This document shows, piece after piece, positions 1 through 61,521 of a stretch of DNA of 61,521 nucleotides; the stretch's first letter is position 1, and each line of letters begins with the position of its first letter. Below the pieces are notes generated by a model. That model ran no database searches. It was not told the origin of the DNA and saw only the letters and a list, made by a program, of their open reading frames with translations. A program made the translations under genes and the position numbers. Location of the stretch: IMG/VR virus record IMGVR_UViG_3300042465_003931, positions 1-61,521 of that record; one strand, 5' to 3'. The stretch comes from a virus. Lineage: Duplodnaviria > Caudoviricetes.

Positions 1-105
1 GACGTTCTTCGACGAAACGGGCGTGCTAAGAACAGCAAACAACGATGTCCCACGCTTCGACTACAACCCTGCTACGCTGGCGGCTCAGGGGCTGTTGATT
101 GAGGA
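1..105 (+). repeat. exact copy of 60300..60404
   Basis: Base-by-base identity for 105 nt, then abrupt divergence. Confidence 0.95.
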
Positions 106-1159
106 GCAGAGGACGAATCTGCTGTTGCAGAGTGAGGCGTTTAATACCACTTGGACGACTTCAAACGCAAGCATTACCGTTAATTCAACGACTGCACCCA
201 GCGCGACAACCACGGCGGATACGTTGGTTGAGGACATTGCGACCAACTTTCACTACGTTCAGCAAACCGTTTCCGGCACGACCAACACGAACAACTACAC
301 GATGTCGTGCTTTATTAAAGCGTCGACACGAACTGCCGCACGGATTGCAATCGTCGAAGGCACTACCTTCTCCCGGCAGGTTCGGGCAACTGTTGATTTG
401 TCGGCGGGCACTGTTGTTGGCGCTGCGCTGAATAGCGCGACCCTAACTGCCGCAACCATTCAGGCGGTTGGCAATAGTTGGTACAGGGTAACCGTTGCGG
501 GTGTTTTGGGTGGCACCGACACGAATATCCTTTGCGTTGTGTACGTCGGGCAAAACACGGCAACTTTTAGCTACACCGGCGATGGAACGTCTGGCCTGTT
601 CCTCTGGGGCGCTCAACTCGAAGCCGGAGCCTTCCCCACCAGCTACATCCCCACCACCACCACAGCCTTGACCCGTGCGGCAGATGTGGCGAGTGTGAAT
701 ACGTTGAGTCCTTGGTTTAATGCGACGGCCAGCACCATTTACGCGGAGTGGACGAACATTGCTGCGGCGATACCGACGGGCGCTTTGCAAACAGTTTCAG
801 AGATTACTGAAGCAACACAAAACAATTTTTACCGACTTTTCCAAAGTCAAGGCGCTGGAACGAAAGCATCCACCAATATGTTTTCTGGTGGCGTAAACCC
901 GGGGCGTATTGATGCAGGAGGCGCGTATTCAAACGCTACAATAAAAGCCGCATCTGCCTTCGCTGCGTCGGATCGAGCACTGTCAGCGAACGGCGGCGCT
1001 TCCGTTACTTCTGCAACGGGTGCTTTGCCTGTGGGAGTAACAGTATTTAATCTTGGTCATACTGGTTCTGGATTAAACAGCGTCAACGGCTACCTCCGCC
1101 GCATCGCCTACTACCCCGTGCGCTTGCCCGACGCACAGCTCCAAGCCATCACCGCCTGA
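2..1159 (+). CDS. head-spike/fibre protein, allele A (5' end cut by the window start; N-terminus corresponds to 60193-60299)
   Basis: The frame is open from base 2 (TFFDETGV...). It has PRFDY...GLLIEEQRTN, AQLEAGAFPTSYIPT...RAAD and C-terminal RRIAYYPVRLPDAQLQAIT motifs shared with 1169..2449 and 60193..61443. Ser/Thr/Ala/Gly-rich, beta-like. Confidence 0.75.
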   Translation, partial: TFFDETGVLRTANNDVPRFDYNPATLAAQGLLIEEQRTNLLLQSEAFNTTWTTSNASITVNSTTAPSATTTADTLVEDIATNFHYVQQTVSGTTNTNNYTMSCFIKASTRTAARIAIVEGTTFSRQVRATVDLSAGTVVGAALNSATLTAATIQAVGNSWYRVTVAGVLGGTDTNILCVVYVGQNTATFSYTGDGTSGLFLWGAQLEAGAFPTSYIPTTTTALTRAADVASVNTLSPWFNATASTIYAEWTNIAAAIPTGALQTVSEITEATQNNFYRLFQSQGAGTKASTNMFSGGVNPGRIDAGGAYSNATIKAASAFAASDRALSANGGASVTSATGALPVGVTVFNLGHTGSGLNSVNGYLRRIAYYPVRLPDAQLQAITA

Positions 1160-1237
1160 GGAGCACACATGAGTCTTTCACAGAACTACCCAACAACAAG
1201 ACCCACTCTGACGCTTGACTTTGCCAAGGCTAAGCGT
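1111..1237 (+). repeat. exact copy of 61395..61521 (window end)
   Basis: 127-nt identity covering the fibre stop codon, the RBS and the start of the next gene. One mismatch just upstream (1110/61394). Confidence 0.95.
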
Positions 1238-2449
1238 GTTGATCCGCGTGTGACGTTCACCAGAGCCAGCACAGCGACCTATTTCGACGCCTCTGGCACG
1301 CTGCGTAGTGCTGCTGACAATGCTCCTCGCATTGACTTCAATCCGTCTACGCTGCTGTGTCAGGGGCTGTTGATTGAGGAGCAGAGGACGAATTCCATTC
1401 GGAATAACACGATGGTTGGGGCTGTTGCGGGGACGCCAGGGACTGCTCCGACGAATTGGTTTTTTTCCGTAGCAACGACTACTGGTTTAACCACAGAGGT
1501 AGTTGGAACTGGTGCCGAAAGTGGTATTACTTACGTTGACTTGAAGGTATCTGGAACTGCTGTTGGGGCTGGTTCACTTACGATTGCTTTTGAGCCGAAC
1601 ACGCAAACAGTTGCGTCACAAAATCAAGTCTGGACCGTTTCAATGTATCGTCGGCTTATGGCCGGATCATTTAATGGTTTAACTCCGACGATAACAAACA
1701 TTTTCTTAAATAGCTACACAGCAGTTGGCACATTTGATGCAGCCTCCACAAGTCAAGTACGAAGCGAAGCTACTCCAACCAGCGCTGCGCTGAATACGCA
1801 GCGCTCTACTCTCACAGGCACACTAAGCAGCGCCACAACCGCTAGAGTAAATGCGGGCATGTTTTTTAGCATTGCCAACGGCGCGGCCATCGACATCACC
1901 CTCCGCATCGGCCTACCCCAGCTAGAACTCGGCGCATTCGCCACCAGCGTCATCCCCACCACAACAACAGCCCTGACACGCAGTGCTGATGTTGCCAGTG
2001 TTACGACGCTGAGTCCTTGGTTTAATGCGAGTGAAGGGACGTTGTTTGCGGAGGCCCAGTGGTTTGGCCTTTCCACAAATGATTATTACGCGGCGTTAAA
2101 TGACGGCACTGCATCTAATCTAATTGGTATTGGTGTAGCGTCTTCAGGCTCTTGGCGGTTTTTAGTGAACAACGTCGGGAATATTGAAGCTAGTATTTCT
2201 TTTGGCGTTGTAACGGCAAACACTGTTTTTAAACATTCAGGAGCATATAAAGTAAACGACTTTGCTGCGTGCGTAAACGGGGGGTCTGTAGGAACGGACA
2301 CAAGCGGCGTGGTTCCGTCAGGAATTACTACACTGTCGCTTAACGCAAGCCACCTCACTACCAATCAATTTAACGGCTACCTCCGCCGCATCACCTACTA
2401 CAACACCCGTCTTCCCAACGCGCAGCTTCAAGCGCTAACAGCCCCGTGA
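1169..2449 (+). CDS. head-spike/fibre protein paralog C
   Basis: GAGGAG RBS. TLTLDFA...FTRASTATYFD...GLLIEEQRTN and QLELGAFATSVIPT motifs. Paralog of the flanking fibre gene. Confidence 0.75.
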   Translation: MSLSQNYPTTRPTLTLDFAKAKRVDPRVTFTRASTATYFDASGTLRSAADNAPRIDFNPSTLLCQGLLIEEQRTNSIRNNTMVGAVAGTPGTAPTNWFFSVATTTGLTTEVVGTGAESGITYVDLKVSGTAVGAGSLTIAFEPNTQTVASQNQVWTVSMYRRLMAGSFNGLTPTITNIFLNSYTAVGTFDAASTSQVRSEATPTSAALNTQRSTLTGTLSSATTARVNAGMFFSIANGAAIDITLRIGLPQLELGAFATSVIPTTTTALTRSADVASVTTLSPWFNASEGTLFAEAQWFGLSTNDYYAALNDGTASNLIGIGVASSGSWRFLVNNVGNIEASISFGVVTANTVFKHSGAYKVNDFAACVNGGSVGTDTSGVVPSGITTLSLNASHLTTNQFNGYLRRITYYNTRLPNAQLQALTAP

Positions 2450-2652
2450 CTCCCGACCCCTTCAACGCCCTGATTGAGGAAACCGACCCCGCAGTGCTGG
2501 CTGAAGGGCATCGTTGGGTTCAACAACATTTTTACAACGAGTTGGCTGCTGAGGTGGCGGACCTAAAGCAGACCAGCGGAGAGCTTTGCGAAGTCTGCGG
2601 CTGGCGGTTTGTTGTGCCGGGGCGCGGATGCCTAAACTGTGAGAAAGGATGA
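2446..2652 (+). CDS. small hypothetical protein with two CxxC pairs
   Basis: GTGA overlap with the upstream stop; CEVC...CLNC. Confidence 0.5.
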   Translation: MTPDPFNALIEETDPAVLAEGHRWVQQHFYNELAAEVADLKQTSGELCEVCGWRFVVPGRGCLNCEKG

Positions 2653-2933
2653 CCATGTACACCGATTACTTCCTGAAATTCAATGACGCCGATGAGGCCA
2701 ACGAAGTCTTGTTCGATGACGAGCGTCCAAAGTACGCTGCGATTGACGTCATTGGCCAGATGTACAAGGCCACGGGCCAGACCATCCAAACTGATGACGG
2801 TGAGAACTACTACACCAGCGACGTGATGGAGTCTGTCCCCGGCTGGCACGTAAACGTGCGCCACACCAGCGAAGCGCCTGAGCTGAAAAAATACCGGGTC
2901 TACCCGAAGACTCCGTCGAGGATGTGGGCCTGA
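2649..2933 (+). CDS. small protein typically following this fibre family (possible assembly/partner protein)
   Basis: AAGG RBS; IDVIG...PGWHVNVR...VYPKTP.RMWA pattern; operon position. Confidence 0.55.
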   Translation: MTMYTDYFLKFNDADEANEVLFDDERPKYAAIDVIGQMYKATGQTIQTDDGENYYTSDVMESVPGWHVNVRHTSEAPELKKYRVYPKTPSRMWA

Positions 2934-2935
2934 GC

Positions 2936-2966
2936 CCTTTTCTTTGGCGCGGCGTCGTGGTATAAC
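2936..2966 (+). promoter_or_regulatory. putative extended -10 promoter (TG-G-TATAAC)
   Basis: TGGTATAAC at 2958-2966 upstream of 3052. Same layout as 58867-58897. Confidence 0.5.
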
Positions 2967-2969
2967 ACG

Positions 2970-3045
2970 ACCGATCCGAGACCCATCACAGCCCGCCGAC
3001 TGACTCGGCAGACCTCCCTCAAGGACGGCGGGTGCAGATTGAGGA
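2970..3045 (+). ncRNA. candidate structured 5' leader (possible pseudoknot)
   Basis: CCGAG 2976-2980 pairs with CTCGG 3004-3008, and CCCGCCG 2992-2998 pairs with CGGCGGG 3026-3032. The two stems are interleaved. Confidence 0.35.
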
Positions 3046-3051
3046 GCCCCC

Positions 3052-3552
3052 ATGTCATTCTCGACCTTCTCCGGCCCGATCCGCTCAGGTACGCAACGCT
3101 ACGGCGCAGACCGCAACACGGGTCTGGTGCTGCTTACGCAGTCCGCTACCATCAACATGTCGGGTGTGGCGTTGACTTCTGCGGCTCCGGCTCAGAATTT
3201 GTTCACGCTGCCTGCGGGGTCGAAGATCGTCTCGATCATCGCCGACAAGACCGTGGCGCTGGCGGGCAACTCCATCTCGCAGGTTGCGATGATTGTGGGC
3301 AATGCGTCGGACGACAACCAGTATCTGGAGTCGGTGAATCTGGCAACGACCAAGGGCCGTGCGGCTCAGGCTACGGTCGACGCGGGGCTTCAAGTGGACG
3401 ACTGCGACAACATCGGCACCTCTGATGTCATGCTTCAAGCCACGTTCACGGCGACGACGGGCAACGCCACGTCGGGCCAGATCGTGGTCACGGTGAGCTA
3501 CGTCCAGCGTCAGCCTGATGGTTCAGTGAACCCGACCGAGTACCAGAACTGA
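3052..3552 (+). CDS. capsid-associated structural protein (STFSGP N-terminus type)
   Basis: GAGGAG RBS; beta-rich. N-terminal motif of the gene that I recall following the major capsid gene in similar phages. Confidence 0.55.
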   Translation: MSFSTFSGPIRSGTQRYGADRNTGLVLLTQSATINMSGVALTSAAPAQNLFTLPAGSKIVSIIADKTVALAGNSISQVAMIVGNASDDNQYLESVNLATTKGRAAQATVDAGLQVDDCDNIGTSDVMLQATFTATTGNATSGQIVVTVSYVQRQPDGSVNPTEYQN

Positions 3553-3598
3553 TTCTGACGCCCCTCCGGGGGCGTAGCCCCCAGGGGCAGGAGTAGCT

Positions 3599-3862
3599 AT
3601 GGCCAAAACGAACTATTCCCCCACGTTCCCAATGTTCCCCGGGGATGCGGCTGCTGTCACGCCCAGTGATACGGTGGATCTACCTGAGCCGTCTGTCATC
3701 TATATCGGTACTTACGGTACAACGGGTGCGGTGAAGGTCACCACGGCCCAGGGTAGTGATGTCACTTTTGTCGGTGTGCCGCCCGGGTTCGTGATCCCGG
3801 TGCAGGTACGGCGCGTGTGGAGTACGGGCACTACGGCGTCTGACATCGTCAGGATCTTCTGA
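3599..3862 (+). CDS. head spike base protein, RcGTA Rcc01079-like
   Basis: AAAVTPSD..DL....IYIG..G.VKV....G..VTF..VP.G.VIPVQVRRVWSTGTTA..IV pattern. Confidence 0.7.
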   Translation: MAKTNYSPTFPMFPGDAAAVTPSDTVDLPEPSVIYIGTYGTTGAVKVTTAQGSDVTFVGVPPGFVIPVQVRRVWSTGTTASDIVRIF

Positions 3863-4011
3863 TGTCGTTTTCTTACAGCTTTGCGCTCCCAGCATGGCGG
3901 TACGGTGCGGGCGCGTATGCCCCACCGTATAGCTTTTTGTTGCTCGAAAGCGGAGACTTCCTGCTTCAGGAAGACGGTTTCAAGATAGGTTTGGAGGCTA
4001 ACAATGGCTGA
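3862..4011 (+). CDS. 49-aa virion peptide with LLLESGDFLLQEDG motif (not in ORF track)
   Basis: TGATG coupling to the upstream stop. Translates MSFSYSFALPAWRYGAGAYAPPYSFLLLESGDFLLQEDGFKIGLEANNG. Confidence 0.6.
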   Translation: MSFSYSFALPAWRYGAGAYAPPYSFLLLESGDFLLQEDGFKIGLEANNG

Positions 4012-4906
4012 CGCAAAGATTTCCCAACTCCCGGTAGCTACCACTCCGCTGGCGGGCACTGAGCTTGTCCCTCTTGTTCAAGGCGGGGTGACTGTTCAGT
4101 CCACGGTTGACAAAGTCCTGACCGGCACGGTGCCTTCGGGCACCGCCAACGGCGTGCTGTTCCTCAACGGCAGCAAGGTGGTGACGAGCGGGAGTGGGTT
4201 GGTTTTTGACTCCTCCGGCAACCTCGGCCTGGGGGTGACGCCGAGTGCTTGGAGCGGGCTTAAAGCGTTAGAGATTGTAGGTGTTGGGTCAAGTCTAGCG
4301 TCTGCGTCAAATAACAACCTTTACTTATCAGCAAACGCTTGGTATGACGGAGCTAATTGGAAATACGGCACATCTGCTGAGGCGACTCAGTATCAGTCTT
4401 TCACAGGCTCTCACAAGTGGTACACCGCCCCCTCCGGCACCGCAGGCAACGCGATCAGCTTCACGCAGGCGATGACGCTGGATGCGAGTGGGAATTTGCT
4501 GGTGGGGACGACTATTCCAGCCTACCCGACTGCTGGCCGTGGTCTTATTGAACTCAATGGGTCTAGCACTTCTTTATACGCACTAAAAGTTGGAGATACG
4601 GCTTATGGTTACTTGGCTGCGTCTTCATCAATCACAGAATTGGCGGCTAATGGTGCTTCTCAGCCTTTAGTATTTACCACCAACAACACCGAACGCGCCC
4701 GCATCCCCGCCGCTGGCGGTATGGTAGTAGGTACCGCAGCCCTCACCACAACCGCCACAGACGGTTTCCTCTACGTCCCAACCTGTGCAGGCACGCCCAC
4801 GGGTACGCCGACGACGCAGACTGGCACTGCACCTATCGTCGTTGACACCACGAACAACAAGCTGTATTTCTACTCTGGCGGTCAATGGCGTGACGCTGGG
4901 CCGTGA
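4004..4906 (+). CDS. tail/virion fibre protein
   Basis: MADAKISQLP N-terminus; DSSGNLGLG / MTLDASGNLLVG / FTTNNTERARI fibre repeats. Confidence 0.7.
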   Translation: MADAKISQLPVATTPLAGTELVPLVQGGVTVQSTVDKVLTGTVPSGTANGVLFLNGSKVVTSGSGLVFDSSGNLGLGVTPSAWSGLKALEIVGVGSSLASASNNNLYLSANAWYDGANWKYGTSAEATQYQSFTGSHKWYTAPSGTAGNAISFTQAMTLDASGNLLVGTTIPAYPTAGRGLIELNGSSTSLYALKVGDTAYGYLAASSSITELAANGASQPLVFTTNNTERARIPAAGGMVVGTAALTTTATDGFLYVPTCAGTPTGTPTTQTGTAPIVVDTTNNKLYFYSGGQWRDAGP

Positions 4907-4930
4907 ATCTAGCTTTGAAAGGAACTCACC

Positions 4931-5278
4931 ATGATCATCAACTGGACCATCGAGTGGATGAAGACCACTCCCACAACGGCAACACCGCCTGAATACGTCA
5001 TTTCGTGTGGCTGGCGCTGCACTGGCACTGACGGCCAATACACTGGCACGGTGTATTCGTCCTGCTTTTTTACGCAAGAAAGCGACACTTTTACCCCCTA
5101 CGCCGATCTGACGCAAGATCAAGTGCTGGGCTGGGTGCGGTCTTCTGGCGTCAACAAGGACGCCACTGAGGCTGCTGTCGCTGGTCAGATTGAGAACCAG
5201 ATCAACCCCCCGGTCATTCAACCTCCGCTGCCGTGGCTGGCCCCGGCCCTCACCAAGACCGTTACCACCAAGGCTTGA
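4931..5278 (+). CDS. fibre-associated small protein
   Basis: RBS; FTPYADLTQDQVLGWV...PLPW motif commonly seen downstream of fibre genes. Confidence 0.55.
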   Translation: MIINWTIEWMKTTPTTATPPEYVISCGWRCTGTDGQYTGTVYSSCFFTQESDTFTPYADLTQDQVLGWVRSSGVNKDATEAAVAGQIENQINPPVIQPPLPWLAPALTKTVTTKA

Positions 5279-5279
5279 C

Positions 5280-5447
5280 ATGCAAGACCTGAAACTGACC
5301 CTTTCTGACCTGTCTGTCAACGACGTCAACCTCATCATGGCGGGGCTGGGCAAACTCCCTCTGGAGGCCGTTGTCGACCTCTGGTCGCGCATCAAGGCGC
5401 AGGGCGAAGCGCAGATCAACCAAGAGCCCGCAGGGCTGACGGACTGA
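5280..5447 (+). CDS. small helical hypothetical protein
   Basis: ATG directly after the upstream stop; MQDLKLTL...LGKLPLEAVVDLWSRIK. Confidence 0.55.
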   Translation: MQDLKLTLSDLSVNDVNLIMAGLGKLPLEAVVDLWSRIKAQGEAQINQEPAGLTD

Positions 5448-5454
5448 GAACATC

Positions 5455-5709
5455 ATGGCTAAGACACCTGCTTGGTCTAGGGCTGAAGGTAAATCAGACG
5501 CCGGTGGTCTCAACGCCAAAGGCCGCGCCAGCTATAACAAAGCTAACCCCGGAAAGCCGGGGTTGAAGGCCCCACAGCCTGAAGGCGGGCCTCGTCGTGA
5601 CTCCTTTTGTGCCCGGATGAAAGGCATGAAGGCGAAGCTGACAAGCTCCAAAACGGCAAAAGACCCAAACTCTCGTATCAACAAAAGCCTGCGGGCGTGG
5701 AAGTGCTAG
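5455..5709 (+). CDS. small basic conserved phage protein (DUF6321-like)
   Basis: GGLNAKGRASYN...RRDSFCARMKGM...SRINKSLRAWKC. Confidence 0.6.
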   Translation: MAKTPAWSRAEGKSDAGGLNAKGRASYNKANPGKPGLKAPQPEGGPRRDSFCARMKGMKAKLTSSKTAKDPNSRINKSLRAWKC

Positions 5710-5720
5710 GCGGAGCCGGT

Positions 5721-5966
5721 ATGGACGCAACTCTCCTATGGAACACCCTTCTGACTGTCCTTCTGGGCGTGGTGGCGTTCTTCATGGCCGCTAAGTTCCG
5801 TGAACTTGACCGGCTCAGTATCTTGCTCAACCGGACACGCGAGGAAGTTGCCCGGGACCATCTCACCCGCGCAGAGTTTCGTCAAGACATGAAAGAGCTG
5901 CTCGAACGCTTTGACAGGCTCGAAGTCAAGATCGACAATCTCAAGAACCGCCCCAACCTGGGCTGA
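5721..5966 (+). CDS. small membrane protein (one TM helix plus coiled coil)
   Basis: GGAG RBS; hydrophobic N-terminus, then LDRLS...LEVKIDNL. Confidence 0.55.
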   Translation: MDATLLWNTLLTVLLGVVAFFMAAKFRELDRLSILLNRTREEVARDHLTRAEFRQDMKELLERFDRLEVKIDNLKNRPNLG

Positions 5967-5984
5967 CCCTCACTGGAGTTCAAG

Positions 5985-6182
5985 ATGGCAACGAAAAGCG
6001 GATCTGGATGGCAGATGGTCCCTGACCCGGACTACAAGGACGGCAAGCCGACCCCACCGCAGCCCCCTGCGCCACCCCCACCCAGCAAGCGCAAGCCTGC
6101 TCCCAAGAAGTACGCCAACGGCGGTGTGACCCGCGCCGACGGTTGCATAACCAAAGGCCCTACCAAGGGAAGGAAGGTGTGA
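5985..6182 (+). CDS. small basic protein with YANGG motif
   Basis: GGAG RBS; Pro/Lys-rich; YANGG...RADGCITKG.TKG. Confidence 0.6.
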   Translation: MATKSGSGWQMVPDPDYKDGKPTPPQPPAPPPPSKRKPAPKKYANGGVTRADGCITKGPTKGRKV

Positions 6183-6183
6183 G

Positions 6184-6315
6184 ATGATGAAGAAGCCCCC
6201 GATGTCCGCCAAGATGCCTCCCAAGGCGAAGGGCAAGAAGGAACTTCCGTTCTTCATGAAGAAGGACGCCAAAGCCAAGCCCAAGAAGATGATGGGCGGC
6301 GGTAGCTGCAAGTGA
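6184..6315 (+). CDS. 43-aa Lys/Met-rich peptide (not in ORF track)
   Basis: MMKKPPMSAKMPPKAKGKKELPFFMKKDAKAKPKKMMGGGSCK; GAAGG upstream; fills the gap between neighbours. Confidence 0.55.
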   Translation: MMKKPPMSAKMPPKAKGKKELPFFMKKDAKAKPKKMMGGGSCK

Positions 6316-6322
6316 GGTAGAG

Positions 6323-7114
6323 ATGGTAAACCCCAACTACGCCAAAGATGCGGCGTCGACTCCTGGCGCGAAAAGGCTCCGGAAGGAGCTGGCAGACGTT
6401 CTTGAGCCCAAGAAACCGCGCTGGAAGTCGGAGTACAAGGGGCCCGATCCCGACCGTCAAAAGATCGACGGGAAAGCGGTTGTCAGCCGTGAGGAACTCG
6501 CGGACTTCCAGCGGCAGTACGGCGCTGCCAAGACGCTGCGCGATCTGTTGAATGTGGACGCGACCGGTAAGCTGCCTGCGCGTGTTGGTGCGGGCGCAGG
6601 TCGCGGTGCAGCCGAAGGTCGCAAGGCAACGGACCGCGATACCGCCCCGATGCGTAGTGAGAGCCCCTACAACGACCCGTCAAGGGCGAAGGAAGGGGCG
6701 GCTGCGCGCCGTCGAGAAATGATGCGGGACCCGGGCCGTGACGCCGTCGAGCCTATGCTGGGCCCGGAGGCGGGTGTCGCGGCGTTGGGGCGCGCAGGGC
6801 TTGCGGCGCTGGCGCGAGGCGCAGCGGGTGCGATGAAACGTCCCGCAGCCAAAGAGGCCTCCGAGCGCAACGCTCCCTCGTTGTACCCCGACCCGCCCAA
6901 GACCGGCGGGGTCTTCAGCAGCGCAAGGTACGGCACTCGCGGCGAGCAGCAAGCTGCGGGCCGCAAAGCCACGGAGGACTACGCCCGTGATGTCATGGAG
7001 CGCGGCGCAGAGATGGGCTTCAAGAAGGGCGGCAACGTCAAGTCCTACGCCAAGGGCGGCAGTGTCCGTGGTGCTGGGTGCGAGACCCGCAGCAAGAAGA
7101 CGAGGTACGTCTGA
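6323..7114 (+). CDS. basic low-complexity protein with FKKGG/YAKGG motifs
   Basis: GAGG RBS; coupled to the next gene. Confidence 0.6.
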   Translation: MVNPNYAKDAASTPGAKRLRKELADVLEPKKPRWKSEYKGPDPDRQKIDGKAVVSREELADFQRQYGAAKTLRDLLNVDATGKLPARVGAGAGRGAAEGRKATDRDTAPMRSESPYNDPSRAKEGAAARRREMMRDPGRDAVEPMLGPEAGVAALGRAGLAALARGAAGAMKRPAAKEASERNAPSLYPDPPKTGGVFSSARYGTRGEQQAAGRKATEDYARDVMERGAEMGFKKGGNVKSYAKGGSVRGAGCETRSKKTRYV

Positions 7115-7362
7115 TGCGCGCGTCCCGTGGCATGGGGTGCATCAACCCCGCCAAGATGCCCAAGGCGAAGGGCTACGCCAAGGGCGGCGAAAGCCGCGTC
7201 AACGAGGCGGGTAACTACACCAAGCCCGGGATGCGCAAGACGCTCTTTGAGTCCATCAAGGGGCAGGCTACGCAAGGTACTGCCGCAGGACAGTGGAGCG
7301 CCCGTAAGGCGCAACTGCTTGCCAAGCAGTACAAAGCGAAAGGCGGTGGGTATCGTGATTGA
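7114..7362 (+). CDS. small basic protein with YAKGG motif
   Basis: TGATG coupling; GQWSARKAQLLAKQYKAKGGGY C-terminus. Confidence 0.6.
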   Translation: MRASRGMGCINPAKMPKAKGYAKGGESRVNEAGNYTKPGMRKTLFESIKGQATQGTAAGQWSARKAQLLAKQYKAKGGGYRD

Positions 7363-7488
7363 CGACGGTAAACAACACGCTCCGACTTGTTTTGTACATG
7401 ACGACGGCCCATGCGATTGCGGCGTTGAAGAGTACATGACGGATGAAGATATTGATGCAGAGCTGTTTGCGAAAGCGATGGCTAAGGA

Positions 7489-7722
7489 ATGAAGTCCCCC
7501 CAAAAGTCCCTGAAGGACTGGACCGCACAGAAATGGCGGACCAAGTCAGGGAAGCCGTCGTCAAAGACGGGGGAGAGATACCTCCCCGAGGCTGCGATCA
7601 AGGCTTTGTCTCCTGCTGAGTACGCGGCGACAACCAAGGCCAAGCGGCAGGGCAAGGCCAAGGGCCAACAATTTGTGGCGCAGCCCAAGGGCGTAGCCCG
7701 AAAGACGGCGAGATTTAGATGA
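7489..7722 (+). CDS. small basic conserved phage protein (DUF5872-like)
   Basis: QKSLKDWTAQKWRTKSGK...ERYLPEAAIKALS; AAGGA RBS. Confidence 0.6.
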   Translation: MKSPQKSLKDWTAQKWRTKSGKPSSKTGERYLPEAAIKALSPAEYAATTKAKRQGKAKGQQFVAQPKGVARKTARFR

Positions 7723-8459
7723 CTACCTCCGGCACCACGACATTCAACCTCGACCTCAACGAATGCGTTGAGGAAGCCTTCGAGCGCTGTGGTGCTGAGT
7801 TGCGCACGGGCTACGACCTGCGCACGGCGCGACGGTCGTTGAACCTTTTGCTTGCCGATTGGGCGTCGAGAGGGATCAACATGTGGACGTTCAACCAAGC
7901 GGTCATCAACCTGACCCAAGGCGTCAACACCTACCCCTTGCCCTCTGACACCGTCGACCTCCTTGAACACGTCATCAGGACCGGTGCAGGCAACGTCAGT
8001 ACGCAGGCTGACCTGACCATCACGCGCATTTCGATCTCTACCTACTCGTCCATCCCCAACAAGCTCCAGCAGGCGCGGCCCATTCAGGTACTGGTGAACC
8101 GGAACTCCAATGCGACGTACCCTGCGGGCAGCAGCTACTCGCCGGGGGCAACGGCTTCACCGAGCATCACCGTGTGGCCCACTCCGGACCAGACCGGCGT
8201 CTACCAGTTCGTCTACTGGTACTTGCGAAGGGTCCAAGACGCTGGTGCAGGCGGTGGCTACACGCAGGACATCCCCTTCCGCTTCCTCCCGTGTTTGGTC
8301 TCCGGGCTGGCGTACTACTTGGCACTGAAGATCCCCGGCGCGATGGAGCGTCTGCCGGTGCTGAAGGAGCAGTACGACGCGGATTGGGACCGCGCCAGTT
8401 CAGAGGACCGCGAAAAGGCAGCGGTGCGGTTCGTACCGCGTCAGATGTTCATCTCGTGA
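7719..8459 (+). CDS. head-tail adaptor / tail tubular-type protein
   Basis: Helical N-terminus (EEAFERCG...ARRSLNLL), central VWPTPD, C-terminal DIPFRFLPCLVSGLAYYLA; structural context. Confidence 0.55.
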   Translation: MTTSGTTTFNLDLNECVEEAFERCGAELRTGYDLRTARRSLNLLLADWASRGINMWTFNQAVINLTQGVNTYPLPSDTVDLLEHVIRTGAGNVSTQADLTITRISISTYSSIPNKLQQARPIQVLVNRNSNATYPAGSSYSPGATASPSITVWPTPDQTGVYQFVYWYLRRVQDAGAGGGYTQDIPFRFLPCLVSGLAYYLALKIPGAMERLPVLKEQYDADWDRASSEDREKAAVRFVPRQMFIS

Positions 8460-8476
8460 ACTTTGCCCACGCCCCC

Positions 8477-8505
8477 TTGCGTTTCGCAGTGACATCTGCG
8501 AGAAT
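8477..8505 (+). promoter_or_regulatory. putative sigma70-type promoter of the GIY-YIG gene
   Basis: TTGCGT-17-GAGAAT with TG extension. Confidence 0.4.
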
Positions 8506-8530
8506 CCTGGCTTTCCAGCCAGGAGTTCGC

Positions 8531-9130
8531 ATGAGCGTGAATCAGTTTTCTGAGAACAATCTTTCCCACATCGACATGCCAAATGTCTGTGGAGTGTATT
8601 TGTTGACGGATACCATAACGGGCGGAACCTACGTTGGGTCTTCCCTGCGTACACGTTACCGGATAAGTCTGCACTTCCATGACATGAAGCGTAGGCCAGA
8701 GCAGCAAACGTACAAGCGTATGCTAGGAACGTTTCAGATACACGGAGCAAAAGCGTTTACTGTGCAACTGCTCCAGCAGTGTGCACCAGAAGAGTTGCTA
8801 GCGCTCGAAAAACAGTGGATTGAAAAGCTACAGCCTACCGAAAATCTGTACGTGTGCACAGATGGAAGAGATGTCTATACGGCGGCTACACACGCTAAAA
8901 AGGCAGCGGCGGCAGCGGCTCTCTGGAAAGATCCCGAGTATCGGGCCAAGGCAATCGCGGCGCGGGTAGGTAAAGGCGGTCCTGTCGGGTATAAGTGCAC
9001 CCCTGATCAAGTAGAAAACCGTAAACGCGCTGGACGCATCTCAAACATAAAGCGCAATTACGGCGCTAGCTGGAAAGAAGAATACATCCGTCGCTACCCT
9101 GAGCACGCGGAGGATGTAAATGTCAAATAG
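8531..9130 (+). CDS. free-standing GIY-YIG homing endonuclease-like protein
   Basis: AGGAG RBS at 8521; GVY...YVGSS....R...H and LEKQWI....P..N motifs; basic C-terminal DNA-binding-like tail. Confidence 0.75.
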   Translation: MSVNQFSENNLSHIDMPNVCGVYLLTDTITGGTYVGSSLRTRYRISLHFHDMKRRPEQQTYKRMLGTFQIHGAKAFTVQLLQQCAPEELLALEKQWIEKLQPTENLYVCTDGRDVYTAATHAKKAAAAAALWKDPEYRAKAIAARVGKGGPVGYKCTPDQVENRKRAGRISNIKRNYGASWKEEYIRRYPEHAEDVNVK

Positions 9131-10244
9131 GTTTGCAAATGGTCGGAAAGCACTGGCCTTCTGCGACGTCTGTGGCTTTCGCTTTGACCTGAAGCGACTG
9201 AAGAACCTCGTCGTCAAGACGAAAGAGACACAGATCAAGGCTTGTCCGCAGTGCTGGACGCCGGATCAGCCGCAGTTGCAGTTGGGCATGTACCCAATTG
9301 CAGACCCACAGGCTATCAGAGACCCCCGTCCGGACACCAACACTTGGTTCCAGTCCGGTGTCAACGCGTTGAACAACGTCAGCGAAGGGATGCTGGTCAT
9401 CCAGTGGGGTTGGGCTCCGATTGGCGGTGCGAGAGACTTCACTGACCCGTTGACACCGAATACGCTTGTTGGTGTAGGACAGGTTGGTCAGGTGACTTTT
9501 GCGCCGTGGACTTCCATACTCTTTACTACGCCGGGAACCTACTCTTGGACCGCACCTGTTGGTGTCACGCAAGTGTATGTCTTGTGCGTTGGTGGTGGAG
9601 GAAGCGGCGGGCCTAACAACGGTACGGGCGTTCTTGGCGGCAATTCCAGCTTTGACACTTTCTTTGCTGGCGGGGGCGGTGCTGGCGCGGGTGTTACGGG
9701 GATTGGCGGCACTGGCGGTACTGGAACTACGCTGAGCGCCACTGTCTTTGGCGGCAACGGCGGTGCAGGGGGTAACCGCTCGCTTATCGCCTCGGGATGT
9801 GGCGGCGGTGCGGGCGGCTACGCTGGCAACGGTGGCGCAGGCGGTCACGCAATTACGCTAAACGGTCAGCCGGGTAATGGTGGCGGTGGCGGTGGCGGTG
9901 GTAGAGGGGGTTTAGTAGCCGCTGTAGGCGGCGGCGGGGTCGGCCTAAACGGGCAAGGTGCAAACGGTGCTGGCGGAGATTTGGCCGTAAATGTTGGTGG
10001 CGGCGGTTCTGGCGGACAAACAGCGACTGGGCAAGGCGGTGGTTTGTATGGCGGCGGTGGCGGAGGTTCGGGCCTTGCAGTGACCGCAGGTAGCGGTGGC
10101 GGCGGTGGTGGACTTCGCTGGACATTCCTGACAGTCACCCCCGGAACTACGTATCCTGTTGTTGTCGGCGCAGGCGGTGTTGTTGCAAATTCGGGTAGCG
10201 GTGGCGACGGAGCAGTCCGCATCAACTATCTCCCAGTTCCCTAA
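9120..10244 (+). CDS. CxxC..CxxC virion-region protein fused to a glycine-rich domain
   Basis: N-terminal CDVC / CPQC...DPRPD. C-terminal FTTPGTYSWTAPVGVTQVYVLCVGGGG...GAVRI glycine-rich domain. Confidence 0.65.
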   Translation: MSNRFANGRKALAFCDVCGFRFDLKRLKNLVVKTKETQIKACPQCWTPDQPQLQLGMYPIADPQAIRDPRPDTNTWFQSGVNALNNVSEGMLVIQWGWAPIGGARDFTDPLTPNTLVGVGQVGQVTFAPWTSILFTTPGTYSWTAPVGVTQVYVLCVGGGGSGGPNNGTGVLGGNSSFDTFFAGGGGAGAGVTGIGGTGGTGTTLSATVFGGNGGAGGNRSLIASGCGGGAGGYAGNGGAGGHAITLNGQPGNGGGGGGGGRGGLVAAVGGGGVGLNGQGANGAGGDLAVNVGGGGSGGQTATGQGGGLYGGGGGGSGLAVTAGSGGGGGGLRWTFLTVTPGTTYPVVVGAGGVVANSGSGGDGAVRINYLPVP

Positions 10245-10295
10245 ACCGCTGGTCAGCGGTATCATTCACGCGGGCGCAGCCCGAAGGAGTTCAAG

Positions 10296-10493
10296 ATGAA
10301 AGACGCGATGAAGGCCCTCCGGGCGCATGCCAAGAAGCCCGCCAGTCAAGCCCACGGGCCAGGGGCCAAGCTCGCCATGGGCGGCATGGCGAAGTACAAC
10401 CAGGGCGGTGTCACCACGAAAATGGCGCAGGATATGGGCCGCAACATGGCCCGCGCACGCAACCAAGGCGCTGTCGGGCGCAAGAAGGGGTGA
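10296..10493 (+). CDS. small basic protein with LAMGG/YNQGG motifs
   Basis: AAGGAG RBS; ends GRNMARARNQ. Confidence 0.6.
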   Translation: MKDAMKALRAHAKKPASQAHGPGAKLAMGGMAKYNQGGVTTKMAQDMGRNMARARNQGAVGRKKG

Positions 10494-10497
10494 ACCC

Positions 10498-10677
10498 ATG
10501 ATGAAGGCCAAGCCGGTCCCTACGCCCGTTGTGGGCGTCGCTGAGCGCACTCCCCCGCGCCTTGTTGTCGGTGCTGAGTCGACCGCCCCCTGCCCGCCGG
10601 TGAAGACCTCCGGGATCAAGGTCCGGGGGGGCAAGGCTCAGACCAAGGGCTTCATGGCCCGAGGGCCGATGGCGTAA
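10498..10677 (+). CDS. small basic protein
   Basis: KTSGIKVRGGKAQTKGFMARGPMA C-terminus; start inferred from spacing. Confidence 0.55.
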   Translation: MMKAKPVPTPVVGVAERTPPRLVVGAESTAPCPPVKTSGIKVRGGKAQTKGFMARGPMA

Positions 10678-10680
10678 GCC

Positions 10681-11334
10681 ATGAACTACGCCGCGCTCAA
10701 GGTTGCTGTCGAGGACGCTGTTGAGAATACATTCTCAACAGATGACTTTGCCACGCTGACTCGGCTTGCCGAGCAGAAGATCTACCAGTCCGTCCAGCTC
10801 CCGATCCTGCGGAAGGATGCGACGCTGGCCCTGACCAGCGGCGTGCAAACGCTGAGCCTACCGGCAGACTTCTTGGCGATGTACAGCCTCGCGGTGTACT
10901 CGACGTCGCCGGGCGGCGGAGACCGGGAGTTCCTCCTGAACAAGGATGTGAACTTCATGCGCGAGAGCTACCCCAACCCGACCTTCACTGCCACGCCACG
11001 GTACTACGCGCTCGACGGGACCAGCACGCCGCTGGTGCAGAAGATCATCCTCGGCCCCACGCCCGGTGCGAACTTCAGTGCGGAGTTGAACTACTTCTAC
11101 CAGCCGGAGAGCATCGTCACGGCCAGCAACACGTGGCTGGGCGACAACTTCGAATCGGTGCTGTTCAACGCGGTCATGGTCGAGGCTGCTCGGTTCATGA
11201 AGGAAGAGGCGGACATCGTCACGATGTACCAGAACCAGTTCAACGAGTCGTTCCTGCTGCTCAAGAACCTTGGTGACGCCAAGAACCGGGGCGATTCTTA
11301 TCGCAACGGGCAGGTCCGTAACCCGGTGAAGTGA
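10681..11334 (+). CDS. second adaptor / tail tubular-type protein
   Basis: MNYAAL...AEQKIY...LPADFL...PRYYA...GPTP...YFY.P pattern. Confidence 0.55.
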   Translation: MNYAALKVAVEDAVENTFSTDDFATLTRLAEQKIYQSVQLPILRKDATLALTSGVQTLSLPADFLAMYSLAVYSTSPGGGDREFLLNKDVNFMRESYPNPTFTATPRYYALDGTSTPLVQKIILGPTPGANFSAELNYFYQPESIVTASNTWLGDNFESVLFNAVMVEAARFMKEEADIVTMYQNQFNESFLLLKNLGDAKNRGDSYRNGQVRNPVK

Positions 11335-11341
11335 GGTAACG

Positions 11342-11758
11342 ATGCCCATCCTCCAAGGCATGTGTTCGTCGTTTAAACAGGAGTCCTGGCTGGGCGTCCA
11401 TGACCTCGCCACTGACACGCTGAAGCTGGCGCTCTACACCGCTGCGGCAGACCTCAGTCAGTCCACGACGGTGTACACGGCAACCGGTGAGGTCGTCGGT
11501 ACGGGCTACATCGCGGGTGGCATCCCGCTTGTCAACGTCCAAGTCCTCCTGTCCGGGACCACAGCCTACGTCACGTTCGACAATCCGGTGTTCGCCAACG
11601 CCTCGTTCGTCTGCCGGGGCGGGCTGATCTACAACGAGACCGAGGCCAACCGCGCCATCGCGGTGCTGGACTTCGGTGCGGACAAGACGGCCAACGGCAC
11701 GTTCACCATCCAACTCCCTGCGGCCACAGCCGCGTCAGCGCTGCTGCGCTTCGCTTGA
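11342..11758 (+). CDS. virion structural (tail) protein
   Basis: GAGG RBS; SFK.E......D..KLALYT...GY.AGG...LIYN...VLDFG.DK pattern. Confidence 0.55.
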   Translation: MPILQGMCSSFKQESWLGVHDLATDTLKLALYTAAADLSQSTTVYTATGEVVGTGYIAGGIPLVNVQVLLSGTTAYVTFDNPVFANASFVCRGGLIYNETEANRAIAVLDFGADKTANGTFTIQLPAATAASALLRFA

Positions 11759-11765
11759 GGTCATC

Positions 11766-13121
11766 ATGGCAAGTTACACCGCACTACTCAAACTGACGCA
11801 GCCTGATCTGGGCGCTACGGGCTGGGGGACCACGGTCAACAGCGGTGTGACTGCGCTTGTTGAGCAGGCTGTTGCGGGTGCAATCAGCGTAGCGGTGACC
11901 ACCGCAGGACCGAACACGCTTAGTGCGATTGCCAGTGGCGCTTCATCTGATGCGCGGAATCAATTCATCGTCCTCACGGGCACCTTGTCGGGACCTGCCA
12001 CCCTCACCGTCCCCGCTGCGCCGGGTGCGACAAGCTCCAAGCTGTACTTCATCAAGAACAGCGCAGGAGATGCCGTCACGGTAACGACGTCTGGCGGCAC
12101 CAGCGTCAGCGTGCCCAACGGCAGATCGATGATGCTCAAGGTCACCACCGCAGGGGTGGAAGAGGCGATGACGCACGCGGCGTCGCTGACCCTTGGAACC
12201 GCCCTTGCCGCGACCTCAGGGGGCACTGGGCAGAGCAGCTACGCTGTGGGCGATCTGCTGTACGCGGGCACGACCACGACGCTGGCCAAGCTCGCCGCTG
12301 TCGCCACGGGCAGTGTGCTGCGCTCCAAGGGAGTGGGCACTGCCCCGGCCTATGAGCAGGTCGTCCTGACGACGGACGTGACTGGGGTGTTGCCGGTCGC
12401 CAATGGGGGGACGGGAGCAGCAACGCTGACCCTGAACAACGTCCTGCTGGGGAACGGCACTTCTGCGGTGCAGGTCGTGGCTCCGGGCTCCACCGGAAAC
12501 GTATTGCGTTCTGACGGCACGACGTGGACAAGCTCCGCGCTCGCCTCTGCGACGACGTCGGCTGAAGGCCTTGTCGAGCTTGCCACCGACGCCGAGGTGC
12601 GGACTGGCACCGACACCACGCGGGCGATCACGCCCGATGCGCTGCGGAAGGGTGCGTTGGTACTGGACACCGTCAAGGCAAGCACCAGCGGCACAGCGGT
12701 TGATTTCACGGGGATCCCGTCGTGGGTCAAGCGAATTACCGTGATGTTTGCTGGCGTGAGCACCAGCGGCTCCAACCCTGTAATTATTCAACTAGGGGAT
12801 GCAGGAGGTTTTGAAAACACGGGGTATTTAAGTTCTGCAAGCTACGGCGGTGTTGCTGGAAACTATGCGTCTTCGACCACGGGTTTTATAGTTGATGCCG
12901 GAAACACCGCTGCAGCAGCGACTACGCGTCGGGGAGTGGTTGTCATTGTCAACTTGAACGGCAACCAGTGGGTTTGCTCTGGAACTTCCGATGCGGGTAA
13001 CGTATCGGCATCAATAGCGGGAAGTAAAACGCTTTCTGACGTCCTTACACAAGTACGTATTACTAACGAGAATAGTGTAGATACTTTCGACGCTGGCTCC
13101 GTTAATGTCATGTACGAGTGA
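11766..13121 (+). CDS. tail fibre protein
   Basis: GAGG RBS before ATG 11766; LAATSGGTG / LPVANGGTG repeats, GLVELATDAE...AITP repeat, STSGTAVDFTGIPSWVKRI tip domain. Confidence 0.75.
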   Translation: MASYTALLKLTQPDLGATGWGTTVNSGVTALVEQAVAGAISVAVTTAGPNTLSAIASGASSDARNQFIVLTGTLSGPATLTVPAAPGATSSKLYFIKNSAGDAVTVTTSGGTSVSVPNGRSMMLKVTTAGVEEAMTHAASLTLGTALAATSGGTGQSSYAVGDLLYAGTTTTLAKLAAVATGSVLRSKGVGTAPAYEQVVLTTDVTGVLPVANGGTGAATLTLNNVLLGNGTSAVQVVAPGSTGNVLRSDGTTWTSSALASATTSAEGLVELATDAEVRTGTDTTRAITPDALRKGALVLDTVKASTSGTAVDFTGIPSWVKRITVMFAGVSTSGSNPVIIQLGDAGGFENTGYLSSASYGGVAGNYASSTTGFIVDAGNTAAAATTRRGVVVIVNLNGNQWVCSGTSDAGNVSASIAGSKTLSDVLTQVRITNENSVDTFDAGSVNVMYE

Positions 13122-13125
13122 TGTC

Positions 13126-13386
13126 ATGAACACCCTCGCCGTCGCGTTGCTGCTCGCAGTGGCTCCTGCCCCCGTAGCGGAGTACCGTGAAGGTGGTATG
13201 CGGGTGGAACTCTACGCCGAGGCAGGTCCTTGCGTGGGTAGCGCCCGGTGGGCGGTGTTTCTCCAAGGCCCGGTGCGTGTGCCGGGGTGCTGGCTTTGGG
13301 TGGGGGAGTCTGTTCAAATCGCGTGGCTAGACGGGGACTTCAGCAAAGTTCCTGCACGTGTGTTTCGCAAACCGGAGTTGTTGTGA
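13126..13386 (+). CDS. small protein with signal-peptide-like N-terminus
   Basis: MNTLAVALLLAVAPA; C...GCW. Confidence 0.45.
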   Translation: MNTLAVALLLAVAPAPVAEYREGGMRVELYAEAGPCVGSARWAVFLQGPVRVPGCWLWVGESVQIAWLDGDFSKVPARVFRKPELL

Positions 13387-13796
13387 CGGAACCGATTGAT
13401 CTGAAGACCTTGAAAGCCCAGGCAGAGGTCGAACTCAACCGCCTGGAGGCCCAGGCCACAGCAAAGGAAGTTGCCGCCAAGGCTATAGGCAAGACAGCCA
13501 TCATCTGGATCTTCCTGCTGGTGCTGGTCGGCGTGGTGTCGTCAGCCTTCCTCGCATCCGAAGCGCTGCCTGCTGTCATCGGCCTTGTGGCAACCGCCAC
13601 GATGGCTCTGATCCAGATGGTCAACGGCATCGTCAACGAGACCAAGAAGGAAGAGAAGCCTGAGATCACCATCATCAAGGAGCTGATCGACCGACTGGAC
13701 AAGCCTGAGCGGCAGGAGCCGTCCATGAAGGTCAATGTGGAAGGTGACAAGGTCACTGTTCAGCGTGGCGATGATGTGATCACGACCAAGGGGTAA
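13383..13796 (+). CDS. two-TM membrane protein (lysis cassette)
   Basis: GGAG plus GTG start overlapping the upstream stop; two hydrophobic helices. Confidence 0.55.
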   Translation: MTEPIDLKTLKAQAEVELNRLEAQATAKEVAAKAIGKTAIIWIFLLVLVGVVSSAFLASEALPAVIGLVATATMALIQMVNGIVNETKKEEKPEITIIKELIDRLDKPERQEPSMKVNVEGDKVTVQRGDDVITTKG

Positions 13797-13798
13797 AC

Positions 13799-14302
13799 AT
13801 GCTGAGTCTTTTCTCCACCCTCGGCGGCTTGCTCATCAGCGGCCTGCCCAAGCTGCTGGAGTTCTTCCAGAACAAGAGCGATCAGAAGCACGAACTTGCG
13901 CTGACCCGCGTCCAGATGGAGCGCGAGTTGCAGCTCGCGGCTCAGGGATATGCCGCCCAAGCCAAGATGGAGGAGATCCGCACTGAGCAGGTAGCGATGC
14001 AGACTGAGGCGCAGATGACCGAAGCTGCGCTCAAGCATGACGAAAAGGTGTTGGAGAAAGCCAGCCGCTGGGTTGCAAACTACGTGGGGACCGTGCGCCC
14101 CACGGTGACCTACATCTTCATCATTGAGCTTGTGCTGATCAACGCTGCGCTGACGCTCTATGTCTGGAAGCACCCTGGCCTGATCCAAAGCGTTGACGAC
14201 CTGATCCGCGTGACTGCGATCATTTTCAGCGAGGACGAGATGGCGATGTTGGGCGGGATCATCGGGTTCTGGTTCGGCAGCAGGCAGTGGAGCAAGAAGT
14301 GA
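13799..14302 (+). CDS. holin (3TM GTA-type)
   Basis: VRP.VTY...IIGFWFGSR motif; directly upstream of the endolysin. Confidence 0.65.
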   Translation: MLSLFSTLGGLLISGLPKLLEFFQNKSDQKHELALTRVQMERELQLAAQGYAAQAKMEEIRTEQVAMQTEAQMTEAALKHDEKVLEKASRWVANYVGTVRPTVTYIFIIELVLINAALTLYVWKHPGLIQSVDDLIRVTAIIFSEDEMAMLGGIIGFWFGSRQWSKK

Positions 14303-14802
14303 AGGTGAGTCCAGAGGGGAGTGCTTTGATGCACAGGTATGAGGGCTACAGGACAAAGCCCTACCTGTGCCCTGCGCACATCTGGACTATTGGCTACGGC
14401 CATGTCTTGTATCAGGATCAGATCCGCCTACCTATGGTTCGGAAGGATGAATATGCCGGGCTCATCAGGAAGGACTACCCTCTTCGCCCAGAAGACAACC
14501 GTGTCTGGTCCAAGGAAGAGATCGAGAAACTATTCTCGATGGATGTCGCTGCTTTTGAACGAGGTGTTCTTCGTCTGGTTCCCGGCTGTGTTGGTCATCA
14601 AGGGCGCTTCGACGCTCTGGTCAGTTTTTCGTTCAACGCAGGGCTAGGCAATCTACAGCGTAGTCAGATCCGCATGAAGGCCAACCGTGGGGATATTGGA
14701 GGTGCCGCTGATGCGTTCATGCAGTGGACAAAGGGTGGCGGTAGGGAACTCCCGGGTCTTGTCAAGCGGCGCAAAGATGAGCGTGCGCTGTTTCTGAGGT
14801 AA
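14299..14802 (+). CDS. endolysin, GH24 lysozyme
   Basis: EG....PY.C.A..WTIGYGH, FDALVSF.FN.G.G, LPGLVKRR..E..LF. Confidence 0.9.
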   Translation: MKVSPEGSALMHRYEGYRTKPYLCPAHIWTIGYGHVLYQDQIRLPMVRKDEYAGLIRKDYPLRPEDNRVWSKEEIEKLFSMDVAAFERGVLRLVPGCVGHQGRFDALVSFSFNAGLGNLQRSQIRMKANRGDIGGAADAFMQWTKGGGRELPGLVKRRKDERALFLR

Positions 14803-14806
14803 CACC

Positions 14807-16789
14807 ATGCCGCTGAAAGCGCTACGCCTCAAGCCAGGGATCTTCCGGGAGAACACGCGCTACTCCGCAGAAGGCGGATGGTATGAGTGCGACAAGGTGC
14901 GCTTCCGCTCGGGGCAACCTGAGAAGATTGGCGGCTGGCAGCAGGTCAACAACGACCAGTTCCTTGGTTTTGCACGGGCGCTCTGGCCTTGGGATGTCTA
15001 CCTCGGTCTGGGCACCGAGGTTAAGTACTACGTCTACTACGGCGCGTACTACGACATCACGCCAATTGACACCTATGCGCTGACCAACCCGTTCAGTGCG
15101 GTTGACGGCTCTGCCGTCATTACCGTGGCGCACACCAGTCACGGTCGGCTTGAAGGGGACTACGTTCAGTTCGACAACGTCACAGGCCTTGGCGGCAACA
15201 TGACGCAGGCTGTGCTTGAGCTGGAGTACCAAGTAGCCACGGTCATCAACGCCAACAGCTACACGTTCAACGCTCGGGACCCGAGCACCGGACTGGCGGT
15301 AACGGCAAACCCAACAGACGCCTCCGGCTCTCCCGGCGGCGGCTCCGTCACGGCGCAGTATCAGCCTAACATCGGCACGCCGATTCAGTACCCACCTCCG
15401 GGTATTCTTACGGGCTGGGGCGGCGGCACTTGGGGTAGCGGCGTCTGGGGCGGCAGCTTGACGCCTTTCGTACCTACGCAGATCAACCTGTGGAACGCGT
15501 ACAACTTCGGCGAGGATTTGATCTACGGACCCAGGGGCGGCGGGGTGTACTACTGGGACGCCTCGGCGGGGTTTACCACACGAGGCGTCAACATCTCCAC
15601 GCTTGTCGGTGCTAGTGACACGCCTTCTGCGGCCTTGTTCCGCGCCGTCTCCGACGCTTCTCGCTTCGTGTTGGTCTTCGGCACGACGGACTACGGCTCC
15701 TCGGCGCTCAACCCAATGCTGATCCGCTGGTCGGATCAGGAGACAGCAGCCAACTGGACCCCGGCGGCGACGAATCAGGCCGGAAGCCTGCAACTGTCCC
15801 GGGGCTCCGAGATTCGCGCCGTGGCGCAGACCCGGCAGGAGTTCCTCGTCTGGACAGACATCGCGCTGTACTCACTCCAGTACCTCGGCCCGCCCATCGT
15901 GTGGGGTTCGCAGATCCTCGCGGACAACATCACCATCGTCAGCGACCGTGCATGGGCAGTGGCGGCGGGCGTCACCTTCTGGATGGGGGATGAGAAGTTC
16001 TACATGTTCGACGGGCGCGTGCAAACGCTCAACTGCGACATCCGCAAGTTCATCTTCGACGACTTCAACGCGAACCAGAACCTTCAGGTCTTCGCCTCTA
16101 CCGTGGAGCAGTTCAGCGAGGTGTGGTGGTTCTACTGCTCCATCACTGGCCCAGACGGCACGGGCACGCCTGCCAACCCCAACACGGTGGTCGACCGCTA
16201 CGCGGTCTTCAACTACGCTGAGCGCATCTGGTACTACGGCTCCTTGGGGCGCACCGCGTGGCTCGACGCCAGCGTCCTCTCCAACCTGCCCATCGCTGCG
16301 GACTACAACCGCCGCCTGCTCAACCACGAGACAGGGTGCGACGACGCGTCTACACCAGAGGCTGCGCCCATCGAGGCCTACATCACCTCGTCCCAATTCG
16401 ACATCGACGACGGGCACAACTTCGGGTTCGTGCGCCGGATGCTGCCCGACGTGACGTTCACGGGTTCGACGGCGACGGTGGCCAACCAGTCCATCACGAT
16501 GGCGCTGCTGCCGCTCCAGAACTCGGGCTCGGGCTACACGCGGGGCGTGGAAAATGTTGGCCCTGAAGCCAACATGTCGGTGGCACTGACCAACGAGGCA
16601 ACCGTACAGCGCGATGCGGACAACGGCATCGAGCGCTTCTCGGGAACAGTCACGCCGTACGACGGCAACCTGTACATCCGCGTGCGCGGCAGGCAGATGT
16701 CGCTCCGCGTTGCGTCGACCGGGCTGGGGGTGCAGTGGCAACTGGGCGTACCGCGCATGGATGTGCGGCCTAGCGGGCGCAAGTCATGA
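14807..16789 (+). CDS. tail nozzle / tubular protein B-type (beta-propeller) protein
   Basis: 660 aa, beta-rich, IRWSDQE and propeller-like repeats; lies before the ejection genes. Confidence 0.6.
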   Translation: MPLKALRLKPGIFRENTRYSAEGGWYECDKVRFRSGQPEKIGGWQQVNNDQFLGFARALWPWDVYLGLGTEVKYYVYYGAYYDITPIDTYALTNPFSAVDGSAVITVAHTSHGRLEGDYVQFDNVTGLGGNMTQAVLELEYQVATVINANSYTFNARDPSTGLAVTANPTDASGSPGGGSVTAQYQPNIGTPIQYPPPGILTGWGGGTWGSGVWGGSLTPFVPTQINLWNAYNFGEDLIYGPRGGGVYYWDASAGFTTRGVNISTLVGASDTPSAALFRAVSDASRFVLVFGTTDYGSSALNPMLIRWSDQETAANWTPAATNQAGSLQLSRGSEIRAVAQTRQEFLVWTDIALYSLQYLGPPIVWGSQILADNITIVSDRAWAVAAGVTFWMGDEKFYMFDGRVQTLNCDIRKFIFDDFNANQNLQVFASTVEQFSEVWWFYCSITGPDGTGTPANPNTVVDRYAVFNYAERIWYYGSLGRTAWLDASVLSNLPIAADYNRRLLNHETGCDDASTPEAAPIEAYITSSQFDIDDGHNFGFVRRMLPDVTFTGSTATVANQSITMALLPLQNSGSGYTRGVENVGPEANMSVALTNEATVQRDADNGIERFSGTVTPYDGNLYIRVRGRQMSLRVASTGLGVQWQLGVPRMDVRPSGRKS

Positions 16790-17595
16790 GCTTCTTCAAC
16801 TTTCTCAAGAAGCCCAACAACCCAGCGTTGCCGTTGCCGACGGAGTTGTACTCGCGCACGTTCCTCGACAATCACAACAACGTCCTGCGGTTGTTCTTCA
16901 ACCAATTGACGAACATCTTCGACAACATCCTCGGCCCCAACGGCGGGCAGTTCATCGACTGCCCGAGCGGGCTGTTTTTCAATACCCAGGATCAAATCTA
17001 CGCCGCCAACGACATCGCGTATCCCGTCGAGTTTGACAACACGTACTTGAGTAACGGGGTGGCGCTAGAAGCCGTAACCGTTACTGCCGGGTCTTTCGTT
17101 GTTGGCGTCAGGTACACCATAGTGTCCGTAGGCAGTACAAATTTTACGCTAATCGGCGCGGCGTCTAATACTGTCGGAGTGGTTTTTGTTGCAACCGGCG
17201 TCGGCACGGGCTCAGGAACTGCCAGCACAAAGTCGCGAATTAGAGTTTCTGTCAACGGCGTGTACAACTTCCAGTACAGTGGTCAGATCTTGGCGTCGAC
17301 GGGTAGCAAGACTGAAATTGCGTTGTGGATAGCGCGTAACAACACGGACATTTCGTACTCGACGCGTATCAGTACAATCGCATCCAACGGCCATTATTTC
17401 GAGATAGCCTGGAACTTTGATATTGATATGGCGGCGGGCGACTACATCGAGCTACGCACGTCCATCGACGACCATGCGCCAAGCATCAAGCTCGACGCGT
17501 TTGCCGCAACCTCTCCCTACCCCGCTGGGGCCTCATCGGTGCTGACGGTCAACTTCGTCGCGCCGCTGCCTGACCCCAGACCGACTCTTCCGTGA
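16786..17595 (+). CDS. virion protein with C1q/TNF-like C-terminal domain
   Basis: Coiled N-terminus (LRLFFNQL); GVYNFQYS.Q...W...N....GDYIEL. Confidence 0.5.
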   Translation: MSFFNFLKKPNNPALPLPTELYSRTFLDNHNNVLRLFFNQLTNIFDNILGPNGGQFIDCPSGLFFNTQDQIYAANDIAYPVEFDNTYLSNGVALEAVTVTAGSFVVGVRYTIVSVGSTNFTLIGAASNTVGVVFVATGVGTGSGTASTKSRIRVSVNGVYNFQYSGQILASTGSKTEIALWIARNNTDISYSTRISTIASNGHYFEIAWNFDIDMAAGDYIELRTSIDDHAPSIKLDAFAATSPYPAGASSVLTVNFVAPLPDPRPTLP

Positions 17596-17604
17596 GGACT
17601 CATC

Positions 17605-18696
17605 ATGGGTATTTTGGACTCCATCTTTGACTTTGCCGGTTCATCCAAGGGACTGGTAAGCATCCTCGCGGCGCTTGCGAGTGCCAAAGACCGAGAGCGC
17701 GCTCGTCCCGCTACGGGCGGGGGTGTGAGCTACGCCATGCCCGGACCACGCCGCCTGCAAGCGGTCAAGAACCTGGGGCGCTACACCGACGTCGTGGGGC
17801 TTGCCAACGGCGGCACGGCAGACGAGGAAGAGGCGATCAAGGCGTTGCTCTACGGCATTGCGCAGGGGCCCTACGGCCCGCTGCTGGCCTACGACATCCC
17901 GGAGCCGAACCTTGCGCCGGTCGCACCCAAGCCGGAGCCCGAGAAGCCGCGTGTCACGCAGCCGACGAAGGCGACGATTGACGATTACGGGTATGAGTAC
18001 ACGCCACCTACAGGGCCTGTCGGTACTTACAACCAGCAGATCAACGACTTTTTGACCGACATGGTCGCGCGTGCGATGACGCTTTCGCCCACGGCGCTTG
18101 TTACAAAAGGTATCGGTACCGGGCTGCAATACGGGCTCGGCAAGGCGCTGAATGAGCTGCACGGGCCGCGTGCCGAACCTGCGCCGCTGGAGTCCGCAGG
18201 CCCTCCGACTGTTGTGGGCGGTGGCGGGCTGTACACCATGACGGGGGCCTTGCCAGACATTCAAGACACGAACGCGGTGTTCAATGAGTCTTCTTATTCT
18301 GGAGAAGGCAGTTATGGAGGCGGTGTTTCTGGCGAAACAGGCGCACCGGGCGAGTCCAGTTACGGGCTAGATCGAAAAAACGGCGGAGAGGTTTACTCTT
18401 ACGCCCAAGGTGGCCCCGTCCACATGGAAGACGGCGGCTTCGTTCTCACCGAACGGGCCGTCAAGGGAGCTGGCGGGCCTCGCGGTCTGGCGGCGGCGCT
18501 GCCTCAAGCACGCATGATTCGTGGTCCGGGGACTGGCACAAGTGACAGCATCCCAGCGACAATCAGTGGGCCCAGAGGACAGACTCCGGCCCGGGTGTCG
18601 AACGGCGAAGCCTACGTCCCCCGACGTGCAGTGCAGGATGCTGGCGGTCCCAAACGCATGTACGGGCTGATGAGCGCCCTTGAGAGGAGAGCGTGA
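17605..18696 (+). CDS. internal virion (ejection) protein
   Basis: GAGGA RBS; four xxxGG motifs; GPGTGTSDSIPA...SNGE.V motif. Confidence 0.55.
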   Translation: MGILDSIFDFAGSSKGLVSILAALASAKDRERARPATGGGVSYAMPGPRRLQAVKNLGRYTDVVGLANGGTADEEEAIKALLYGIAQGPYGPLLAYDIPEPNLAPVAPKPEPEKPRVTQPTKATIDDYGYEYTPPTGPVGTYNQQINDFLTDMVARAMTLSPTALVTKGIGTGLQYGLGKALNELHGPRAEPAPLESAGPPTVVGGGGLYTMTGALPDIQDTNAVFNESSYSGEGSYGGGVSGETGAPGESSYGLDRKNGGEVYSYAQGGPVHMEDGGFVLTERAVKGAGGPRGLAAALPQARMIRGPGTGTSDSIPATISGPRGQTPARVSNGEAYVPRRAVQDAGGPKRMYGLMSALERRA

Positions 18697-19574
18697 TGGT
18701 TACCACTACCACCCCACCGCCCGCTATCGACCCGTCCCAGTCGACGCTGAGCCCCAACTTCGCGCCGTTCGTCTACGGCATGTTGGGCAAGGGGTTCGAA
18801 GCGGCGAACATGCCGTACATGCCCTACACCGGCCAGCGCTTCGCGTTTGGGCAGATGGACCCCACCACGGGTCAGTACGGTGCAGGGTACTCGCCTCTGG
18901 AGTCTCAAGCCTTCGCGGGGCTCGGTGCACTTGGTCAGTACGACCCGACGCAGTTCAACACCGGCCTGGGGCAGATTGGCTCCGTGCAGGACTACATGTC
19001 GCCCTACATGTCGGCGGTGACCGACATCGAGGCTCGGGAAGCTCGACGCGAAGCGGACATTGCACGCCAAGCGGAGCAGGGGCGGCTCGCCCGTGCCGGG
19101 GCTTACGGCGGCAGCAGGCAGGCCATCATGGAGTCCGAGCGCCAACGCAACCTCGGGACACAGATCGGGGACATTCGCTCCAAGGGCTTGCAGTCTGCTT
19201 ACGACCGGGCGATGGAGCAGCGGATGAAAGAAGCCACGCTCGGCCTCACCGCGCAGAAGTACGGGGACGAGTCGAAGCAGTTCGGTGCCGAGTACGGGCT
19301 CAAGTCCCTCGCCGATCAATTGGCCGCAGGCAAAGAGCAGCGCCGGATCGCACAAGAGCCGTTGGACTTCGGCTTCAAGCAGTTCGAGGAGTCGGTGGCC
19401 GCGCCTCGGGGGGCGGCGACGTTTATGTCGTCACTGTTGCAAGGACTTCCCGTGCGGGCCAATATGTACCAGCCCGGTACGGAGGGTCAGTCAGCGATTT
19501 CCGCAGGGCTCCAAGGTGGACTTGGTGCGTACAGCCTGATGGACTATTTCTCTAGGCCCAGGAATCAACCATGA
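18693..19574 (+). CDS. internal virion (DNA-transfer) protein
   Basis: Gln/Ala/Gly-rich helical protein; YMSPY, AGAYGGSR motifs. Confidence 0.6.
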   Translation: MMVTTTTPPPAIDPSQSTLSPNFAPFVYGMLGKGFEAANMPYMPYTGQRFAFGQMDPTTGQYGAGYSPLESQAFAGLGALGQYDPTQFNTGLGQIGSVQDYMSPYMSAVTDIEAREARREADIARQAEQGRLARAGAYGGSRQAIMESERQRNLGTQIGDIRSKGLQSAYDRAMEQRMKEATLGLTAQKYGDESKQFGAEYGLKSLADQLAAGKEQRRIAQEPLDFGFKQFEESVAAPRGAATFMSSLLQGLPVRANMYQPGTEGQSAISAGLQGGLGAYSLMDYFSRPRNQP

Positions 19575-21328
19575 TGAACGCAGGACTTGGGGCTTTGATG
19601 CCCGGGCAGTCGGATCAGAGCTTTAACTTCCCGGCAAAGCAGCCCATGACGCCAGGAGACATCGTCAAGTCTCTGTCAAACCTCAGCGTCCCAGAACTGG
19701 TTCAGATTGGCAAAAGCCAACCAACCGGGGTGCCTCTCTGGGCTGTGATCACGGCGATCTCTGAGGCTCAAAAGAAGGCGCAGATCGGTGCTGCAAATCA
19801 GCGGCAAACTGCTATGCAACAAGGGGCACAACTCGCCCAAAAACCAACCGTTGCCCAAGAGGTTCTGGGCAGCGCCAATTACACAGACGACACCGTTTAC
19901 GCAGCCAACGGCGGCGAGATGCGCGTGCCGGGGTTTCAATTTGGCGGCGCATCCCGTGCAGACATGCTCTTTTCTGTGGACGATGTGCCCATCTACAAGC
20001 CTCGGGAGGGCCCTGAGCGCGGCGAATCCCGAGAAGAATATGAGACACGCAAAAAGCGTGAGGCAGAAGAAGCTGATGAAGTGGCCAATCGCCCGCTTCG
20101 CCGCGCCGCAAGATCGGCATACGAATTCTTGCGGTCTTTGTCAGAAGGGCCTCGTCAGTTTGGTGAGAAGGTCGCTCGGGATGAAGCGCTTCGTTCCACA
20201 ACAATGCCCGCCGCACAACGAACGCAAGAGCCTACGCGCACCACAGCACAGACCGATGTTCAAACAAGGCCTGCTGTTGTTGCAGTAGACACGGCTGTCC
20301 CTGGGCCGAATGCAAGTCAAAGACCCACGGCAGTTCCTGTAGATCGTGTTGCGGAGTCTAGGCGAACAGGGGCCGGTGCCGCTGTCGACATCCCGTCGGC
20401 AGATAGAACTGGCATTGCTGCATTCAGTCCTCAATCTGAGCTTGTCAAGCGTTTGCAAGATATTAGAGAGGCAGCCAAGGGAGAGCAGGACGTTTTGCGC
20501 GGGCAGACGGATGTTCCGCAATCTGTCCTTGATGCGCGTAAACGGATTGACGACATACTGGCGCTGACCGGCACACAGTATGAGACTGAGCGTGGGCGCA
20601 TGGCCAAGTCCGCCGAAGGCGCAAGGCAAAGGGCACAAGAACGGGCAGCGTTGAACCCGTTTGCTGATCCGGCGACTTTGGGTAGGATGGTTGCTGCCAG
20701 TTCAGGCAAAAAAACCCTTGGCGAAACGCTTGCAGCGATGGCTGGGGCGGCAGGAGAGTCTCAACAAGAGCGCGACAAGGCTCTAAGAGATGCGGAAGAC
20801 CGCTATGATCTTCGTCAAAGCGAACTGTTCAAGATGGATCAGTTGCGCACGCAGATCAATCTGGAGTCCGCGAAGTTGGTTGAGGCACGCGCTGATGGAG
20901 ACTTCAAGCGCGCCAAGGACATCGAGGAAAAACTTCAGAAACTCAAGCGCGAGGCTGCTATCCAGCAGTCCAACATCCTGATTCAGATGATGGATGCGCA
21001 GGTAAAGGGAGGGGCCACTCAGGCGCAGCTTGAAGCAACCAAGCTCGCAAGAGAATCTCAAGCATTGCATACTGCCCAACTACGTGTTGCTCAAGCAGAA
21101 GAGACCGTAATAAAAACGCTTCAAAAAGAATTTGGCCCACAGCTTAGTTTGCTAAACATGGACGAAAAAGAATTTGCCAAAGCAAATCCAGATCTTTATG
21201 CAAGGATTAAGCGCAGAGAAGCTGACCTTCGCAAAACAGTTATTGATCGCGCTGTACAAGAACGTGATCGATTGCAACTAAATGCGACCGGACTCCCATC
21301 TGGTGTGACTGTTACTGAAAAGAAGTAA
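19571..21328 (+). CDS. internal virion (ejection) protein, coiled coil
   Basis: Ala/Glu/Gln/Arg-rich; AANGG, FQFGG motifs; position before the giant gene. Confidence 0.55.
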   Translation: MMNAGLGALMPGQSDQSFNFPAKQPMTPGDIVKSLSNLSVPELVQIGKSQPTGVPLWAVITAISEAQKKAQIGAANQRQTAMQQGAQLAQKPTVAQEVLGSANYTDDTVYAANGGEMRVPGFQFGGASRADMLFSVDDVPIYKPREGPERGESREEYETRKKREAEEADEVANRPLRRAARSAYEFLRSLSEGPRQFGEKVARDEALRSTTMPAAQRTQEPTRTTAQTDVQTRPAVVAVDTAVPGPNASQRPTAVPVDRVAESRRTGAGAAVDIPSADRTGIAAFSPQSELVKRLQDIREAAKGEQDVLRGQTDVPQSVLDARKRIDDILALTGTQYETERGRMAKSAEGARQRAQERAALNPFADPATLGRMVAASSGKKTLGETLAAMAGAAGESQQERDKALRDAEDRYDLRQSELFKMDQLRTQINLESAKLVEARADGDFKRAKDIEEKLQKLKREAAIQQSNILIQMMDAQVKGGATQAQLEATKLARESQALHTAQLRVAQAEETVIKTLQKEFGPQLSLLNMDEKEFAKANPDLYARIKRREADLRKTVIDRAVQERDRLQLNATGLPSGVTVTEKK

Positions 21329-21330
21329 TC

Positions 21331-24300
21331 ATGCCGACCTACGAAGTTGAGATCCCCGGAAGAGGTACTTTTCTTGTTGAGTCACCGTCACCACTAAGTG
21401 ACATTCAGGCCTATCAAGCGGCCATTTCTCAGCAACAAGAGCCCGCCGAAGAGCCTCAACTTGTTCAAACGTCGGCCCCGGCGGAGGCTGGCTTTTTCCC
21501 TTCTGTCAAACGAGGCTTTCTTCAAACGCAAATGCTGGGAGGAGACATCCTTCCAGCGATGGTTGGGCGTCTGTTTGGAGCGGATGAGTTTGCGGAGCGT
21601 CAACTCAGGGAAGCCGCTGAGACGCAGCAGCGTATCCAGCGGGAAGTTCCGGTAGGTATTGAGTCCTACAAGGACATTGGCAGCATCTCTGACGCTTGGT
21701 TGTATGCCAAAGAGGCTGTTGGTGAGTCTCTTGCCTCCATCATCCCATCCTTGATCACTGGTGGTGTCGCTGGTGTGCTGGCCCGTCCGGCGATGGCTGC
21801 TGCAAACACAGCGGCGAAGGAAGCTGCTGAACGGACGCTAATGGGCGCGGCCATGGGCATGGGTCCGCCTACCCAGGCCGCTTTGCAGAAGGCAAAGACT
21901 GAAGCTATTCAGGCCGGTGTTCAGGCGGCAGAAAAGGTTGCGCTTCGGTATCAGGCAATAGGCGGCTTTGCCGGTTCTGCCGCGATGAACGTGCCAGAGG
22001 TCTACCAGAACGTCCTTCAGGAAACAGGCAAAGAGAGCATTCCCGCCGCGCTGATCGCTGGTGGTTTCAACGCTGCGCTTGATGCAATTCTGCCAATCAG
22101 CCTTCTGGCAAGGGCAAGAAAAGCAGGGATTCCTGAAAATGAACTGATGGCTGCGTGGTACAAGCGCGGCGCTGCTGGACTTGGCAAGGGGTTCCTTGTT
22201 GAAGGTGCCACTGAAGCCGCGCAAGAGGCTTCTTCGATTGCAGCCGAAAACTTCGTCGCTGAAAACAGTGACGTCTTCAACAGCAAGAATCTTGAGCGCG
22301 TCATAAACGCCGGTATCAGGGGCGGTATTGGTGGTGGCGTCATCTCTGGCGCGGCGGACATTGCGCTTGGCAAAGCCCCTCCCGCAGAGATCAGTGACCG
22401 GCAGAGGGCCGAACAACTGCAACGCGACATTCTTGGAGACATCCAGAAGGCGCGGGCAGAGCAGACCCTTGAAGAACAAAAGGTCGCAGAAAAGGCTCGA
22501 TTGGAGGCAGAACGTCCTCCATCCGTTGATCAATTGGTTGACGAAGCTCGTCAGTCAGATGGATACGGCAGGCTTGAGCGGGTCAAACAACGTCTGTTGA
22601 CGTTCAAGTCCACTCCTGAAATCAAGCAAAGTCTTGAGGTCATCAAGGAGCTTCAAAAACGGATGGTTGTGGAGGATGTCCAAAGAAGGGCTCCTGCCGA
22701 ACCGACGGTCATGGACGACAAGATGATCCGCTCACTTGGGTTTGTCCCGGGCGGAGAAAAGAGCGTTTACGCGCAGTTACTTGGACGAAGTATTGCGGAC
22801 CCGGAAGCGCTTGCGTTCTTGTCGAAGTACGCTCAGACACGGGCCAAGCCTCAAACCAAGCAACGCATTGAAAGTTTCCTTGCTGTAAACCAAGCCAGGA
22901 CGGCTCCTCTCACTGCGGAAGAAATCGCAGGGACTCAGCCGACCGGCGAGATTGTCATTGGTGGGCAGAGAAAAGAGAAAGAACCCAAAGCTCCAACAGA
23001 ACCCAAGGGCCCGACAGAGCGCCAGGAAGCTACTGAGTTTGGCAAAGCCATCGGAGCCACAGGTGAAGATGCTCTTCGCGGACGGGTAAACGTCAAGGCT
23101 CAGTCTGCGGCGAAGCAGGGAGACCTTCCCGGCGTCGTGGAAGCTCTCTCGGAAAGCAAGAGCCCGATTGTCCGAGAGGTTGCGGCTCGGTCTCGTGAAC
23201 TGGATACCGGCATCGTCATTGATGAAAACGCCAGCGAGCAATACGAAGGCAAGAGCGCTGTCATTCAGCAGTTGTCGATAGACGGCGCAAAGATGCACTT
23301 GGACGCACTGAGCAAGGTGCGCGAGTTGTCTGCCCAGGTTGATGCTTTGCCGGATGGCGCACAACTGCCGGATGACGTCATCCTGGCGCGTATTCCTGCT
23401 GTGGATAACGGTCAGGATGTTGGATCGCTGACGCTGGACGACATCTCCCGCAGCGGCAACAGCATGTTTGATGACCTTCCCAGTGGATCCTACCCGCTGA
23501 GAACCAAGGAAGACTTCGTCAAGCTGCGTGATGATTTGGAAGGCTTGACGCAAAGGCTTGGTGAGGAAAAACTGACCTTGACCTCTACCGGCTCTTCAAA
23601 GATGGTCGGTGTGTCTGGTGTGTATGACGCAGCCAATGACGTCATTCGGGTTCCCACTTATTCCGCCAAGGATGAGCGGGTTCTGGCCCATGAGCTTGTT
23701 CATGCTCAGGCGCTGAAGGCAATCGCCAATCCCACGCCAGCACAAAAGCCTGCGGTGGAACGACTGCAAAAGCTGTATCAGCATGTCAAAAACGTACTGA
23801 GCGCGAAGGAAAAGGTTCCTTATGGCATCTCTAGCGTTCAGGAGTTTGTGGCAGAAGGCTTGTCCAATCCTCGCTTCCAGTTCCAACTGAAGAGGATCAA
23901 GTACGAAAACCAATCCGCGTGGTCTTCGTTTGTTGAGTCGATTGCAAAACTGCTTGGCCTAAAGAAGGACAACGCCTTCACCGAGCTTCTATCGATCTAC
24001 TCCGAACTTGCCCCGCCCGCGACGCCCGCAAAGCCCGGTAAGCCAAAGGGCGCGATCATGGGATCGGCCCTGCTCAGGGATGTAAACGAAGCACTTGGCG
24101 GGCTCAGTCCATCTCTGTTGTCGGAGTTCTCATTTCGGGTCGAGACAAAGCGCAGAGACAAGAAGGGTCGTGCCATCACGCAATGGCGCAATCCTTTGAC
24201 TCCCAAGGGACCACTGTTCAGGTCCGGCGGAGAGGGTGACTACATCGAGATTGCACGTGCTCTTGAGGAGAGGGGATACCTTGAGCCCGGATCTGTTGAG

Positions 24301-27300
24301 CGCGATCCAACCGACGCCGGAGAACGCGCAAAGGATCTGATCAAGTCCGCATTGTCTGGCGACGAAGTTCTGACCATTGATGAACAAACGGAACAGGGTC
24401 GACTGTTTGCAGAGCGCAGGGATCGGGAAGAGCAAAAGCGTCTGGACGCTCTCAGGGAAAACGGCGAGTATGACTCGCTGGATGATGACTCTGCGCTTGA
24501 GGCAGAGAACGAGCGGCTTGCAATCATCGAAGAGGCAGATCTCTCTGCTTCTGATGTAAACAGTCTCGAAGACGACGACATTCCGTTCGACTTCACCCTT
24601 GAGGACATTCAGAATGAACAAAAGCAAGTTTCTGGAAAAGCTGCTGAAGCTGCCAGCAAAGAGGGCGCTGCGGCTCCTGAAGCTGGAGAAGCTGCGCCGG
24701 GGGCTGTAAGCGAGCCTCCATTCACCCTGGCAGAGGCTCAGAAGCCAAAGCCCATCAAGTTGTCCAAGGAGACCGAAGCCAAGATCGATGAACTTGGCAA
24801 GATCCTTGAGCGAATCATGTCCAAGATGGGCATGAAAAATGTCGCGTTAAGCATTGTTCAGGATCTGCGTGCAAACGGTGAGTACGCAAACAGGCTGATC
24901 AAGTTGGCCTTGGACGCAGAAAGCCCTGTCAGGGATCTGAGGCATGAGTCTCTCCACGCGATGAAGGAGCTTGGCTTCTTCAGTGATGCTCAATGGGCAG
25001 CGCTGGAGAAGCAGGCCCGCGACAAGTGGATCGACAAGTACCTCAAGAAGAGAACCTCTACCATCGACGGTCAGCAAATGTCGCGCTATGACGCGTACAT
25101 GAAGCTGTACAACAACAACGAAGATCGGGTGATCGAAGAGGCAATCGCTGATGCGTTTGGTGACTTCGACATCACCAAGCCTCCTCCAGGCCTAACGCAG
25201 GCCATCCTTCGCCGGATGCGCGACATGTTCCGCGCCATCAAGGAAGCGATGGGGATGGCGAACATCGACAACGCAGAAGACATATTCCGTCGAGTTGAGA
25301 AGGGTGAGCTGAAGGAGCGTATGCCTGCGGTTCAGCGGCAGGCGATGGCAAGTCTGAGAGAAGGGGCAGAACAAACCTCCGTCGGGATCATGGACGGCAG
25401 GATCAAGGTTGACCTTGGGAAGAATGTCACCGTCGACAAGGTTGGCGGGTACTTCGACAACTTGATCAAGGAACAGTTTGGTAAGTCGCTGGATTACAAC
25501 GACAAGGCCGCGATGGATCGCGCCATCAAGATTGCAACCGACGAAGTTGCCCTTCAGATGAAGGAGCGGAAGTCGGGTCTTGATTGGTACGAACAGGACG
25601 TCAAAAAAGCGTTCAAACAGACCATCGAGATCATCCCGGAGCTAAAAACTGCTCAAAAGCGCATTCTGTTTAGCGTTGTTGCGGGGATCATGTCCCCACA
25701 AACGATTGCGCGAGACAACTGGTTCATTGCAGCAAAGGCGTTTGAACATTACATCAAGACCGGGGACATCCCTGGTATCAATCCAGACAACGGCAATCTC
25801 TGGATGGGCGGCACGCAGTCAGCGAACAAAAAGGTTCAGCTTGATTTCCTCAACGCAATGGTCAAGGCGATGGGGGAGAAGAAGGCCGTCAAGTGGCTGA
25901 TGGAAGATCACACGGTCAAAGAGATCAACCAGTTTCGTAAGCAGTACGGTGGGATCGTTAGCGGCATCGAAGGAAAACTGACCGACACGCGCCCAGGCTT
26001 GTATGCCTTTGGCCCGAAGATTGGCCCGTTTGTTTCAAACCTAAACGGCATTCACGATGTCACCGTTGATAAGTGGATGACCAGATCCTTCAACCGTTAC
26101 TTCGGGACAATGACAGGCCCGGACGGGAAGATCATTGATGCGCCCACCGAACCACAACGGCGGGCGGTCAAAGCACTTGTAAACGAGGTTGCAAAGAATG
26201 CAAACATCAAGCCCTATCAAGTCCAGTCTGTCCTCTGGTTCTTCGAGCAGCGCCTCTTCACCAAGCTCGGAGCGCAATCTCCGTCCTATGGGTTCAGCGA
26301 CGGATCAAAGCGATTCCAAGACTACGCAAGAGATCGAAGCGGTAAGGAGAGTGTGCAACCTGCTGCTGGAGCAGATGGAGCAAGACTGAGCCTGCGCGGT
26401 CCCCAACCAGACATCCGCTACAGCCTGCGCGACAAACTGGGGATGTACTCCGAGCTTGAGAACAAGATCGAGGTCGGTTCAAACAAGGCGCCGGCAGCAT
26501 CTTGGAAGGCATACATCAACGGTCTTACCCAAAAGGGTGTCAAGCCAGAAGAGATCGAATGGTCTGGCGTGAAGGATTGGCTGGATCTCCAAAAGGGCAT
26601 GGTCACCAAAGAAGAGCTTCTCAACTACCTGAAGCAGGGTGGCGTGCGGGTTGAGGAGACGGTGCTGGGTACACCTCTCAAATACGAGGGGCGCAAACTT
26701 CTCAACAAAAAGTATTCAGATGCTGTAGATGCGGCAGAAGCTGCGGGCGTATCTATCAATCCCATTTACATCGAAACACTTCCAGCCGATCAAAGAGCGC
26801 CAGAGGAGCAGTCTGTTCTTGATGCGTTCAACGCAATCAAAGAGAATCAGGATGAAGTATCTCTTGAGGACTTGGATCGGCCAGCAAAATACAGCACTTA
26901 TGTCCTGCCCGGCGGTGAAAACTACCGGGAGTTGCTGCTGACGCTGCCGAGCGAATCTAGAGGCAAACATGAGCTTGCCAAGCAAACTTGGATTAAATTC
27001 CAAGAGCAGATGCGAGAAAAGTACAACGGATCTTTTGCGTGGCGGCGCAAAGCCACAAAGGAAGAAAAGGCCGAAGCGGATCGCCTTGTTGCTGAGCTTG
27101 ACAAAGCCGTTTATGGAATTGTGGACTACAAGTCTCGCCACTGGGATCAGTCCAACGTAATTGCCCACATCCGTCTAAACGACCGCACCGATGCCAATGG
27201 CAATAAGGTTTTGTTTGTAGAGGAGATCCAATCTGACTGGGGGCAGGAAGGAAAGAAGAAGGGGTTTAAGCGCGGCGAGCGGATGGAAGAAGGTCAGCTT

Positions 27301-30300
27301 ATATACGACCCTGGAGAGCGCGAGCGCATTCCCGTTGCTCCCTTCGTCACCAAGACCGAAGGCTGGCTGAACCTCGCCCTCAAGCGCATCATGGTCATGG
27401 CCGCAGAAGGTGGCTATGACAAGGTGGCTTTTGTAAGCGGCAAGCAGTCTGCTGAGCGGTATGACCTGAGCAAGCAGGTTGACAGCATCACCTACGAGCC
27501 CACATCGAAAGGGTACTACATCAACGTCATGGCGGGCGGCCAGAACATCAAGAACGGCGACTTCACGACTGCCGAGCTTGAGGACATTGTGGGCAAAGAA
27601 ATTGTCCAGAAGATGGAAGCTCGCGAGGGCAAGCAGGAATTTGACCCAGAAGTCGAGCCCGACTTGGCAGAGACGCGATCCTTGTCAGGCCTCGACCTCA
27701 AGGTCGGCGGCGAAGGCATGAAGACCTTCTACGACACCATCGTCCCGACAGCAGTGAAGAAGCTGTTGCCGAAGGTGGACGGTGGGCAGATGGAGATGGT
27801 TGATGTGCAGGTGCCGCCCGCATCAGCTATGTATCCAGACAAAACGACACTGCGTGAAACTATTCAGCAGTCTGGCTTCGATGTCACTCCCGACATGAAG
27901 CGCAAGGTTGAAACAACTGGCCTGCCAAGGTTTAGTCTGCGTGAACCCGGTCAGCCGACAACGCGCACAAATGTTATTGCAGCCATGAATGCCGCGCAAG
28001 AAAAGCAGCCGTATATGAACTGCCAGCTATGCGTGCAAATGGCAACTGGAATCCCAAAACTTCGTGAGTTGCCAAAAGTTAAAACGGCCAAGATTGGAGA
28101 TATTTACACGTTTGGCGAGACTAAAGATTCGGCTTTGCATTACGCCGTAGATATTGGTGAAGGAGATGTTGTCGAGGTTGAAGGGTGGGGCGAGCCAGTT
28201 CGTATTGTTCCGCTGCGCGATGTTGTCGCAGAATACGATCAACCGTCCGCAATTCGTCGCCCGCCCGATACTGCTTACAGTGCAAACGCATTTTCCAAAT
28301 ACAGCCTGCGCGAAGGCCCGCGCATGAACCTGCGGGATCAGACCGATCCTGCTATCCGCGCTCGTGTTGCGCAGACCATCACATCCCGGGAAGAGAAGAC
28401 GTTCGCTCAAAGGATCTTGGAGGCAATCTCTCCGAAGTCCTTCAGCACCTTCCGGCAAAACGCTCTCAACAGGTACAACTACCTGAGCGTTCTTGGCAAG
28501 AAAAAGGTTGCCATGATGGGTGGTGCCGATCTTCTGGCTGACGCAGATGCTGAGGCGGCGGCTCTTCTGTCCGATCTTGCTGCCGGTGTTACCGCCTCTG
28601 CTCTTGGTGTCAATGATCGCAAGGGCGGATCACCTGTTTACAAGCACTACTTCGTTGTCGAGGCAAACGGTCAAACACTGTCTCAGAAGTACACCAGCCG
28701 GTCAGCAGCCGAAGCAGCCGCCGCGAAGGTAAACGGTGTTGCGAAGGAGCGCGGCTACACAACGGTCGACAACTTCAATAACACCGTCAAAGGACCGGCT
28801 GCGATCTTTGCTCCGCTTGCCAAGTACAACGACCCGTATGCCTACGAACTGTTCAGCTTCTACTCCGGCGTGAAGCGTGGCAATCGGTTCATGTACAAAA
28901 TTGATCCGAAGACCGGCAAGCCTGTTGAAAAGCTGTTTGAACCTGCCGACGTCCAAGAGGCGGCAAAGCTGGAGATCCAATACCCGGAGTTCAAGGACAT
29001 CCACAAGGAGTGGATCGCGTACAACGACAAGCTCGTTGACTTCATGCGCGACACTGGGATCATCAGTGCTCAGAACGCGGCAGAGTTCAAGGCTCACGGA
29101 GACTACTTCCCCTTCTACCGGCAGATCGATGGCGATCCAGATGCAGTTGGACCGAAGATCTTCCAATCGATTGCTGCCGTCAAGCCGCCGAAGAAGCTCA
29201 AGGGCTCCGAAGCTCCTCTCGGAGACTTCCTTGAGAACATCGTGCGCAATACTCAATCCGCTGTTCAGGCGGGGATGAAGAACGTTGCTGCCCGCCGCGC
29301 TGCTGAGCTTGGTATGGATGTGGGCGTGGTCGATGAGATTGGTCCTGGCATCACGCCTGACCCTGTCACCTCGTTCTATGTCTTGGAGAACGGTCTCAAG
29401 AAGCACTACGAAACCAGCGATCTTCTGTTTATAAACGCCATCAAGAGCCTGAACATGCCGGATCTTCCGTTCATTGGCATGTTTGCTGGTCCGGCCAATC
29501 TGCTGCGGACGTTGGTGACGAAGGATCCTGGATTCATTCTGGCGAACCTGATGCGAGACTCCATGTCTGCCTGGGTGACTTCAGGCGTGAAGATGACACC
29601 AATCGTTGACACGGTCGCCAACTTTGGTCGAGCGTTGGCAAAGAAGTCTGGCGATTACGAAGCCCTGCTCAACGCTGGTGTCATCGGCGGGTATGAGTTT
29701 GCCCAGAACGTTGAAACAAGCGGCAGAGAGTTTGGTGGAGAGCTTCGCCGTCGGGCTGGAACCCCAACCGTTCGGGAGCAGATCACAAAGCCGATCACCT
29801 CTTTGTGGGGCGCTCTGGAACAAGCGAGTACAGCTTCTGATGCAGCAACTCGGATGGAGGTCTACAAGAAGACTCTTGCAGAGACCGGCAACGAGGCAGA
29901 GGCTTTGTTCCGCGCTCTTGAGGTGATGAACTTCAACCGCAAGGGATCGTCTGCTGTGGTCCGTATCTTGACCGCTGGGGTTCCGTTCCTCAATGCTCGG
30001 ATGCAGGGCTTGGACATTCTGTACCGGGCGGCAATCGCTCCATCGTTGGACAAGTCGGCAAGTGATCGCGCAAAGCAGATCCAGAAGACCTTCTTTGTGC
30101 GTGGCTCCATGATCATGGCAATGTCAGCCATGTACTGGCTGATGACGCATGACGACGAAGAATATAAGAAGCAGGAGCAAGAAACCAAGGATAACTACTG
30201 GCTTCTTCCTTCGTTGGGTGTGAAGATCCCGATCCCGTTTGAAGTGGGTGTTCTCTTCAAGGTAATCCCGGAGCGGATCATGGCCTACACAATAGGCACC

Positions 30301-31017
30301 GATACCGCGAAGGATTTCAAAGACTCGATGATCCGACAGGTCACAAACACGTTGGCGTTCAATCCAATCCCTCAGACGTTTATACCAATCATCGAGACCT
30401 ACACCAACTTCTCGTTCTTCACCCGTCGACCCATCATTCCTCAAGGCCTGGAGAACGTTGCCCCGGAGTATCAAGTTGGGCCGGGCACATCAAAGTTGGC
30501 AGAAGGTATCGGGAAGACCATTGGCATGTCTCCGATGCTCATCGATCAGTTGATCGGCGGGTACACCGGGACGATGGGCATGTACGCGGTTGACCTAATG
30601 GACTCCATCTACAACACGATGGCAGACTCTCCAAAGCCGTCTAAACGCTTTGAGCAAATGCCGGTTATTCGCAGATTTTCGGTCGATCCGGAAGCGCGTG
30701 GAGCGGTAACCGCTTACTACGATCTCCGCAATGCTGTAGACGAGGCGGTTCGTACCACGAACCTTCTTGAAAGGACGATGGACTACAAGAACTACGGCGA
30801 GTTCATGAAGGACAACATGAAGCTCCTTGCCGCCAAGGACTACGTAAGCGACATGGACAAGACGCTGAAGGAACTTCGAGAGATGAAGACTCAGATCCGC
30901 ATCTCCACATTGAGCGCGGATCAGAAGCGGGACAACATCACGTCCATCAACAGGATGGAAAACGCTCTAGTCAAGAACATCCAAGAACTCAAGAAGATGT
31001 ACCAGTCAGAATCTTGA
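21331..31017 (+). CDS. giant polyvalent ejected protein (3228 aa) with C-terminal LPD38-like domain
   Basis: N-terminal Gly/Ala membrane-like helices; two HExxH motifs (HELVH 23689, HESLH 24943); HhH-like, EEIQSDW and papain-like modules; C-terminal KDNYW...IPIPFE.G.LF...PER. Confidence 0.8.
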   Translation: MPTYEVEIPGRGTFLVESPSPLSDIQAYQAAISQQQEPAEEPQLVQTSAPAEAGFFPSVKRGFLQTQMLGGDILPAMVGRLFGADEFAERQLREAAETQQRIQREVPVGIESYKDIGSISDAWLYAKEAVGESLASIIPSLITGGVAGVLARPAMAAANTAAKEAAERTLMGAAMGMGPPTQAALQKAKTEAIQAGVQAAEKVALRYQAIGGFAGSAAMNVPEVYQNVLQETGKESIPAALIAGGFNAALDAILPISLLARARKAGIPENELMAAWYKRGAAGLGKGFLVEGATEAAQEASSIAAENFVAENSDVFNSKNLERVINAGIRGGIGGGVISGAADIALGKAPPAEISDRQRAEQLQRDILGDIQKARAEQTLEEQKVAEKARLEAERPPSVDQLVDEARQSDGYGRLERVKQRLLTFKSTPEIKQSLEVIKELQKRMVVEDVQRRAPAEPTVMDDKMIRSLGFVPGGEKSVYAQLLGRSIADPEALAFLSKYAQTRAKPQTKQRIESFLAVNQARTAPLTAEEIAGTQPTGEIVIGGQRKEKEPKAPTEPKGPTERQEATEFGKAIGATGEDALRGRVNVKAQSAAKQGDLPGVVEALSESKSPIVREVAARSRELDTGIVIDENASEQYEGKSAVIQQLSIDGAKMHLDALSKVRELSAQVDALPDGAQLPDDVILARIPAVDNGQDVGSLTLDDISRSGNSMFDDLPSGSYPLRTKEDFVKLRDDLEGLTQRLGEEKLTLTSTGSSKMVGVSGVYDAANDVIRVPTYSAKDERVLAHELVHAQALKAIANPTPAQKPAVERLQKLYQHVKNVLSAKEKVPYGISSVQEFVAEGLSNPRFQFQLKRIKYENQSAWSSFVESIAKLLGLKKDNAFTELLSIYSELAPPATPAKPGKPKGAIMGSALLRDVNEALGGLSPSLLSEFSFRVETKRRDKKGRAITQWRNPLTPKGPLFRSGGEGDYIEIARALEERGYLEPGSVERDPTDAGERAKDLIKSALSGDEVLTIDEQTEQGRLFAERRDREEQKRLDALRENGEYDSLDDDSALEAENERLAIIEEADLSASDVNSLEDDDIPFDFTLEDIQNEQKQVSGKAAEAASKEGAAAPEAGEAAPGAVSEPPFTLAEAQKPKPIKLSKETEAKIDELGKILERIMSKMGMKNVALSIVQDLRANGEYANRLIKLALDAESPVRDLRHESLHAMKELGFFSDAQWAALEKQARDKWIDKYLKKRTSTIDGQQMSRYDAYMKLYNNNEDRVIEEAIADAFGDFDITKPPPGLTQAILRRMRDMFRAIKEAMGMANIDNAEDIFRRVEKGELKERMPAVQRQAMASLREGAEQTSVGIMDGRIKVDLGKNVTVDKVGGYFDNLIKEQFGKSLDYNDKAAMDRAIKIATDEVALQMKERKSGLDWYEQDVKKAFKQTIEIIPELKTAQKRILFSVVAGIMSPQTIARDNWFIAAKAFEHYIKTGDIPGINPDNGNLWMGGTQSANKKVQLDFLNAMVKAMGEKKAVKWLMEDHTVKEINQFRKQYGGIVSGIEGKLTDTRPGLYAFGPKIGPFVSNLNGIHDVTVDKWMTRSFNRYFGTMTGPDGKIIDAPTEPQRRAVKALVNEVAKNANIKPYQVQSVLWFFEQRLFTKLGAQSPSYGFSDGSKRFQDYARDRSGKESVQPAAGADGARLSLRGPQPDIRYSLRDKLGMYSELENKIEVGSNKAPAASWKAYINGLTQKGVKPEEIEWSGVKDWLDLQKGMVTKEELLNYLKQGGVRVEETVLGTPLKYEGRKLLNKKYSDAVDAAEAAGVSINPIYIETLPADQRAPEEQSVLDAFNAIKENQDEVSLEDLDRPAKYSTYVLPGGENYRELLLTLPSESRGKHELAKQTWIKFQEQMREKYNGSFAWRRKATKEEKAEADRLVAELDKAVYGIVDYKSRHWDQSNVIAHIRLNDRTDANGNKVLFVEEIQSDWGQEGKKKGFKRGERMEEGQLIYDPGERERIPVAPFVTKTEGWLNLALKRIMVMAAEGGYDKVAFVSGKQSAERYDLSKQVDSITYEPTSKGYYINVMAGGQNIKNGDFTTAELEDIVGKEIVQKMEAREGKQEFDPEVEPDLAETRSLSGLDLKVGGEGMKTFYDTIVPTAVKKLLPKVDGGQMEMVDVQVPPASAMYPDKTTLRETIQQSGFDVTPDMKRKVETTGLPRFSLREPGQPTTRTNVIAAMNAAQEKQPYMNCQLCVQMATGIPKLRELPKVKTAKIGDIYTFGETKDSALHYAVDIGEGDVVEVEGWGEPVRIVPLRDVVAEYDQPSAIRRPPDTAYSANAFSKYSLREGPRMNLRDQTDPAIRARVAQTITSREEKTFAQRILEAISPKSFSTFRQNALNRYNYLSVLGKKKVAMMGGADLLADADAEAAALLSDLAAGVTASALGVNDRKGGSPVYKHYFVVEANGQTLSQKYTSRSAAEAAAAKVNGVAKERGYTTVDNFNNTVKGPAAIFAPLAKYNDPYAYELFSFYSGVKRGNRFMYKIDPKTGKPVEKLFEPADVQEAAKLEIQYPEFKDIHKEWIAYNDKLVDFMRDTGIISAQNAAEFKAHGDYFPFYRQIDGDPDAVGPKIFQSIAAVKPPKKLKGSEAPLGDFLENIVRNTQSAVQAGMKNVAARRAAELGMDVGVVDEIGPGITPDPVTSFYVLENGLKKHYETSDLLFINAIKSLNMPDLPFIGMFAGPANLLRTLVTKDPGFILANLMRDSMSAWVTSGVKMTPIVDTVANFGRALAKKSGDYEALLNAGVIGGYEFAQNVETSGREFGGELRRRAGTPTVREQITKPITSLWGALEQASTASDAATRMEVYKKTLAETGNEAEALFRALEVMNFNRKGSSAVVRILTAGVPFLNARMQGLDILYRAAIAPSLDKSASDRAKQIQKTFFVRGSMIMAMSAMYWLMTHDDEEYKKQEQETKDNYWLLPSLGVKIPIPFEVGVLFKVIPERIMAYTIGTDTAKDFKDSMIRQVTNTLAFNPIPQTFIPIIETYTNFSFFTRRPIIPQGLENVAPEYQVGPGTSKLAEGIGKTIGMSPMLIDQLIGGYTGTMGMYAVDLMDSIYNTMADSPKPSKRFEQMPVIRRFSVDPEARGAVTAYYDLRNAVDEAVRTTNLLERTMDYKNYGEFMKDNMKLLAAKDYVSDMDKTLKELREMKTQIRISTLSADQKRDNITSINRMENALVKNIQELKKMYQSES

Positions 31018-31258
31018 TGGTGTCATTGAGGACGGTCATCTCGTCCTTCTTGTAAACAGACCAGATGCGAGCCTGTCCATGGATCCCATTGAAGGATCCC
31101 TGATGGCAATCCTTGCATAAGGGGATGCAAAGATACTGAAGTCCTTGCTTGATGTGATGAGCGTCACTCGGCCCTGCGGCACCACAAACACCGCAGGGCA
31201 TTTCTTTTATAAACGCCAGATGACGCTTTTCGTCAGCCTTTAGATTCTTGCTGTTCAT
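30989..31258 (-). CDS. Ref-like HNH nuclease
   Basis: H...IK..PC.VCG.....AHH....IPLC..CH.G..GIH. Confidence 0.65.
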   Translation of the reverse strand: MNSKNLKADEKRHLAFIKEMPCGVCGAAGPSDAHHIKQGLQYLCIPLCKDCHQGSFNGIHGQARIWSVYKKDEMTVLNDTIKILTGTSS

Positions 31259-31311
31259 GTCTTGTCAATCAAACTGACTCCAGCTAGTGGCTCTGTAGTT
31301 CCATGTGTCCT

Positions 31312-31377
31312 TTACTCTTTCCAAAGCAAGAGTACAAGTGTGATAACGATGTTGGCGATAGCGATAAGCTCGATCAT
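31312..31377 (-). CDS. 21-aa hydrophobic micropeptide (not in ORF track)
   Basis: MIELIAIANIVITLVLLLWKE; ATGA-coupled to the upstream gene; AAGGA RBS. Confidence 0.35.
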   Translation of the reverse strand: MIELIAIANIVITLVLLLWKE

Positions 31378-31598
31378 GGTTTGTCCTTCGTCGGCCGATT
31401 CCAGACCCATATGGTGGCCTTGGCGTCTGTTCTTCCGCATTGGGAGATAAGGCCTTCATCCTCTAACACCTTGCGCCAGCGATAGATGACACCTCTGTCG
31501 AGGCCGGTCAGTGAAGAGAGTTCGTCAACGGTTCTCGGGGCCTTGACCCACAGGGCCAGCATGTCAGCCCACTTCTTGATGTTGTCAGCTCTTGCCAC
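31374..31598 (-). CDS. small HTH protein
   Basis: AGGAG plus GTG start; TVDELSSLTGLDRGVIYRW. Confidence 0.6.
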   Translation of the reverse strand: MARADNIKKWADMLALWVKAPRTVDELSSLTGLDRGVIYRWRKVLEDEGLISQCGRTDAKATIWVWNRPTKDKP

Positions 31599-31608
31599 CT
31601 TCTCTCCT
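31585..31608. repeat. 24-bp direct repeat, copy 1 (copy 2 at 31853-31876)
   Basis: TCAGCTCTTGCCACCTTCTCTCCT is identical at both sites. Confidence 0.95.
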
Positions 31609-31866
31609 TTGGGGTTCGCCGTCCCAGCGCACGTTGCGCTCTTCCAAAATTGTTTCCAGCACATGCAGGAAATGGCGGTTGAGATCCACATAAATGTACC
31701 GCGTGGGGTTATTGACGGCGTTGTCGTGAGTGAGGAACGTATCGCCGGGGTCTATTTCTTCCACAAGCCGTTGTTGTGCCGAAAGCGCGGTGCGAACACG
31801 CTCCTCGACTGTTTGCTTTGACCAAAGTTTACCGGCGGGCCTGTCGGTATTTTCAGCTCTTGCCAC
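31585..31866 (-). CDS. hypothetical protein bracketed by the 24-bp repeats
   Basis: Its start and stop both lie inside the repeat copies. Confidence 0.55.
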   Translation of the reverse strand: MARAENTDRPAGKLWSKQTVEERVRTALSAQQRLVEEIDPGDTFLTHDNAVNNPTRYIYVDLNRHFLHVLETILEERNVRWDGEPQRREGGKS

Positions 31867-32065
31867 CTTCTCTCCTCTGAATTTCTCTGTCGATATACCA
31901 CCGGGCCTTCTTGAGATCCTCGATGGCGTCGTGTTTCAGGTCTGCACGCCAGATGTACTTGACGGCGTTGCCAAGACAAAAGCTCATGTGCTCGGTGATC
32001 TGGATGCACTCGACACCTGAAGGATGTCCAGTGTAGTGCTGGGGGTGATTGACTGGGTCGTGCAT
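31853..32065 (-). CDS. DUF3310 family protein
   Basis: DPVNHPQHY...ECI....FCLGNAVKYIWRA..K...EDLKKARWYI. Confidence 0.85.
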   Translation of the reverse strand: MHDPVNHPQHYTGHPSGVECIQITEHMSFCLGNAVKYIWRADLKHDAIEDLKKARWYIDREIQRREGGKS

Positions 32066-32217
32066 ATGGGTATCCTCATTTCACAGGGAACGCCTTCGAG
32101 TTCCCACGGGCCTGTCCACACTTGCCGATCATGCGGCGGGTCGGTGCGGCGGCGGCAGGTTGCGCACTCCGACAGGTCAGTGCCGAGGCAACGGGCTACG
32201 TCGGCGGGAAGGGTCAT
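31984..32217 (-). CDS. small Cys-rich hypothetical protein
   Basis: DVARC.G.....C.TC.R; GAGGAG RBS. Confidence 0.5.
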   Translation of the reverse strand: MTLPADVARCLGTDLSECATCRRRTDPPHDRQVWTGPWELEGVPCEMRIPICTTQSITPSTTLDILQVSSASRSPST

Positions 32218-32387
32218 GTCTTACTCCTCTCCAGGTCAGCCAGGCCACCCTTGGCCCGCCAGCGGCTGACGTACTTGATCACGTTGCCCTCGAAGTAGCC
32301 GATGCCGTTCGCGTGGATGTACTCCACCGGCTGGATCTTCAGGTCCTTGTAGTGGCCACCTGCCACCTGCACGTCGAGTGCGCTCAT
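32214..32387 (-). pseudogene. second DUF3310 gene, C-terminally shortened (57 aa, not in ORF track)
   Basis: MSALDVQVAGGHYKDLKIQPVEYIHANGIGYFEGNVIKYVSRWRAKGGLADLERSKT*. The usual final helix after DL is missing. Confidence 0.6.
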
Positions 32388-32704
32388 GCGTTCGTTCCTT
32401 CTGCTTTGGCGATGGCGGCGCGAACGACGTCGTGATTTCTACGCGCCGTGTCCGCTCTGCTTTGCACAAAGTTGCTCCCGTAAGCGCAGTCAGCGTACTG
32501 AAACTTGAGCCGCTCCAATGTTGGAAGCACGAGTTTCAATGCCGTCAGCAGTTCAGCGTTCAGCAGTTCCGCCTTCAGCCGCTCGGCTGCGGCGGCCCAC
32601 CGAGCGTAGTTCTCTGCACGCTCAGCGAACTCTGCCGGTACACCAAAGTCTTTGGCGTTGATCGGCGGATCTGGTCGGTGTACGGCTTTGGATTGGTCAG
32701 CCAT
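32384..32704 (-). CDS. hypothetical protein (MADQ...RAAIAKAEG type)
   Basis: AAGGAG RBS; coupled to its neighbours. Confidence 0.55.
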   Translation of the reverse strand: MADQSKAVHRPDPPINAKDFGVPAEFAERAENYARWAAAAERLKAELLNAELLTALKLVLPTLERLKFQYADCAYGSNFVQSRADTARRNHDVVRAAIAKAEGTNA

Positions 32705-33242
32705 GATTCTTCTCCTTCAGCTTGGCCTCGATGGCGCGGGCGAGTTGCGTGTAGCGGTTGGGTTCGCTGTCTTCTAACGTCCAGCCCCGCTGCCAATCCA
32801 AGTCAGACTCGCGCACCGCGTCGATGATCTCCTCCTCGCTCAACGACCGCCACTCGCGGCGGGGTGGGGCGGTGTAGAGCTTTGTACCGATTGGTAGCTT
32901 CCAGACTAATGTCGGGTCGATAAACGGCTTGCTGCCCTCATAGAAATGCCCACGGCTCATGTAGTCTGGCTCTTTTTCTACGACCAACACCGGCTCGGCC
33001 TGCTCCTGCTGCGCCAGCGCGGCGCGCAGGGCGATGCGTGCCACGTGCTCAAACTCATAGCTGCGATGCGTGTCGTCTAGCCCGCATTGTTCCAACGCCT
33101 CCAGCGCCCCTTCATCAGCACAGGGTTTGCAATAGACGACGTAGCTGATGTAGGGGCCATGTGTGTCGCTGTAGCGCTTCAACACAATAGCGGCTGTGTC
33201 GGAGTGATGTTCTGCTGTGTGACCACATGTACACACTATCAT
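32697..33242 (-). CDS. mosaic accessory protein (LYTAPP module)
   Basis: Shares DNA blocks with 34174..34527 and 34524..34991. Confidence 0.6.
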   Translation of the reverse strand: MIVCTCGHTAEHHSDTAAIVLKRYSDTHGPYISYVVYCKPCADEGALEALEQCGLDDTHRSYEFEHVARIALRAALAQQEQAEPVLVVEKEPDYMSRGHFYEGSKPFIDPTLVWKLPIGTKLYTAPPRREWRSLSEEEIIDAVRESDLDWQRGWTLEDSEPNRYTQLARAIEAKLKEKNHG

Positions 33243-33433
33243 AGCTGTTTAGCCTCATCAATAAGCCTGTGTGTTTTCTTTACTATATTGCTGTGGAAAG
33301 TGGTGTCAATCCAACCATCAGAATCAAAGACGATTTCATTCAACAAATCAATGAGTTTGTCTTGCATGTCAGCGTAGTCGCTGATGCGCTTCTGAAGAGT
33401 TAGCCAATCGAGTGGATTATTCATTTCTGCCAT
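33239..33433 (-). CDS. hypothetical protein
   Basis: Coupled ORF in an AT-richer segment. Confidence 0.45.
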   Translation of the reverse strand: MAEMNNPLDWLTLQKRISDYADMQDKLIDLLNEIVFDSDGWIDTTFHSNIVKKTHRLIDEAKQL

Positions 33434-33451
33434 TTCATTGGAAACAAAGGT

Positions 33452-33727
33452 TCACGTCTCTTGATTGTCAGCCAAAACAGTGACGACTTTGATTTGACTG
33501 CACATGGCATCGTGGGCGCTCTCAAGCGTCCTAAATAGAGCACGCATTGTTGGAGTTTGCTGCTCAGGTTGAATACACTCTTGTCTATATTTGAGGGTGG
33601 AATAGTCATAGATGTGAACCCAGAGTGGTTTGTTGAAATATCCTGCACCAGTAATGGTTTCAGGAATGACAGCGACAATGCGTTCACTGCCTTTCAAATC
33701 TATCTGACATTGTGGAGGATGTTTCAT
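33452..33727 (-). CDS. hypothetical protein
   Basis: AGGA RBS; coupled ORF. Confidence 0.5.
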   Translation of the reverse strand: MKHPPQCQIDLKGSERIVAVIPETITGAGYFNKPLWVHIYDYSTLKYRQECIQPEQQTPTMRALFRTLESAHDAMCSQIKVVTVLADNQET

Positions 33728-33897
33728 ATTCCTACCAATAGAAGTGCTGCAACAGTGCCTAATACTACACCAATGGTGCAGCAGACGGCGACAACAAAGA
33801 ATGGCTCACGCTTGTAAACAAGCTCGATGCAATAGGGATGACGGGCTGGCCAGGCTTCCACGGTAGAGCGTGGAAAACGGCGTGTGGTGGTGTTCAT
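33724..33897 (-). CDS. small C-terminally anchored membrane protein (not in ORF track)
   Basis: MNTTTRRFPRSTVEAW...FFVVAVCCTIGVVLGTVAALLLVGI; ATGA overlaps on both sides. Confidence 0.5.
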   Translation of the reverse strand: MNTTTRRFPRSTVEAWPARHPYCIELVYKREPFFVVAVCCTIGVVLGTVAALLLVGI

Positions 33898-34181
33898 ATC
33901 TTCCCCATCGCCGCGTCGATAGCGGCATCAGCGTCTTCGCCGGTGAGAAGCGTCAACACCCCGTTTTCGTCGTCGCAGTCGATCCACACCCCTGCGGCAT
34001 TGCCGATGACAGGAAGGATTTCTTGCGGATTGCGGTTGCGCAGGTAGCGGTAGCGCTCGGCGTCAGCGTGCAACCGGCGCAGTTCAGCGGCTGCTTGTTG
34101 CATAGCGCTGTAAGTTGACTGCGTGCCAACAGGCGCTTCTAATTCATCAGCCAACCGCAGGGCGGTAGGTTGGTCAGCCAT
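33894..34181 (-). CDS. hypothetical protein (ALRLADEL / DAERYRYLR type)
   Basis: AAGGAG RBS; common phage accessory motifs. Confidence 0.6.
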   Translation of the reverse strand: MADQPTALRLADELEAPVGTQSTYSAMQQAAAELRRLHADAERYRYLRNRNPQEILPVIGNAAGVWIDCDDENGVLTLLTGEDADAAIDAAMGKI

Positions 34182-34527
34182 TGTTCTTCTCCTTTAGCGC
34201 GGCCTCGATGGCGCGGGCAACGGTGCGTGAAAAGTGCGTGTCTTCTTGGTCTACCGCCCACCGTATGGCAGTGTCGCGCTCCTCCTCGCTCAACGACTGC
34301 CACTCGTGGCGGGGTGGGGCGGTGTAGAGGGGAACAAAATCAGGATGAGGCCGGTCCACGGAAACAAACCGCATTCCAGAATCATCTGTCAGCATCCAGG
34401 CTTTCGGCTTCTGCTCCTGCTGCGCCAGCAGCTTGCGGAAACGCTCGGCATAGGCCGCGAAGTGACCGCACCCGCCGCTCTCGTAGTCGGCCACAAACTG
34501 CTGGGCAGCTTCACGCAGTGTTGTCAT
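34174..34527 (-). CDS. mosaic accessory protein (MTTLREAAQQ / LYTAPP modules)
   Basis: AAGGAG RBS; shared DNA blocks. Confidence 0.6.
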   Translation of the reverse strand: MTTLREAAQQFVADYESGGCGHFAAYAERFRKLLAQQEQKPKAWMLTDDSGMRFVSVDRPHPDFVPLYTAPPRHEWQSLSEEERDTAIRWAVDQEDTHFSRTVARAIEAALKEKNNG

Positions 34528-34991
34528 GCGTTCTTCTCCTTCAGCGCGGACTCGACTGCGCGGGCGAAAGCTAGATTCCACCCACCCTGCTGCCCAGGCG
34601 TCTCGATGCCCATGCGTCGAATCTCCTCCTCGCTCAACCCCTGCCACTCGCGGCGAGGTGGATGGGTGTAGAGGGGCACGTCGTCCTCGCTTGTTTTGCG
34701 TCGCCAAATCGTTCCGCCGACGGCCATCCAAGCGTAGGGCGCCACCGGTTCCGGCTCCTCCTGCGGTGCGTTTACCCACTGCTCAAAAGGCACGCCGTTT
34801 GGATGCTGGGCATCAACCACAGTACATTTGTAACGCACTGTTGGCTCGTGCTCCTTCTGCGCCAGCGCGGCGCGGAGGGCGGTGATGGCGTCCATAACCT
34901 GCAATCGCTGTTTTTCAGCGGAACCAACGTCGTAATGCGTTGCCTCCAACGCCTCCAGCGCCTGCTGGGCGGCTTCACGCAGTGTTGTCAT
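34524..34991 (-). CDS. mosaic accessory protein (MTTLREAAQQ / LYTHPP modules)
   Basis: Shared DNA blocks; coupled to its neighbours. Confidence 0.6.
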   Translation of the reverse strand: MTTLREAAQQALEALEATHYDVGSAEKQRLQVMDAITALRAALAQKEHEPTVRYKCTVVDAQHPNGVPFEQWVNAPQEEPEPVAPYAWMAVGGTIWRRKTSEDDVPLYTHPPRREWQGLSEEEIRRMGIETPGQQGGWNLAFARAVESALKEKNA

Positions 34992-35212
34992 TCCATCCCC
35001 TTCCACGCTGCCGCCGCCAGGACGGTGGTGAAGATCGCGACGACCACGACCCAGAACCACATCGTGTCCTCCTTCGGGTCCTCGTTCTCCTGCCCGATGT
35101 CGGTGCAGGACTCTGCTGCCTCGGGATAGCGCCCCTGCTGGTCCGCACCTTTGGGGAGTCGACGCACTGTCGGCTCGGTGCCATCGGAAAACTCAGTGTC
35201 TTCGTACTTCAC
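34988..35212 (-). CDS. small membrane protein
   Basis: GGAGG RBS; QQGRYPEAAE motif; C-terminal TM helix. Confidence 0.5.
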   Translation of the reverse strand: MKYEDTEFSDGTEPTVRRLPKGADQQGRYPEAAESCTDIGQENEDPKEDTMWFWVVVVAIFTTVLAAAAWKGME

Positions 35213-35463
35213 AATACCTCCTTGGGGATGTGGAGTAGGTCCTCCTTCAGCCGCTTGTGAAACGTCTCTTCGCTGTCGTCACTAGAGAGCAGGAAGTCGA
35301 TACGTTCTAGGTACACCGCTGCCGCCGTGAGCAGCACGAGTCCCTCGCGGAACTCTGCCAGAGTCTCCTTGCTGAACTCGTCATTGGTCTCGATGACGGA
35401 CGCAAGTCGGTCCGCCATGTTCTGCATGCGACACTGCTCGTAGTCGAAATACCCACCGCTCAT
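35209..35463 (-). CDS. hypothetical protein (MSGGYFDY type)
   Basis: AAGGAG RBS; RIDFLLS.DD.EETF..RL motif. Confidence 0.6.
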   Translation of the reverse strand: MSGGYFDYEQCRMQNMADRLASVIETNDEFSKETLAEFREGLVLLTAAAVYLERIDFLLSSDDSEETFHKRLKEDLLHIPKEVL

Positions 35464-35615
35464 ACCAACTCCTTTCTCGGCACATGCTGTGCCAGCAGCC
35501 ACTTGTCACCCAGCCGACGGAGGGCGCGTACCCATGCCCGCTGATTGTGCCGATCTAGGCGGCGGTCGCCCGAGGCCCACAGAGCCCGGGCACGGCGAAG
35601 TATTTTGGTGTTCAT
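35460..35615 (-). CDS. small Arg/Trp-rich protein
   Basis: MNTKILRRAR...WVRALRRLGDKWLLA; coupled. Confidence 0.5.
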   Translation of the reverse strand: MNTKILRRARALWASGDRRLDRHNQRAWVRALRRLGDKWLLAQHVPRKELV

Positions 35616-35923
35616 CAATCTTCCTTCACAAACGTTCCGTCCGGCATCAAGGTTCCTTTGCGGTCTTTGATCTGCTCGTAAGCATGTGCAAGGCAATCTT
35701 CCAACTTCATGTCGTGTAAAGCGGAGTAGTTGATTAAACAGACCAGAACGTCTCCGATGGCGTCCTTGATAGCCTCTCGGTCGCGTTTTCCCTCCGCATC
35801 GGCAAGCTCTCCCATCTCGGAGACCGCCTTCAGCAGTTGGCTTGCGGCTGTGGCGTTTGGGATGATCCGTCGAGCTTCCGCCCATCGGATCACTTCAAGT
35901 TCCAATGTGTTCCAACTCATCAC
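35615..35923 (-). CDS. MazG-like nucleotide pyrophosphohydrolase
   Basis: K..SEMGEL...DAIGD..V.L...CL..AY..IKDRKG...G.FVKE. Confidence 0.8.
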   Translation of the reverse strand: MMSWNTLELEVIRWAEARRIIPNATAASQLLKAVSEMGELADAEGKRDREAIKDAIGDVLVCLINYSALHDMKLEDCLAHAYEQIKDRKGTLMPDGTFVKED

Positions 35924-36011
35924 TTCTCCTTGATGTGTCTTGCGATTGTAGCGCAGTCCTGTTCGCTGTCAATAGCGCTATTACCATGAAGAAAACCACA
36001 CTCATCTATTG

Positions 36012-36239
36012 TTAGATCTCGTGTGATTTATTTGTTGTTTGGCGCAATTCATGCTCACGCAATCCTCTCCAGGGGAGGTTTTGAAAGCGAGACTCTGTGC
36101 TAAATAGCATAGCGTCTCTTATGGTTTTTGCGCCAAAATTCCATGACGTTCCGTTCCAATATGCGTATTCAATGGTTCCATAGTGGTCCCTTTGATAGAC
36201 GCCTATCCTGACTGGAGGATCTGTAAACCACGGAGTCAT
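36012..36239 (-). CDS. hypothetical protein (P.R.GVY.R...WRGL type)
   Basis: Motif pattern; operon position. Confidence 0.5.
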   Translation of the reverse strand: MTPWFTDPPVRIGVYQRDHYGTIEYAYWNGTSWNFGAKTIRDAMLFSTESRFQNLPWRGLREHELRQTTNKSHEI

Positions 36240-36317
36240 CGCTTGATATTCTTTTCGCTCTTAACGGGAGCACGCGATTGTTCTTGAAATGTCGGAGCCT
36301 TAGTGGCGATGCCTCTG

Positions 36318-36701
36318 TCAGATGCCCAAGCGCGCAATGCTTGCGCTTTCAGCCTCTGACTCTCCCGCATGGATTCGGGAGACAAGCTCTTTGGCAGAGG
36401 GGAAGATTTCTTTTTCATTTGAGATCACCAGTTGGTTGATGTCTTCTGTAAACACATCTCCGAAAGTCTTGCCGGACGGGAAAGACATTTTGGAAACGCG
36501 GTTCATTTTGATGATTGCGATGCAGTCTTCTATCGCCTTGTTGTACCCGGCAACAAATTTGTCCCCACCTGAAAGACGAGAATCGATTCCCTCCCTTACA
36601 AGTTGAGACATGGCAATCTCTGTTTCTTCCGAGACCTTCTTCAAGCGCTCATGTTGCTCGGGAGACAAGTAGGCCATAAACGGTTTCAGCCTAGAAATCA
36701 T
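36318..36701 (-). CDS. ribbon-helix-helix DNA-binding protein
   Basis: FMAYLSPEQHERLKKVSEETEIAMSQLVREGID. Confidence 0.6.
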   Translation of the reverse strand: MISRLKPFMAYLSPEQHERLKKVSEETEIAMSQLVREGIDSRLSGGDKFVAGYNKAIEDCIAIIKMNRVSKMSFPSGKTFGDVFTEDINQLVISNEKEIFPSAKELVSRIHAGESEAESASIARLGI

Positions 36702-37074
36702 CTTTTTCTCTTTCAAAGGCTTCGATGATTTCATCGAAAGCGGCTTGAGCCAGCCTGTTGCCATGTAGTTCGGTTCGAGATTCAATCCCGCACCGTTTAC
36801 ATAGCTCTTCGGCTGCTGCCATTTCGTTGGTCACCATCATGAATGTTTGGAACTTGGGATCTTTGCATATCATCCCGGCTCTTTGAACCCTGTTGTTGTA
36901 TGGCGTGGGAGACTCATCATCTTGGATTCTGACGAGAGCACACGCATACCTTGCCCCAACAAAATCCCGAATCAACTCTTCCGGGATTTCATCCGGGTGC
37001 AGGGACAGGCTCAATATAAAGCCTGTCCTGTCCTGCTTCAGGGCGATCTTGCGTGCTTCAAACTGAAGCGCCAC
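36691..37074 (-). CDS. hypothetical protein
   Basis: AG..C.DP.F..F...CGIESR.EL motif; operon position. Confidence 0.55.
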   Translation of the reverse strand: MALQFEARKIALKQDRTGFILSLSLHPDEIPEELIRDFVGARYACALVRIQDDESPTPYNNRVQRAGMICKDPKFQTFMMVTNEMAAAEELCKRCGIESRTELHGNRLAQAAFDEIIEAFEREKDDF

Positions 37075-37384
37075 GGACCATGCCCTTCAGGATCTTGATG
37101 GAGTTCTCCATCAGCATCATTTCCATCCGAAGTTCATCGATCTCGCGCTGGAGAGAGACCGCATCCCGGCGCGGCACCTCAATGATGGCCGTGGTGATGG
37201 TGCTCTTTGCGGGCCGACCGCGCTTCTTGGGTGCATTCATCTTGCGGCTCTTGAGATCGTAGATGTACTGCTTGGAGGTTCCAAGCGCTTTTGCCACCTC
37301 GGCGGCAGTAATTCCGGGCTGTTGTTTCAACATTTCCATAGCACGGGCGGCTTTGGAGGTGTTGGCGTCTTGTTGCTGTTCCAT
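37058..37384 (-). CDS. winged-HTH protein
   Basis: GAGG RBS; PGITAAEVAKALGTSKQYIY. Confidence 0.6.
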   Translation of the reverse strand: MEQQQDANTSKAARAMEMLKQQPGITAAEVAKALGTSKQYIYDLKSRKMNAPKKRGRPAKSTITTAIIEVPRRDAVSLQREIDELRMEMMLMENSIKILKGMVRGASV

Positions 37385-37393
37385 GTTTACCTC

Positions 37394-37681
37394 TTAAAAG
37401 GAAAAGTCGTCTTCGTCGGTTTGCGGCTTCGGCTTGGGTTGTGGAGCTTCGTCCCGCTTCTCATAGCGGTCGACAGCGATGGACAGGAACGTCTTCCCGC
37501 TTCGACCTTGCCTCTTCCACCCGGAAAGGCGGAAGATATGGAGCCCGCCCTCTTGTCTGACGGCGGTCAGGTTGCGAAGGTCGATGGCAATCTCCCCGGA
37601 GTAGTCCGGGCTCTTTTCGCTGCGCTTGTTGTCCTTTGCAAACAAGACACCAGAGTCTGGTCTTTGATCAGGCATTTGCAT
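37394..37681 (-). CDS. putative ssDNA-binding protein
   Basis: SGVLF...K..EK.PDY.G...LSGW...FLS; acidic aromatic tail DEDDFSF; next to Sak. Confidence 0.55.
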   Translation of the reverse strand: MQMPDQRPDSGVLFAKDNKRSEKSPDYSGEIAIDLRNLTAVRQEGGLHIFRLSGWKRQGRSGKTFLSIAVDRYEKRDEAPQPKPKPQTDEDDFSF

Positions 37682-38387
37682 TCTCCAGTTCAGCCTTCTT
37701 GTCGGCCATGACGGCCTTCACATGCTGGAACAGGTCAGGCCTTACCGTTTCCAGCTTTTTCAGGGACTCGATGTTCTTCTTCCAGTAAGAGCGCAGTCCG
37801 TCCAAGGACTTCACAATGATGACGTAGTTGACCATCAGTTGTGCAAAGTCCTCGGCGGCAAAACCCTCTTCTTCCTTTTTGTTTTCCAACTCTTTCTTGA
37901 CCTCCGGTTCCTTCTTGACCTCCGGCTTTGTCTCCGGCTCTTCATCATCGAAGGTTGGCGGCAGATCTTCGCCCTTGTAGATGTACAGACCCAACCCGAA
38001 CAAGCTCAGGCACTTGGTCATACACCGCATGATCGCGGTGTTTACATTGAACGCATCCAGCTTTTCAATGCGATCTTTGCCGAACTTGTCCTTGAGTGTT
38101 TTTCCCTCGACGCTGATGGGCTCGTTGCGCGAGTTCATAACCGGCAGCATGCACGCCCGGGTTGTGCCCTGGAGGGTCACCCGAACCCAAACTAGGGCGG
38201 TTCCGTTGACATCCATCCAGCATTTGACGTTGCCGTTCTCGTCTGTCCACGACTCAACATGGAACTGGGCATGAGGGTCGATCCTCAGCGCCTGCTCCCA
38301 GGCGTGTGACCACGACAAGTACGACAGGCCATTCTTCTTCTCGACGTACTTGTTTACATCGAGGGCGATAAGTTCGTTCGTGTTCAT
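37668..38387 (-). CDS. sak: Sak-type (DUF1071, Rad52-like) single-strand annealing protein
   Basis: EKKNGLSYLSW..AW, LPVM..RN, N.AIMRC.TK...LFGLGLYIY.GEDLP. Confidence 0.8.
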   Translation of the reverse strand: MNTNELIALDVNKYVEKKNGLSYLSWSHAWEQALRIDPHAQFHVESWTDENGNVKCWMDVNGTALVWVRVTLQGTTRACMLPVMNSRNEPISVEGKTLKDKFGKDRIEKLDAFNVNTAIMRCMTKCLSLFGLGLYIYKGEDLPPTFDDEEPETKPEVKKEPEVKKELENKKEEEGFAAEDFAQLMVNYVIIVKSLDGLRSYWKKNIESLKKLETVRPDLFQHVKAVMADKKAELENANA

Positions 38388-39244
38388 TCAACGGTTTCCT
38401 GAATGTATTGACTGCACCACTTTGCGACGCCGCAGAAGTTGCCAACGCAACGGCGCGGTTCTCCGGGTCTTGTTTCGACGTACCCCTTCTCTTTTTCTGC
38501 AAGCTCCTGCGCTTCATCAAGGCTCTTGAAGACGCGGATAGCGGTCTTCCTGCCCTCTCTGCGAACAGCGTAAGTGGTTTCGGACGCCCACCGCTCTTCG
38601 TCTGAGCACAGGTTGATGTCTTGGCCGAGCGCTGCTGCAAACTTGCTCTCTTCGTGAGCCTCCATCCGCTGGCGGATGTAGATCTCGGCATCCGAGTTGC
38701 TCCACATCGGGATGTTGACCATGACGATGGGGGCCTGGGGGTAGCCCTCCCGGTAGTCATGCCGGTTGTAGTCTCTGATCAATGCGCAGATCTTCAGGCC
38801 CACAACCTTCTGGTTCTTCTGCGTTTCAACGAGCCACTTGTAGATGTTCAGTTGTGTTGTCCAGTCGGACTTGTCGTTCATCACCGACCACGCAGAGGTG
38901 AACTTGTAGTCGATGATGACCACCCCGCCCTCGGTCTGCTGCTGGACATCGATGGCACCAGAGATGGTGATACCGTCGATCTGGGCGAAGATCCGCTCCT
39001 CTTGGATGTGGTCATCAAGCTGACCGCGCTCCATCACGACATGGAGGGCAGACCCCATAAGGGACCACAGCATCTCGCTGACATCCCTCTCCATTTCTTC
39101 TTTGTAGCGCTCCTGAAGCCTGCGAACGCGCACGGGAGACATCAGCTCCGTCACGCTGTACTCGGCCTTGCCCTTGCTGTAGTATTCCCGCGACGCCAGG
39201 GCGACTAGCGTCTCAGGCACCCCGAACTTGTTGGTGATCTTCAT
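38384..39244 (-). CDS. PD-(D/E)XK exonuclease (Cas4/RecB-like)
   Basis: GGAGG RBS; G.ALH, E.R, ISG.ID, IIDYK, QLN.Y; C-terminal Cys cluster. Confidence 0.8.
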   Translation of the reverse strand: MKITNKFGVPETLVALASREYYSKGKAEYSVTELMSPVRVRRLQERYKEEMERDVSEMLWSLMGSALHVVMERGQLDDHIQEERIFAQIDGITISGAIDVQQQTEGGVVIIDYKFTSAWSVMNDKSDWTTQLNIYKWLVETQKNQKVVGLKICALIRDYNRHDYREGYPQAPIVMVNIPMWSNSDAEIYIRQRMEAHEESKFAAALGQDINLCSDEERWASETTYAVRREGRKTAIRVFKSLDEAQELAEKEKGYVETRPGEPRRCVGNFCGVAKWCSQYIQETVE

Positions 39245-39254
39245 GGAACCTCCG

Positions 39255-39704
39255 ATGTGTCCGCATGATAGCGCAAGCGAACAGCCCTTGCAATCCCTAT
39301 CGCTGATAATTTTTGGTGAGCCCGCATCGAAGGCCAACAGTCGGCGGGTGGTCAGGATTGGCGGCACCTCTAGGCTGATCAAGAGCCAGAAGGCCTTGAC
39401 CTACGCGGAGTTGTTTAGACAGCAGGCGGGGGAGGACAGGTGCATGGACGGTGACGTGCGGGTCACCCTACACATCTGGTACGCGTCCAGAAGGCCGGAC
39501 CTTGATGAGTCACTTATCTTGGATCTGCTCCAGGGAGTTGCCTACCGCAACGACAGGCAGGTCAAAGAGAAGCACATCTACTGGCATCTCGATCCATCGA
39601 ACCCGCGAACCAACATCGTTGTGGAGCAGATGGAAAAAAAAGACCCCGAACACGGTCGGGGTCGAAAGCGGCTCACGGGCCGCACAGGAGGGAGACGCAC
39701 CTGA
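39255..39704 (+). CDS. rusA: RusA-like Holliday junction resolvase
   Basis: GEPASKAN, RRPDLD...ILDLLQG..Y.NDRQV. Start codon uncertain. Confidence 0.8.
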   Translation: MCPHDSASEQPLQSLSLIIFGEPASKANSRRVVRIGGTSRLIKSQKALTYAELFRQQAGEDRCMDGDVRVTLHIWYASRRPDLDESLILDLLQGVAYRNDRQVKEKHIYWHLDPSNPRTNIVVEQMEKKDPEHGRGRKRLTGRTGGRRT

Positions 39705-39730
39705 TTGATGCGTAGTGTAGCACCGGAAGG

Positions 39731-39833
39731 TGGACAGGTTGGACAGGATGGACGCCCTTTTGGATAAATCCTTCCGAACGGGCACCGGAGACAAGGGGTC
39801 GCAAAACGTCGATCATCCTGTCCAACCTGTCCA
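39731..39833. repeat. 20-bp perfect inverted repeat made of TGGACAGG units (candidate origin)
   Basis: TGGACAGGTTGGACAGGATG 39731-39750 / CATCCTGTCCAACCTGTCCA 39814-39833. Confidence 0.85.
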
Positions 39834-39919
39834 AAACATGCGTGTAAACCACATGATCGGCGACTGGTACGGCATGTAAACGCAAAAAATGTCGCGTTAG
39901 CGACAAAGCCCTATAGAGC

Positions 39920-39947
39920 TTGACAACCGCTGTGGATGTGGTACAGT
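39920..39947 (+). promoter_or_regulatory. sigma70-type promoter of the replication operon
   Basis: TTGACA-16-TACAGT with TG extension. Confidence 0.65.
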
Positions 39948-39954
39948 GGATCTT

Positions 39955-40340
39955 GTTGGCGTGAGAACCGACGTTCGGAGCCCTTGCTCATCGACCCGCC
40001 CCCCAGCCCCCGGGGGGTTCTCACCGGGTCGAGTAGCAAGGGCTTTGTCGTTTCTGCACCAACCGTACTCCGCACGACAGCAAGGGGTCTAGAGTGCCTG
40101 CGCGGAAGAAAAGCTCTACACGGTAAGCCGTGGGCTTGATGATGACGATGTGTGTGACAAGTCTTGCTGTGGCTCCCTTAAGTGCAGCCGTCTGGCTACA
40201 GCAAGGCTCTGCTAAATGGGTGCGACTCCCTGTGTCACTCCGAGTCGCCGTCATCATCAAGCCTATGGCCGGGGGCAGTTCCCGTAGAACCCGTGCGGCT
40301 AGCCGTAACCTCAAGCCGGGGGGTGTCTGAAAAGGCACAT
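39955..40340 (+). ncRNA. long structured leader / attenuator-like RNA
   Basis: Hairpin 39979-40044 followed by T-rich tail; 15-bp stem 40133-40147/40249-40263 with nested stems; no convincing ORF. Confidence 0.5.
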
Positions 40341-40404
40341 GAGGTTCCCGAAAGGGGGTGATCCTCTCCGTACTTCACTGTTTACAGTGGGGTAGGGGGA
40401 GCCT

Positions 40405-40665
40405 TTGGGTGATCTCCGCCAACTGGTGGGGTGTTTTGTGGAGATGCACATGGAAGAAGGAAAAGATGAAGCAATGGAGTTTCTCCGGAAACTACCGGAG
40501 GACATTGCGTCAGGCCGTCGCAGGTCTGTTCTTGTGTCTGTGATGGATGGTCATTTGGTCCTCAGTCAGTTTGGCGTGCCTGATGAAGAGGCGCTGTCCA
40601 TGCTGATGCAGGCCATTCAGGTCTACCAGCTGGTCATGCTGGTAGACGAGACAGAGGTTCATTGA
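40405..40665 (+). CDS. hypothetical protein (true start probably ~40444-40450)
   Basis: GGAG RBS near 40440; first ORF after the leader. Confidence 0.5.
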   Translation: MGDLRQLVGCFVEMHMEEGKDEAMEFLRKLPEDIASGRRRSVLVSVMDGHLVLSQFGVPDEEALSMLMQAIQVYQLVMLVDETEVH

Positions 40666-40676
40666 AAGGGTAGATC

Positions 40677-41003
40677 ATGAGGATGGACGCTGAACGTAGC
40701 GCCCTTGGGAGAGACCAGGGCATTGCCATCGCGGAAGAGAACGCGGGCATCACGTGGAACCAGAGGGCGACTCAGATCGCCCTTTCCTTTTTCAGAGCCG
40801 CCGGTTCCGAAGGCGCTTTGTTTGAAGACGCCCGGGCGTATGCGGAGTTCCTTGAACTGCCGCCGCCACCATCGCCGAACGCCTGGGGGGCGGTAGCAAA
40901 CTGGTTGAGCAGGAACAACCTGATCGTGAAGACTGGCGTTTACAGGAAGAGCCGGTCGATCAGGAGTCACGCAAGAGAACAACCTGTATGGAGGGTGAAG
41001 TGA
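40677..41003 (+). CDS. hypothetical, winged-helix-like protein
   Basis: NAWGAV......LI..TG..R.S....HAR..PVW. Confidence 0.55.
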   Translation: MRMDAERSALGRDQGIAIAEENAGITWNQRATQIALSFFRAAGSEGALFEDARAYAEFLELPPPPSPNAWGAVANWLSRNNLIVKTGVYRKSRSIRSHAREQPVWRVK

Positions 41004-41416
41004 ACCTCGATGCAATGGAGACCCTGTACAAGAAGGTTGGACGTAGGTACATCCCTGTAGGTACGGCCATCCGTTTGCACGACCATTACGACAACTTCCT
41101 CAAGGCCGGTCAATGGAGGATGGAGTACTGCCCCAGAGATGGGCGGGGCAGGTTCTGGTATAGGGTTTCCCCTGATTGTGCAAGCTGGTCGGCGGCGGCT
41201 ATGCTGGCCGAAGACGCAATGATCGAGGCGATCAACAAGGCGGGAACAGCCAAGCTACATGGCAGCATTCCTATGAGCAAGAAACAGCAGGATGCCGTTG
41301 CCAAAGCTACAGAGATCCTGAAAGAGGTTGGTCTGCTTCGGCCTTTGTGGTGGGAACACAGTTCTGCCTATGACATTGCTCAGGCAGGCATAGACGCAGT
41401 GAAGGAGTGGAAATGA
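41000..41416 (+). CDS. hypothetical protein (LYKKVGRRY.P type)
   Basis: Coupled ORF; start uncertain. Confidence 0.55.
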   Translation: MNLDAMETLYKKVGRRYIPVGTAIRLHDHYDNFLKAGQWRMEYCPRDGRGRFWYRVSPDCASWSAAAMLAEDAMIEAINKAGTAKLHGSIPMSKKQQDAVAKATEILKEVGLLRPLWWEHSSAYDIAQAGIDAVKEWK

Positions 41417-41685
41417 GCACGCCGGGTCCGTGGAAGTGGTTTGAGACTGAAGATGGCAGATGCCGCATCAATCCAAAGGGCGGCGGTCTTGTGATTGCCG
41501 AGTGCGCGGTGATGGAGCCATTCAGCGAAGAGCAGCGTTCAAACGCTCGCTTGATCGCTGCCGCGCCGGATTTGCTGGAGGCATTGCGCAGTCTGGAGCT
41601 ATCGGCTGATTTGCCCGCCATGTTCAACGATCCAGTGCGAGTTAAAGCCCGCGCCGCCATTGCCAAAGTACATGGCGACGCATGA
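41413..41685 (+). CDS. hypothetical protein (TPGPW / NARLIAAAPDLLEAL family)
   Basis: AAGGAG RBS; hallmark motifs. Confidence 0.7.
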   Translation: MSTPGPWKWFETEDGRCRINPKGGGLVIAECAVMEPFSEEQRSNARLIAAAPDLLEALRSLELSADLPAMFNDPVRVKARAAIAKVHGDA

Positions 41686-42167
41686 GAAAGAAGAAGGCCA
41701 CGCCACGCGGGCACATCAACCCGATGGCACACCTGACAACCATGATGGGCGTATCCCTGCTGTCAAAGGATGACAGGACCGTGTGGGCACTTGAGATGAG
41801 GGCGGCTCTCGATGCGGTGCGGGAAGCCAAGGCGACCAGGGATCACTGGAACACCATTTTCAACTCGGTCAATCTGGCAGAAGAATTTTCCCGGATGGGG
41901 CTGGTGACCGATCCTGACGGCATTCTGAAGGATGCCGAGAAAGCATGCGAACAGATCATCAAGCGGCAAAAGACAGGGGTGCTATCTGTAAGGGCAAGTG
42001 AACTTGCTGCTCTTCGTGCTCTTGAGTCGGCAATGATCGACGTGCTTGGTAGCGTCACAAACTCAGAGCGTTTCAACGCAGAAGAACGCGTGCGGGCAAG
42101 GACGCAGGCCGCTTTGAACGGATCTGTTCCCGGCGCAATCGTGTTGGAGTATCAAGATGAGCGATGA
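41682..42167 (+). CDS. hypothetical protein
   Basis: ATGA-coupled; helical. Confidence 0.55.
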   Translation: MRKKKATPRGHINPMAHLTTMMGVSLLSKDDRTVWALEMRAALDAVREAKATRDHWNTIFNSVNLAEEFSRMGLVTDPDGILKDAEKACEQIIKRQKTGVLSVRASELAALRALESAMIDVLGSVTNSERFNAEERVRARTQAALNGSVPGAIVLEYQDER

Positions 42168-42480
42168 AGACAAGACCCTTCAACTGATGAATCAGACCTC
42201 TGGCGCACATTGGGGAGATCATGCCCACTTCCTGCGCTTCGCCAAGGCTCTCAATGATCAGGCGTGGGTGGAGCAGATGAGGCTGCGTCACGCCATGAAC
42301 GATCAGGTACTCAAGTCCTACAACAACGGTAGGCAGGACGAGGCTTTTCAGTGGGGATTGCTTTTCGATCAACACATTTACACAGACTGCCCGAACATCG
42401 AGCATCCCGGGCGTCGACGGCCAGACTGTCCTGTCTGCCAGGAAATGGAACCAAATTGGATGCCATCACTTAAGGAGTAG
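42157..42480 (+). CDS. hypothetical protein
   Basis: GGAG RBS; C-terminal C...H....CPVC. Confidence 0.5.
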   Translation: MSDEDKTLQLMNQTSGAHWGDHAHFLRFAKALNDQAWVEQMRLRHAMNDQVLKSYNNGRQDEAFQWGLLFDQHIYTDCPNIEHPGRRRPDCPVCQEMEPNWMPSLKE

Positions 42481-42482
42481 TC

Positions 42483-42743
42483 ATGCCATCGTCACCAGGG
42501 TACAAGAGGAACTACGAGCAAGAGTACAAAACGCAAGTAGGTAGGGAAGAGCATCCGAGCAGGATGGAAAGACAAAAAGCCCGCCGAAAGATGGATGCAA
42601 ACGGCGTTGACCGGGCGGGCAAGGATGTCTCTCATAAGAAAGCTCTATCCAAGGGCGGCAAGAACAATGACGGGGTGAAGCTCCAATCCCCATCCAAGAA
42701 CAGGAGCTTCCCGAGAACCAAGTCTGGAGCGATGCGTGATTGA
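42483..42743 (+). CDS. small HNH-like protein
   Basis: AAGGAG RBS; RNY..EY, ARR, GKDVSHK..LSKGG.N......S.S.NRS. Confidence 0.55.
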   Translation: MPSSPGYKRNYEQEYKTQVGREEHPSRMERQKARRKMDANGVDRAGKDVSHKKALSKGGKNNDGVKLQSPSKNRSFPRTKSGAMRD

Positions 42744-44412
42744 GGCACTGGTTGAAGGCCTTGGCTTCAACGATCACGCGAGAGTGGCGTGTCCTTTTTG
42801 CACGCCCGACCGGAAGAAAAGTAGATCAAAGGACATGAGCCTGACCCGCTCTGACGGCGCGGTGCTGTACTTTTGCCACCACTGTGGTGAAAGGGGCTCA
42901 GTTCAAAACAGGAGAAAGATCTTGTCAGTGGTTCCAAGCCCGAAGGTTTTGCAGAACAAGTTGGATCTGACGCACCGCCAATGGCTACAGGGTCGAGGCA
43001 TTTCAGAGGCCACAGCAGAGAAGGCAAAGCTGTTCTCGGCCCGCAAGTGGTTCGACAAGTTGAACCGGGAGGAGGCTTGTGTTGGCTTTCCCTACTTCAG
43101 GGACGGATCGTTGGTCGCGGTCAAGTACCGCGCCATCTCTGAGAAGGCATTTACACAAGACTCCGGTGGGGCGCATGACTTCTTTGGCGCGGATCTCGTA
43201 GATCCATCGAAGCCTCTCGTCATCGTTGAGGGGGAGGTGGACGCTCTGTCTCTGATGGAGGCAGGAGTTGAGAATGCGGTGTCAGTACCGGGCGGTGCGC
43301 CGGTCAAGGTGGCAGACGGCAAGGTACGCCCAAGCGAAGACAAGAAGTTCGCGTTCGTCTGGAATGCAAACGCCCTGCTTGAGAAGGTTCCCTACGTCGT
43401 TCTCGCCACGGATCAAGACGGACCCGGTCAGGCTTTGGCCGAAGAATTGGCAAGACGGATAGGCAAAGAGAAGTGCCGCCTTGCAAAGTTCTCCGGAAAA
43501 GATCTGAACGACGTACTCAATGACCCCTCACGGGGATCGCAAGCGGTACGGGACATCATCGATGCGGCCCAGCCTTACCCGATCAGCGGTCTTTCGGACG
43601 CGTCGACATACAGGGACAGGCTGGACGATCTGTTCTCCAAGGGAACGGGCAAGGGATCAAGCACCGGCTACCAATCGCTCGACGGCATTTACACAGTCGC
43701 GCCGGGGCAGTTGACCGTGGTCACTGGGTATCCATCCAGTGGCAAATCAAACTTTGTAGATCAGTTGATGGTCAACCTTGCCAAAGGGGAAGACTGGAAG
43801 TTTGCCATTTGTAGTTTCGAGAACCAGCCGGAGATCCACATCAGCAGACTGATGGAGATTTACACGCGCAAAAGATTCTTCGACGGGCGGGACAGGATGA
43901 CAGACCAAGAGAAGGACGACGCCTTTGAATGGGTCCAAGAGCACTTTCTGTTCATTGATTCTCAAGGAGAAGAGCCAAGCACACTCGACTCCATCCTTGA
44001 TCGAGCGCGGGCGGCTGTCAAACGAATGGGCGTAAGAGGTCTGGTGATCGACCCTTACAACTACATTGACCTCAACAAGGGAGAAGACTCCGAAACAAAC
44101 GCAATCAGCAACATGCTGACCCGGGTGCAGAAATTCTGCAAAGCGCACGATGTACACGTCTGGTTCGTTGCTCACCCATCCAAGATGTCCCGGTCAGGAA
44201 ATGACCAACCGAGACCGGACGGAATGAGCATCAGCGGATCAATGGCATGGTGGGCAAAGACAGATTGCGGATTGACAGTCCACAGAGCGGAGAAGTGTGT
44301 GGAAATAGCGGTGTGGAAGTGCCGCTACAGATGGGTTGGAACGCAGGGCGAAACGTCCCTGCTCTACAACAAAGTGGCAGGCACCTACTCTGAAGACCTT
44401 GACAAATTTTGA
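42736..44412 (+). CDS. primase-helicase (T7 gp4/Twinkle-like)
   Basis: Zn finger CPFC...CHHC; TOPRIM EGEVD and D.D; SF4 helicase Walker A GYPSSGKS, VIDPY, VAHPSK. Confidence 0.9.
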   Translation: MIEALVEGLGFNDHARVACPFCTPDRKKSRSKDMSLTRSDGAVLYFCHHCGERGSVQNRRKILSVVPSPKVLQNKLDLTHRQWLQGRGISEATAEKAKLFSARKWFDKLNREEACVGFPYFRDGSLVAVKYRAISEKAFTQDSGGAHDFFGADLVDPSKPLVIVEGEVDALSLMEAGVENAVSVPGGAPVKVADGKVRPSEDKKFAFVWNANALLEKVPYVVLATDQDGPGQALAEELARRIGKEKCRLAKFSGKDLNDVLNDPSRGSQAVRDIIDAAQPYPISGLSDASTYRDRLDDLFSKGTGKGSSTGYQSLDGIYTVAPGQLTVVTGYPSSGKSNFVDQLMVNLAKGEDWKFAICSFENQPEIHISRLMEIYTRKRFFDGRDRMTDQEKDDAFEWVQEHFLFIDSQGEEPSTLDSILDRARAAVKRMGVRGLVIDPYNYIDLNKGEDSETNAISNMLTRVQKFCKAHDVHVWFVAHPSKMSRSGNDQPRPDGMSISGSMAWWAKTDCGLTVHRAEKCVEIAVWKCRYRWVGTQGETSLLYNKVAGTYSEDLDKF

Positions 44413-44419
44413 GGGCACC

Positions 44420-44989
44420 ATGATTGATCTATTGGCAACACGACCCCACACGGATGTGCAAAGCCGTGCATGCGCGAGGCTGCTGACGGCGGTGATCGCG
44501 GATTCGATCCGCTCCATCGGAACCAAACCGTCCGCCATGGAGCAGCGTTTATACGAGTCCATGGGTGACTCGCACCTGTCCTTGAATTTCCTGTTTAACC
44601 CGACGTCACCGTTTGATGCCTATTGCAAGTTGATCGGACTCGACGCGGACCTGATCAGGCGGGCAATTTCGGGCAACGCGGAACATGGTCCGACGTCGAT
44701 CAAGGTCTGGAGCGAATCGGAGCAAAGGAACGCGCAAGCCAGGATCCGCTGGTTCCTTGCAAAACCAATGGTGCCCATGGCCCCCAAAAGAGATGAGCCC
44801 GCCGAAGCGGGCCCTTCTTTGTCAACGAGATCAGCGAGCGTAAAAGATAGCCCGTTTACATGTTGGGTATCGACCGACGAATCGGGGAACCCGCTCGATG
44901 GTCATCAGGTAGACAGACCACCCTTGCCGACTCCATTTGATGTACTTCTCCGCATGCCGGACAAATCCGTCGTGCGGGATAAGGTCTAG
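44420..44989 (+). CDS. hypothetical protein (3' part overlaps an opposite-strand gene)
   Basis: GAGG RBS before ATG 44420; ARLLTAVI.D motif. Confidence 0.45.
   Translation: MIDLLATRPHTDVQSRACARLLTAVIADSIRSIGTKPSAMEQRLYESMGDSHLSLNFLFNPTSPFDAYCKLIGLDADLIRRAISGNAEHGPTSIKVWSESEQRNAQARIRWFLAKPMVPMAPKRDEPAEAGPSLSTRSASVKDSPFTCWVSTDESGNPLDGHQVDRPPLPTPFDVLLRMPDKSVVRDKV
44786..44820 (-). terminator. intrinsic terminator (UUCG hairpin), possibly bidirectional
   Basis: Minus strand GCCCGC-TTCG-GCGGGC followed by TCATCTCTTTT; T-rich tail on the plus side too. Confidence 0.6.
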
Positions 44990-45085
44990 GTCGTCCTCCT
45001 TGTAGGCCTCTTGAAGGAATCCAGGGTCACGGTCAGTGATGCACTTGACCCTGGGCTCATGGTGCATTGGGTTGCTGCGGCTCAT
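44831..45085 (-). CDS. hypothetical protein
   Basis: ATGA-coupled to the bL12-like gene; ends just before the terminator. Confidence 0.5.
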   Translation of the reverse strand: MSRSNPMHHEPRVKCITDRDPGFLQEAYKEDDLDLIPHDGFVRHAEKYIKWSRQGWSVYLMTIERVPRFVGRYPTCKRAIFYAR

Positions 45086-45390
45086 TGGAGCAATCTCTCG
45101 ATCATTTGGCGCTCGGTCGCGCCGTTCATCTGGCCGATCTCGTCCGCGATGTCCTTGGACTCCTTCAGCCCGAGCCCCCGGTGCATCCGAATGATCTTGA
45201 TCGCCTCGATCTTCATACCCCTGCGCAGGGCGTCGAGCGCCTCGATTGCCCAACCGGGCGCGTCGATCACGTTGGCTGCGCGGATCAGCGCGTCCGGGTC
45301 GATCCTGGCCAATGTAAACAGCAGGCCCAGGGCGTCTCGTTTGCCCTCGGCCACGTCTTGCAGGATCTTGATGGCGTCTTGATAGTTCAT
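45082..45390 (-). CDS. ribosomal protein bL12 (L7/L12) C-terminal-domain-like protein
   Basis: KIEAIKIIRMHRGLGLKESKDIAD matches the L7/L12 K..VIK.VR..TGLGLKEAKDLV signature. Confidence 0.7.
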   Translation of the reverse strand: MNYQDAIKILQDVAEGKRDALGLLFTLARIDPDALIRAANVIDAPGWAIEALDALRRGMKIEAIKIIRMHRGLGLKESKDIADEIGQMNGATERQMIERLLQ

Positions 45391-45623
45391 GCGTCCCCCG
45401 ACCCGTCACCAAGTCCGGCGCGGGTATTGGTCCCGGTGATCAAAGGCGGCGCGGTCGCCCGGGATGGCGCGGGCCGTGCCGATGCGCGTTCGTTGACGCG
45501 TTTACATTTGTGCGAATGCTTCCCTTCCCCTGCAGGGGATGGACTACTGGTCTCAAATCACGCCGGTCAGCATCAGCGCCGCGATCACGGCGCAGAGGAT
45601 CAGCAACAGTCGGTCGTCGTCGT

Positions 45624-47432
45624 TCATCGTGCCCCCTTCATCTGCCCGAATGCCACGCGGCCCAGGTCCTCCAGTCGGTCGACCTGCACGGCTGAATCCC
45701 CGTAGGTCTCGCTGACGTTGTGCCCAATCCCCACGCCGATCACGCGGATCCCAAGCCCCCGGGCGGCGTCTAGTTGGCGGGCGGTGGTCCATACGTTGCC
45801 GTCCCCGTCGCTGATGCTGATCAGGATCTTGCGCTGCGCGGGGTGCGCCATCAGTGCTTCGGTCGCGTACCGTGCGGCGGCGTAGTCGTTCGTGTCACCC
45901 TGGCCATGCAGGCGGCGCAGGTCGGGCAGCGCCTTGCGCCACGGTTGGCCCCATTGCTTGAGGACCGTCGAGTCGGTGCCGAACGTGAGCAACAGGGACT
46001 CGCCTCGGGCCTGGGCGATAGCGTCGAGCAGGGCGGTGCATGTGGCCACTGCCAACCCAATTCGGGAAGTCGCCACGCGGTCGCGAATCATCTCCAGTCG
46101 GTGCGTGTCGCGCACATTGCAGCCGCCCGTGGGGAACATCGATCCGCTAACGTCCAGCATGATTGCCACTGCTGAGTCAACTCCATCCGTCGAATGACGG
46201 CGGGCGAACACCTCGCGCCTGCCTGTCGCCACGCTGGCGAGTGCGGGCCGGTGCAGGGTGCCGGACCGATAGCCGCCCTCGCGCCACTCGGTCGCGCTGT
46301 TCTCCAGCAGGCGGCGGACCTCCAGGCGGAGGCGGGCCGGGACCGCTGCCTCTGTGGGCCAGATGTCCATCGGCGCGCAAGAGGGCAGGCGGGCCCGCAG
46401 CACGGATTCCCGGGTGTAGGTTCCGCCCGGCGCGCTCTCCTCGGGCCTGGGTTGAGAGGGCTCGACCTCCCGTGCTTGCTGGTGCCCGCTGGGGGCCCTG
46501 GCGGGGCCTGTGGGCTCGTCCTGTGGTTCACCCTTGCCCTGGCCTTCGGCTGCGCCTTGCGCGTCTCCTGCGCCTTCCTGGCCGTCTTCCTGGCCGTCGC
46601 CCTGGCCTGCGCTCTGGCCTTGCTGGCCGTCCTGGCCTTGTCCTTTGCCCTGGCCTTGCGCGTCTCCTGCGCCGTCCTGTCCGTCCTGTCCGTCCTGGCC
46701 GTCGTCCTGGCCTTGCTGGCCGTCCTGGTCCTGGTCGCCTTGTCCCTGGTTCTGTTGGTTCTGTTGGTTCTGCTGGTTCTGTTGGTTCTGCTGGTTCTGT
46801 TGGTTCTGCTGGGGCGGCTGTTGCAGTTGATCGAACACCCAGCGGGCAAGCTCTAGGGTGTCGGCGGTCGAGTGGCAGGCGTCGAGCCGTGACGCGGCGG
46901 TGCGCCAGATCGGCAGCAACTCGGCGGGCGTGGGCACGGTGTGCCCGTAGCCGCGCAGGTAGACCGCCAGACTGAAGGGGTACTGTGCCGGGTCGGACCA
47001 GTCATTCACCGCCTCGCGGGCCTGGGTGACCATGGTACCGAGTAGCTCCCTCAGCAGGTTGCCAATGTTCCCGGTCAGTCCCTCGCGGATGGCGCGTCGC
47101 TCGATCCAGGCGTCCTCGATTGCGTTGTGGAGCGTGTCGACGTAGGGTCGACCGTCGGACCATGTGAACGTGGTGAGCTTTCGGTGCAGTAGCTCGTGCA
47201 CCACATAGCCCGCGTAGTGGTGGATCGTGGCGCGGGTGACGGTGGCGGCGTCGCCGATATCGGACAGGATCATGTCGCCGCTGGAGTTAATCGCGGCGGT
47301 CTGGATTCGGCTCGACCACTGGACCGTGATCGGCTGCAATTCGAGCGCCTTGCACAGTCGATGCGCGAACGCCTCGAGCCCTGCGCGGGCCTCGATGCCG
47401 CGCATGGTGCGGCTCATAAGTAGATCGGTCAC
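45624..47432 (-). CDS. CobT-like vWA protein with N-terminal HExxH domain
   Basis: HELLH...NAIEDAWIE; Q/N/D/G linker; MIDAS DVSGS...T...ISDG. Confidence 0.8.
   Translation of the reverse strand: MTDLLMSRTMRGIEARAGLEAFAHRLCKALELQPITVQWSSRIQTAAINSSGDMILSDIGDAATVTRATIHHYAGYVVHELLHRKLTTFTWSDGRPYVDTLHNAIEDAWIERRAIREGLTGNIGNLLRELLGTMVTQAREAVNDWSDPAQYPFSLAVYLRGYGHTVPTPAELLPIWRTAASRLDACHSTADTLELARWVFDQLQQPPQQNQQNQQNQQNQQNQQNQQNQGQGDQDQDGQQGQDDGQDGQDGQDGAGDAQGQGKGQGQDGQQGQSAGQGDGQEDGQEGAGDAQGAAEGQGKGEPQDEPTGPARAPSGHQQAREVEPSQPRPEESAPGGTYTRESVLRARLPSCAPMDIWPTEAAVPARLRLEVRRLLENSATEWREGGYRSGTLHRPALASVATGRREVFARRHSTDGVDSAVAIMLDVSGSMFPTGGCNVRDTHRLEMIRDRVATSRIGLAVATCTALLDAIAQARGESLLLTFGTDSTVLKQWGQPWRKALPDLRRLHGQGDTNDYAAARYATEALMAHPAQRKILISISDGDGNVWTTARQLDAARGLGIRVIGVGIGHNVSETYGDSAVQVDRLEDLGRVAFGQMKGAR
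46746..46808. repeat. 9-bp tandem repeat x7 encoding (QNQ)n
   Basis: (C/T)TGGTTCTG x7. Confidence 0.9.
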
Positions 47433-48988
47433 AGTGCGGACTCCCTGGCCACGAGGGCCTCATCGATGCAGGCGCTGTAAACGGCGGCGAGTGCGGCCTC
47501 CGACTCGGCGGGCTGGCGGGCAGCGATTGCCGACCTCCAGGCCTCGGCCACCGGCAGGACCTGGGCGGCTTCGATGAACGCGACCATCTGCCGGATGCTG
47601 GGGGCGTCGATGATGTCGCCGCTATCGACCTTCGACCGCAGCACGCCCATGCCCGCGACTAGGTGCGCTGCCAGGGCAGGAGTGCATCCGGTGTGCCGGG
47701 TCAGTGCCTCGGCCTCAGTGGCCGGGTCGAGGTAGCGGAACGGTACGACCAGCGAGAACCGCTCGGAGAACGCCACATTCATGGGCTGGACCCCGGCGTA
47801 CCGGCCCGACGGGTCGCCCTGGGTCAGATCGTTCGATGCGGCTAAATACATGGTCCCTGGGGCGCGGTGCCAGACCTGCCCCGCGTAGGCCACTTGTGCC
47901 TGTCGTTCCAAAAACGCGTTCAGCGCCGACAGTGCGCCGGGCTGGCCCATGCCGACCTCGTCGAGCAAGCAGACCGCGCCCGGTGTGGTGTACGCGGCCA
48001 GGACCGCGCCGGGTTCGAACACGGTCGACCCGTTGCTGAGGCCGGTCGCGCCCAGGAAGTCGTCGCGGGTACTGAAGCGGTCGAACACAAACCGCCGGAA
48101 CATGCGCCCGGTGCGGGCCGCGAACTGCTGCGCGGTCTGGGTTTTGCCGGTGCCTGCCGGACCTCCGAGCCACAAGTTGCGACCGTGGGTCGCGGCAACA
48201 TGCAAGTGCCGCACGATGGACTCAGACCAAATGAAACACGGGTCAACGGCGGGGGCCTCGGGGTGACCGTAGGTGTCGAACACGAGGGGTCGACCCTTGG
48301 CGTCGGACAGATCTAGGCCAAAGAGGGTAAGCGCCGATTCACGCCCGGTCGGGCCGGACTCGGCCACTGCTACCGCCTGCGCCTGGGTGCCTGCTGTTTC
48401 AACGGCGGCGCGGTACGGTTCCCAGGCGGCCAGGACTTGATCTCTGATCGCGGCCTGGATTGACGCATCGTCTGCCCGCGGTGCGCGGGTCAGTGCCTGG
48501 GAGAGGCGGCGCAGTTCTGCGTCGGTGTCGTCTGCCCTCTGAATCGCGCCGTCGAGTCGGCCCTTGTGGTACTCGATCACGGTCCAGTGGCTGGCCAGGG
48601 TGTCGCCCAGTTTGCCGACCTCGTGGCAGGCTTGGGTGGCTAGTTGATCGGCGCGGTTGGCCGTTGTCTCCACCGCCTGGAGTCGACGGAGTGCCTCGCG
48701 GGCGGTTTCCTCTGCCCGGTCGGCGGCGGCGCGGGTGGCCGCGACGTCCGGGGCCTGGGGGCGGGGAGAGAAGGCGGGTTGTGGTGCGCCAAGGGATGCG
48801 GTGACGTTCAGCGGCTGGCTGGTCAAGTCGGAGATGGTCCACCGTCCCCGGTTGATGCCCGCCAGCAAAGCGGATTGCATCGTCGAGCGGGGTTGGGGTG
48901 ACGCGTCGCCGGTCAGTCGTTGATACGCCAGCGACAGATCGCGCAAGGGTAGGCCAGATACGTGTTGTAGGGGGGTCATGGTCGTCAC
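47429..48988 (-). CDS. MoxR/CbbQ/CobS-like AAA+ ATPase
   Basis: Walker A GPAGTGKT, Walker B LLDEV, AASN..G......Y.G...N.AF.ERF, S.R; N-terminal coiled coil. Confidence 0.85.
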   Translation of the reverse strand: MTTMTPLQHVSGLPLRDLSLAYQRLTGDASPQPRSTMQSALLAGINRGRWTISDLTSQPLNVTASLGAPQPAFSPRPQAPDVAATRAAADRAEETAREALRRLQAVETTANRADQLATQACHEVGKLGDTLASHWTVIEYHKGRLDGAIQRADDTDAELRRLSQALTRAPRADDASIQAAIRDQVLAAWEPYRAAVETAGTQAQAVAVAESGPTGRESALTLFGLDLSDAKGRPLVFDTYGHPEAPAVDPCFIWSESIVRHLHVAATHGRNLWLGGPAGTGKTQTAQQFAARTGRMFRRFVFDRFSTRDDFLGATGLSNGSTVFEPGAVLAAYTTPGAVCLLDEVGMGQPGALSALNAFLERQAQVAYAGQVWHRAPGTMYLAASNDLTQGDPSGRYAGVQPMNVAFSERFSLVVPFRYLDPATEAEALTRHTGCTPALAAHLVAGMGVLRSKVDSGDIIDAPSIRQMVAFIEAAQVLPVAEAWRSAIAARQPAESEAALAAVYSACIDEALVARESAL

Positions 48989-49554
48989 TCCTCGGTGGTT
49001 TCTTCAGCGATAAAGGCGGTGCCGTCGTAACAAACAGGGACACCGGCGGCCAACCATTTACGGGTTGTCCTCACGGTGTAGCCGCAGCCCGGGCAGACAA
49101 GCTTCAGCATGCGGGTCGTCTGGGTCTGCCTCTTCCCGGCCAGGATCGGCGCATGGGGGTAGTCCCCAAGATCGGCAAGGACCGTGGCCCATAGGTCCGG
49201 GAAGTCGGGGCCCGGGGCGGTGGCCTTGTAGCTGTCATCCATGGGCATCAGGCCCAGGTCAGCGACGGCGGCGCGGAAGGTGTTGCTGCCGCTGGTGGCT
49301 GCGCCTGGGAGTGAGTGGGCAAGCTCCCGCAGGAGCAAGCAGAGAACCTCGGTCGGGTCCGCGACGGTCGGGGAGATGAGGATCTCCCAGGTTCCGTCAC
49401 CGGACGCGGTGTCGGGCCAGGACTCGGACAACGTGCCGGACCGGGTATAGGTCGAGGGGAATCCACAAGCGGCGCGGATGGCCGTCGGGAAGGGGGCGTG
49501 TATGCGCGCAGCCTGGATGGCGGCGCTCAACCACGATTCGCGGGTTGGGTGCAT
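48985..49554 (-). CDS. SprT-like zincin-fold protein with degenerate active site
   Basis: RE.WL, EILISP, RELAH in place of HExxH, TRMLK..C..CGY.VR...KW...G.P.C; AGGAG RBS. Confidence 0.65.
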   Translation of the reverse strand: MHPTRESWLSAAIQAARIHAPFPTAIRAACGFPSTYTRSGTLSESWPDTASGDGTWEILISPTVADPTEVLCLLLRELAHSLPGAATSGSNTFRAAVADLGLMPMDDSYKATAPGPDFPDLWATVLADLGDYPHAPILAGKRQTQTTRMLKLVCPGCGYTVRTTRKWLAAGVPVCYDGTAFIAEETTEE

Positions 49555-49612
49555 GGTCTCTCCTGTTTCCTCGCAGCACTAGCGCTGCGGGTCGCCTCGC
49601 GGGCGAGCCCTG

Positions 49613-49641
49613 AGCGTAACGGTGCAAACGGACCATGTCAA
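49613..49641 (-). promoter_or_regulatory. sigma70-type early promoter
   Basis: Minus strand TTGACA-17-TACGCT; -35 flanked by a GGACC/GGTCC inverted pair (49630-49649). Confidence 0.65.
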
Positions 49642-49885
49642 TAGGGTCCAACGTGGGGCTAGTGCAAGCGCCGTGGGGTATGGGCGAAGCCGGACGGACT
49701 GACTGACAACGTGTACGCCCGCACGCGTAGCACAAGACAAAAGAAACACAAAGCCCGAGCAAAACAGAGGGTCAGGGCTGTATGAAGGTACATGCCCCTA
49801 GAACGCGTCAGAACGGCCCAGGAGCGACGCAAGGTGGTGGTACATGCCCTGGCCTTCAAAAATATAGATCTCGCCTTCCAGCGAG

Positions 49886-49967
49886 TTCTGCACAAGTTAT
49901 CCACAAGCGCCCAGAGGGACTGCACAAAAAAGAGGCAGTTCTAAAGGTTATCCACAAGTTTTCCACA
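49886..49967 (+). promoter_or_regulatory. cluster of four DnaA boxes
   Basis: TTCTGCACA 49886, TTATCCACA 49897, TTATCCACA 49948, TTTTCCACA 49959. Confidence 0.7.
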
Positions 49968-50046
49968 GTATGATGCGAACAAAGCCCAGGCGGGCAACGT
50001 ATGCCGGGTGACGGTGCGGGACAGATCATCAGATACGGGGTAGGGT

Positions 50047-50667
50047 ATGGGAACGATCAGCAGCGAGGAGTATCTGAGGGCGCTCGAGGACGTAGACCAG
50101 GAAGAGGAATGTGTAAACGATGAAGAGCCGGAGGCCGGGGCCGATGAGGAAAGCGAAGCGGAACAGTTGGCGGGGGCAGCAGAACCGCCAGGAGAGAGAG
50201 CAGGACTCAGGATCCAAACGCCAGAAGGATGGCGAAGGGTCCGACGGTTAACACCGGCACAAGAGGCGTTCGCCAGGGGGGTTATAGAGGGGAAAAGCTA
50301 CCGCCAAGCCTACCGTGACGCATACCCGGGAGCGCAGGGACAACCGGGGTCAATCGCATCGAGCGCGTACAAGTTGAGTAGGGATCCGAGGATCCAGGCT
50401 CTCATACAGGCGGGTGATGACGAACACCAAGATGCGGTCGCGGAGGATCTGGCTGCGACTAAACGTTATGTGATGAGAAGGTTGGTGGAGATGAGCAAAG
50501 CAGGCAAGCAGGAAGGATCGAGGCTCAAGGCCCTGGAGCTACTCGGACGCGTAGCCGGTATGTGGCGTGACACTCAACCGACCGCAGATGAGAAGCCGTT
50601 GACGGCGGCGGAGTTGAAGGCGGCGCTGGCCGGACACTTGAGGCTGGTGCAGGGGCGCAAGGCGTGA
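50047..50667 (+). CDS. terS: terminase small subunit
   Basis: LTPAQEAFA...G....AYR.AY...A..L...P.I, and RLKALELLG...GM; upstream of terL. Confidence 0.8.
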   Translation: MGTISSEEYLRALEDVDQEEECVNDEEPEAGADEESEAEQLAGAAEPPGERAGLRIQTPEGWRRVRRLTPAQEAFARGVIEGKSYRQAYRDAYPGAQGQPGSIASSAYKLSRDPRIQALIQAGDDEHQDAVAEDLAATKRYVMRRLVEMSKAGKQEGSRLKALELLGRVAGMWRDTQPTADEKPLTAAELKAALAGHLRLVQGRKA

Positions 50668-50729
50668 CCCACCCCTCCGGGGGGAGGGCCCTGTGTGCGG
50701 CTGACCACCCTCCTGCGCCTTACGCTCAA

Positions 50730-50772
50730 ATCCGCTCATTCCATCATTGTTCCGGTTGATCCGCTCATTCCA
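50730..50772. repeat. 14-bp direct repeat ATCCGCTCATTCCA x2
   Basis: 50730-50743 and 50759-50772, in the terS-terL spacer. Confidence 0.8.
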
Positions 50773-50793
50773 CCACTTTTCCAGTTGACCCCC

Positions 50794-50809
50794 CGTTCCA
50801 CGTGAAACA
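50794..50809. promoter_or_regulatory. parS-like site
   Basis: CGTTCCACGTGAAACA versus bacterial consensus TGTTNCACGTGAAACA. Confidence 0.7.
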
Positions 50810-50884
50810 CTACCCCCCCGGGTATATATATATTTTGCGTAAACACAAGTACAATGAGAACAAGCGTTCTCAATGATAGCGGTT

Positions 50885-51109
50885 ATGACGCGTAAACAAA
50901 GGAGGCTGTATGAGTTCATACAGGCGTACATCAAGAGGTACGGGCTGAGCCCTTCGTATCATGTGACGGCCAAGGCGTTGGGCTTGAGGTCGAAGTCCAA
51001 TATTCACAGGATGGTGTGTGATTTGATAGCGCAGGGGTTCTTGGAGAAGGATCCCCGGAAGTTTTATGCGATCAAGGTGAAGAATGCTTCTGTCGAAACA
51101 GGAGATTGA
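50885..51109 (+). CDS. LexA-type DNA-binding domain protein
   Basis: MT.KQ..LY.FI..YI...G.SPS......LGL.S.S..H.....L...G.L; no peptidase domain. Confidence 0.7.
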   Translation: MTRKQRRLYEFIQAYIKRYGLSPSYHVTAKALGLRSKSNIHRMVCDLIAQGFLEKDPRKFYAIKVKNASVETGD

Positions 51110-52577
51110 GAAGTACTTGTCTGCGGTGGACAAGTTGCCGGAGTCTGAGAGGGCGAAGGTTCATGCGTTGCTGGGGCTTGATCGTCTTCAGCGGTGCAAG
51201 GATTCGTTCTTGTTTTTTGTGAAGCAGATGTGGCCTGGGTTCATTTCGGGCAAGCATCATCAGATCATGGCGAATGCGTTTGAGAGGATTGCGGAAGGGA
51301 AGTTGAAGAGGTTGATCATCAACATGCCTCCAAGACACACGAAGAGTGAGTTTGCGTCGTATCTGCTTCCGGCGTGGTTCTTGGGGAAGTTCCCGCATAA
51401 GAAGATCATTCAGACGTCACACACATCTGAACTGGCAGTGGGGTTTGGCCGGAAGGTTCGGAACTTGGTTCAGAGTGATGATTACAAGAAGGTGTTTCAG
51501 ACGAAGTTGTCTGCGGACTCGAAGGCGGCAGGAAGATGGAACACGGACAAGGGTGGGGACTACTTCGCTATCGGTGTTGGAGGCGCTGTAACGGGTAAGG
51601 GCGCGGATCTGTTGATCATTGATGATCCGCACAGCGAACAAGAAGCAAAGCAGGGAAACCCTGCGGTGTATGACGCTGTTTATGAGTGGTACACATCTGG
51701 CCCTCGACAGCGTTTACAGCCGGGTGGGGCGATTGTCATTGTGATGACAAGATGGTCCAGCAGAGATTTGACGGGGCAGATTCTCAAGGGAAGCTCGAAG
51801 GATGGGACAGATGATTGGGAGGTGATTGAGTTTCCGGCGATTCTTCCTTCTGGGAATCCGTTGTGGCCTGGGTTCTGGAAGTTGGAGGAGTTGCGGGTTC
51901 TGAAGTCGGAACTGTCGGTTTCCAAGTGGGAGGCTCAGTACCAGCAGAATCCGACCTCTGAAGAGGGTGCGATCATTAAGAGGGAGTTCTGGAAGATCTG
52001 GCCGGACGAGGATCCTCCTTCTTGTTCTTACATCATTCAGAGTTGGGACACTGCGTTTGAGAAGCACAACCGGGCAGACTTCTCTGCTTGCACGACATGG
52101 GGCGTGTTTGACAGGGAAGATCGGCACGGAAACATGGTGCCGAACATCATCCTTTTGGATGCGTTTCAGGACCGGATGGAGTTCCCTGATCTGAAGAAGA
52201 AAGCGCTGGAGAAGTGGAAGGAATGGAACCCGGACTCATTGATCATTGAGAAGAGGGCCGCTGGCGCTCCTCTGATCTATGAGATGAGGAAGATCGGCGT
52301 TCCGCTGTCGGAGTACACCCCCTACAAGGGACAAGACAAGATCGCCCGGGTCAACTCGATTGCGGACCTGTTTGCCTCCGGGATCGTTTGGCGGTCTGAT
52401 CATCGATGGGCAGAAGAGGTCATGGAGCAGATGGCTGCGTTTCCCAACGGGGACCATGACGACCTTGTAGACTCAGCAAGTCAGGCCCTGATGCGGTTTA
52501 GACAGGGTGGGTTCATTGCCATCGAATCAGATGAGAAAGATGAACAGTTTGATCGCAGGCCGATGGCCTACTACTGA
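51084..52577 (+). CDS. terL: terminase large subunit
   Basis: MPPRHTKSE, LLIIDDP, MTRW, YQQNP, SWDTA, HDDLVD. Confidence 0.92.
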   Translation: MLLSKQEIEKYLSAVDKLPESERAKVHALLGLDRLQRCKDSFLFFVKQMWPGFISGKHHQIMANAFERIAEGKLKRLIINMPPRHTKSEFASYLLPAWFLGKFPHKKIIQTSHTSELAVGFGRKVRNLVQSDDYKKVFQTKLSADSKAAGRWNTDKGGDYFAIGVGGAVTGKGADLLIIDDPHSEQEAKQGNPAVYDAVYEWYTSGPRQRLQPGGAIVIVMTRWSSRDLTGQILKGSSKDGTDDWEVIEFPAILPSGNPLWPGFWKLEELRVLKSELSVSKWEAQYQQNPTSEEGAIIKREFWKIWPDEDPPSCSYIIQSWDTAFEKHNRADFSACTTWGVFDREDRHGNMVPNIILLDAFQDRMEFPDLKKKALEKWKEWNPDSLIIEKRAAGAPLIYEMRKIGVPLSEYTPYKGQDKIARVNSIADLFASGIVWRSDHRWAEEVMEQMAAFPNGDHDDLVDSASQALMRFRQGGFIAIESDEKDEQFDRRPMAYY

Positions 52578-52588
52578 AAGGCTCAAGA

Positions 52589-55024
52589 ATGGCTACCAAC
52601 ATTGACTCCGCTTTGGTTCCGATGGAGATCCAAGAAGGCCCCGGGATTGAGATTGAGATCGAGGATCCTGAAGCGGTCAGGATTGGGATCGATGGTCTTG
52701 AGATTGAACTCACCAAGGAGTCTCCAGAGGAAGAGTTTGACGCCAATTTGGCGGAGTTCATGGATGAGTCTGTCTTGCAAGGGTTGGCGTCTGAGTTGAT
52801 TGAGCTTGTCGATTCGGACATGAACAGTCGAAAGGACTGGACGGAGATGTATGTCAAGGGGCTAGAAGTCCTTGGCATGAAGTACGAAGAAAGAACAGAG
52901 CCCTGGTCTGGCGCTTGTGGTGTTTACAGCCCTCTTCTGACGGAAGCGGCGATTCGTTTTCAGTCGGAAATGATTACCGAGACGTTCCCGGCGCAAGGCC
53001 CGGTGAAGACTCAGATCATTGGGGCAATCGACAAGTACAAGGAAGAAGCGGCAGAGCGCGTCAGGGATGACATGAACTACCGTCTGACGGAACAGATGGT
53101 GGAGTACCGCCCGGAGCATGAGCGGATGCTGTACTCCCTCGGTCTGGCAGGCGCTGCCTTCAAGAAGGTCTACTACGACCCGAATCTTGAGCGGCAAGTT
53201 GCTGTTTACATCCCCGCCGAAGAGGTGGTGATTCCCTACGGCGCAAGCAACATTTACGTGTCAGAGCGCGTGACTCACATCATGCGCAAGACCAAGAACG
53301 AGATGAAGCGGCTACAGGTGGCAGGCTTCTATCGTGAGGCAGAACTTGGAGAGCCGGTCAGGTTCTTCAACGACATTGAGAAGAAGAAGGCAGAAGAACA
53401 AGGCTACTCTCTGAACGATGATGATCGGTATCAGGTTCTGGAGGTTCATGTCGATTGGGATCTGCCGGGGTATGAAGACGATTTTCCGCTGCCGTATGTG
53501 ATTACGGTAGAGCGCGGAACTCAGAATGTCTTGGCTATCCGGCGGAACTGGAGGCAGGATGACTCGAGAAAGCTGAAGAGGAATCACTTTGTCCAGTACA
53601 CCTATGTCCCAGGCTTTGGGGCGTATGGACTTGGCTTCATCCACATCATTGGTGGATACGCGAGGGCAGGAACATCAATCATTCGGCAGTTGGTCGACGC
53701 CGGAACATTGAGCAACCTCCCTGGAGGCCTGAAGGCAAGGGGCCTGAGGATCAAGGGAGATGACACCCCGATTGCGCCGGGCGAGTTCAGGGATGTCGAT
53801 ATTCCGTCAGGCGTTGTGCGTGACAACATCATGCCGCTTCCATACAAAGAGCCCTCTCAGGTTCTGGCGGCCCTTCTGGAACGCATTACAGAGGACGGAA
53901 GGCGGCTTGCTGCCATTGGAGATCTGAAGATCGCTGATATGTCAGCGCAAGCTCCGGTTGGAACCACACTGGCAATTCTTGAGCGAACCCTCAAGACCAT
54001 GAGCGCGGTACAGGCTCGGATCCACTCCAGCCTGCGCACGGAGTTCAAACTTCTCAAGGAGATCATCCGGGATTACATGCCCGCCGACTACCCCTACACC
54101 CCAGAAGGAGGGGATAGGGGCGTCAAACAAGACGACTACGATCAAGTCGAAATTATTCCTGTCAGCGATCCAAACGCTGCCACGATGGCTCAGAGGATCA
54201 TGCAGTATCAGGCGGCCATTCAACTGGCCCAAGGTGCTCCGCAGATCTATGACTTGCCGCAACTACACAAGCAGATGCTTGAAGTGTTGGGCATCAAGCA
54301 TGTGGAAAAGCTGATCCCTGCGGCAGAAGATCAAAAGCCAAGAGACCCGGTAACGGAAAACATGAGCGTTTTGATGGGCAAGCCAGTCAAGGCCTTTGCC
54401 TACCAAGACCACGAAGCTCATTTGGCAACGCATCAAGCGTTCATGCAGGATCCAAAGATTGCCGCGACCATTGGACAGAACCCAATGTCTCAGCAAATGA
54501 TGGCTGCACTGATGGCACACATTGCCGAACACGCAGCGTTTGCGTATCGCGCTCAAGTTGAGATGGCTTTGGGTGTGCCTTTGCCTACACTGGATGACGA
54601 CAACGAAGCGCCAATCGGCCGCAACGATGAAAGAGCGCTTGCCCCGCTCATTGCTGCTGCCGCTCAGCGCACGATGGTTCAAAACCAAGCTATGGCTGCG
54701 CAAATGCAGGCTCAACAGCAGGCGATGGATCCTGCCCTTCAAATGCAGCAGGCAGAACTGAACCTCAAAGCTCAGGAGTTGCAGCGCAAGGAAGCAGATA
54801 GTCAACGAGATTTTCAAATTGCACAACAAAAACTGCAACTAGAATCTCAGCGACTAATGATGGACGCACAAAAAAGCGGCGATCCAGCATTAAAGGCTGT
54901 CATGGCTAGACAAGACATGGCGCATAAAGAGCAAAAACATCAACAAAATATGCGTCAAGCGGCGCAAAATCAAGCGATTAAATTTAGTCAACAAATGGCG
55001 AAGCCGCCAAGGAGTAATAAGTGA
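52589..55024 (+). CDS. portal protein
   Basis: 811 aa directly after terL; G.AFKKVYYD, DAGTLSNLPGG; Gln-rich C-terminal barrel-like tail. Confidence 0.85.
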   Translation: MATNIDSALVPMEIQEGPGIEIEIEDPEAVRIGIDGLEIELTKESPEEEFDANLAEFMDESVLQGLASELIELVDSDMNSRKDWTEMYVKGLEVLGMKYEERTEPWSGACGVYSPLLTEAAIRFQSEMITETFPAQGPVKTQIIGAIDKYKEEAAERVRDDMNYRLTEQMVEYRPEHERMLYSLGLAGAAFKKVYYDPNLERQVAVYIPAEEVVIPYGASNIYVSERVTHIMRKTKNEMKRLQVAGFYREAELGEPVRFFNDIEKKKAEEQGYSLNDDDRYQVLEVHVDWDLPGYEDDFPLPYVITVERGTQNVLAIRRNWRQDDSRKLKRNHFVQYTYVPGFGAYGLGFIHIIGGYARAGTSIIRQLVDAGTLSNLPGGLKARGLRIKGDDTPIAPGEFRDVDIPSGVVRDNIMPLPYKEPSQVLAALLERITEDGRRLAAIGDLKIADMSAQAPVGTTLAILERTLKTMSAVQARIHSSLRTEFKLLKEIIRDYMPADYPYTPEGGDRGVKQDDYDQVEIIPVSDPNAATMAQRIMQYQAAIQLAQGAPQIYDLPQLHKQMLEVLGIKHVEKLIPAAEDQKPRDPVTENMSVLMGKPVKAFAYQDHEAHLATHQAFMQDPKIAATIGQNPMSQQMMAALMAHIAEHAAFAYRAQVEMALGVPLPTLDDDNEAPIGRNDERALAPLIAAAAQRTMVQNQAMAAQMQAQQQAMDPALQMQQAELNLKAQELQRKEADSQRDFQIAQQKLQLESQRLMMDAQKSGDPALKAVMARQDMAHKEQKHQQNMRQAAQNQAIKFSQQMAKPPRSNK

Positions 55025-55212
55025 CCACTGCGCTTTCCGTGGTACTAAGAGATGTAGAAGATCGCAGACAAATCATTGCAGAAGCCCTCATTGCGGGCTC
55101 TGCAAAAGATTTTGCAGAATACAAGTCCATGACCGGCGAAATCCGAGGTCTTTCGCTGGCTCATTCCATGGTCACTGACCTTGTGCGAAAACTGGAGAAT
55201 GATGATGAGTGA
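55021..55212 (+). CDS. small conserved head-module protein
   Basis: AAGGAG RBS; G...DFAEYK...GEIRGL. Confidence 0.6.
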   Translation: MTTALSVVLRDVEDRRQIIAEALIAGSAKDFAEYKSMTGEIRGLSLAHSMVTDLVRKLENDDE

Positions 55213-55606
55213 ACTGCTCCTGGCAAATGCAGATGGAAGTACGTCTGTTTTGCCTCCAACTGATGCCGAAAAGGCCCGTCAAGTGCCCGATCCGGCGACT
55301 TACCATATTCTGTGCATGGTGCCAAAGGCGGAAGAAGAGTACGAGAGTGGTCTGGCCAAGGCCGGACAGACGATGCAGTACGAAGAAGTGCTGTCCCCCG
55401 TGCTGTTCGTCGCCAAAATGGGCCCGGATTGCTACAAAGACCCTTTGCGCTTTCCTTCTGGGCCTTCGTGCAAGGTCGGAGACTTCGTGCTCGTGCGCCC
55501 AAACTCGGGCACTCGACTGAAGATCCACGGCACTGAGTGGCGGATCGTCAATGATGACTCCGTCGAAGCAGTGGTTCAAGACCCGCGTGGCATCAAGCGC
55601 GCATAA
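55202..55606 (+). CDS. GroES-like co-chaperonin
   Basis: P..Y.IL...P....ESGL...V..MGP....CKVGDFV.....G....I.G.E.RI.NDD.V.AV. Confidence 0.7.
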   Translation: MMSELLLANADGSTSVLPPTDAEKARQVPDPATYHILCMVPKAEEEYESGLAKAGQTMQYEEVLSPVLFVAKMGPDCYKDPLRFPSGPSCKVGDFVLVRPNSGTRLKIHGTEWRIVNDDSVEAVVQDPRGIKRA

Positions 55607-55617
55607 GGAGCAGACAC

Positions 55618-56553
55618 ATGGCTGATTTTAAGTTCCCGGACGAGATTGAGTCGAAGTCCGAGCAGGAAAACGGCGTCTCTAGTGATGTTGAAACAGAACT
55701 TGAGACCGAAATCGAAATTGTTGACGACACTCCAGAAGAGGATCGCAATCGCGCTCCTATGAGGGAGCCTCCGTCGGATGTGACGGACGAAGAACTGGAG
55801 CAGTACAGCGACGGCGTCAAGAAGCGCCTCCAACACTTCTCCAAGGGCTACCACGAAGAGCGGCGGGCCAAGGAGGCAGCTTTCCGTGAGCGCGAAGAAG
55901 CTCTAAAACTGGCTCAATCGCTGGCAGAAGAGAATAAGCGTTTGCACGGAACCCTTGGTCAAGGGCAGAAAGCCCTGATTGAGCAGGCAAAGCAAGTCGT
56001 TGGAAGTGAAGTTGAGGACGCCAAGCGCGAGTATCGAGCCGCGTATGAGGCTGGGGACGCTGAAGCGTTGGTCGCGGCGCAGCAAAAACTGACTGCCGCC
56101 ACCATCAAGATGGATCGAATCAATTCGTTCCGTCCCCCAGTTGCACAACCTCAACAGAATGTGGTACAAACGCCGCCGTCAACTGTTGAAACGCAGGTTC
56201 CAAAGCCTGACGCCAAAGCCATTGCGTGGAAAAACGCCAATCCGTGGTTTGGTTCGGACGAGGAAATGACTGCGCTTGCAATGGCGGTACATGAAAAACT
56301 TGTGAAGCAAGGTGTAGACACCTCCAGTGATGACTACTACGGGCGGATCAACGCTCGGATGCGTCAAGTGTTTCCAGATGCGTTTACCTCTGCGAAACCG
56401 AGCAAAACTGTGGTGGCACCGGCAACGCGCAGCACAGCGCCCAAGAAGATCGTGCTGACGCAAACGCAAGTGAATCTTGCAAAACGTCTTGGCCTGACGA
56501 ATGATCAATATGCCAAGGCTGTGGCGGAAGAAATGAGGAAGCAAAATGGCTGA
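55618..56553 (+). CDS. putative scaffolding protein
   Basis: Acidic N-terminus, long coiled coil, W...NPWFG, C-terminal LT..Q...A..LGLT...YAK. Confidence 0.65.
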   Translation: MADFKFPDEIESKSEQENGVSSDVETELETEIEIVDDTPEEDRNRAPMREPPSDVTDEELEQYSDGVKKRLQHFSKGYHEERRAKEAAFREREEALKLAQSLAEENKRLHGTLGQGQKALIEQAKQVVGSEVEDAKREYRAAYEAGDAEALVAAQQKLTAATIKMDRINSFRPPVAQPQQNVVQTPPSTVETQVPKPDAKAIAWKNANPWFGSDEEMTALAMAVHEKLVKQGVDTSSDDYYGRINARMRQVFPDAFTSAKPSKTVVAPATRSTAPKKIVLTQTQVNLAKRLGLTNDQYAKAVAEEMRKQNG

Positions 56554-56998
56554 ACGAATCTCCCGTGATATGGATACTCGTGCTCGTACCGAGCGTCCGA
56601 AGCAATGGATGCCGCCGGAACTACTTCCCTCCCCCAACCCGGAGGAAGGTTATGAGTTCCGCTGGATTCGCATCAGCACGTTGGGTCAGAACGACCCAAC
56701 CAATGTGACCTCAAAGCTCCGCGAGGGTTGGGAGCCCGTCAAGGCATCCGAGCACCCCGAAATCATGCACATGGGCAGCAACAACGCTCGCTTCCCGGAC
56801 TGCATTGAAGTGGGTGGCCTCATGCTTTGCAAAACCCCCAAGGAGTTTGTCCAACAACGCAATGTTCACTTCCAGAAGATGGCGGACGGGCAGATGCAGT
56901 CGGTGGACAATTCGTTTATGCGCGAGAATGATCGTCGGATGCCGCTGTTCCGTGAACGCAGCACCGAGGTGAAATTCGGGCGCGGTGCAGCAAACTAG
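56546..56998 (+). CDS. conserved head-module protein
   Basis: GYEFRWIR, LREGWEPV, GGLMLCK.P. Confidence 0.55.
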   Translation: MAERISRDMDTRARTERPKQWMPPELLPSPNPEEGYEFRWIRISTLGQNDPTNVTSKLREGWEPVKASEHPEIMHMGSNNARFPDCIEVGGLMLCKTPKEFVQQRNVHFQKMADGQMQSVDNSFMRENDRRMPLFRERSTEVKFGRGAAN

Positions 56999-57007
56999 GA
57001 GTTTTGA

Positions 57008-57874
57008 ATGTCTTATCCCTCTGTTGATCGGCCTTACGGCCTGATTCCGCAGAACCTGATCGGCGGACAAGTCTTCGCAGGTTCGACGCGGATGATCCCG
57101 ATTGCCTCCGGCTACACCACAGGTGTGTCTGGCGGCGGTCTCTTCTTTGGTGACCCGGTGAAGTTCACCAACACCGGCACGCTGATCACCTCTGGTCTGG
57201 CGTATAACACGGCTGCGGCGGAGACGGGCGGCACGCTCGGCATCTTCCTGGGCTGCGAGTACAGCCCTGCCGGTGGTCCGATCTACGGCAAGATCCGCTC
57301 CCAGTACTGGGCCAACGGTACGGTCGCCCCGGACGCCGTGGCTTACGTCTGCGATGACCTCGATGTCATCATGAAGGCAGCGGTGATCAGTTACACCACC
57401 GGCTCGACCATCGCCCCCGGTGCGGTCAGCGCTCTGTCGCTGGGCACGAACGTGTCCTCGATGGCCACCAACACCGCCAACACGGGTGTGAACGCCAACA
57501 CGGCGGGCAACTCGAACGTCGGTGTGATGGGCGGCTCGGGCAACGCTCGCCTGCTGACCACGACCCCGTTCCGCATCGTCCAGTTGGTGGAAGACACCAA
57601 GATGGTCACGCAGTCCATCGGGGCCACGACCAACGCCAACACGGCTGTCACGCTGACTGCGGCCAACGCCGACGTTCGCACGGGCATGCTCGTGACGGGT
57701 GCTGGTATTGCAGCGGGTACGGTGGTGGCTGCTGTCTCGGGCACGTCGGTCACCCTATCGGCCAACGCCACTGCAACGGCCACGGGCGTCACGCTGACTT
57801 TCGTCGGCTACCCCGAAGTGTTGCTGAAGTGGAACTTCGGCTACCACGCCTACCAAGTCGCCGTGGCGATCTGA
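57008..57874 (+). CDS. capsid decoration/cement protein
   Basis: PYGL.P, FFGD.V, G.F.GC.Y, A.V.DD; directly upstream of the major capsid gene. Confidence 0.6.
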   Translation: MSYPSVDRPYGLIPQNLIGGQVFAGSTRMIPIASGYTTGVSGGGLFFGDPVKFTNTGTLITSGLAYNTAAAETGGTLGIFLGCEYSPAGGPIYGKIRSQYWANGTVAPDAVAYVCDDLDVIMKAAVISYTTGSTIAPGAVSALSLGTNVSSMATNTANTGVNANTAGNSNVGVMGGSGNARLLTTTPFRIVQLVEDTKMVTQSIGATTNANTAVTLTAANADVRTGMLVTGAGIAAGTVVAAVSGTSVTLSANATATATGVTLTFVGYPEVLLKWNFGYHAYQVAVAI

Positions 57875-57886
57875 GGAGTCTGAATC

Positions 57887-58798
57887 ATGGCAATTTCTCG
57901 CGCACAACTTCTCAAGGAACTGCTGCCCGGCCTGAACGCTTTGTTCGGTCTGGAGTACAAGAAGTACGGCGAAGAGCACAAGGAGATCTACGAAACGGAG
58001 ACCTCCGACCGCTCGTTTGAAGAGGAGACCAAGCTCTCCGGCTTCAGCGCTGCTCCGGTGAAAAACGAAGGCCAAGCTATCGCGTATGACAATGCGCAGG
58101 AAGCCTGGACCGCTCGTTACAACCACGAGACCATCGCAATGGGCTTCTCCATCACCGAAGAGGCGATGGAAGACAACCTGTACGACAGTCTGTCGGCGCG
58201 GTATACCAAGGCCCTGGCTCGGGCAATGGCTTACACCAAGCAGGTCAAGGCAGCGTCCATCCTGAACAACGGTTTCAACGCCGCTTTCACTTACGGTGAC
58301 GGCAAGAGCCTGTTTGCGACGGATCACCCGCTGGTCTCTGGTGGCACCAACAGCAACCGCCCCACGGTGGCCTCGGACCTCAACGAGACCTCCCTGGAGA
58401 ACGCCGTCATCCAGATCGCTGGCTGGACTGATGAGCGTGGTCTGCTGATCGCTGCCAAGCCCCGGAAGCTGATCGTTCCTCCGGCCCTGATGTTCGTTGC
58501 GACGCGCCTGCTGGAGACCAACCTCCGCGTCGGCACCACCGACAACGACATCAACGCGCTGAAGAACAATGGCAGCATCCCGGAAGGCTACACGGTCAAT
58601 CACTTCTTGACCGACACAAACGCTTGGTTCCTCAAGACCGACGTCCCCAACGGTCTGAAGCACTTTGTGCGTGTAGCCATGTCGACGTCGATGGACGCCG
58701 ACTTCGACACCGGCAACAGCCGGTACAAGGCCCGCGAGCGCTACAGCTTCGGGGTCAGCGACAGTCTGGGCGTGTACGGCTCCCCCGGCGCAAGCTGA
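57887..58798 (+). CDS. major capsid protein (HK97 fold, Mu gpT-like)
   Basis: MAISRAQLLKELLPGL, DG..LF...HP, P..LIVPPAL, YKARERYSFG; strong codon bias; followed by a terminator. Confidence 0.88.
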   Translation: MAISRAQLLKELLPGLNALFGLEYKKYGEEHKEIYETETSDRSFEEETKLSGFSAAPVKNEGQAIAYDNAQEAWTARYNHETIAMGFSITEEAMEDNLYDSLSARYTKALARAMAYTKQVKAASILNNGFNAAFTYGDGKSLFATDHPLVSGGTNSNRPTVASDLNETSLENAVIQIAGWTDERGLLIAAKPRKLIVPPALMFVATRLLETNLRVGTTDNDINALKNNGSIPEGYTVNHFLTDTNAWFLKTDVPNGLKHFVRVAMSTSMDADFDTGNSRYKARERYSFGVSDSLGVYGSPGAS

Positions 58799-58850
58799 GC
58801 CAAAACAAACCCCGCACGCCTCTCAACGATGCGCACCAGCGGGGTTCCTC

Positions 58851-58877
58851 AAGGCCCCTTCGGGGGCCTTTTCTTTT
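58851..58877 (+). terminator. intrinsic terminator
   Basis: AAGGCCCC-TTCG-GGGGCCTT followed by TTCTTTT. Confidence 0.85.
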
Positions 58878-58933
58878 GCCTCAGCCTGTGCTAGGCTCGG
58901 GCAAGGCCCGAGAGGTCAAGCCGAGGACATCCT

Positions 58934-59218
58934 ATGTCAAATTTCATCGAGAACTCCAACCGTGCACCTGAGCTGCTGGAGTCGAATCTCAAGTCGCTGA
59001 TCACACCGGTGGCGAACTTCGTTGCCACGCTGACAGCGGGGGCAGGGTTGACCGTCGAGATGTTGGGCGACGATGGGGTCAATTACGGCACCTTCACGTT
59101 GACCGCACTGAATGTGCCGGTGGGGTCTGGTCTGTTGACTGCCTTTCCCGCCCGGATGCAGTTCCGTGTGACTGCGGGCACGGGTTCGTTCAACATCAAG
59201 GTCGTCATCACACCGTAA
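58934..59218 (+). CDS. small beta-rich structural protein
   Basis: GAGGA RBS; first gene of the fibre block. Confidence 0.55.
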   Translation: MSNFIENSNRAPELLESNLKSLITPVANFVATLTAGAGLTVEMLGDDGVNYGTFTLTALNVPVGSGLLTAFPARMQFRVTAGTGSFNIKVVITP

Positions 59219-59227
59219 GGACACATC

Positions 59228-60181
59228 ATGAGCACGTTTACCCCCGGTCCGGGCACCAAGTATCTTCTCTATTCTGGTGGAACCGTACCAACGGGTTCTG
59301 CTAATGGTGTCCTATATCTTGACGCAAACAAGGTAATTACCAGCGGTACTGCGTTGGCCTTTAACGGCACGACGCTGAGTGCCCCTGCTGTACAGGTTGA
59401 CAACCTCAACTTGGATGGCAACACGCTCCTTGCCACCGATACCAATGGTGGCATAAACCTTACTCCCAACGGTACAGGACGTGTCACTGTTACCAATCTG
59501 ACGACGACGTCGCCTCGGATTGTTACCGGCATCAACGACACGAATGGCAACGAGCTGTTCTTGTTCACTGCCACAGCTTCAGCGGTCAATGAGGTGACGC
59601 TGGCTAATGCTGCCACTGGTTTTGGTCCCCGGTTTACAGCGACGGGCGGTGACATCAACATCAATTTGGTGTTTGAGGCCAAAGGCACTGGTCAGGTGCA
59701 AGAGCGCATCACGTCCACCAACTATGCGCTGGCTTCTCAGTTTGACGTTGGCACAGAGCCCAACGACATTTCGCTGAACCAGTATCTTGGCACGCTGGCG
59801 TTCCAGAGTGCTGAAGCGGTGTCGGTGGGTTTCATTAGATCTAACGCAACCAATGGTTCGGGCTATGCGTTGGGCGCTGGTGGTGCCATCACGCAAGCGA
59901 CTGGCCGCACCACTGGTGTCACTGTCAATGCTGCCTGCGGTGCCATCACGCTGGTGTCTGCTGCCGGGTCTACGTCGCCTTCTAGCTTCACTGTGACGAA
60001 CAGCAGCGTAGTGGCGACGGACGTCATCATCCTCAGCCAGCGCAGCGGCACAGACAAGTATGTGTTGTTGGTGACGGCGGTTGGTGCTGGCTCGTTTGAA
60101 ATTACGGCATACACCACTGGTGGCACGACGACGGAACAGCCTGTCATCAACTTTGCCGTCATCAAAGCTGTTGCTGCTTAA
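59228..60181 (+). CDS. fibre-like virion protein
   Basis: TVPTGSANGVLYL segment shared with 4004..4906; DNLNLDGNT...TNG.I.L.PNGTG repeat; Thr/Gly-rich. Confidence 0.65.
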   Translation: MSTFTPGPGTKYLLYSGGTVPTGSANGVLYLDANKVITSGTALAFNGTTLSAPAVQVDNLNLDGNTLLATDTNGGINLTPNGTGRVTVTNLTTTSPRIVTGINDTNGNELFLFTATASAVNEVTLANAATGFGPRFTATGGDININLVFEAKGTGQVQERITSTNYALASQFDVGTEPNDISLNQYLGTLAFQSAEAVSVGFIRSNATNGSGYALGAGGAITQATGRTTGVTVNAACGAITLVSAAGSTSPSSFTVTNSSVVATDVIILSQRSGTDKYVLLVTAVGAGSFEITAYTTGGTTTEQPVINFAVIKAVAA

Positions 60182-60192
60182 CAGGGGGCAAT

Positions 60193-61443
60193 ATGAGTCT
60201 TTCACTAAACTATCCCACCATCAGCCCTTCGTTGCTGCTGGACTTTGCCAACAGCGGCAGGCTTGATCCTCAAGTCACTTTCACTCGTAGCAGCACGGCG
60301 ACGTTCTTCGACGAAACGGGCGTGCTAAGAACAGCAAACAACGATGTCCCACGCTTCGACTACAACCCTGCTACGCTGGCGGCTCAGGGGCTGTTGATTG
60401 AGGAAGCACGCACCAATTCCATTCGGAATAACACTGGTGTGGGGGCAGTGGCTGGTACGCCGGGGACAGACCCGACTAATTGGGTAAATACTATTGCGGC
60501 TGGTATTACGCAGCAAATTGTCGGAACAGGAACTGAAAACGGCATTACATACATCGACTATAAGTTTTCTGGAACTGCTGCTGGCGCTACCGTTATTCGT
60601 TTTGATGGAGAGACACAAGTTGTTGCGTCATCTGGTCAGGCGTGGACTGGCAGCACTTACGTCAAACTTGTAGCGGGGTCTCTTACAAACCTTGGTTGCT
60701 CGTTAAATATGCGTCAAGGTCTTGCCGCTGGTGGCCTTGTGTTGAATACAGACGTAGCTTTTACGCCAACCTCTGCCGCGCTAAATACTCAACGAATTGT
60801 CAACTCCGTTGCCAGTATGCAGGTAACAACGGAACGCATAATTAACCGCATCATTATTAATAGCACTGGTGCCATCGACATCACCCTCCGCATCGGCCTG
60901 CCCCAACTCGAACTCGGTGCCTTCGCAACTTCCGTCATCCCCACCACCACCACAGCCCTGACCCGTGCGGCAGATGTGGCGAGTGTAAATACGTTGTCGC
61001 CTTGGTTTAATAGCGCGTCTGGTACGATTTACGTTGAAGCGTCAATTCCTTTTACAACAGCAAATAGTCGCGGTCCAATTCGTTTTGATGATGGAACTGA
61101 CAGCAATCGCATCATGATGCGCAATGGCGGCGCAAATTCACGTTTTGACGGACGTGTAGTGTCTGGTGGCTCGAGCGTAGCAAACTTAGAGTCTGCTGCA
61201 ACTGCAATCACTGAAAACACAACTTTTAAGGCTGCTTTGGCATATGCGGTAAACGACTACTCGATGTCACTCAACGGCGGTACGCCACTAACAGATACAA
61301 GCGGAGCATTGCCCATTGGTTTAAGCAGGCTTTTGATTGGCAACGCAGAAAACACAACAAACCCTGCTGGATCGCTAATCCGCCGCATCGCCTTCTACCC
61401 CGTGCGCTTGCCCGACGCACAGCTCCAAGCCATCACCGCCTGA
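60193..61443 (+). CDS. head-spike/fibre protein, allele B (complete)
   Basis: PSLLLDFA...FTRSSTATFFD...GLLIEEARTN; same flanks as allele A but different internal domains. Confidence 0.75.
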   Translation: MSLSLNYPTISPSLLLDFANSGRLDPQVTFTRSSTATFFDETGVLRTANNDVPRFDYNPATLAAQGLLIEEARTNSIRNNTGVGAVAGTPGTDPTNWVNTIAAGITQQIVGTGTENGITYIDYKFSGTAAGATVIRFDGETQVVASSGQAWTGSTYVKLVAGSLTNLGCSLNMRQGLAAGGLVLNTDVAFTPTSAALNTQRIVNSVASMQVTTERIINRIIINSTGAIDITLRIGLPQLELGAFATSVIPTTTTALTRAADVASVNTLSPWFNSASGTIYVEASIPFTTANSRGPIRFDDGTDSNRIMMRNGGANSRFDGRVVSGGSSVANLESAATAITENTTFKAALAYAVNDYSMSLNGGTPLTDTSGALPIGLSRLLIGNAENTTNPAGSLIRRIAFYPVRLPDAQLQAITA

Positions 61444-61452
61444 GGAGCACAC

Positions 61453-61521
61453 ATGAGTCTTTCACAGAACTACCCAACAACAAGACCCACTCTGACGCTT
61501 GACTTTGCCAAGGCTAAGCGT
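61453..61521 (+). CDS. start of fibre paralog C (repeat of 1169..1237, truncated by the window end)
   Basis: Identical to 1169-1237. Confidence 0.8.
   Translation, partial: MSLSQNYPTTRPTLTLDFAKAKR

What the first reader, a model, noticed from the sequence alone, without database searches (positions are those of the whole stretch)
1..1237. The two window ends are different alleles of one fibre gene
Seen: 1-105 equals 60300-60404 and 1111-1237 equals 61395-61521. The enclosed segments (106-1110, 1005 nt; 60405-61394, 990 nt) are largely unrelated yet both stay in frame, differing by 15 nt. Inference: this is a circular or permuted genome of about 60.3 kb whose population carries at least two interchangeable versions of a host-contact protein, and the assembly walked through both. 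The 127-nt end overlap equals a commonly used assembler k-mer, consistent with a graph bubble. An alternative reading is a longer tandem fibre array.
Basis: partly seen in the sequence, partly recalled or inferred. Interest (0 to 1): 0.85.

Follow-up and report, generated by a model that had tools for sequence, protein, structure and literature searches.

The report
Two fibre-gene versions at contig ends
The two ends of this phage contig repeat because the assembler walked round a circular genome of about 60.3 kb and passed through two alternative versions of one sugar-binding fibre gene, an ordinary sign of strain variation in host-recognition genes.

Summary
The window is a whole IMG/VR virus record, classed 'linear', CheckV 99% complete.

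Three paralogous genes sit here: A (60193-61443), B (2-1159, 5' open) and C (1169-2449). All match phrog_5939 'tail protein' and the RcGTA head-spike fibre Rcc01080. A folds as two lectin-like beta-sandwiches.

An independent k=31 contig from the probable source run joins A's 3' half, through the shared 127 bases, to a continuation that fits C and not B, at backbone depth (17.7 against 18.8). So the main genome is U-A-C, not a tandem A-B-C array. The record ends exactly 127 bases after the last A/B difference, as a k=127 graph vertex would.

Public proteins show further versions of this locus. Some keep A's N-terminus and second domain but carry another first domain; others show the reverse combinations.

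Not shown: B's link to the backbone on its left, and B's abundance. This is a known kind of phenomenon and of modest interest.

The parts
59228..60181 (+). Gene U (317 aa), the conserved left neighbour of the fibre locus; function unknown
   Evidence: ORF. phrog_18251, unknown function. No Pfam hit and no meaningful PDB hit. Relatives in 20 IMG/VR loci. The Atlas gives only viral hypothetical clusters.
60193..61443 (+). Fibre gene version A (416 aa), the form carried by the main genome
   Evidence: ORF. phrog_5939 tail protein, E 2e-62. Rcc01080 head-spike fibre, E 5.2e-8. X1 contigs at depth 18.8 (59000-60900) and 17.7 (60954-61521 and beyond). AF2 model with two beta-sandwich domains.
60300..60404 (+). 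Left shared block, identical to 1-105; codes residues 37-71 of the conserved N-terminal region
   Evidence: exact identity. (residues 31-90 are conserved across 123 homologues).
60405..61394 (+). A-specific segment (990 nt): lectin-like domain 1, conserved centre and lectin-like domain 2
61395..61521 (+). Right shared block, identical to 1111-1237: last 16 codons and stop of the fibre gene, a 9-nt spacer, and the first 69 nt of gene C. It is the first 127-mer after the last A/B difference.
2..1159 (+). Fibre gene version B (385 aa seen, 5' end cut by the record start), the alternative form
   Evidence: ORF. phrog_5939, E 5.5e-71. Rcc01080, E 4.7e-35 over residues 1-241. Domain 1 is about 95-100% identical per 20-column bin in P0001 and P0004 and 91% identical in P0002.
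106..1110 (+). B-specific segment (1005 nt)
1169..2449 (+). Gene C (426 aa), a resident paralogue directly downstream, 54% identical to A
   Evidence: Its start is what follows A in the X1 contig.
60871..61033 (+). Conserved central block of A (equivalents: B 614-743, C 1886-2026), a boundary at which many different upstream sequences join in other samples
   Evidence: identity. (residues 231-280 are the most conserved). table 7 (X4 has loose ends 'before' 60870, 60871 and 60872; joints to 60871 in X1 and X4). (residues 253-270 have pLDDT below 50).

Best explanation
The record is one circular or circularly permuted phage genome of about 60.3 kb that the assembler read a little more than once. 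At one locus, just downstream of the capsid genes and gene U, the sampled population carries at least two interchangeable versions (A and B) of a fibre protein.

The protein has a conserved N-terminal part, two lectin-like beta-sandwich domains separated by a highly conserved stretch of about 45 residues, and a conserved C-terminal tail. The path through a k=127 de Bruijn graph began in the arm for version B. It ran through the shared backbone (gene C onwards, round the circle to gene U), entered the arm for version A, and stopped at the vertex where the two arms merge. So the main genome reads U-A-C, and the variant most likely reads U-B-C.

Shown:
- the exact repeats
- the A-to-C junction in an independent assembly
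- the end of the record at the merge 127-mer
- the family and fold of the proteins
- independent swapping of the two domains among natural relatives

Inferred:
- that B sits on the same backbone
- that B is the minor form
- that the versions arise by homologous recombination at the conserved blocks
- that they differ in the host surface sugar they bind
For: (1): exact 105- and 127-nt repeats. The record ends exactly 127 nt after the only flanking difference (1110/61394).

(2): whole virus record, CheckV 99%, no end repeat recognised.

(3), run X1 (may be the source). Record 1 (2052 nt, depth 18.8) covers 59000-60900, that is U into A. Record 7 (724 nt, depth 17.7) covers 60954-61521 plus 156 nt more. 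A joint is reported from 61521 back to 60384 with 21 letters on that side, followed by a 13-letter loose end behind 60404. The lengths add up: 568+122+21+13 = 724.

(4): C 1360-1380 equals A 60384-60404. C 1381-1393 equals the 13 loose letters. 1238-1359 is 122 nt. B 85-118 equals C 1360-1393 (34 nt), so a k=31 contig would end at 1393 if B is also in the sample. B itself would have re-aligned from 60300 over 105 nt, not 21.

(5): P0122 and P0123 are 100% identical to A in every bin over the N-terminal residues 1-69. From the conserved centre to the C-terminus their bins are 88-100% identical to A. Domain 1 is only 14-83% identical. P0125, P0127 and P0129 keep A's domain 1 with another domain 2. 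P0001 and P0004 keep B's domain 1 with another domain 2. P0006 keeps a B-like domain 2 with another domain 1.

(6), X4 record 24: the shared right block 61379-61521 is preceded by 216 nt unlike A.

(7): of 112 related loci with family hits, 92 show one copy, 11 show two tandem copies and 0 show three. U-A-C or U-B-C gives two copies, as in relative L009 (U, B-like, A/C-like, E94).

(8): fibre family and lectin-like folds.
Against: - The record starts 105 nt, not 127 nt, before the A/B divergence. A clean k=127 bubble arm would start with the last shared 127-mer. I can only suppose that the B arm was a dead end with a gap in cover.
- No contig or read was seen that joins gene U to B, and only 105 identical bases tie B to the backbone on the left.
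- B's presence and depth in X1 were not shown directly. The only hints are a contig break at 1393 and one 1132-nt contig of depth 7.23. That contig has 5 differences from A at 60954-61010, the same number that B has there, but its identity is unproven.
- The 122 letters between 61521 and the re-aligned part of record 7 were not printed, so the match to C rests on lengths and on 34 letters.
- Only Logan contigs were available, not raw reads, so the two arms' depths cannot be compared.
- Which assembler and k were used is recalled knowledge of common practice, not a tool result.
Confidence: 0.75

Rival explanations
1. B belongs to a different, co-occurring related phage, not a variant of this backbone. 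That phage shares only the conserved ends of the fibre gene and the start of the next gene, and the assembler joined it to this genome at the shared 127-mer, making a chimeric end.
For:: X1 holds several related sequences at other depths (8.48, 7.23, 6.16, 59.6) that align only to the conserved blocks, so relatives are present in the same sample. The record does not begin with a full shared 127-mer, so B's left connection to the backbone was not made by the assembler. The family is very large and mosaic (7473 of 8000 scored candidates at E<=1e-10).
Against: B's flanks are identical to the backbone over 105 + 127 nt, plus 15 of the next 16. A diverged strain in X4 differs at 21 of 650 places in the same region (record 20). 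The right block includes a non-coding spacer and 69 nt of gene C. C's start is only about 69% identical even to its own paralogue A. P0122 and P0123 show that versions with A's exact N-terminus and another domain 1 do exist.
Confidence: 0.15
2. A, B and C stand in tandem on one molecule (U-A-B-C), and the record is broken by 38 missing bases inside B's 5' end.
For: The geometry allows it. 61453-61521 would be the first 23 codons of B, and 38 nt more would bring the frame to position 2, so B would be in frame (sequence). Tandem pairs of this family exist in 11 of 112 related loci.
Against: In X1 the contig that leaves A through the shared block continues in a way that fits C and not B, at backbone depth. 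B would need a chimeric 5' end, with its first 69 nt identical to C's and then at least 105 nt identical to A's. No locus with three copies was found among 112, though many loci are truncated. A rare U-A-B-C variant beside the main U-A-C form is not excluded.
Confidence: 0.05
3. A programmed switching system makes the two versions within one genome: a diversity-generating retroelement, or an invertible or shufflon-type segment as in Mu and P1.
For: Phage fibre genes are the classic targets of such systems (established knowledge).
Against: No reverse transcriptase match (PF00078) and no serine invertase match (PF00239) in the record. A and B lie in the same orientation. They differ by unrelated sequence over about 1 kb rather than by point changes. 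The main genome lacks B between A and C.
Confidence: 0.02

Closest known systems
Head-spike fibre Rcc01080 (GhsB) of the Rhodobacter capsulatus gene transfer agent RcGTA (PDB 6TB9 and related entries)
   Same: Sequence homology: B residues 1-241 match chain residues 52-286 at E 4.7e-35, and A matches at E 5.2e-8. According to passages of PMC7296036, that fibre mediates attachment of the particle to the host's polysaccharide capsule. This fits the lectin-like folds found here.
   Different: Rcc01080 has 325 residues and aligns only up to the conserved centre. A, B and C carry a second lectin-like domain. Its N-terminal Ile/Leu-Gly repeat, which binds the pentameric base, is not seen in A or C (N-termini). 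Gene U shows no detectable likeness to a solved base protein. Whether the proteins here sit on the head or on the tail is unknown; PHROGs calls the family 'tail protein'. Only residues 2-10 of Rcc01080 were resolved, and the rest was modelled.
Metaviromic islands and strain-level variation of phage host-recognition genes (Mizuno, Ghai and Rodriguez-Valera 2014, PMC3909814; abstract and outline seen)
   Same: Within one phage population that is otherwise nearly identical, host-recognition genes or parts of them differ between co-occurring lineages. Here one backbone carries versions A and B (and P0122 and P0123 elsewhere) of a fibre gene.
   Different: That work rests on read recruitment. Here no recruitment could be measured because only contigs were available. 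The evidence here is an assembly path that contains both versions.
   Same: Variable receptor-binding segments are flanked by conserved stretches at which homologous recombination can swap them. Here three conserved blocks flank two variable domains, and natural relatives show each domain swapped on its own.
   Different: Unrelated protein family and fold. Recombination at the blocks is inferred from mosaic patterns, not observed.
Concanavalin A-like lectin, LamG and CBM domain pairs (galectin-8, laminin LG4-5, neurexin LNS, CBM40, CBM22)
   Same: Foldseek probability 1.00, E 3e-6 to 5e-4. Single-domain matches reach TM by target of 0.46-0.63. Precomputed PF13385 and PF02018 hits appear on some homologues.
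   Different: About 10-20% sequence identity. No Pfam family reaches E 0.1 on A, B or C themselves. Sugar binding is not tested.

Membership tests
Assembly-graph bubble (two versions of one locus walked in one path, k=127) | The path ends at the first k-mer shared by both arms after their last difference | tested here: met
   The last 127 nt equal 1111-1237, and the base before them differs (1110 against 61394).
Assembly-graph bubble (two versions of one locus walked in one path, k=127) | The path starts with the last k-mer shared by both arms before their first difference | tested here: not met
   Only 105 shared bases precede the divergence at the record's start, 22 fewer than 127. A dead-end arm with a gap in cover would explain it; that is inference.
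Assembly-graph bubble (two versions of one locus walked in one path, k=127) | An independent assembly joins one arm directly to the backbone on both sides | tested here: met
   X1 record 1 runs from U into A. Record 7 runs from A through the shared block into a continuation that fits C.
Assembly-graph bubble (two versions of one locus walked in one path, k=127) | Read depth of the two arms adds up to the backbone depth | not testable with these tools
   Only Logan contigs were served, with one depth figure per contig.
RcGTA head-spike fibre (Rcc01080-like) | Significant sequence similarity to Rcc01080 | tested here: met
   E 4.7e-35 for B and 5.2e-8 for A.
RcGTA head-spike fibre (Rcc01080-like) | N-terminal repeated (iso)leucine-glycine peptide that binds a pentamer of base proteins | tested here: not met
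   The motif is described. The N-termini of A and C show no Leu-Gly repeat. B's N-terminus is not in the record.
RcGTA head-spike fibre (Rcc01080-like) | Attachment to capsid vertices | not testable with these tools
   Only the gene position just after the capsid genes is known.
PHROG 5939 'tail protein' | Profile match | tested here: met
   E 2e-62 (A), 5.5e-71 (B) and 3.1e-59 (C), each to profile positions of about 346-761 of 801.
Concanavalin A-like lectin / LamG fold | Beta-sandwich fold matching solved lectin, LG or CBM domains | tested here: met
   Model pLDDT 82, with two beta domains. Foldseek gives 91 matches at E<=0.001, led by galectin-8, laminin LG4-5, neurexin and CBM40.
Diversity-generating retroelement | Reverse transcriptase gene in the element | tested here: not met
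   No PF00078 match in the record.
Invertible fibre segment (Gin/Cin type) | Serine invertase and oppositely oriented alternative gene ends | tested here: not met
   No PF00239 match. A and B are both on the + strand.
Direct terminal repeat of a linear phage genome | First and last bases of the record are the same sequence | tested here: not met
   The last 127 nt match 1111-1237, not 1-127. IMG/VR classes the record as linear without end repeats.

The most novel reading that the evidence does not exclude
The fibre could be a two-slot cassette system. Three nearly invariant blocks would serve as fixed recombination joints: the N-terminal anchor, a central stretch of about 45 residues predicted disordered in the monomer, and the last 20 or so residues. 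Through these joints, co-circulating phages and the resident paralogue C would exchange each of two lectin-like domains independently. One backbone would then present many sugar specificities in a single water body, on a fibre related to the capsid-mounted head spike of a gene transfer agent rather than to classical tail fibres.
Probability: 0.3. Interest if true: 0.5.

Novelty: new member of a known kind. Interest (0 to 1): 0.3.

Why it matters
For users of the record: it is a complete genome that is 1,222-1,237 bases too long. It is classed 'linear' only because its repeated ends are offset by a variable gene. Either 1-1237 or 60300-61521 should be trimmed before the genome is used, and gene B should be annotated as an alternative version rather than a third gene.

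Biologically, it is a clean natural example of two host-recognition versions on one phage backbone. The fibre family is very large, with thousands of members. Its two lectin-like domains are swapped independently at conserved joints. Such pairs are useful starting points for host-range experiments with laboratory strains. The phenomenon itself is well known.

Tried and rejected
Searches for near-identical copies:
- GenBank phages had no match to 59228-61521 at blastn sensitivity.
- An exact 38-nt pattern from the shared left block had 0 matches in IMG/VR.
- Searches for B in IMG/VR and in JGI metagenome contigs gave nothing closer than 56% protein identity, so no second contig shows B with its left flank.
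- The tools warn that records of or near the window's genome may be left out.

A guess that failed: I expected runs holding 0.40-0.45 of the sampled words to carry the backbone without A. X6 holds A in patches at 100% identity and low depth, so the guess was wrong.

Holes in cover are not used as evidence: X2 60615-60870, X4 61040-61379, and X6 upstream of 60105.

The X1 joint 60404 to 60871 (depth 6.16) was first taken for B. B does not align at 60871-60903, so that contig is more likely a C-like variant; its identity is unknown. The 1132-nt X1 contig (depth 7.23) could be B but is not proven to be.

Gene U:
- No Pfam family.
- No meaningful PDB hit.
- Only unnamed viral clusters in the Atlas.
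- Its role (fibre base?) is left open.

Programmed switching was checked and rejected: DGR and invertase. No tRNA genes were found.

Not used: complex prediction, the search of protein representatives, RNA tools and the genome-contig scan. Supplements of the two papers were not opened.

Full report
**Observation.** The window is a whole IMG/VR virus record of 61,521 bases. IMG/VR classes it 'linear' (no end repeats found), and CheckV estimates it 99% complete. Bases 1-105 are identical to 60300-60404, and 1111-1237 are identical to 61395-61521. The left match stops after 105 bases. The right match, counted back from the last base, stops after 127 bases. The right match resumes after one difference (1110 against 61394) for 15 more bases (1095-1237 = 61379-61521 at 99%).

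The enclosed 1005 and 990 bases each keep one frame open (ORFs 2..1159 and 60193..61443). They are unrelated except for a central block of about 130 bases at 83% identity.

**What lies there.** There are three paralogous genes:
- A: 60193-61443, 416 aa
- B: 2-1159, 385 aa, with its 5' end cut by the record start
- C: 1169-2449, 426 aa

A is 41% identical to B and 54% identical to C. All three match PHROG 5939 'tail protein' (E 2e-62, 5.5e-71 and 3.1e-59). None matches a Pfam family at E 0.1.

By sequence, the nearest solved entry is the head-spike fibre Rcc01080 of the Rhodobacter capsulatus gene transfer agent (B: E 4.7e-35 over residues 1-241; A: E 5.2e-8). Passages of PMC7296036 say that this fibre attaches by a short N-terminal peptide to a pentameric base on the capsid vertices. 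They also say it mediates binding to the host's polysaccharide capsule. Only residues 2-10 were resolved; the rest of that fibre was a computed model.

An AlphaFold2 model of A with 123 aligned homologues (mean pLDDT 82) shows two beta-sandwich domains, at about residues 98-241 and 276-402. Between them, residues 253-270 have pLDDT below 50. Foldseek places the model among tandem lectin-type pairs and carbohydrate-binding modules: galectin-8, laminin LG4-5, neurexin LNS, CBM40 and CBM22 (91 matches at E<=0.001).

Across the 123 sequences, three blocks are conserved and the two domains between them are variable:
- residues 31-90
- residues 231-280
- residues 391-416

The low-confidence stretch 253-270 lies inside the best-conserved block.

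The surrounding genes are phage genes:
- terminase large subunit (51084-52577)
- portal (52589-55024)
- major capsid protein (57887-58798)
- a 3228-aa protein with a weak virion-RNA-polymerase match (21331-31017)
- primase/helicase (42736-44412)

Gene U (59228-60181) stands directly before A and has no known function.

**Alternatives or tandem?** The geometry alone cannot decide. A tandem A-B-C array missing 38 bases would also be in frame. The deciding evidence comes from Logan contigs (k=31) of four public runs laid on 59000-61521.

Run X1 holds 0.98 of the sampled words and may be the source sample. Two of its contigs matter:
- Record 1 (2052 nt, depth 18.8) covers 59000-60900, so it runs from U into A.
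- Record 7 (724 nt, depth 17.7) covers 60954-61521 with no difference and runs on for 156 bases.

For record 7 the tool reports a joint from 61521 back to 60384, with 21 letters on that side, and a 13-letter loose end behind 60404. The lengths add up: 568+122+21+13 = 724.

One search shows that this is the signature of gene C:
- 1238-1359 is 122 bases.
- C 1360-1380 equals A 60384-60404.
- C 1381-1393 equals the 13 loose letters.

Had B followed, the contig would have re-aligned over the whole of 60300-60404 (105 bases, identical to 1-105) after only 38 bases. The contig's end at 1393 is also where a 34-base stretch shared by B (85-118) and C (1360-1393) stops. A branch there is expected if B is present in that sample.

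So the main genome reads U-A-C at a uniform depth of about 18. The 122 letters between were not printed, so the match to C rests on lengths and 34 letters. X1 may be the same sample as the record, so this is an independent assembly method, not an independent sample.

**The assembly signature.** The record ends exactly at the first 127-mer shared by the A and B paths after their last difference. This is where an edge of a k=127 de Bruijn graph ends. That k=127 is the largest k of a commonly used metagenome assembler setting is recalled, not tested.

The start does not fit as neatly. Only 105 shared bases precede the divergence, 22 fewer than a full vertex. My inference is that the B arm was a dead end on its left because of a gap in k-mer cover, which would also suggest low depth for B. 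I could not test this.

Removing one repeated end gives a circle of 60,284 nt (A form, 1238-61521) or 60,299 nt (B form, 1-60299).

**Is B a version of the same locus?** Direct proof is lacking, because no contig was seen joining U to B. Four lines of evidence support it.

(a) B's flanks are identical to the backbone over 105+127 bases. These include a 9-base spacer and 69 bases of gene C. A diverged strain in X4 differs at 21 of 650 places nearby.

(b) Public proteins P0122 and P0123 are 100% identical to A in every bin over residues 1-69. From the conserved centre to the C-terminus their bins are 88-100% identical to A. Yet they carry another domain 1 (14-83% per 20-column bin). Their contigs could not be inspected. 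Other proteins show the other combinations:
- P0125, P0127 and P0129 keep A's domain 1 with another domain 2.
- P0001 and P0004 keep B's domain 1 (about 95-100%) with another domain 2.
- P0006 keeps a B-like domain 2 with another domain 1.
- P0002 (618 aa) carries B's domain 1 at 91%, fused in front of a complete A/C-type unit.

(c) In X4 the shared right block is preceded by 216 bases unlike A (record 24). Several different sequences abut 60870-60872, the start of the conserved centre (tables 5, 7, 8).

(d) Among 131 related loci fetched, 112 had family hits:
- 92 show one copy.
- 11 show two tandem copies.
- None shows three copies.
- 9 lack the C-terminal marker.

They are lower bounds, because many loci are truncated and a few contigs appear twice (for example L009/L087 and L028/L046). 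The closest relative with a U homologue and two copies (L009) reads U, B-like, A/C-like, E94. L008 reads U, one copy, D68, E94.

**Mechanism.** Shown: a fibre with two variable lectin-like domains between three conserved blocks. Also shown: natural relatives in which each domain is exchanged on its own while the blocks stay nearly identical.

Inferred:
- Homologous recombination at the conserved blocks replaces the cassettes.
- The conserved N-terminus anchors the fibre to the particle.
- The lectin-like domains bind host surface polysaccharide, so A and B forms would differ in host strain range.

Programmed switching is not supported. The record has no reverse transcriptase and no serine invertase. 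Both versions lie on the same strand, and B is absent from between A and C in the main genome.

**Comparison and novelty.** As a phenomenon, this is the known strain-level variation of phage host-recognition genes ('metaviromic islands', PMC3909814; abstract and outline seen). It resembles cassette exchange at conserved motifs in T-even tail-fibre genes; that comparison is recalled, not looked up.

As a protein, it belongs to a very large, mostly unnamed family. 7473 of 8000 scored candidates had E<=1e-10 for B, and 3195 of 8000 for A. The family is related to the RcGTA head-spike fibre. It lacks that fibre's N-terminal Leu-Gly repeat and has an extra domain, so I do not file it as a head-spike fibre proper. 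Whether it sits on the head or the tail is open.

**Verdict.** My odds are:
- two alternative versions walked in one assembly path: about 0.75
- B from a co-occurring related phage: about 0.15
- a tandem array: about 0.05

The finding is real but ordinary. Its main practical value is for correct trimming and annotation of the record, and as a tidy example of two-slot cassette variation in a lectin-like phage fibre. Interest 0.3.

Noticed in passing
window 21331-31017 (+): A single ORF of 3228 aa. It has a weak match to 'virion RNA polymerase' (phrog_2206, residues 757-896, E 9.5e-19). Its C-terminal 680 residues match two PHROGs of unknown function. This hints at an N4-like virion-packaged polymerase or a giant internal virion protein.
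   Followed up: no
window 45624-48988 (-): Two adjacent minus-strand genes (601 and 518 aa). One matches 'aerobic cobaltochelatase CobT subunit'; the other matches 'porphyrin biosynthesis' and ATPase PHROGs. They look like a CobT/CobS-like or MoxR/VWA-like pair carried by a phage.
   Followed up: no
P0002 (618 aa) and many hits of 550-670 aa: Longer relatives carry an extra lectin-like domain fused in front of a complete unit. P0002 has B's domain 1 at 91% followed by an A/C-type protein.
   Followed up: partly
L066:1780-1942 against window 2372-2534: A 163-nt patch spanning the end of gene C and the start of the next gene is 99.4% identical in an IMG/VR contig whose neighbouring matches are only about 92% identical. 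This is a sign of recent local exchange.
   Followed up: no
window 59761: The contigs of X1 and X2 both read G where the record has C (table 3), so even the probable source run's consensus differs from the record at one base of gene U.
   Followed up: no
window 60936-60980: In X1 an 81-nt contig of depth 59.6, about three times the backbone depth, aligns here with 4 differences and unlike flanks. A more abundant relative in the same sample shares the conserved central block.
   Followed up: no
A residues 253-270 (window about 60949-61002): The best-conserved stretch of the whole family is the only internal part of the model with pLDDT below 50. It may fold only on binding a partner or in an oligomer.
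   Followed up: no
whole window: No tRNA or tmRNA genes.
   Followed up: yes

What the first reader, a model, noticed from the sequence alone, without database searches (positions are those of the whole stretch)
49613..51109. Composite host-origin mimic around the packaging gene
Within about 1.5 kb the phage has an early promoter, four DnaA boxes, terS, a 14-bp direct repeat, a parS site, a C-run/AT-run (CCCCCCCGGGTATATATATATTTT) and a LexA-type HTH gene. DnaA boxes plus parS are the hallmark pair of bacterial origin regions. Inference: a cis-acting system that makes the incoming or replicating phage DNA look like a chromosome origin, allowing integrase-free maintenance or hijack of the host cell cycle. 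I am not aware of a description of this arrangement but cannot check the literature.
Basis: inference. Interest (0 to 1): 0.8.

Follow-up and report, generated by a model that had tools for sequence, protein, structure and literature searches.

The report
Host DnaA and ParB sites flanking terS

Summary
The listed motifs are present, except that a consensus scan found no sigma-70 promoter. The window is a permuted, nearly complete 61.5-kb podophage genome, distantly related to HTVC023P-type pelagiphages. I found no integrase, ParA, ParB or family-A polymerase.

- **DnaA boxes.** Two boxes are perfect, one has one mismatch and one has two. They lie 80-160 bp upstream of terS in a ~230-nt non-coding block. 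All 22 close relatives that could be examined have at least 2 perfect boxes there; 0 of 5 distant relatives do. The last box abuts a -10-like hexamer.
- **parS.** The 15/16 site sits in an 18-nt slot between two C-runs, downstream of terS. Most relatives have unrelated, G-poor sequence in that slot. Across the clade, parS-like 16-mers occur in 3 contexts, while 839 control palindromes gave at most 1. One context lies in the same spacer of an independent lineage.
- **Reading.** These are two separate modules. The first is most likely a DnaA-gated terS promoter, possibly also an origin. The second is a packaging/late-promoter spacer that has picked up a ParB site.
- **Precedents.** T5 carries DnaA boxes and phi29 carries parS sites. 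Tandem DnaA boxes are common in phage DNA, often beside terminase genes or contig ends.

Interest is moderate.

The parts
48985..49554 (-). SprT-like zinc-ribbon protein gene (189 aa), transcribed away from the DnaA array. It heads a leftward trio with a MoxR/CobS-like AAA gene (47429-48988) and a VWA/CobT-like gene (45624-47432).
   Evidence: phrog_6361 E 8.5e-27. The nearest ESM Atlas clusters carry SprT-like PF10263. AAA_5 and VWA_2 hits.
49780..49985 (+). Module A: conserved non-coding block holding the DnaA-box array.
   Evidence: Alignment A1. The block aligns across lineages whose TerS and SprT-like proteins are only 42-59% identical to the window's.
49886..49905 (+). DnaA-box pair 1: TTCTGCACA (2 mismatches), AG, TTATCCACA (perfect).
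49948..49967 (+). DnaA-box pair 2: TTATCCACA (perfect), AG, TTTTCCACA (1 mismatch).
49969..49981 (+). -10-like TATGAT followed by GCGAACA, a motif kept after the last box in relatives. Putative terS promoter core and start region.
   Evidence: My reading. In L012 the scan finds TTGCCT-N17-GATAAT overlapping the last box. No consensus promoter was found in the window itself.
50047..50667 (+). terS, terminase small subunit (206 aa).
50730..50787 (+). Module B, part 1: two tandem 29-nt repeats with a 14-nt perfect core, ATCCGCTCATTCCA. Relatives have 1-3 copies of a related unit.
50789..50819 (+). Module B, part 2: C6, an 18-nt slot, C7. In this lineage the slot holds the parS-like palindrome.
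50794..50809 (.). parS-like 16-mer CGTTCCACGTGAAACA, 15 of 16 to the chromosomal consensus.
50820..50836 (+). Module B, part 3: GGG (TA)5 TTTT. A C/G-run followed by a TA-run is conserved in relatives, and contigs often break here.
50850..50871 (+). -10-like TACAAT followed by the perfect palindrome GAGAACAAGCGTTCTC (GAAC-N4-GTTC). Putative promoter and operator of the HTH-terL operon.
   Evidence: A second GAAC-N4-GTTC lies 16 nt after the TTGACA-N17-TACAGT promoter at 39.92 kb.
50873..51109 (+). 78-aa protein consisting of a LexA-type winged-HTH domain only. Its end overlaps the terL start by 26 nt.
   Evidence: Conserved directly upstream of terL in relatives.
51084..52577 (+). terL, terminase large subunit (497 aa).
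   Evidence: phrog_38 E 4e-106

Best explanation
The 1.5 kb holds two independent cis-acting modules on either side of terS. They sit at the junction between the leftward early/accessory arm and the rightward packaging arm of a lytic-looking podophage genome.

Module A (49.78-49.98 kb) is an array of host DnaA boxes laid over the terS promoter. I propose the following mechanism. Host DnaA binds the phased boxes and gates transcription into terS, with occlusion of the -10 region as the likeliest mode. Packaging-gene expression would then follow the amount of free DnaA, which falls as phage genome copies, each carrying the array, accumulate. The same complex may also help to open the DNA for the phage primase-helicase.

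Module B (50.67-50.87 kb) is the spacer in front of the HTH-terL operon. It holds tandem repeats, C-runs, a TA-run, a -10-like hexamer and a GAAC-N4-GTTC operator. I read it as a terminase-recognition and/or late-promoter region, autoregulated by the LexA-DBD-only protein.

The parS-like palindrome is a lineage-specific occupant of a variable slot in module B. It is probably a genuine landing pad for host ParB, analogous to the parS sites of phi29. It is an add-on and not half of a conserved origin mimic.

Shown: the motifs, their conservation, their positions and the gene content. Inferred: binding by DnaA and ParB, the direction of regulation, and the roles of module B.
For: DnaA array
- The window's cluster beats 300 of 300 shuffles.
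- 22 of 22 relatives with TerL at least 75% identical, and with terS plus at least 350 nt of upstream DNA, have at least 2 perfect boxes within 450 nt of terS. 0 of 5 distant relatives do.
- 20 distant loci, including the isolates DSL-LC04 and 023Pt_psg01, have no cluster.
- The non-coding block is conserved although the flanking proteins are 42-59% identical to the window's.

Promoter overlap
- In L012 the scan finds TTGCCT-N17-GATAAT, with the -10 inside the last box.
- In every lineage shown, the last box is followed within a few nt by a -10-like hexamer and G(C/T)GAACA. In the window this is TATGAT-GCGAACA.

Wider pattern
- Tandem perfect boxes occur in at least 119 viral contigs.
- Among 21 sampled loci, the flanking gene is a terminase in 9, covering best-hit families phrog_38, phrog_2, phrog_9 and a phrog_51 TerS.

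Module B
- The architecture of repeats, C-run, slot, C/G-run and TA-run recurs in relatives.
- The HTH gene always abuts terL.

parS
- It is 15 of 16 to the consensus.
- It occurs in 3 distinct contexts in 72 clade sequences. Of 839 control palindromes, 816 gave 0 contexts, 23 gave 1 and none gave 2 or more.
- L132 is an independent lineage (TerS 46% identical) with TGTTCCACGTGAAACC in the same terS-HTH spacer, about 54 nt upstream of its own G-run that leads into the TA-run (about 65 nt to the first TA).
- The reversed-pattern control gave 0 hits in 48 records.

Precedent
- The phi29 genome carries five parS sites used with host Spo0J (PMC2731898, passages read).
Against: - No consensus sigma-70 promoter was found in the window itself. 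The window has no good -35, and its boxes all lie on one strand, unlike the inverted boxes of most relatives.
- Nothing distinguishes repression from activation.
- Tandem boxes also sit near the ends of cultured T7-like phages and, by the preprint, in T5-like phages. None of those is read as late-promoter control, so the general role of such arrays may be something else.
- Two of the parS contexts lie inside genes where the 16-mer encodes VSRGT. A further context, in G002, G004, G047 and G049, encodes FVS(R/C)ET. One relative, L016, changes the motif synonymously. Protein constraint could therefore explain those cases.
- The 99% and 94% complete relatives G001 and G003 have no parS at up to 2 mismatches.
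- Module B shows no significant RNA structure and matches no Rfam family. Its role is inferred from position alone.
Confidence: 0.4

Rival explanations
1. Module A is the phage's origin of replication. Host DnaA oligomerises on the phased boxes and melts adjacent DNA. The phage primase-helicase (42736-44412) then loads, and the host polymerase copies the genome.
For: - No family-A polymerase was found, and no initiator-like protein appeared among the early-region ORFs that I scanned.
- The phage encodes a gp4-like primase-helicase.
- The boxes are in 11-bp phase, and relatives have 3-7 boxes in both orientations.
- The array lies at a point of divergent transcription.
- The ~230-nt conserved block is larger than a promoter needs.
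- In the wider survey the arrays lie beside primase/helicase genes in 4 of 21 loci.
Against: - The only A/T-rich tract nearby is 17 nt, TTCAAAAATATAGATCT. There is no clear unwinding element.
- An alternative origin/operator candidate exists at 39725-39835, with TGGACAGG iterons in a 32-nt inverted repeat.
- Similar arrays occur in T7-like phages and, by the preprint, in T5-like phages. By general knowledge these carry complete replisomes. The T5 preprint argues that its boxes are not an origin (10.1101/866236, passages read).
Confidence: 0.25
2. The array is a DnaA sink, or an element linked to a genome end. It would act by sequestering or tethering host DnaA: shutting off host initiation, or anchoring or protecting DNA near a packaging or injection end. 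It would not act by regulating terS.
For: - In 54 whole viral contigs with tandem boxes, 10 have them within 150 nt of a contig end, against 2.2 expected (p about 6e-5).
- In another phage group, 3 of 3 contigs (L105, L114, L117) show an HNH gene, then the array, then a G-run, and all end within 10 nt of each other.
- Cultured T7-like records carry the boxes at 79-125 nt from the record start, or between gp0.3 and the packaging gene.
- T5-like phages have 8 boxes in the terminal repeat (10.1101/866236).
- In the window's clade, by my count, 6 of 29 contig ends upstream of terL fall inside the ~45-nt C-run/TA element.
Against: - Contigs from 3 runs bridge the element. The one break, in X2 at 50788-50812, is in low-depth contigs at the C-runs, which fits an assembly failure.
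- The contig starts in the element are not at one homologous base.
- The window's own ends cut a gene, so the assembly is effectively circular.
- The array is about 0.85 kb from the element.
Confidence: 0.12
3. DnaA boxes plus parS together make the phage DNA behave like a small chromosome, replicated by host DnaA and partitioned by host ParABS. This would allow persistence without integrase (carrier state or plasmid prophage), or interference with the host cell cycle.
For: - Both motif classes are non-random.
- No integrase, ParA, ParB_N or polymerase A was found.
- An RHH repressor-like gene is present at 36318-36785.
- Only one hit was found in 185,579 species' genomes, a 1.5-kb contig, so the phage does not appear as an integrated prophage.
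- A parS has arisen at least twice in the same spacer.
Against: - The parS is absent from most lineages, including two nearly complete genomes. The pair is therefore not a conserved unit.
- Only one parS per genome was found, and no replication-control or partition genes.
- The structural relatives that have been isolated are described as lytic (10.1101/2019.12.14.876532, passages read).
- DnaA arrays are common in phages that are lytic by general knowledge.
Confidence: 0.1
4. The parS resemblance is fortuitous. The slot is a variable spacer, or a site for a phage protein, and this lineage happens to read like parS. Only the DnaA array is a host-factor site.
For: - In L003, L004, L005, L022, L024 and L029 the slot holds G-poor sequences that share only TTC...AAAC with the window. 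The parS thus differs from them by a few substitutions.
- Two of the other clade contexts are in coding sequence.
- Conservation among strain variants is uninformative at about 1% divergence (X3; L002).
Against: - Clade-level enrichment against 839 controls.
- An independent non-coding occurrence in the same spacer in L132.
- The only mismatch is at the outermost base.
Confidence: 0.3

Closest known systems
[quoted passage not shown]
   Same: A conserved set of consensus and near-consensus DnaA boxes, arranged in closely spaced pairs. They lie in a non-coding region that is better conserved than the neighbouring genes, in a phage that shows no lysogeny genes. The source is 10.1101/866236, of which I read passages.
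   Different: T5 has 8 boxes tied to inverted repeats inside a terminal repeat, and they are proposed to stop injection. Here 4 boxes (3-7 in relatives) lie directly upstream of terS and overlap a promoter-like site. No terminal repeat is known for this phage. The function is untested in both cases.
parS sites of Bacillus phage phi29, used with host Spo0J
   Same: A phage without a partition system of its own carries the host chromosome's ParB-binding sequence. The source is PMC2731898, of which I read passages.
   Different: phi29 has five parS sites plus Spo0A boxes, and uses them for entrapment in the spore. Here there is one site, the host is unknown, and no link to sporulation is evident. 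The site is also not conserved across the clade.
Bacterial oriC region (DnaA boxes with nearby parS)
   Same: The same two motif types occur within about 1 kb of each other.
   Different: No clear AT-rich unwinding element is present. There is no dnaA, dnaN, parAB or gidAB synteny, because a terminase gene lies between the two motifs. The pairing is not conserved in relatives.
DnaA as a transcription factor at promoters (for example dnaA autoregulation, or stimulation of lambda pR). Recalled from general knowledge, not from a call.
   Same: High-affinity boxes overlap or adjoin the core promoter elements.
   Different: The target here would be a phage packaging operon. No experimental support exists.
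Plasmid prophages such as P1 and N15. Recalled from general knowledge, not from a call.
   Same: An integrase-free lifestyle would need origin and centromere functions. I recall that P1 oriR uses DnaA boxes.
   Different: Those phages encode their own Rep and Par proteins and have their own centromeres. None were found here.

Membership tests
DnaA-dependent (oriC-type) replication origin | Cluster of DnaA boxes | tested here: met
   2 perfect and 2 degenerate boxes. The cluster exceeds 300 of 300 shuffles. It is conserved in 22 of 22 relatives.
DnaA-dependent (oriC-type) replication origin | Adjacent AT-rich DNA-unwinding element | tested here: inconclusive
   Only a 17-nt A/T-rich tract at 49855-49871 lies beside the boxes. 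No long AT-rich region is present. I did not score DnaA-trios.
DnaA-dependent (oriC-type) replication origin | Supports autonomous, DnaA-dependent replication | not testable with these tools
   This needs a mini-replicon assay in the (unknown) host.
Chromosomal parS (ParB/Spo0J centromere) | 16-bp palindrome matching TGTTNCACGTGAAACA | tested here: met
CGTTCCACGTGAAACA has 1 mismatch, at position 1.
Chromosomal parS (ParB/Spo0J centromere) | Bound by a cognate ParB | not testable with these tools
   The phage has no ParB_N match. The host is unknown.
Chromosomal parS (ParB/Spo0J centromere) | Kept under selection in relatives | tested here: inconclusive
   The site is absent at this place in most relatives. 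It is nevertheless enriched in the clade, with 3 contexts against at most 1 for 839 controls. It also recurs in the same spacer in L132.
LexA repressor | N-terminal LexA-type winged-HTH DNA-binding domain | tested here: met
   PF01726, E 1.8e-9, above the cut-off. It aligns to residues 3-67 of 3k2z LexA (a weak E of 0.042).
LexA repressor | C-terminal S24 peptidase / self-cleavage domain | tested here: not met
   The ORF is 78 aa and ends inside terL. No peptidase match was found. It is therefore a LexA-DBD-only protein and not a LexA.
Terminase small subunit | Sequence membership and position next to terL | tested here: met
   phrog_51 E 1e-13. PDB small terminase E 2e-4. It lies upstream of terL with the HTH gene between them, and this order is kept in relatives.
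phi29-type exploitation of host ParB | Several parS sites on a phage of a spore-forming host | tested here: not met
   The window has one site at up to 2 mismatches. Host and sporulation are unknown.
Plasmid prophage (P1/N15 type) | Own replication initiator and ParA/ParB | tested here: not met
   No CbiA/ParA match and no ParB_N match. No initiator appeared among the scanned ORFs. Many small ORFs were not scanned.

The most novel reading that the evidence does not exclude
A clade of freshwater and soil podophages that lack a polymerase, an initiator, an integrase and partition genes borrows the host's chromosome-maintenance proteins through bare DNA sites. A universal DnaA-box array would serve as the start site for once-per-cycle replication. 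In several lineages an independently acquired parS would load host ParB. The infecting genome could then persist and segregate as a chromosome-like episome (carrier state) until the LexA-type/RHH circuitry switches it to packaging.
Probability: 0.1. Interest if true: 0.8.

Novelty: new variant of a known kind. Interest (0 to 1): 0.5.

Why it matters
DnaA boxes and parS sites are cheap ways, needing no protein of the phage's own, for a phage to plug into the host cell cycle. Each has a single worked or proposed example (T5, phi29).

Here a DnaA array is fixed across a whole uncultivated clade, at one defined place: the terS promoter. A parS has been gained more than once. A quick survey suggests that tandem DnaA boxes beside terminase genes or genome ends are widespread in phage DNA.

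If DnaA gates packaging genes or starts phage replication, that would be a general and so far little-studied layer of phage-host coupling. It could be tested with reporters and ChIP once a host is in hand.

If the sites are only sinks, or merely tolerated, the finding is a useful annotation and no more.

Tried and rejected
**Searches that gave nothing**
- Near-identity and distant BLAST of the region against cultured phages found no match.
- Rfam found no match in 49000-51500.
- RNA folds of module B are no better than shuffles: z +0.69 for the window and -0.88 for L009. I dropped the idea of a structured RNA or of pairing between the G-block and the C-block.
- Small ORFs in the DnaA block (49782-49973 and 49792-49944). 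Comparison with L012 by eye shows substitutions that are not concentrated at third codon positions, and an early stop. I rejected them as coding. This is inference, not a formal test.

**Ideas tested and set aside**
- A virion RNA polymerase with hairpin promoters, as in N4. The 3228-aa protein is a polyvalent protein with an LPD38 domain and shows no polymerase match.
- A regulon of GAAC-N4-GTTC sites. There are only 3 sites against 1.09 expected, with 12 of 100 shuffles reaching 3, and one site lies inside a small ORF. I kept it only as a local operator idea.
- A Bacteroidota host. The only support is one 1.5-kb contig binned in a Saprospiraceae MAG. It is contradicted in spirit by a good TTGACA-N17-TACAGT promoter at 39.92 kb. 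The host remains unknown.

**Limits of the read-level data**
- Physical ends could not be mapped. All 20 runs found are kept only as contigs. The laid contigs show bridging in X1, X3 and X5 and one low-depth break in X2. This cannot show molecule ends, so I draw no conclusion about termini or habitat beyond the run labels.

**Literature**
- Full-text searches for DnaA box + bacteriophage + parS + ParB, DnaA boxes + phage genome + origin + terminase, parS site / phage genome / host ParB, and DnaA box / lytic phage / DnaA titration returned no paper describing a DnaA-box plus parS pair in a phage.
- These were four keyword searches of an open-access library, not proof of absence.

**Counts that used only part of the data**
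- One search used 48 of the 80 TerL loci: the close group and partial close relatives. It left out 32 distant ones (L042, L044, L045, L047-L073, L078, L080).
- One search left out loci without a terS hit, or with fewer than 350 nt upstream of terS (for example L004, L015, L022, L029, L037).
- Searches scanned 30 ORFs from 21 of the 43 loci that had at least 1.5 kb on both sides of the array. Some of these loci are related to each other or to the window's clade: L132 certainly, and probably the phrog_38 ones.
Full report
**What the window is**

The window is an IMG/VR virus record of 61,521 bp, classed 'linear' and 99% complete. Its two ends cut through one gene. An ORF starts at 61454 and runs off the end, and an open frame runs in from base 2. 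I read the two as one gene, probably a tail-fibre-like one; no tool named it. The record is therefore a permuted, nearly closed circle, and its ends are not physical ends.

Gene content:
- The structural and packaging genes run rightwards from about 50 kb, across the record's ends, to about 31 kb. They include terS, terL, portal and a 3228-aa polyvalent protein with an LPD38 domain.
- The arm at 31-39.4 kb is transcribed leftwards. It holds an exonuclease, a Sak-like annealing protein and an RHH protein.
- The arm at 39.9-45.7 kb is transcribed rightwards and holds a gp4-like primase-helicase.
- A G+C-rich block (64-69%) at 45.6-49.55 kb is transcribed leftwards. It encodes VWA/CobT-like, MoxR/CobS-like AAA and SprT-like proteins.
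- No tyrosine integrase, family-A polymerase, CbiA/ParA or ParB_N match was found in six frames.

The nearest cultured phages by TerL are at 48-59% identity: DSL-LC04, 023Pt_psg01, the pelagiphages HTVC027P and HTVC023P, and Planktothrix/Synechococcus phages. The pelagiphages are described as lytic podoviruses that do carry a polymerase (10.1101/2019.12.14.876532, passages read). This phage therefore shares their structural module but not their replication module. Near-identical DNA is held by runs labelled lake water, freshwater, wastewater and soil. Only the four runs that I laid were checked.

**The observation**

All the listed motifs are present except a consensus promoter; details are in the observation check.
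- The DnaA boxes form two same-strand pairs, at 49886-49905 and 49948-49967. Spacing is 11 bp within each pair and 62 bp between pairs.
- The terS ORF is supported by PHROG and PDB matches.
- Behind it lie a 29-nt tandem repeat, then C6, an 18-nt slot holding CGTTCCACGTGAAACA, then C7 GGG (TA)5 T4. A TACAAT and the perfect palindrome GAGAACAAGCGTTCTC follow.
- Next comes a 78-aa gene that is only a LexA-type winged HTH and overlaps the terL start.

**Relatives: the DnaA array is a fixed feature of the clade**

A TerL search of IMG/VR gave 80 loci. The gene order SprT-like (leftward), spacer, terS, spacer, HTH, terL, portal holds in all relatives with TerL at least 75% identical that reach far enough.
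- Of those with terS and at least 350 nt upstream, 22 of 22 have 2-5 perfect TTATCCACA boxes within 450 nt of terS, plus 0-3 one-mismatch boxes (layouts).
- 0 of 5 distant relatives (TerL 63-64% identical) have any.
- 20 distant loci, including two isolates, have no cluster.
- The boxes sit in a ~230-nt block that aligns at the DNA level across lineages whose TerS and SprT-like proteins are only 42-59% identical to the window's. That is the signature of a constrained non-coding element.

In most lineages the layout is: a degenerate box, 2-3 nt, a perfect box, a conserved ~42-nt spacer, a perfect box, 2-3 nt, an inverted box, ~20 nt, an inverted box. G(T/C)GAACA follows directly. In L012 the consensus scan places TTGCCT-N17-GATAAT with the -10 inside the last box and the -35 right after the preceding one. 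The window is a reduced version with four same-strand boxes followed by TATGAT-GCGAACA. It has no scan-level promoter.

**Relatives: the parS is not part of that fixed feature, but it is not noise either**

At the window's position only L002 has a parS (TerL 99% identical; it reads CGTTTCACGTGAAACA). The module around it is conserved: a block after the terS stop, 1-3 tandem repeats, a C-run, a 16-20-nt slot, a C/G-run, a TA-run and an A/T-run. The slot, however, holds G-poor, non-palindromic sequence in L003, L004, L005, L008-type, L022, L024 and L029.

Even so, parS-like 16-mers with at most 1 mismatch occur in 7 of 48 relatives' records, with 0 hits for the reversed control. In 72 clade sequences (670 kb, redundant) they fall into 3 distinct contexts. 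All 839 other palindromes built from the same half-site letters gave 0 contexts (816 controls) or 1 context (23 controls).

The contexts are:
- **(a)** Window and L002, in the spacer.
- **(b)** L132, an independent lineage (TerS 46%, HTH 47% identical). TGTTCCACGTGAAACC lies in the same terS-HTH spacer, flanked by a G-run and about 54 nt upstream of its own G-run that leads into the TA-run, or about 65 nt before the first TA.
- **(c)** L012, L013, L014 and L119, inside the AAA gene, where the 16-mer encodes VSRGT. L016 has a synonymous change that breaks the motif.
- **(d)** A fourth context, outside the unbiased set. In G002, G004, G047 and G049 the 16-mer lies in a small zinc-ribbon gene and encodes FVS(R/C)ET.

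Protein constraint may explain (c) and (d). Contexts (a) and (b) are non-coding and lie in the same region, which chance does not easily give. Two nearly complete relatives, G001 and G003, have none at up to 2 mismatches. I conclude that the parS is probably a functional add-on in some lineages, and not half of a conserved device.

**Are genome ends nearby?**

Many relatives' contigs start just upstream of the HTH gene. By my count, 6 of 29 contig ends upstream of terL lie inside the ~45-nt C-run/TA element (L002, L028, L032, L038, L039, L041). They are not at one homologous base.

Logan contigs from three runs bridge the element. One low-depth run breaks at 50788-50812, exactly at the C-runs. 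Homopolymer-driven assembly failure explains this at least as well as physical ends do. Contigs cannot decide the question.

**A wider look at DnaA arrays in phage DNA**

- The exact head of the array occurs in 24 viral contigs. Twenty have the clade's own gene context (SprT-like gene, element, terS).
- Three (L105, L114, L117) are a different phage type. An HNH gene is followed by 3-4 phased boxes and a G-run, and the contig ends about 90 nt later. All three end within 10 nt of each other. L146 and L189 look the same, and in L189 a TerL gene follows.
With 18 fixed bases, my estimate is that chance gives only a few hits even in tens of gigabases.
- In 54 whole contigs, 10 have the boxes within 150 nt of an end, against 2.2 expected.
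- Of 21 sampled loci, the flanking gene is a terminase in 9: TerL in 8, spanning three best-hit PHROG families, and TerS in 1. It is a ParB-like protein in 4, a primase or helicase in 4, and a SprT-like phrog_6361 protein in 2. The sample was chosen for long ORFs and is not phylogenetically thinned.
- A 41-nt triple-box query matches 260 cultured phage records. These include ~112-kb Klebsiella phages, which I take to be T5-like from their size, not from a call. They also include T7-like phages where the boxes lie 79-125 nt from the record start, or between gp0.3 and the packaging gene (P483), as well as Lactococcus phages and Microviridae.

Tandem DnaA boxes are therefore common in phage DNA and tend to sit at the boundary between packaging genes and genome ends. 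The T5 preprint is the only discussion that I found.

**Mechanism**

Shown: the sites, their phasing, their conservation, their overlap with promoter-like hexamers and the gene content. Inferred: everything about binding and effect.

I commit to module A being a DnaA-gated terS promoter (confidence 0.4). The boxes are placed with base-level regularity against the -10-like hexamer and the conserved GAACA start region in every lineage. The simplest consequence is occlusion, which would be relieved as free DnaA is titrated by the multiplying phage copies. An origin role (0.25) fits the missing polymerase and initiator and the size of the block. It lacks an unwinding element, and it has a competitor in the TGGACAGG iteron palindrome at 39725-39835. 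A sink or end-tethering role (0.12) fits the wider survey best and this locus least.

Module B is most likely the recognition and promoter region of the HTH-terL operon. The GAAC-N4-GTTC palindrome would be the operator of the LexA-DBD-only protein. A second such palindrome follows the strong early promoter at 39.92 kb. This protein is not a LexA, because the cleavage domain is absent.

**Comparison and novelty**

Each half has a precedent: T5-type DnaA arrays, and phi29 parS sites used with host Spo0J. Three things are new here:
- a clade-wide array fixed on the terS promoter;
- repeated gain of parS in the packaging spacer;
- the hint that DnaA arrays mark terminase and genome-end boundaries in many phages.

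The composite 'origin mimic' is not supported as a unit. An episome-like lifestyle remains possible at about 0.1.

Verdict: a real and partly new variant of known kinds, of moderate interest (0.5).

Noticed in passing
L105, L114, L117 (also L146, L189): A different phage group has this order: an HNH endonuclease gene, 3-4 phased perfect DnaA boxes, a G8-10 run with a T-rich tail, and then the contig end about 50-90 nt later. Three of three contigs end within 10 nt of each other. In L189 the contig runs on into a phrog_9 TerL. This looks like a cos end with a DnaA array beside it.
   Followed up: partly
Viral-contig loci L121-L200; cultured phage hits H26-H65: Tandem perfect DnaA boxes are widespread: at least 119 viral contigs and 260 cultured phage records. 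They are enriched near contig ends (10 of 54 against 2.2 expected) and beside terminase genes (9 of 21 sampled loci). ParB-like genes flank them in 4 of 21.
   Followed up: partly
window 39725-39835 and 39921-39949: A 32-nt inverted repeat (88% complementary) built of TGGACAGG iterons surrounds a 1-mismatch DnaA box at 39759-39767. A good TTGACA-N17-TACAGT promoter and a GAAC-N4-GTTC palindrome at 39965-39976 follow. This is the early control region and an alternative origin candidate.
   Followed up: partly
L132 (reverse strand 10151-11782), L039, L041: terL is interrupted after about codon 85 by roughly 1 kb of inserted DNA in three relatives. This could be an intron, an intein or a homing-endonuclease insertion. 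The window's terL is uninterrupted.
   Followed up: no
window 45000-50700 versus 51000-57000: There is a sharp composition step at about 50.7 kb. The SprT/AAA/VWA/terS side has 62-69% G+C and the HTH-terL-portal side 52-55%. In relatives, TerL is 75-87% identical to the window's but TerS only 40-57% in most lineages (77-80% in the closest, L003 and L004). This is a mosaic junction exactly at module B.
   Followed up: partly
L003-L007, L015, L018, L024, L027, L074, between the TA-run and the HTH gene: Many relatives carry an extra small gene here (motif DYAYPTMMAE...LHEA). The window lacks it.
   Followed up: no
window 21331-31017; G002, G003, G004: The window has a 3228-aa polyvalent protein with an LPD38 domain. 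The 2638-2993-aa counterparts in relatives show weak ParB_N-like stretches below the cut-off. The window's protein does not.
   Followed up: no
window 45624-47432 (- strand): The VWA/CobT-like protein has a long low-complexity Q/N/G/D-rich tract (QNQQNQ..., GQDGQ...) in its middle.
   Followed up: no
window 1-22 and 61454-61521: The record's two ends fall inside one gene, which I read as tail-fibre-like; no tool named it. The 'linear' record is therefore a circular or permuted assembly that lacks a few codons.
   Followed up: yes
L108 (57-kb contig): The same box pair occurs next to three direct repeats of GG(C/T)TC(A/G)CTCG(A/C). None of the clade's genes are nearby, so the context is different.
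   Followed up: no
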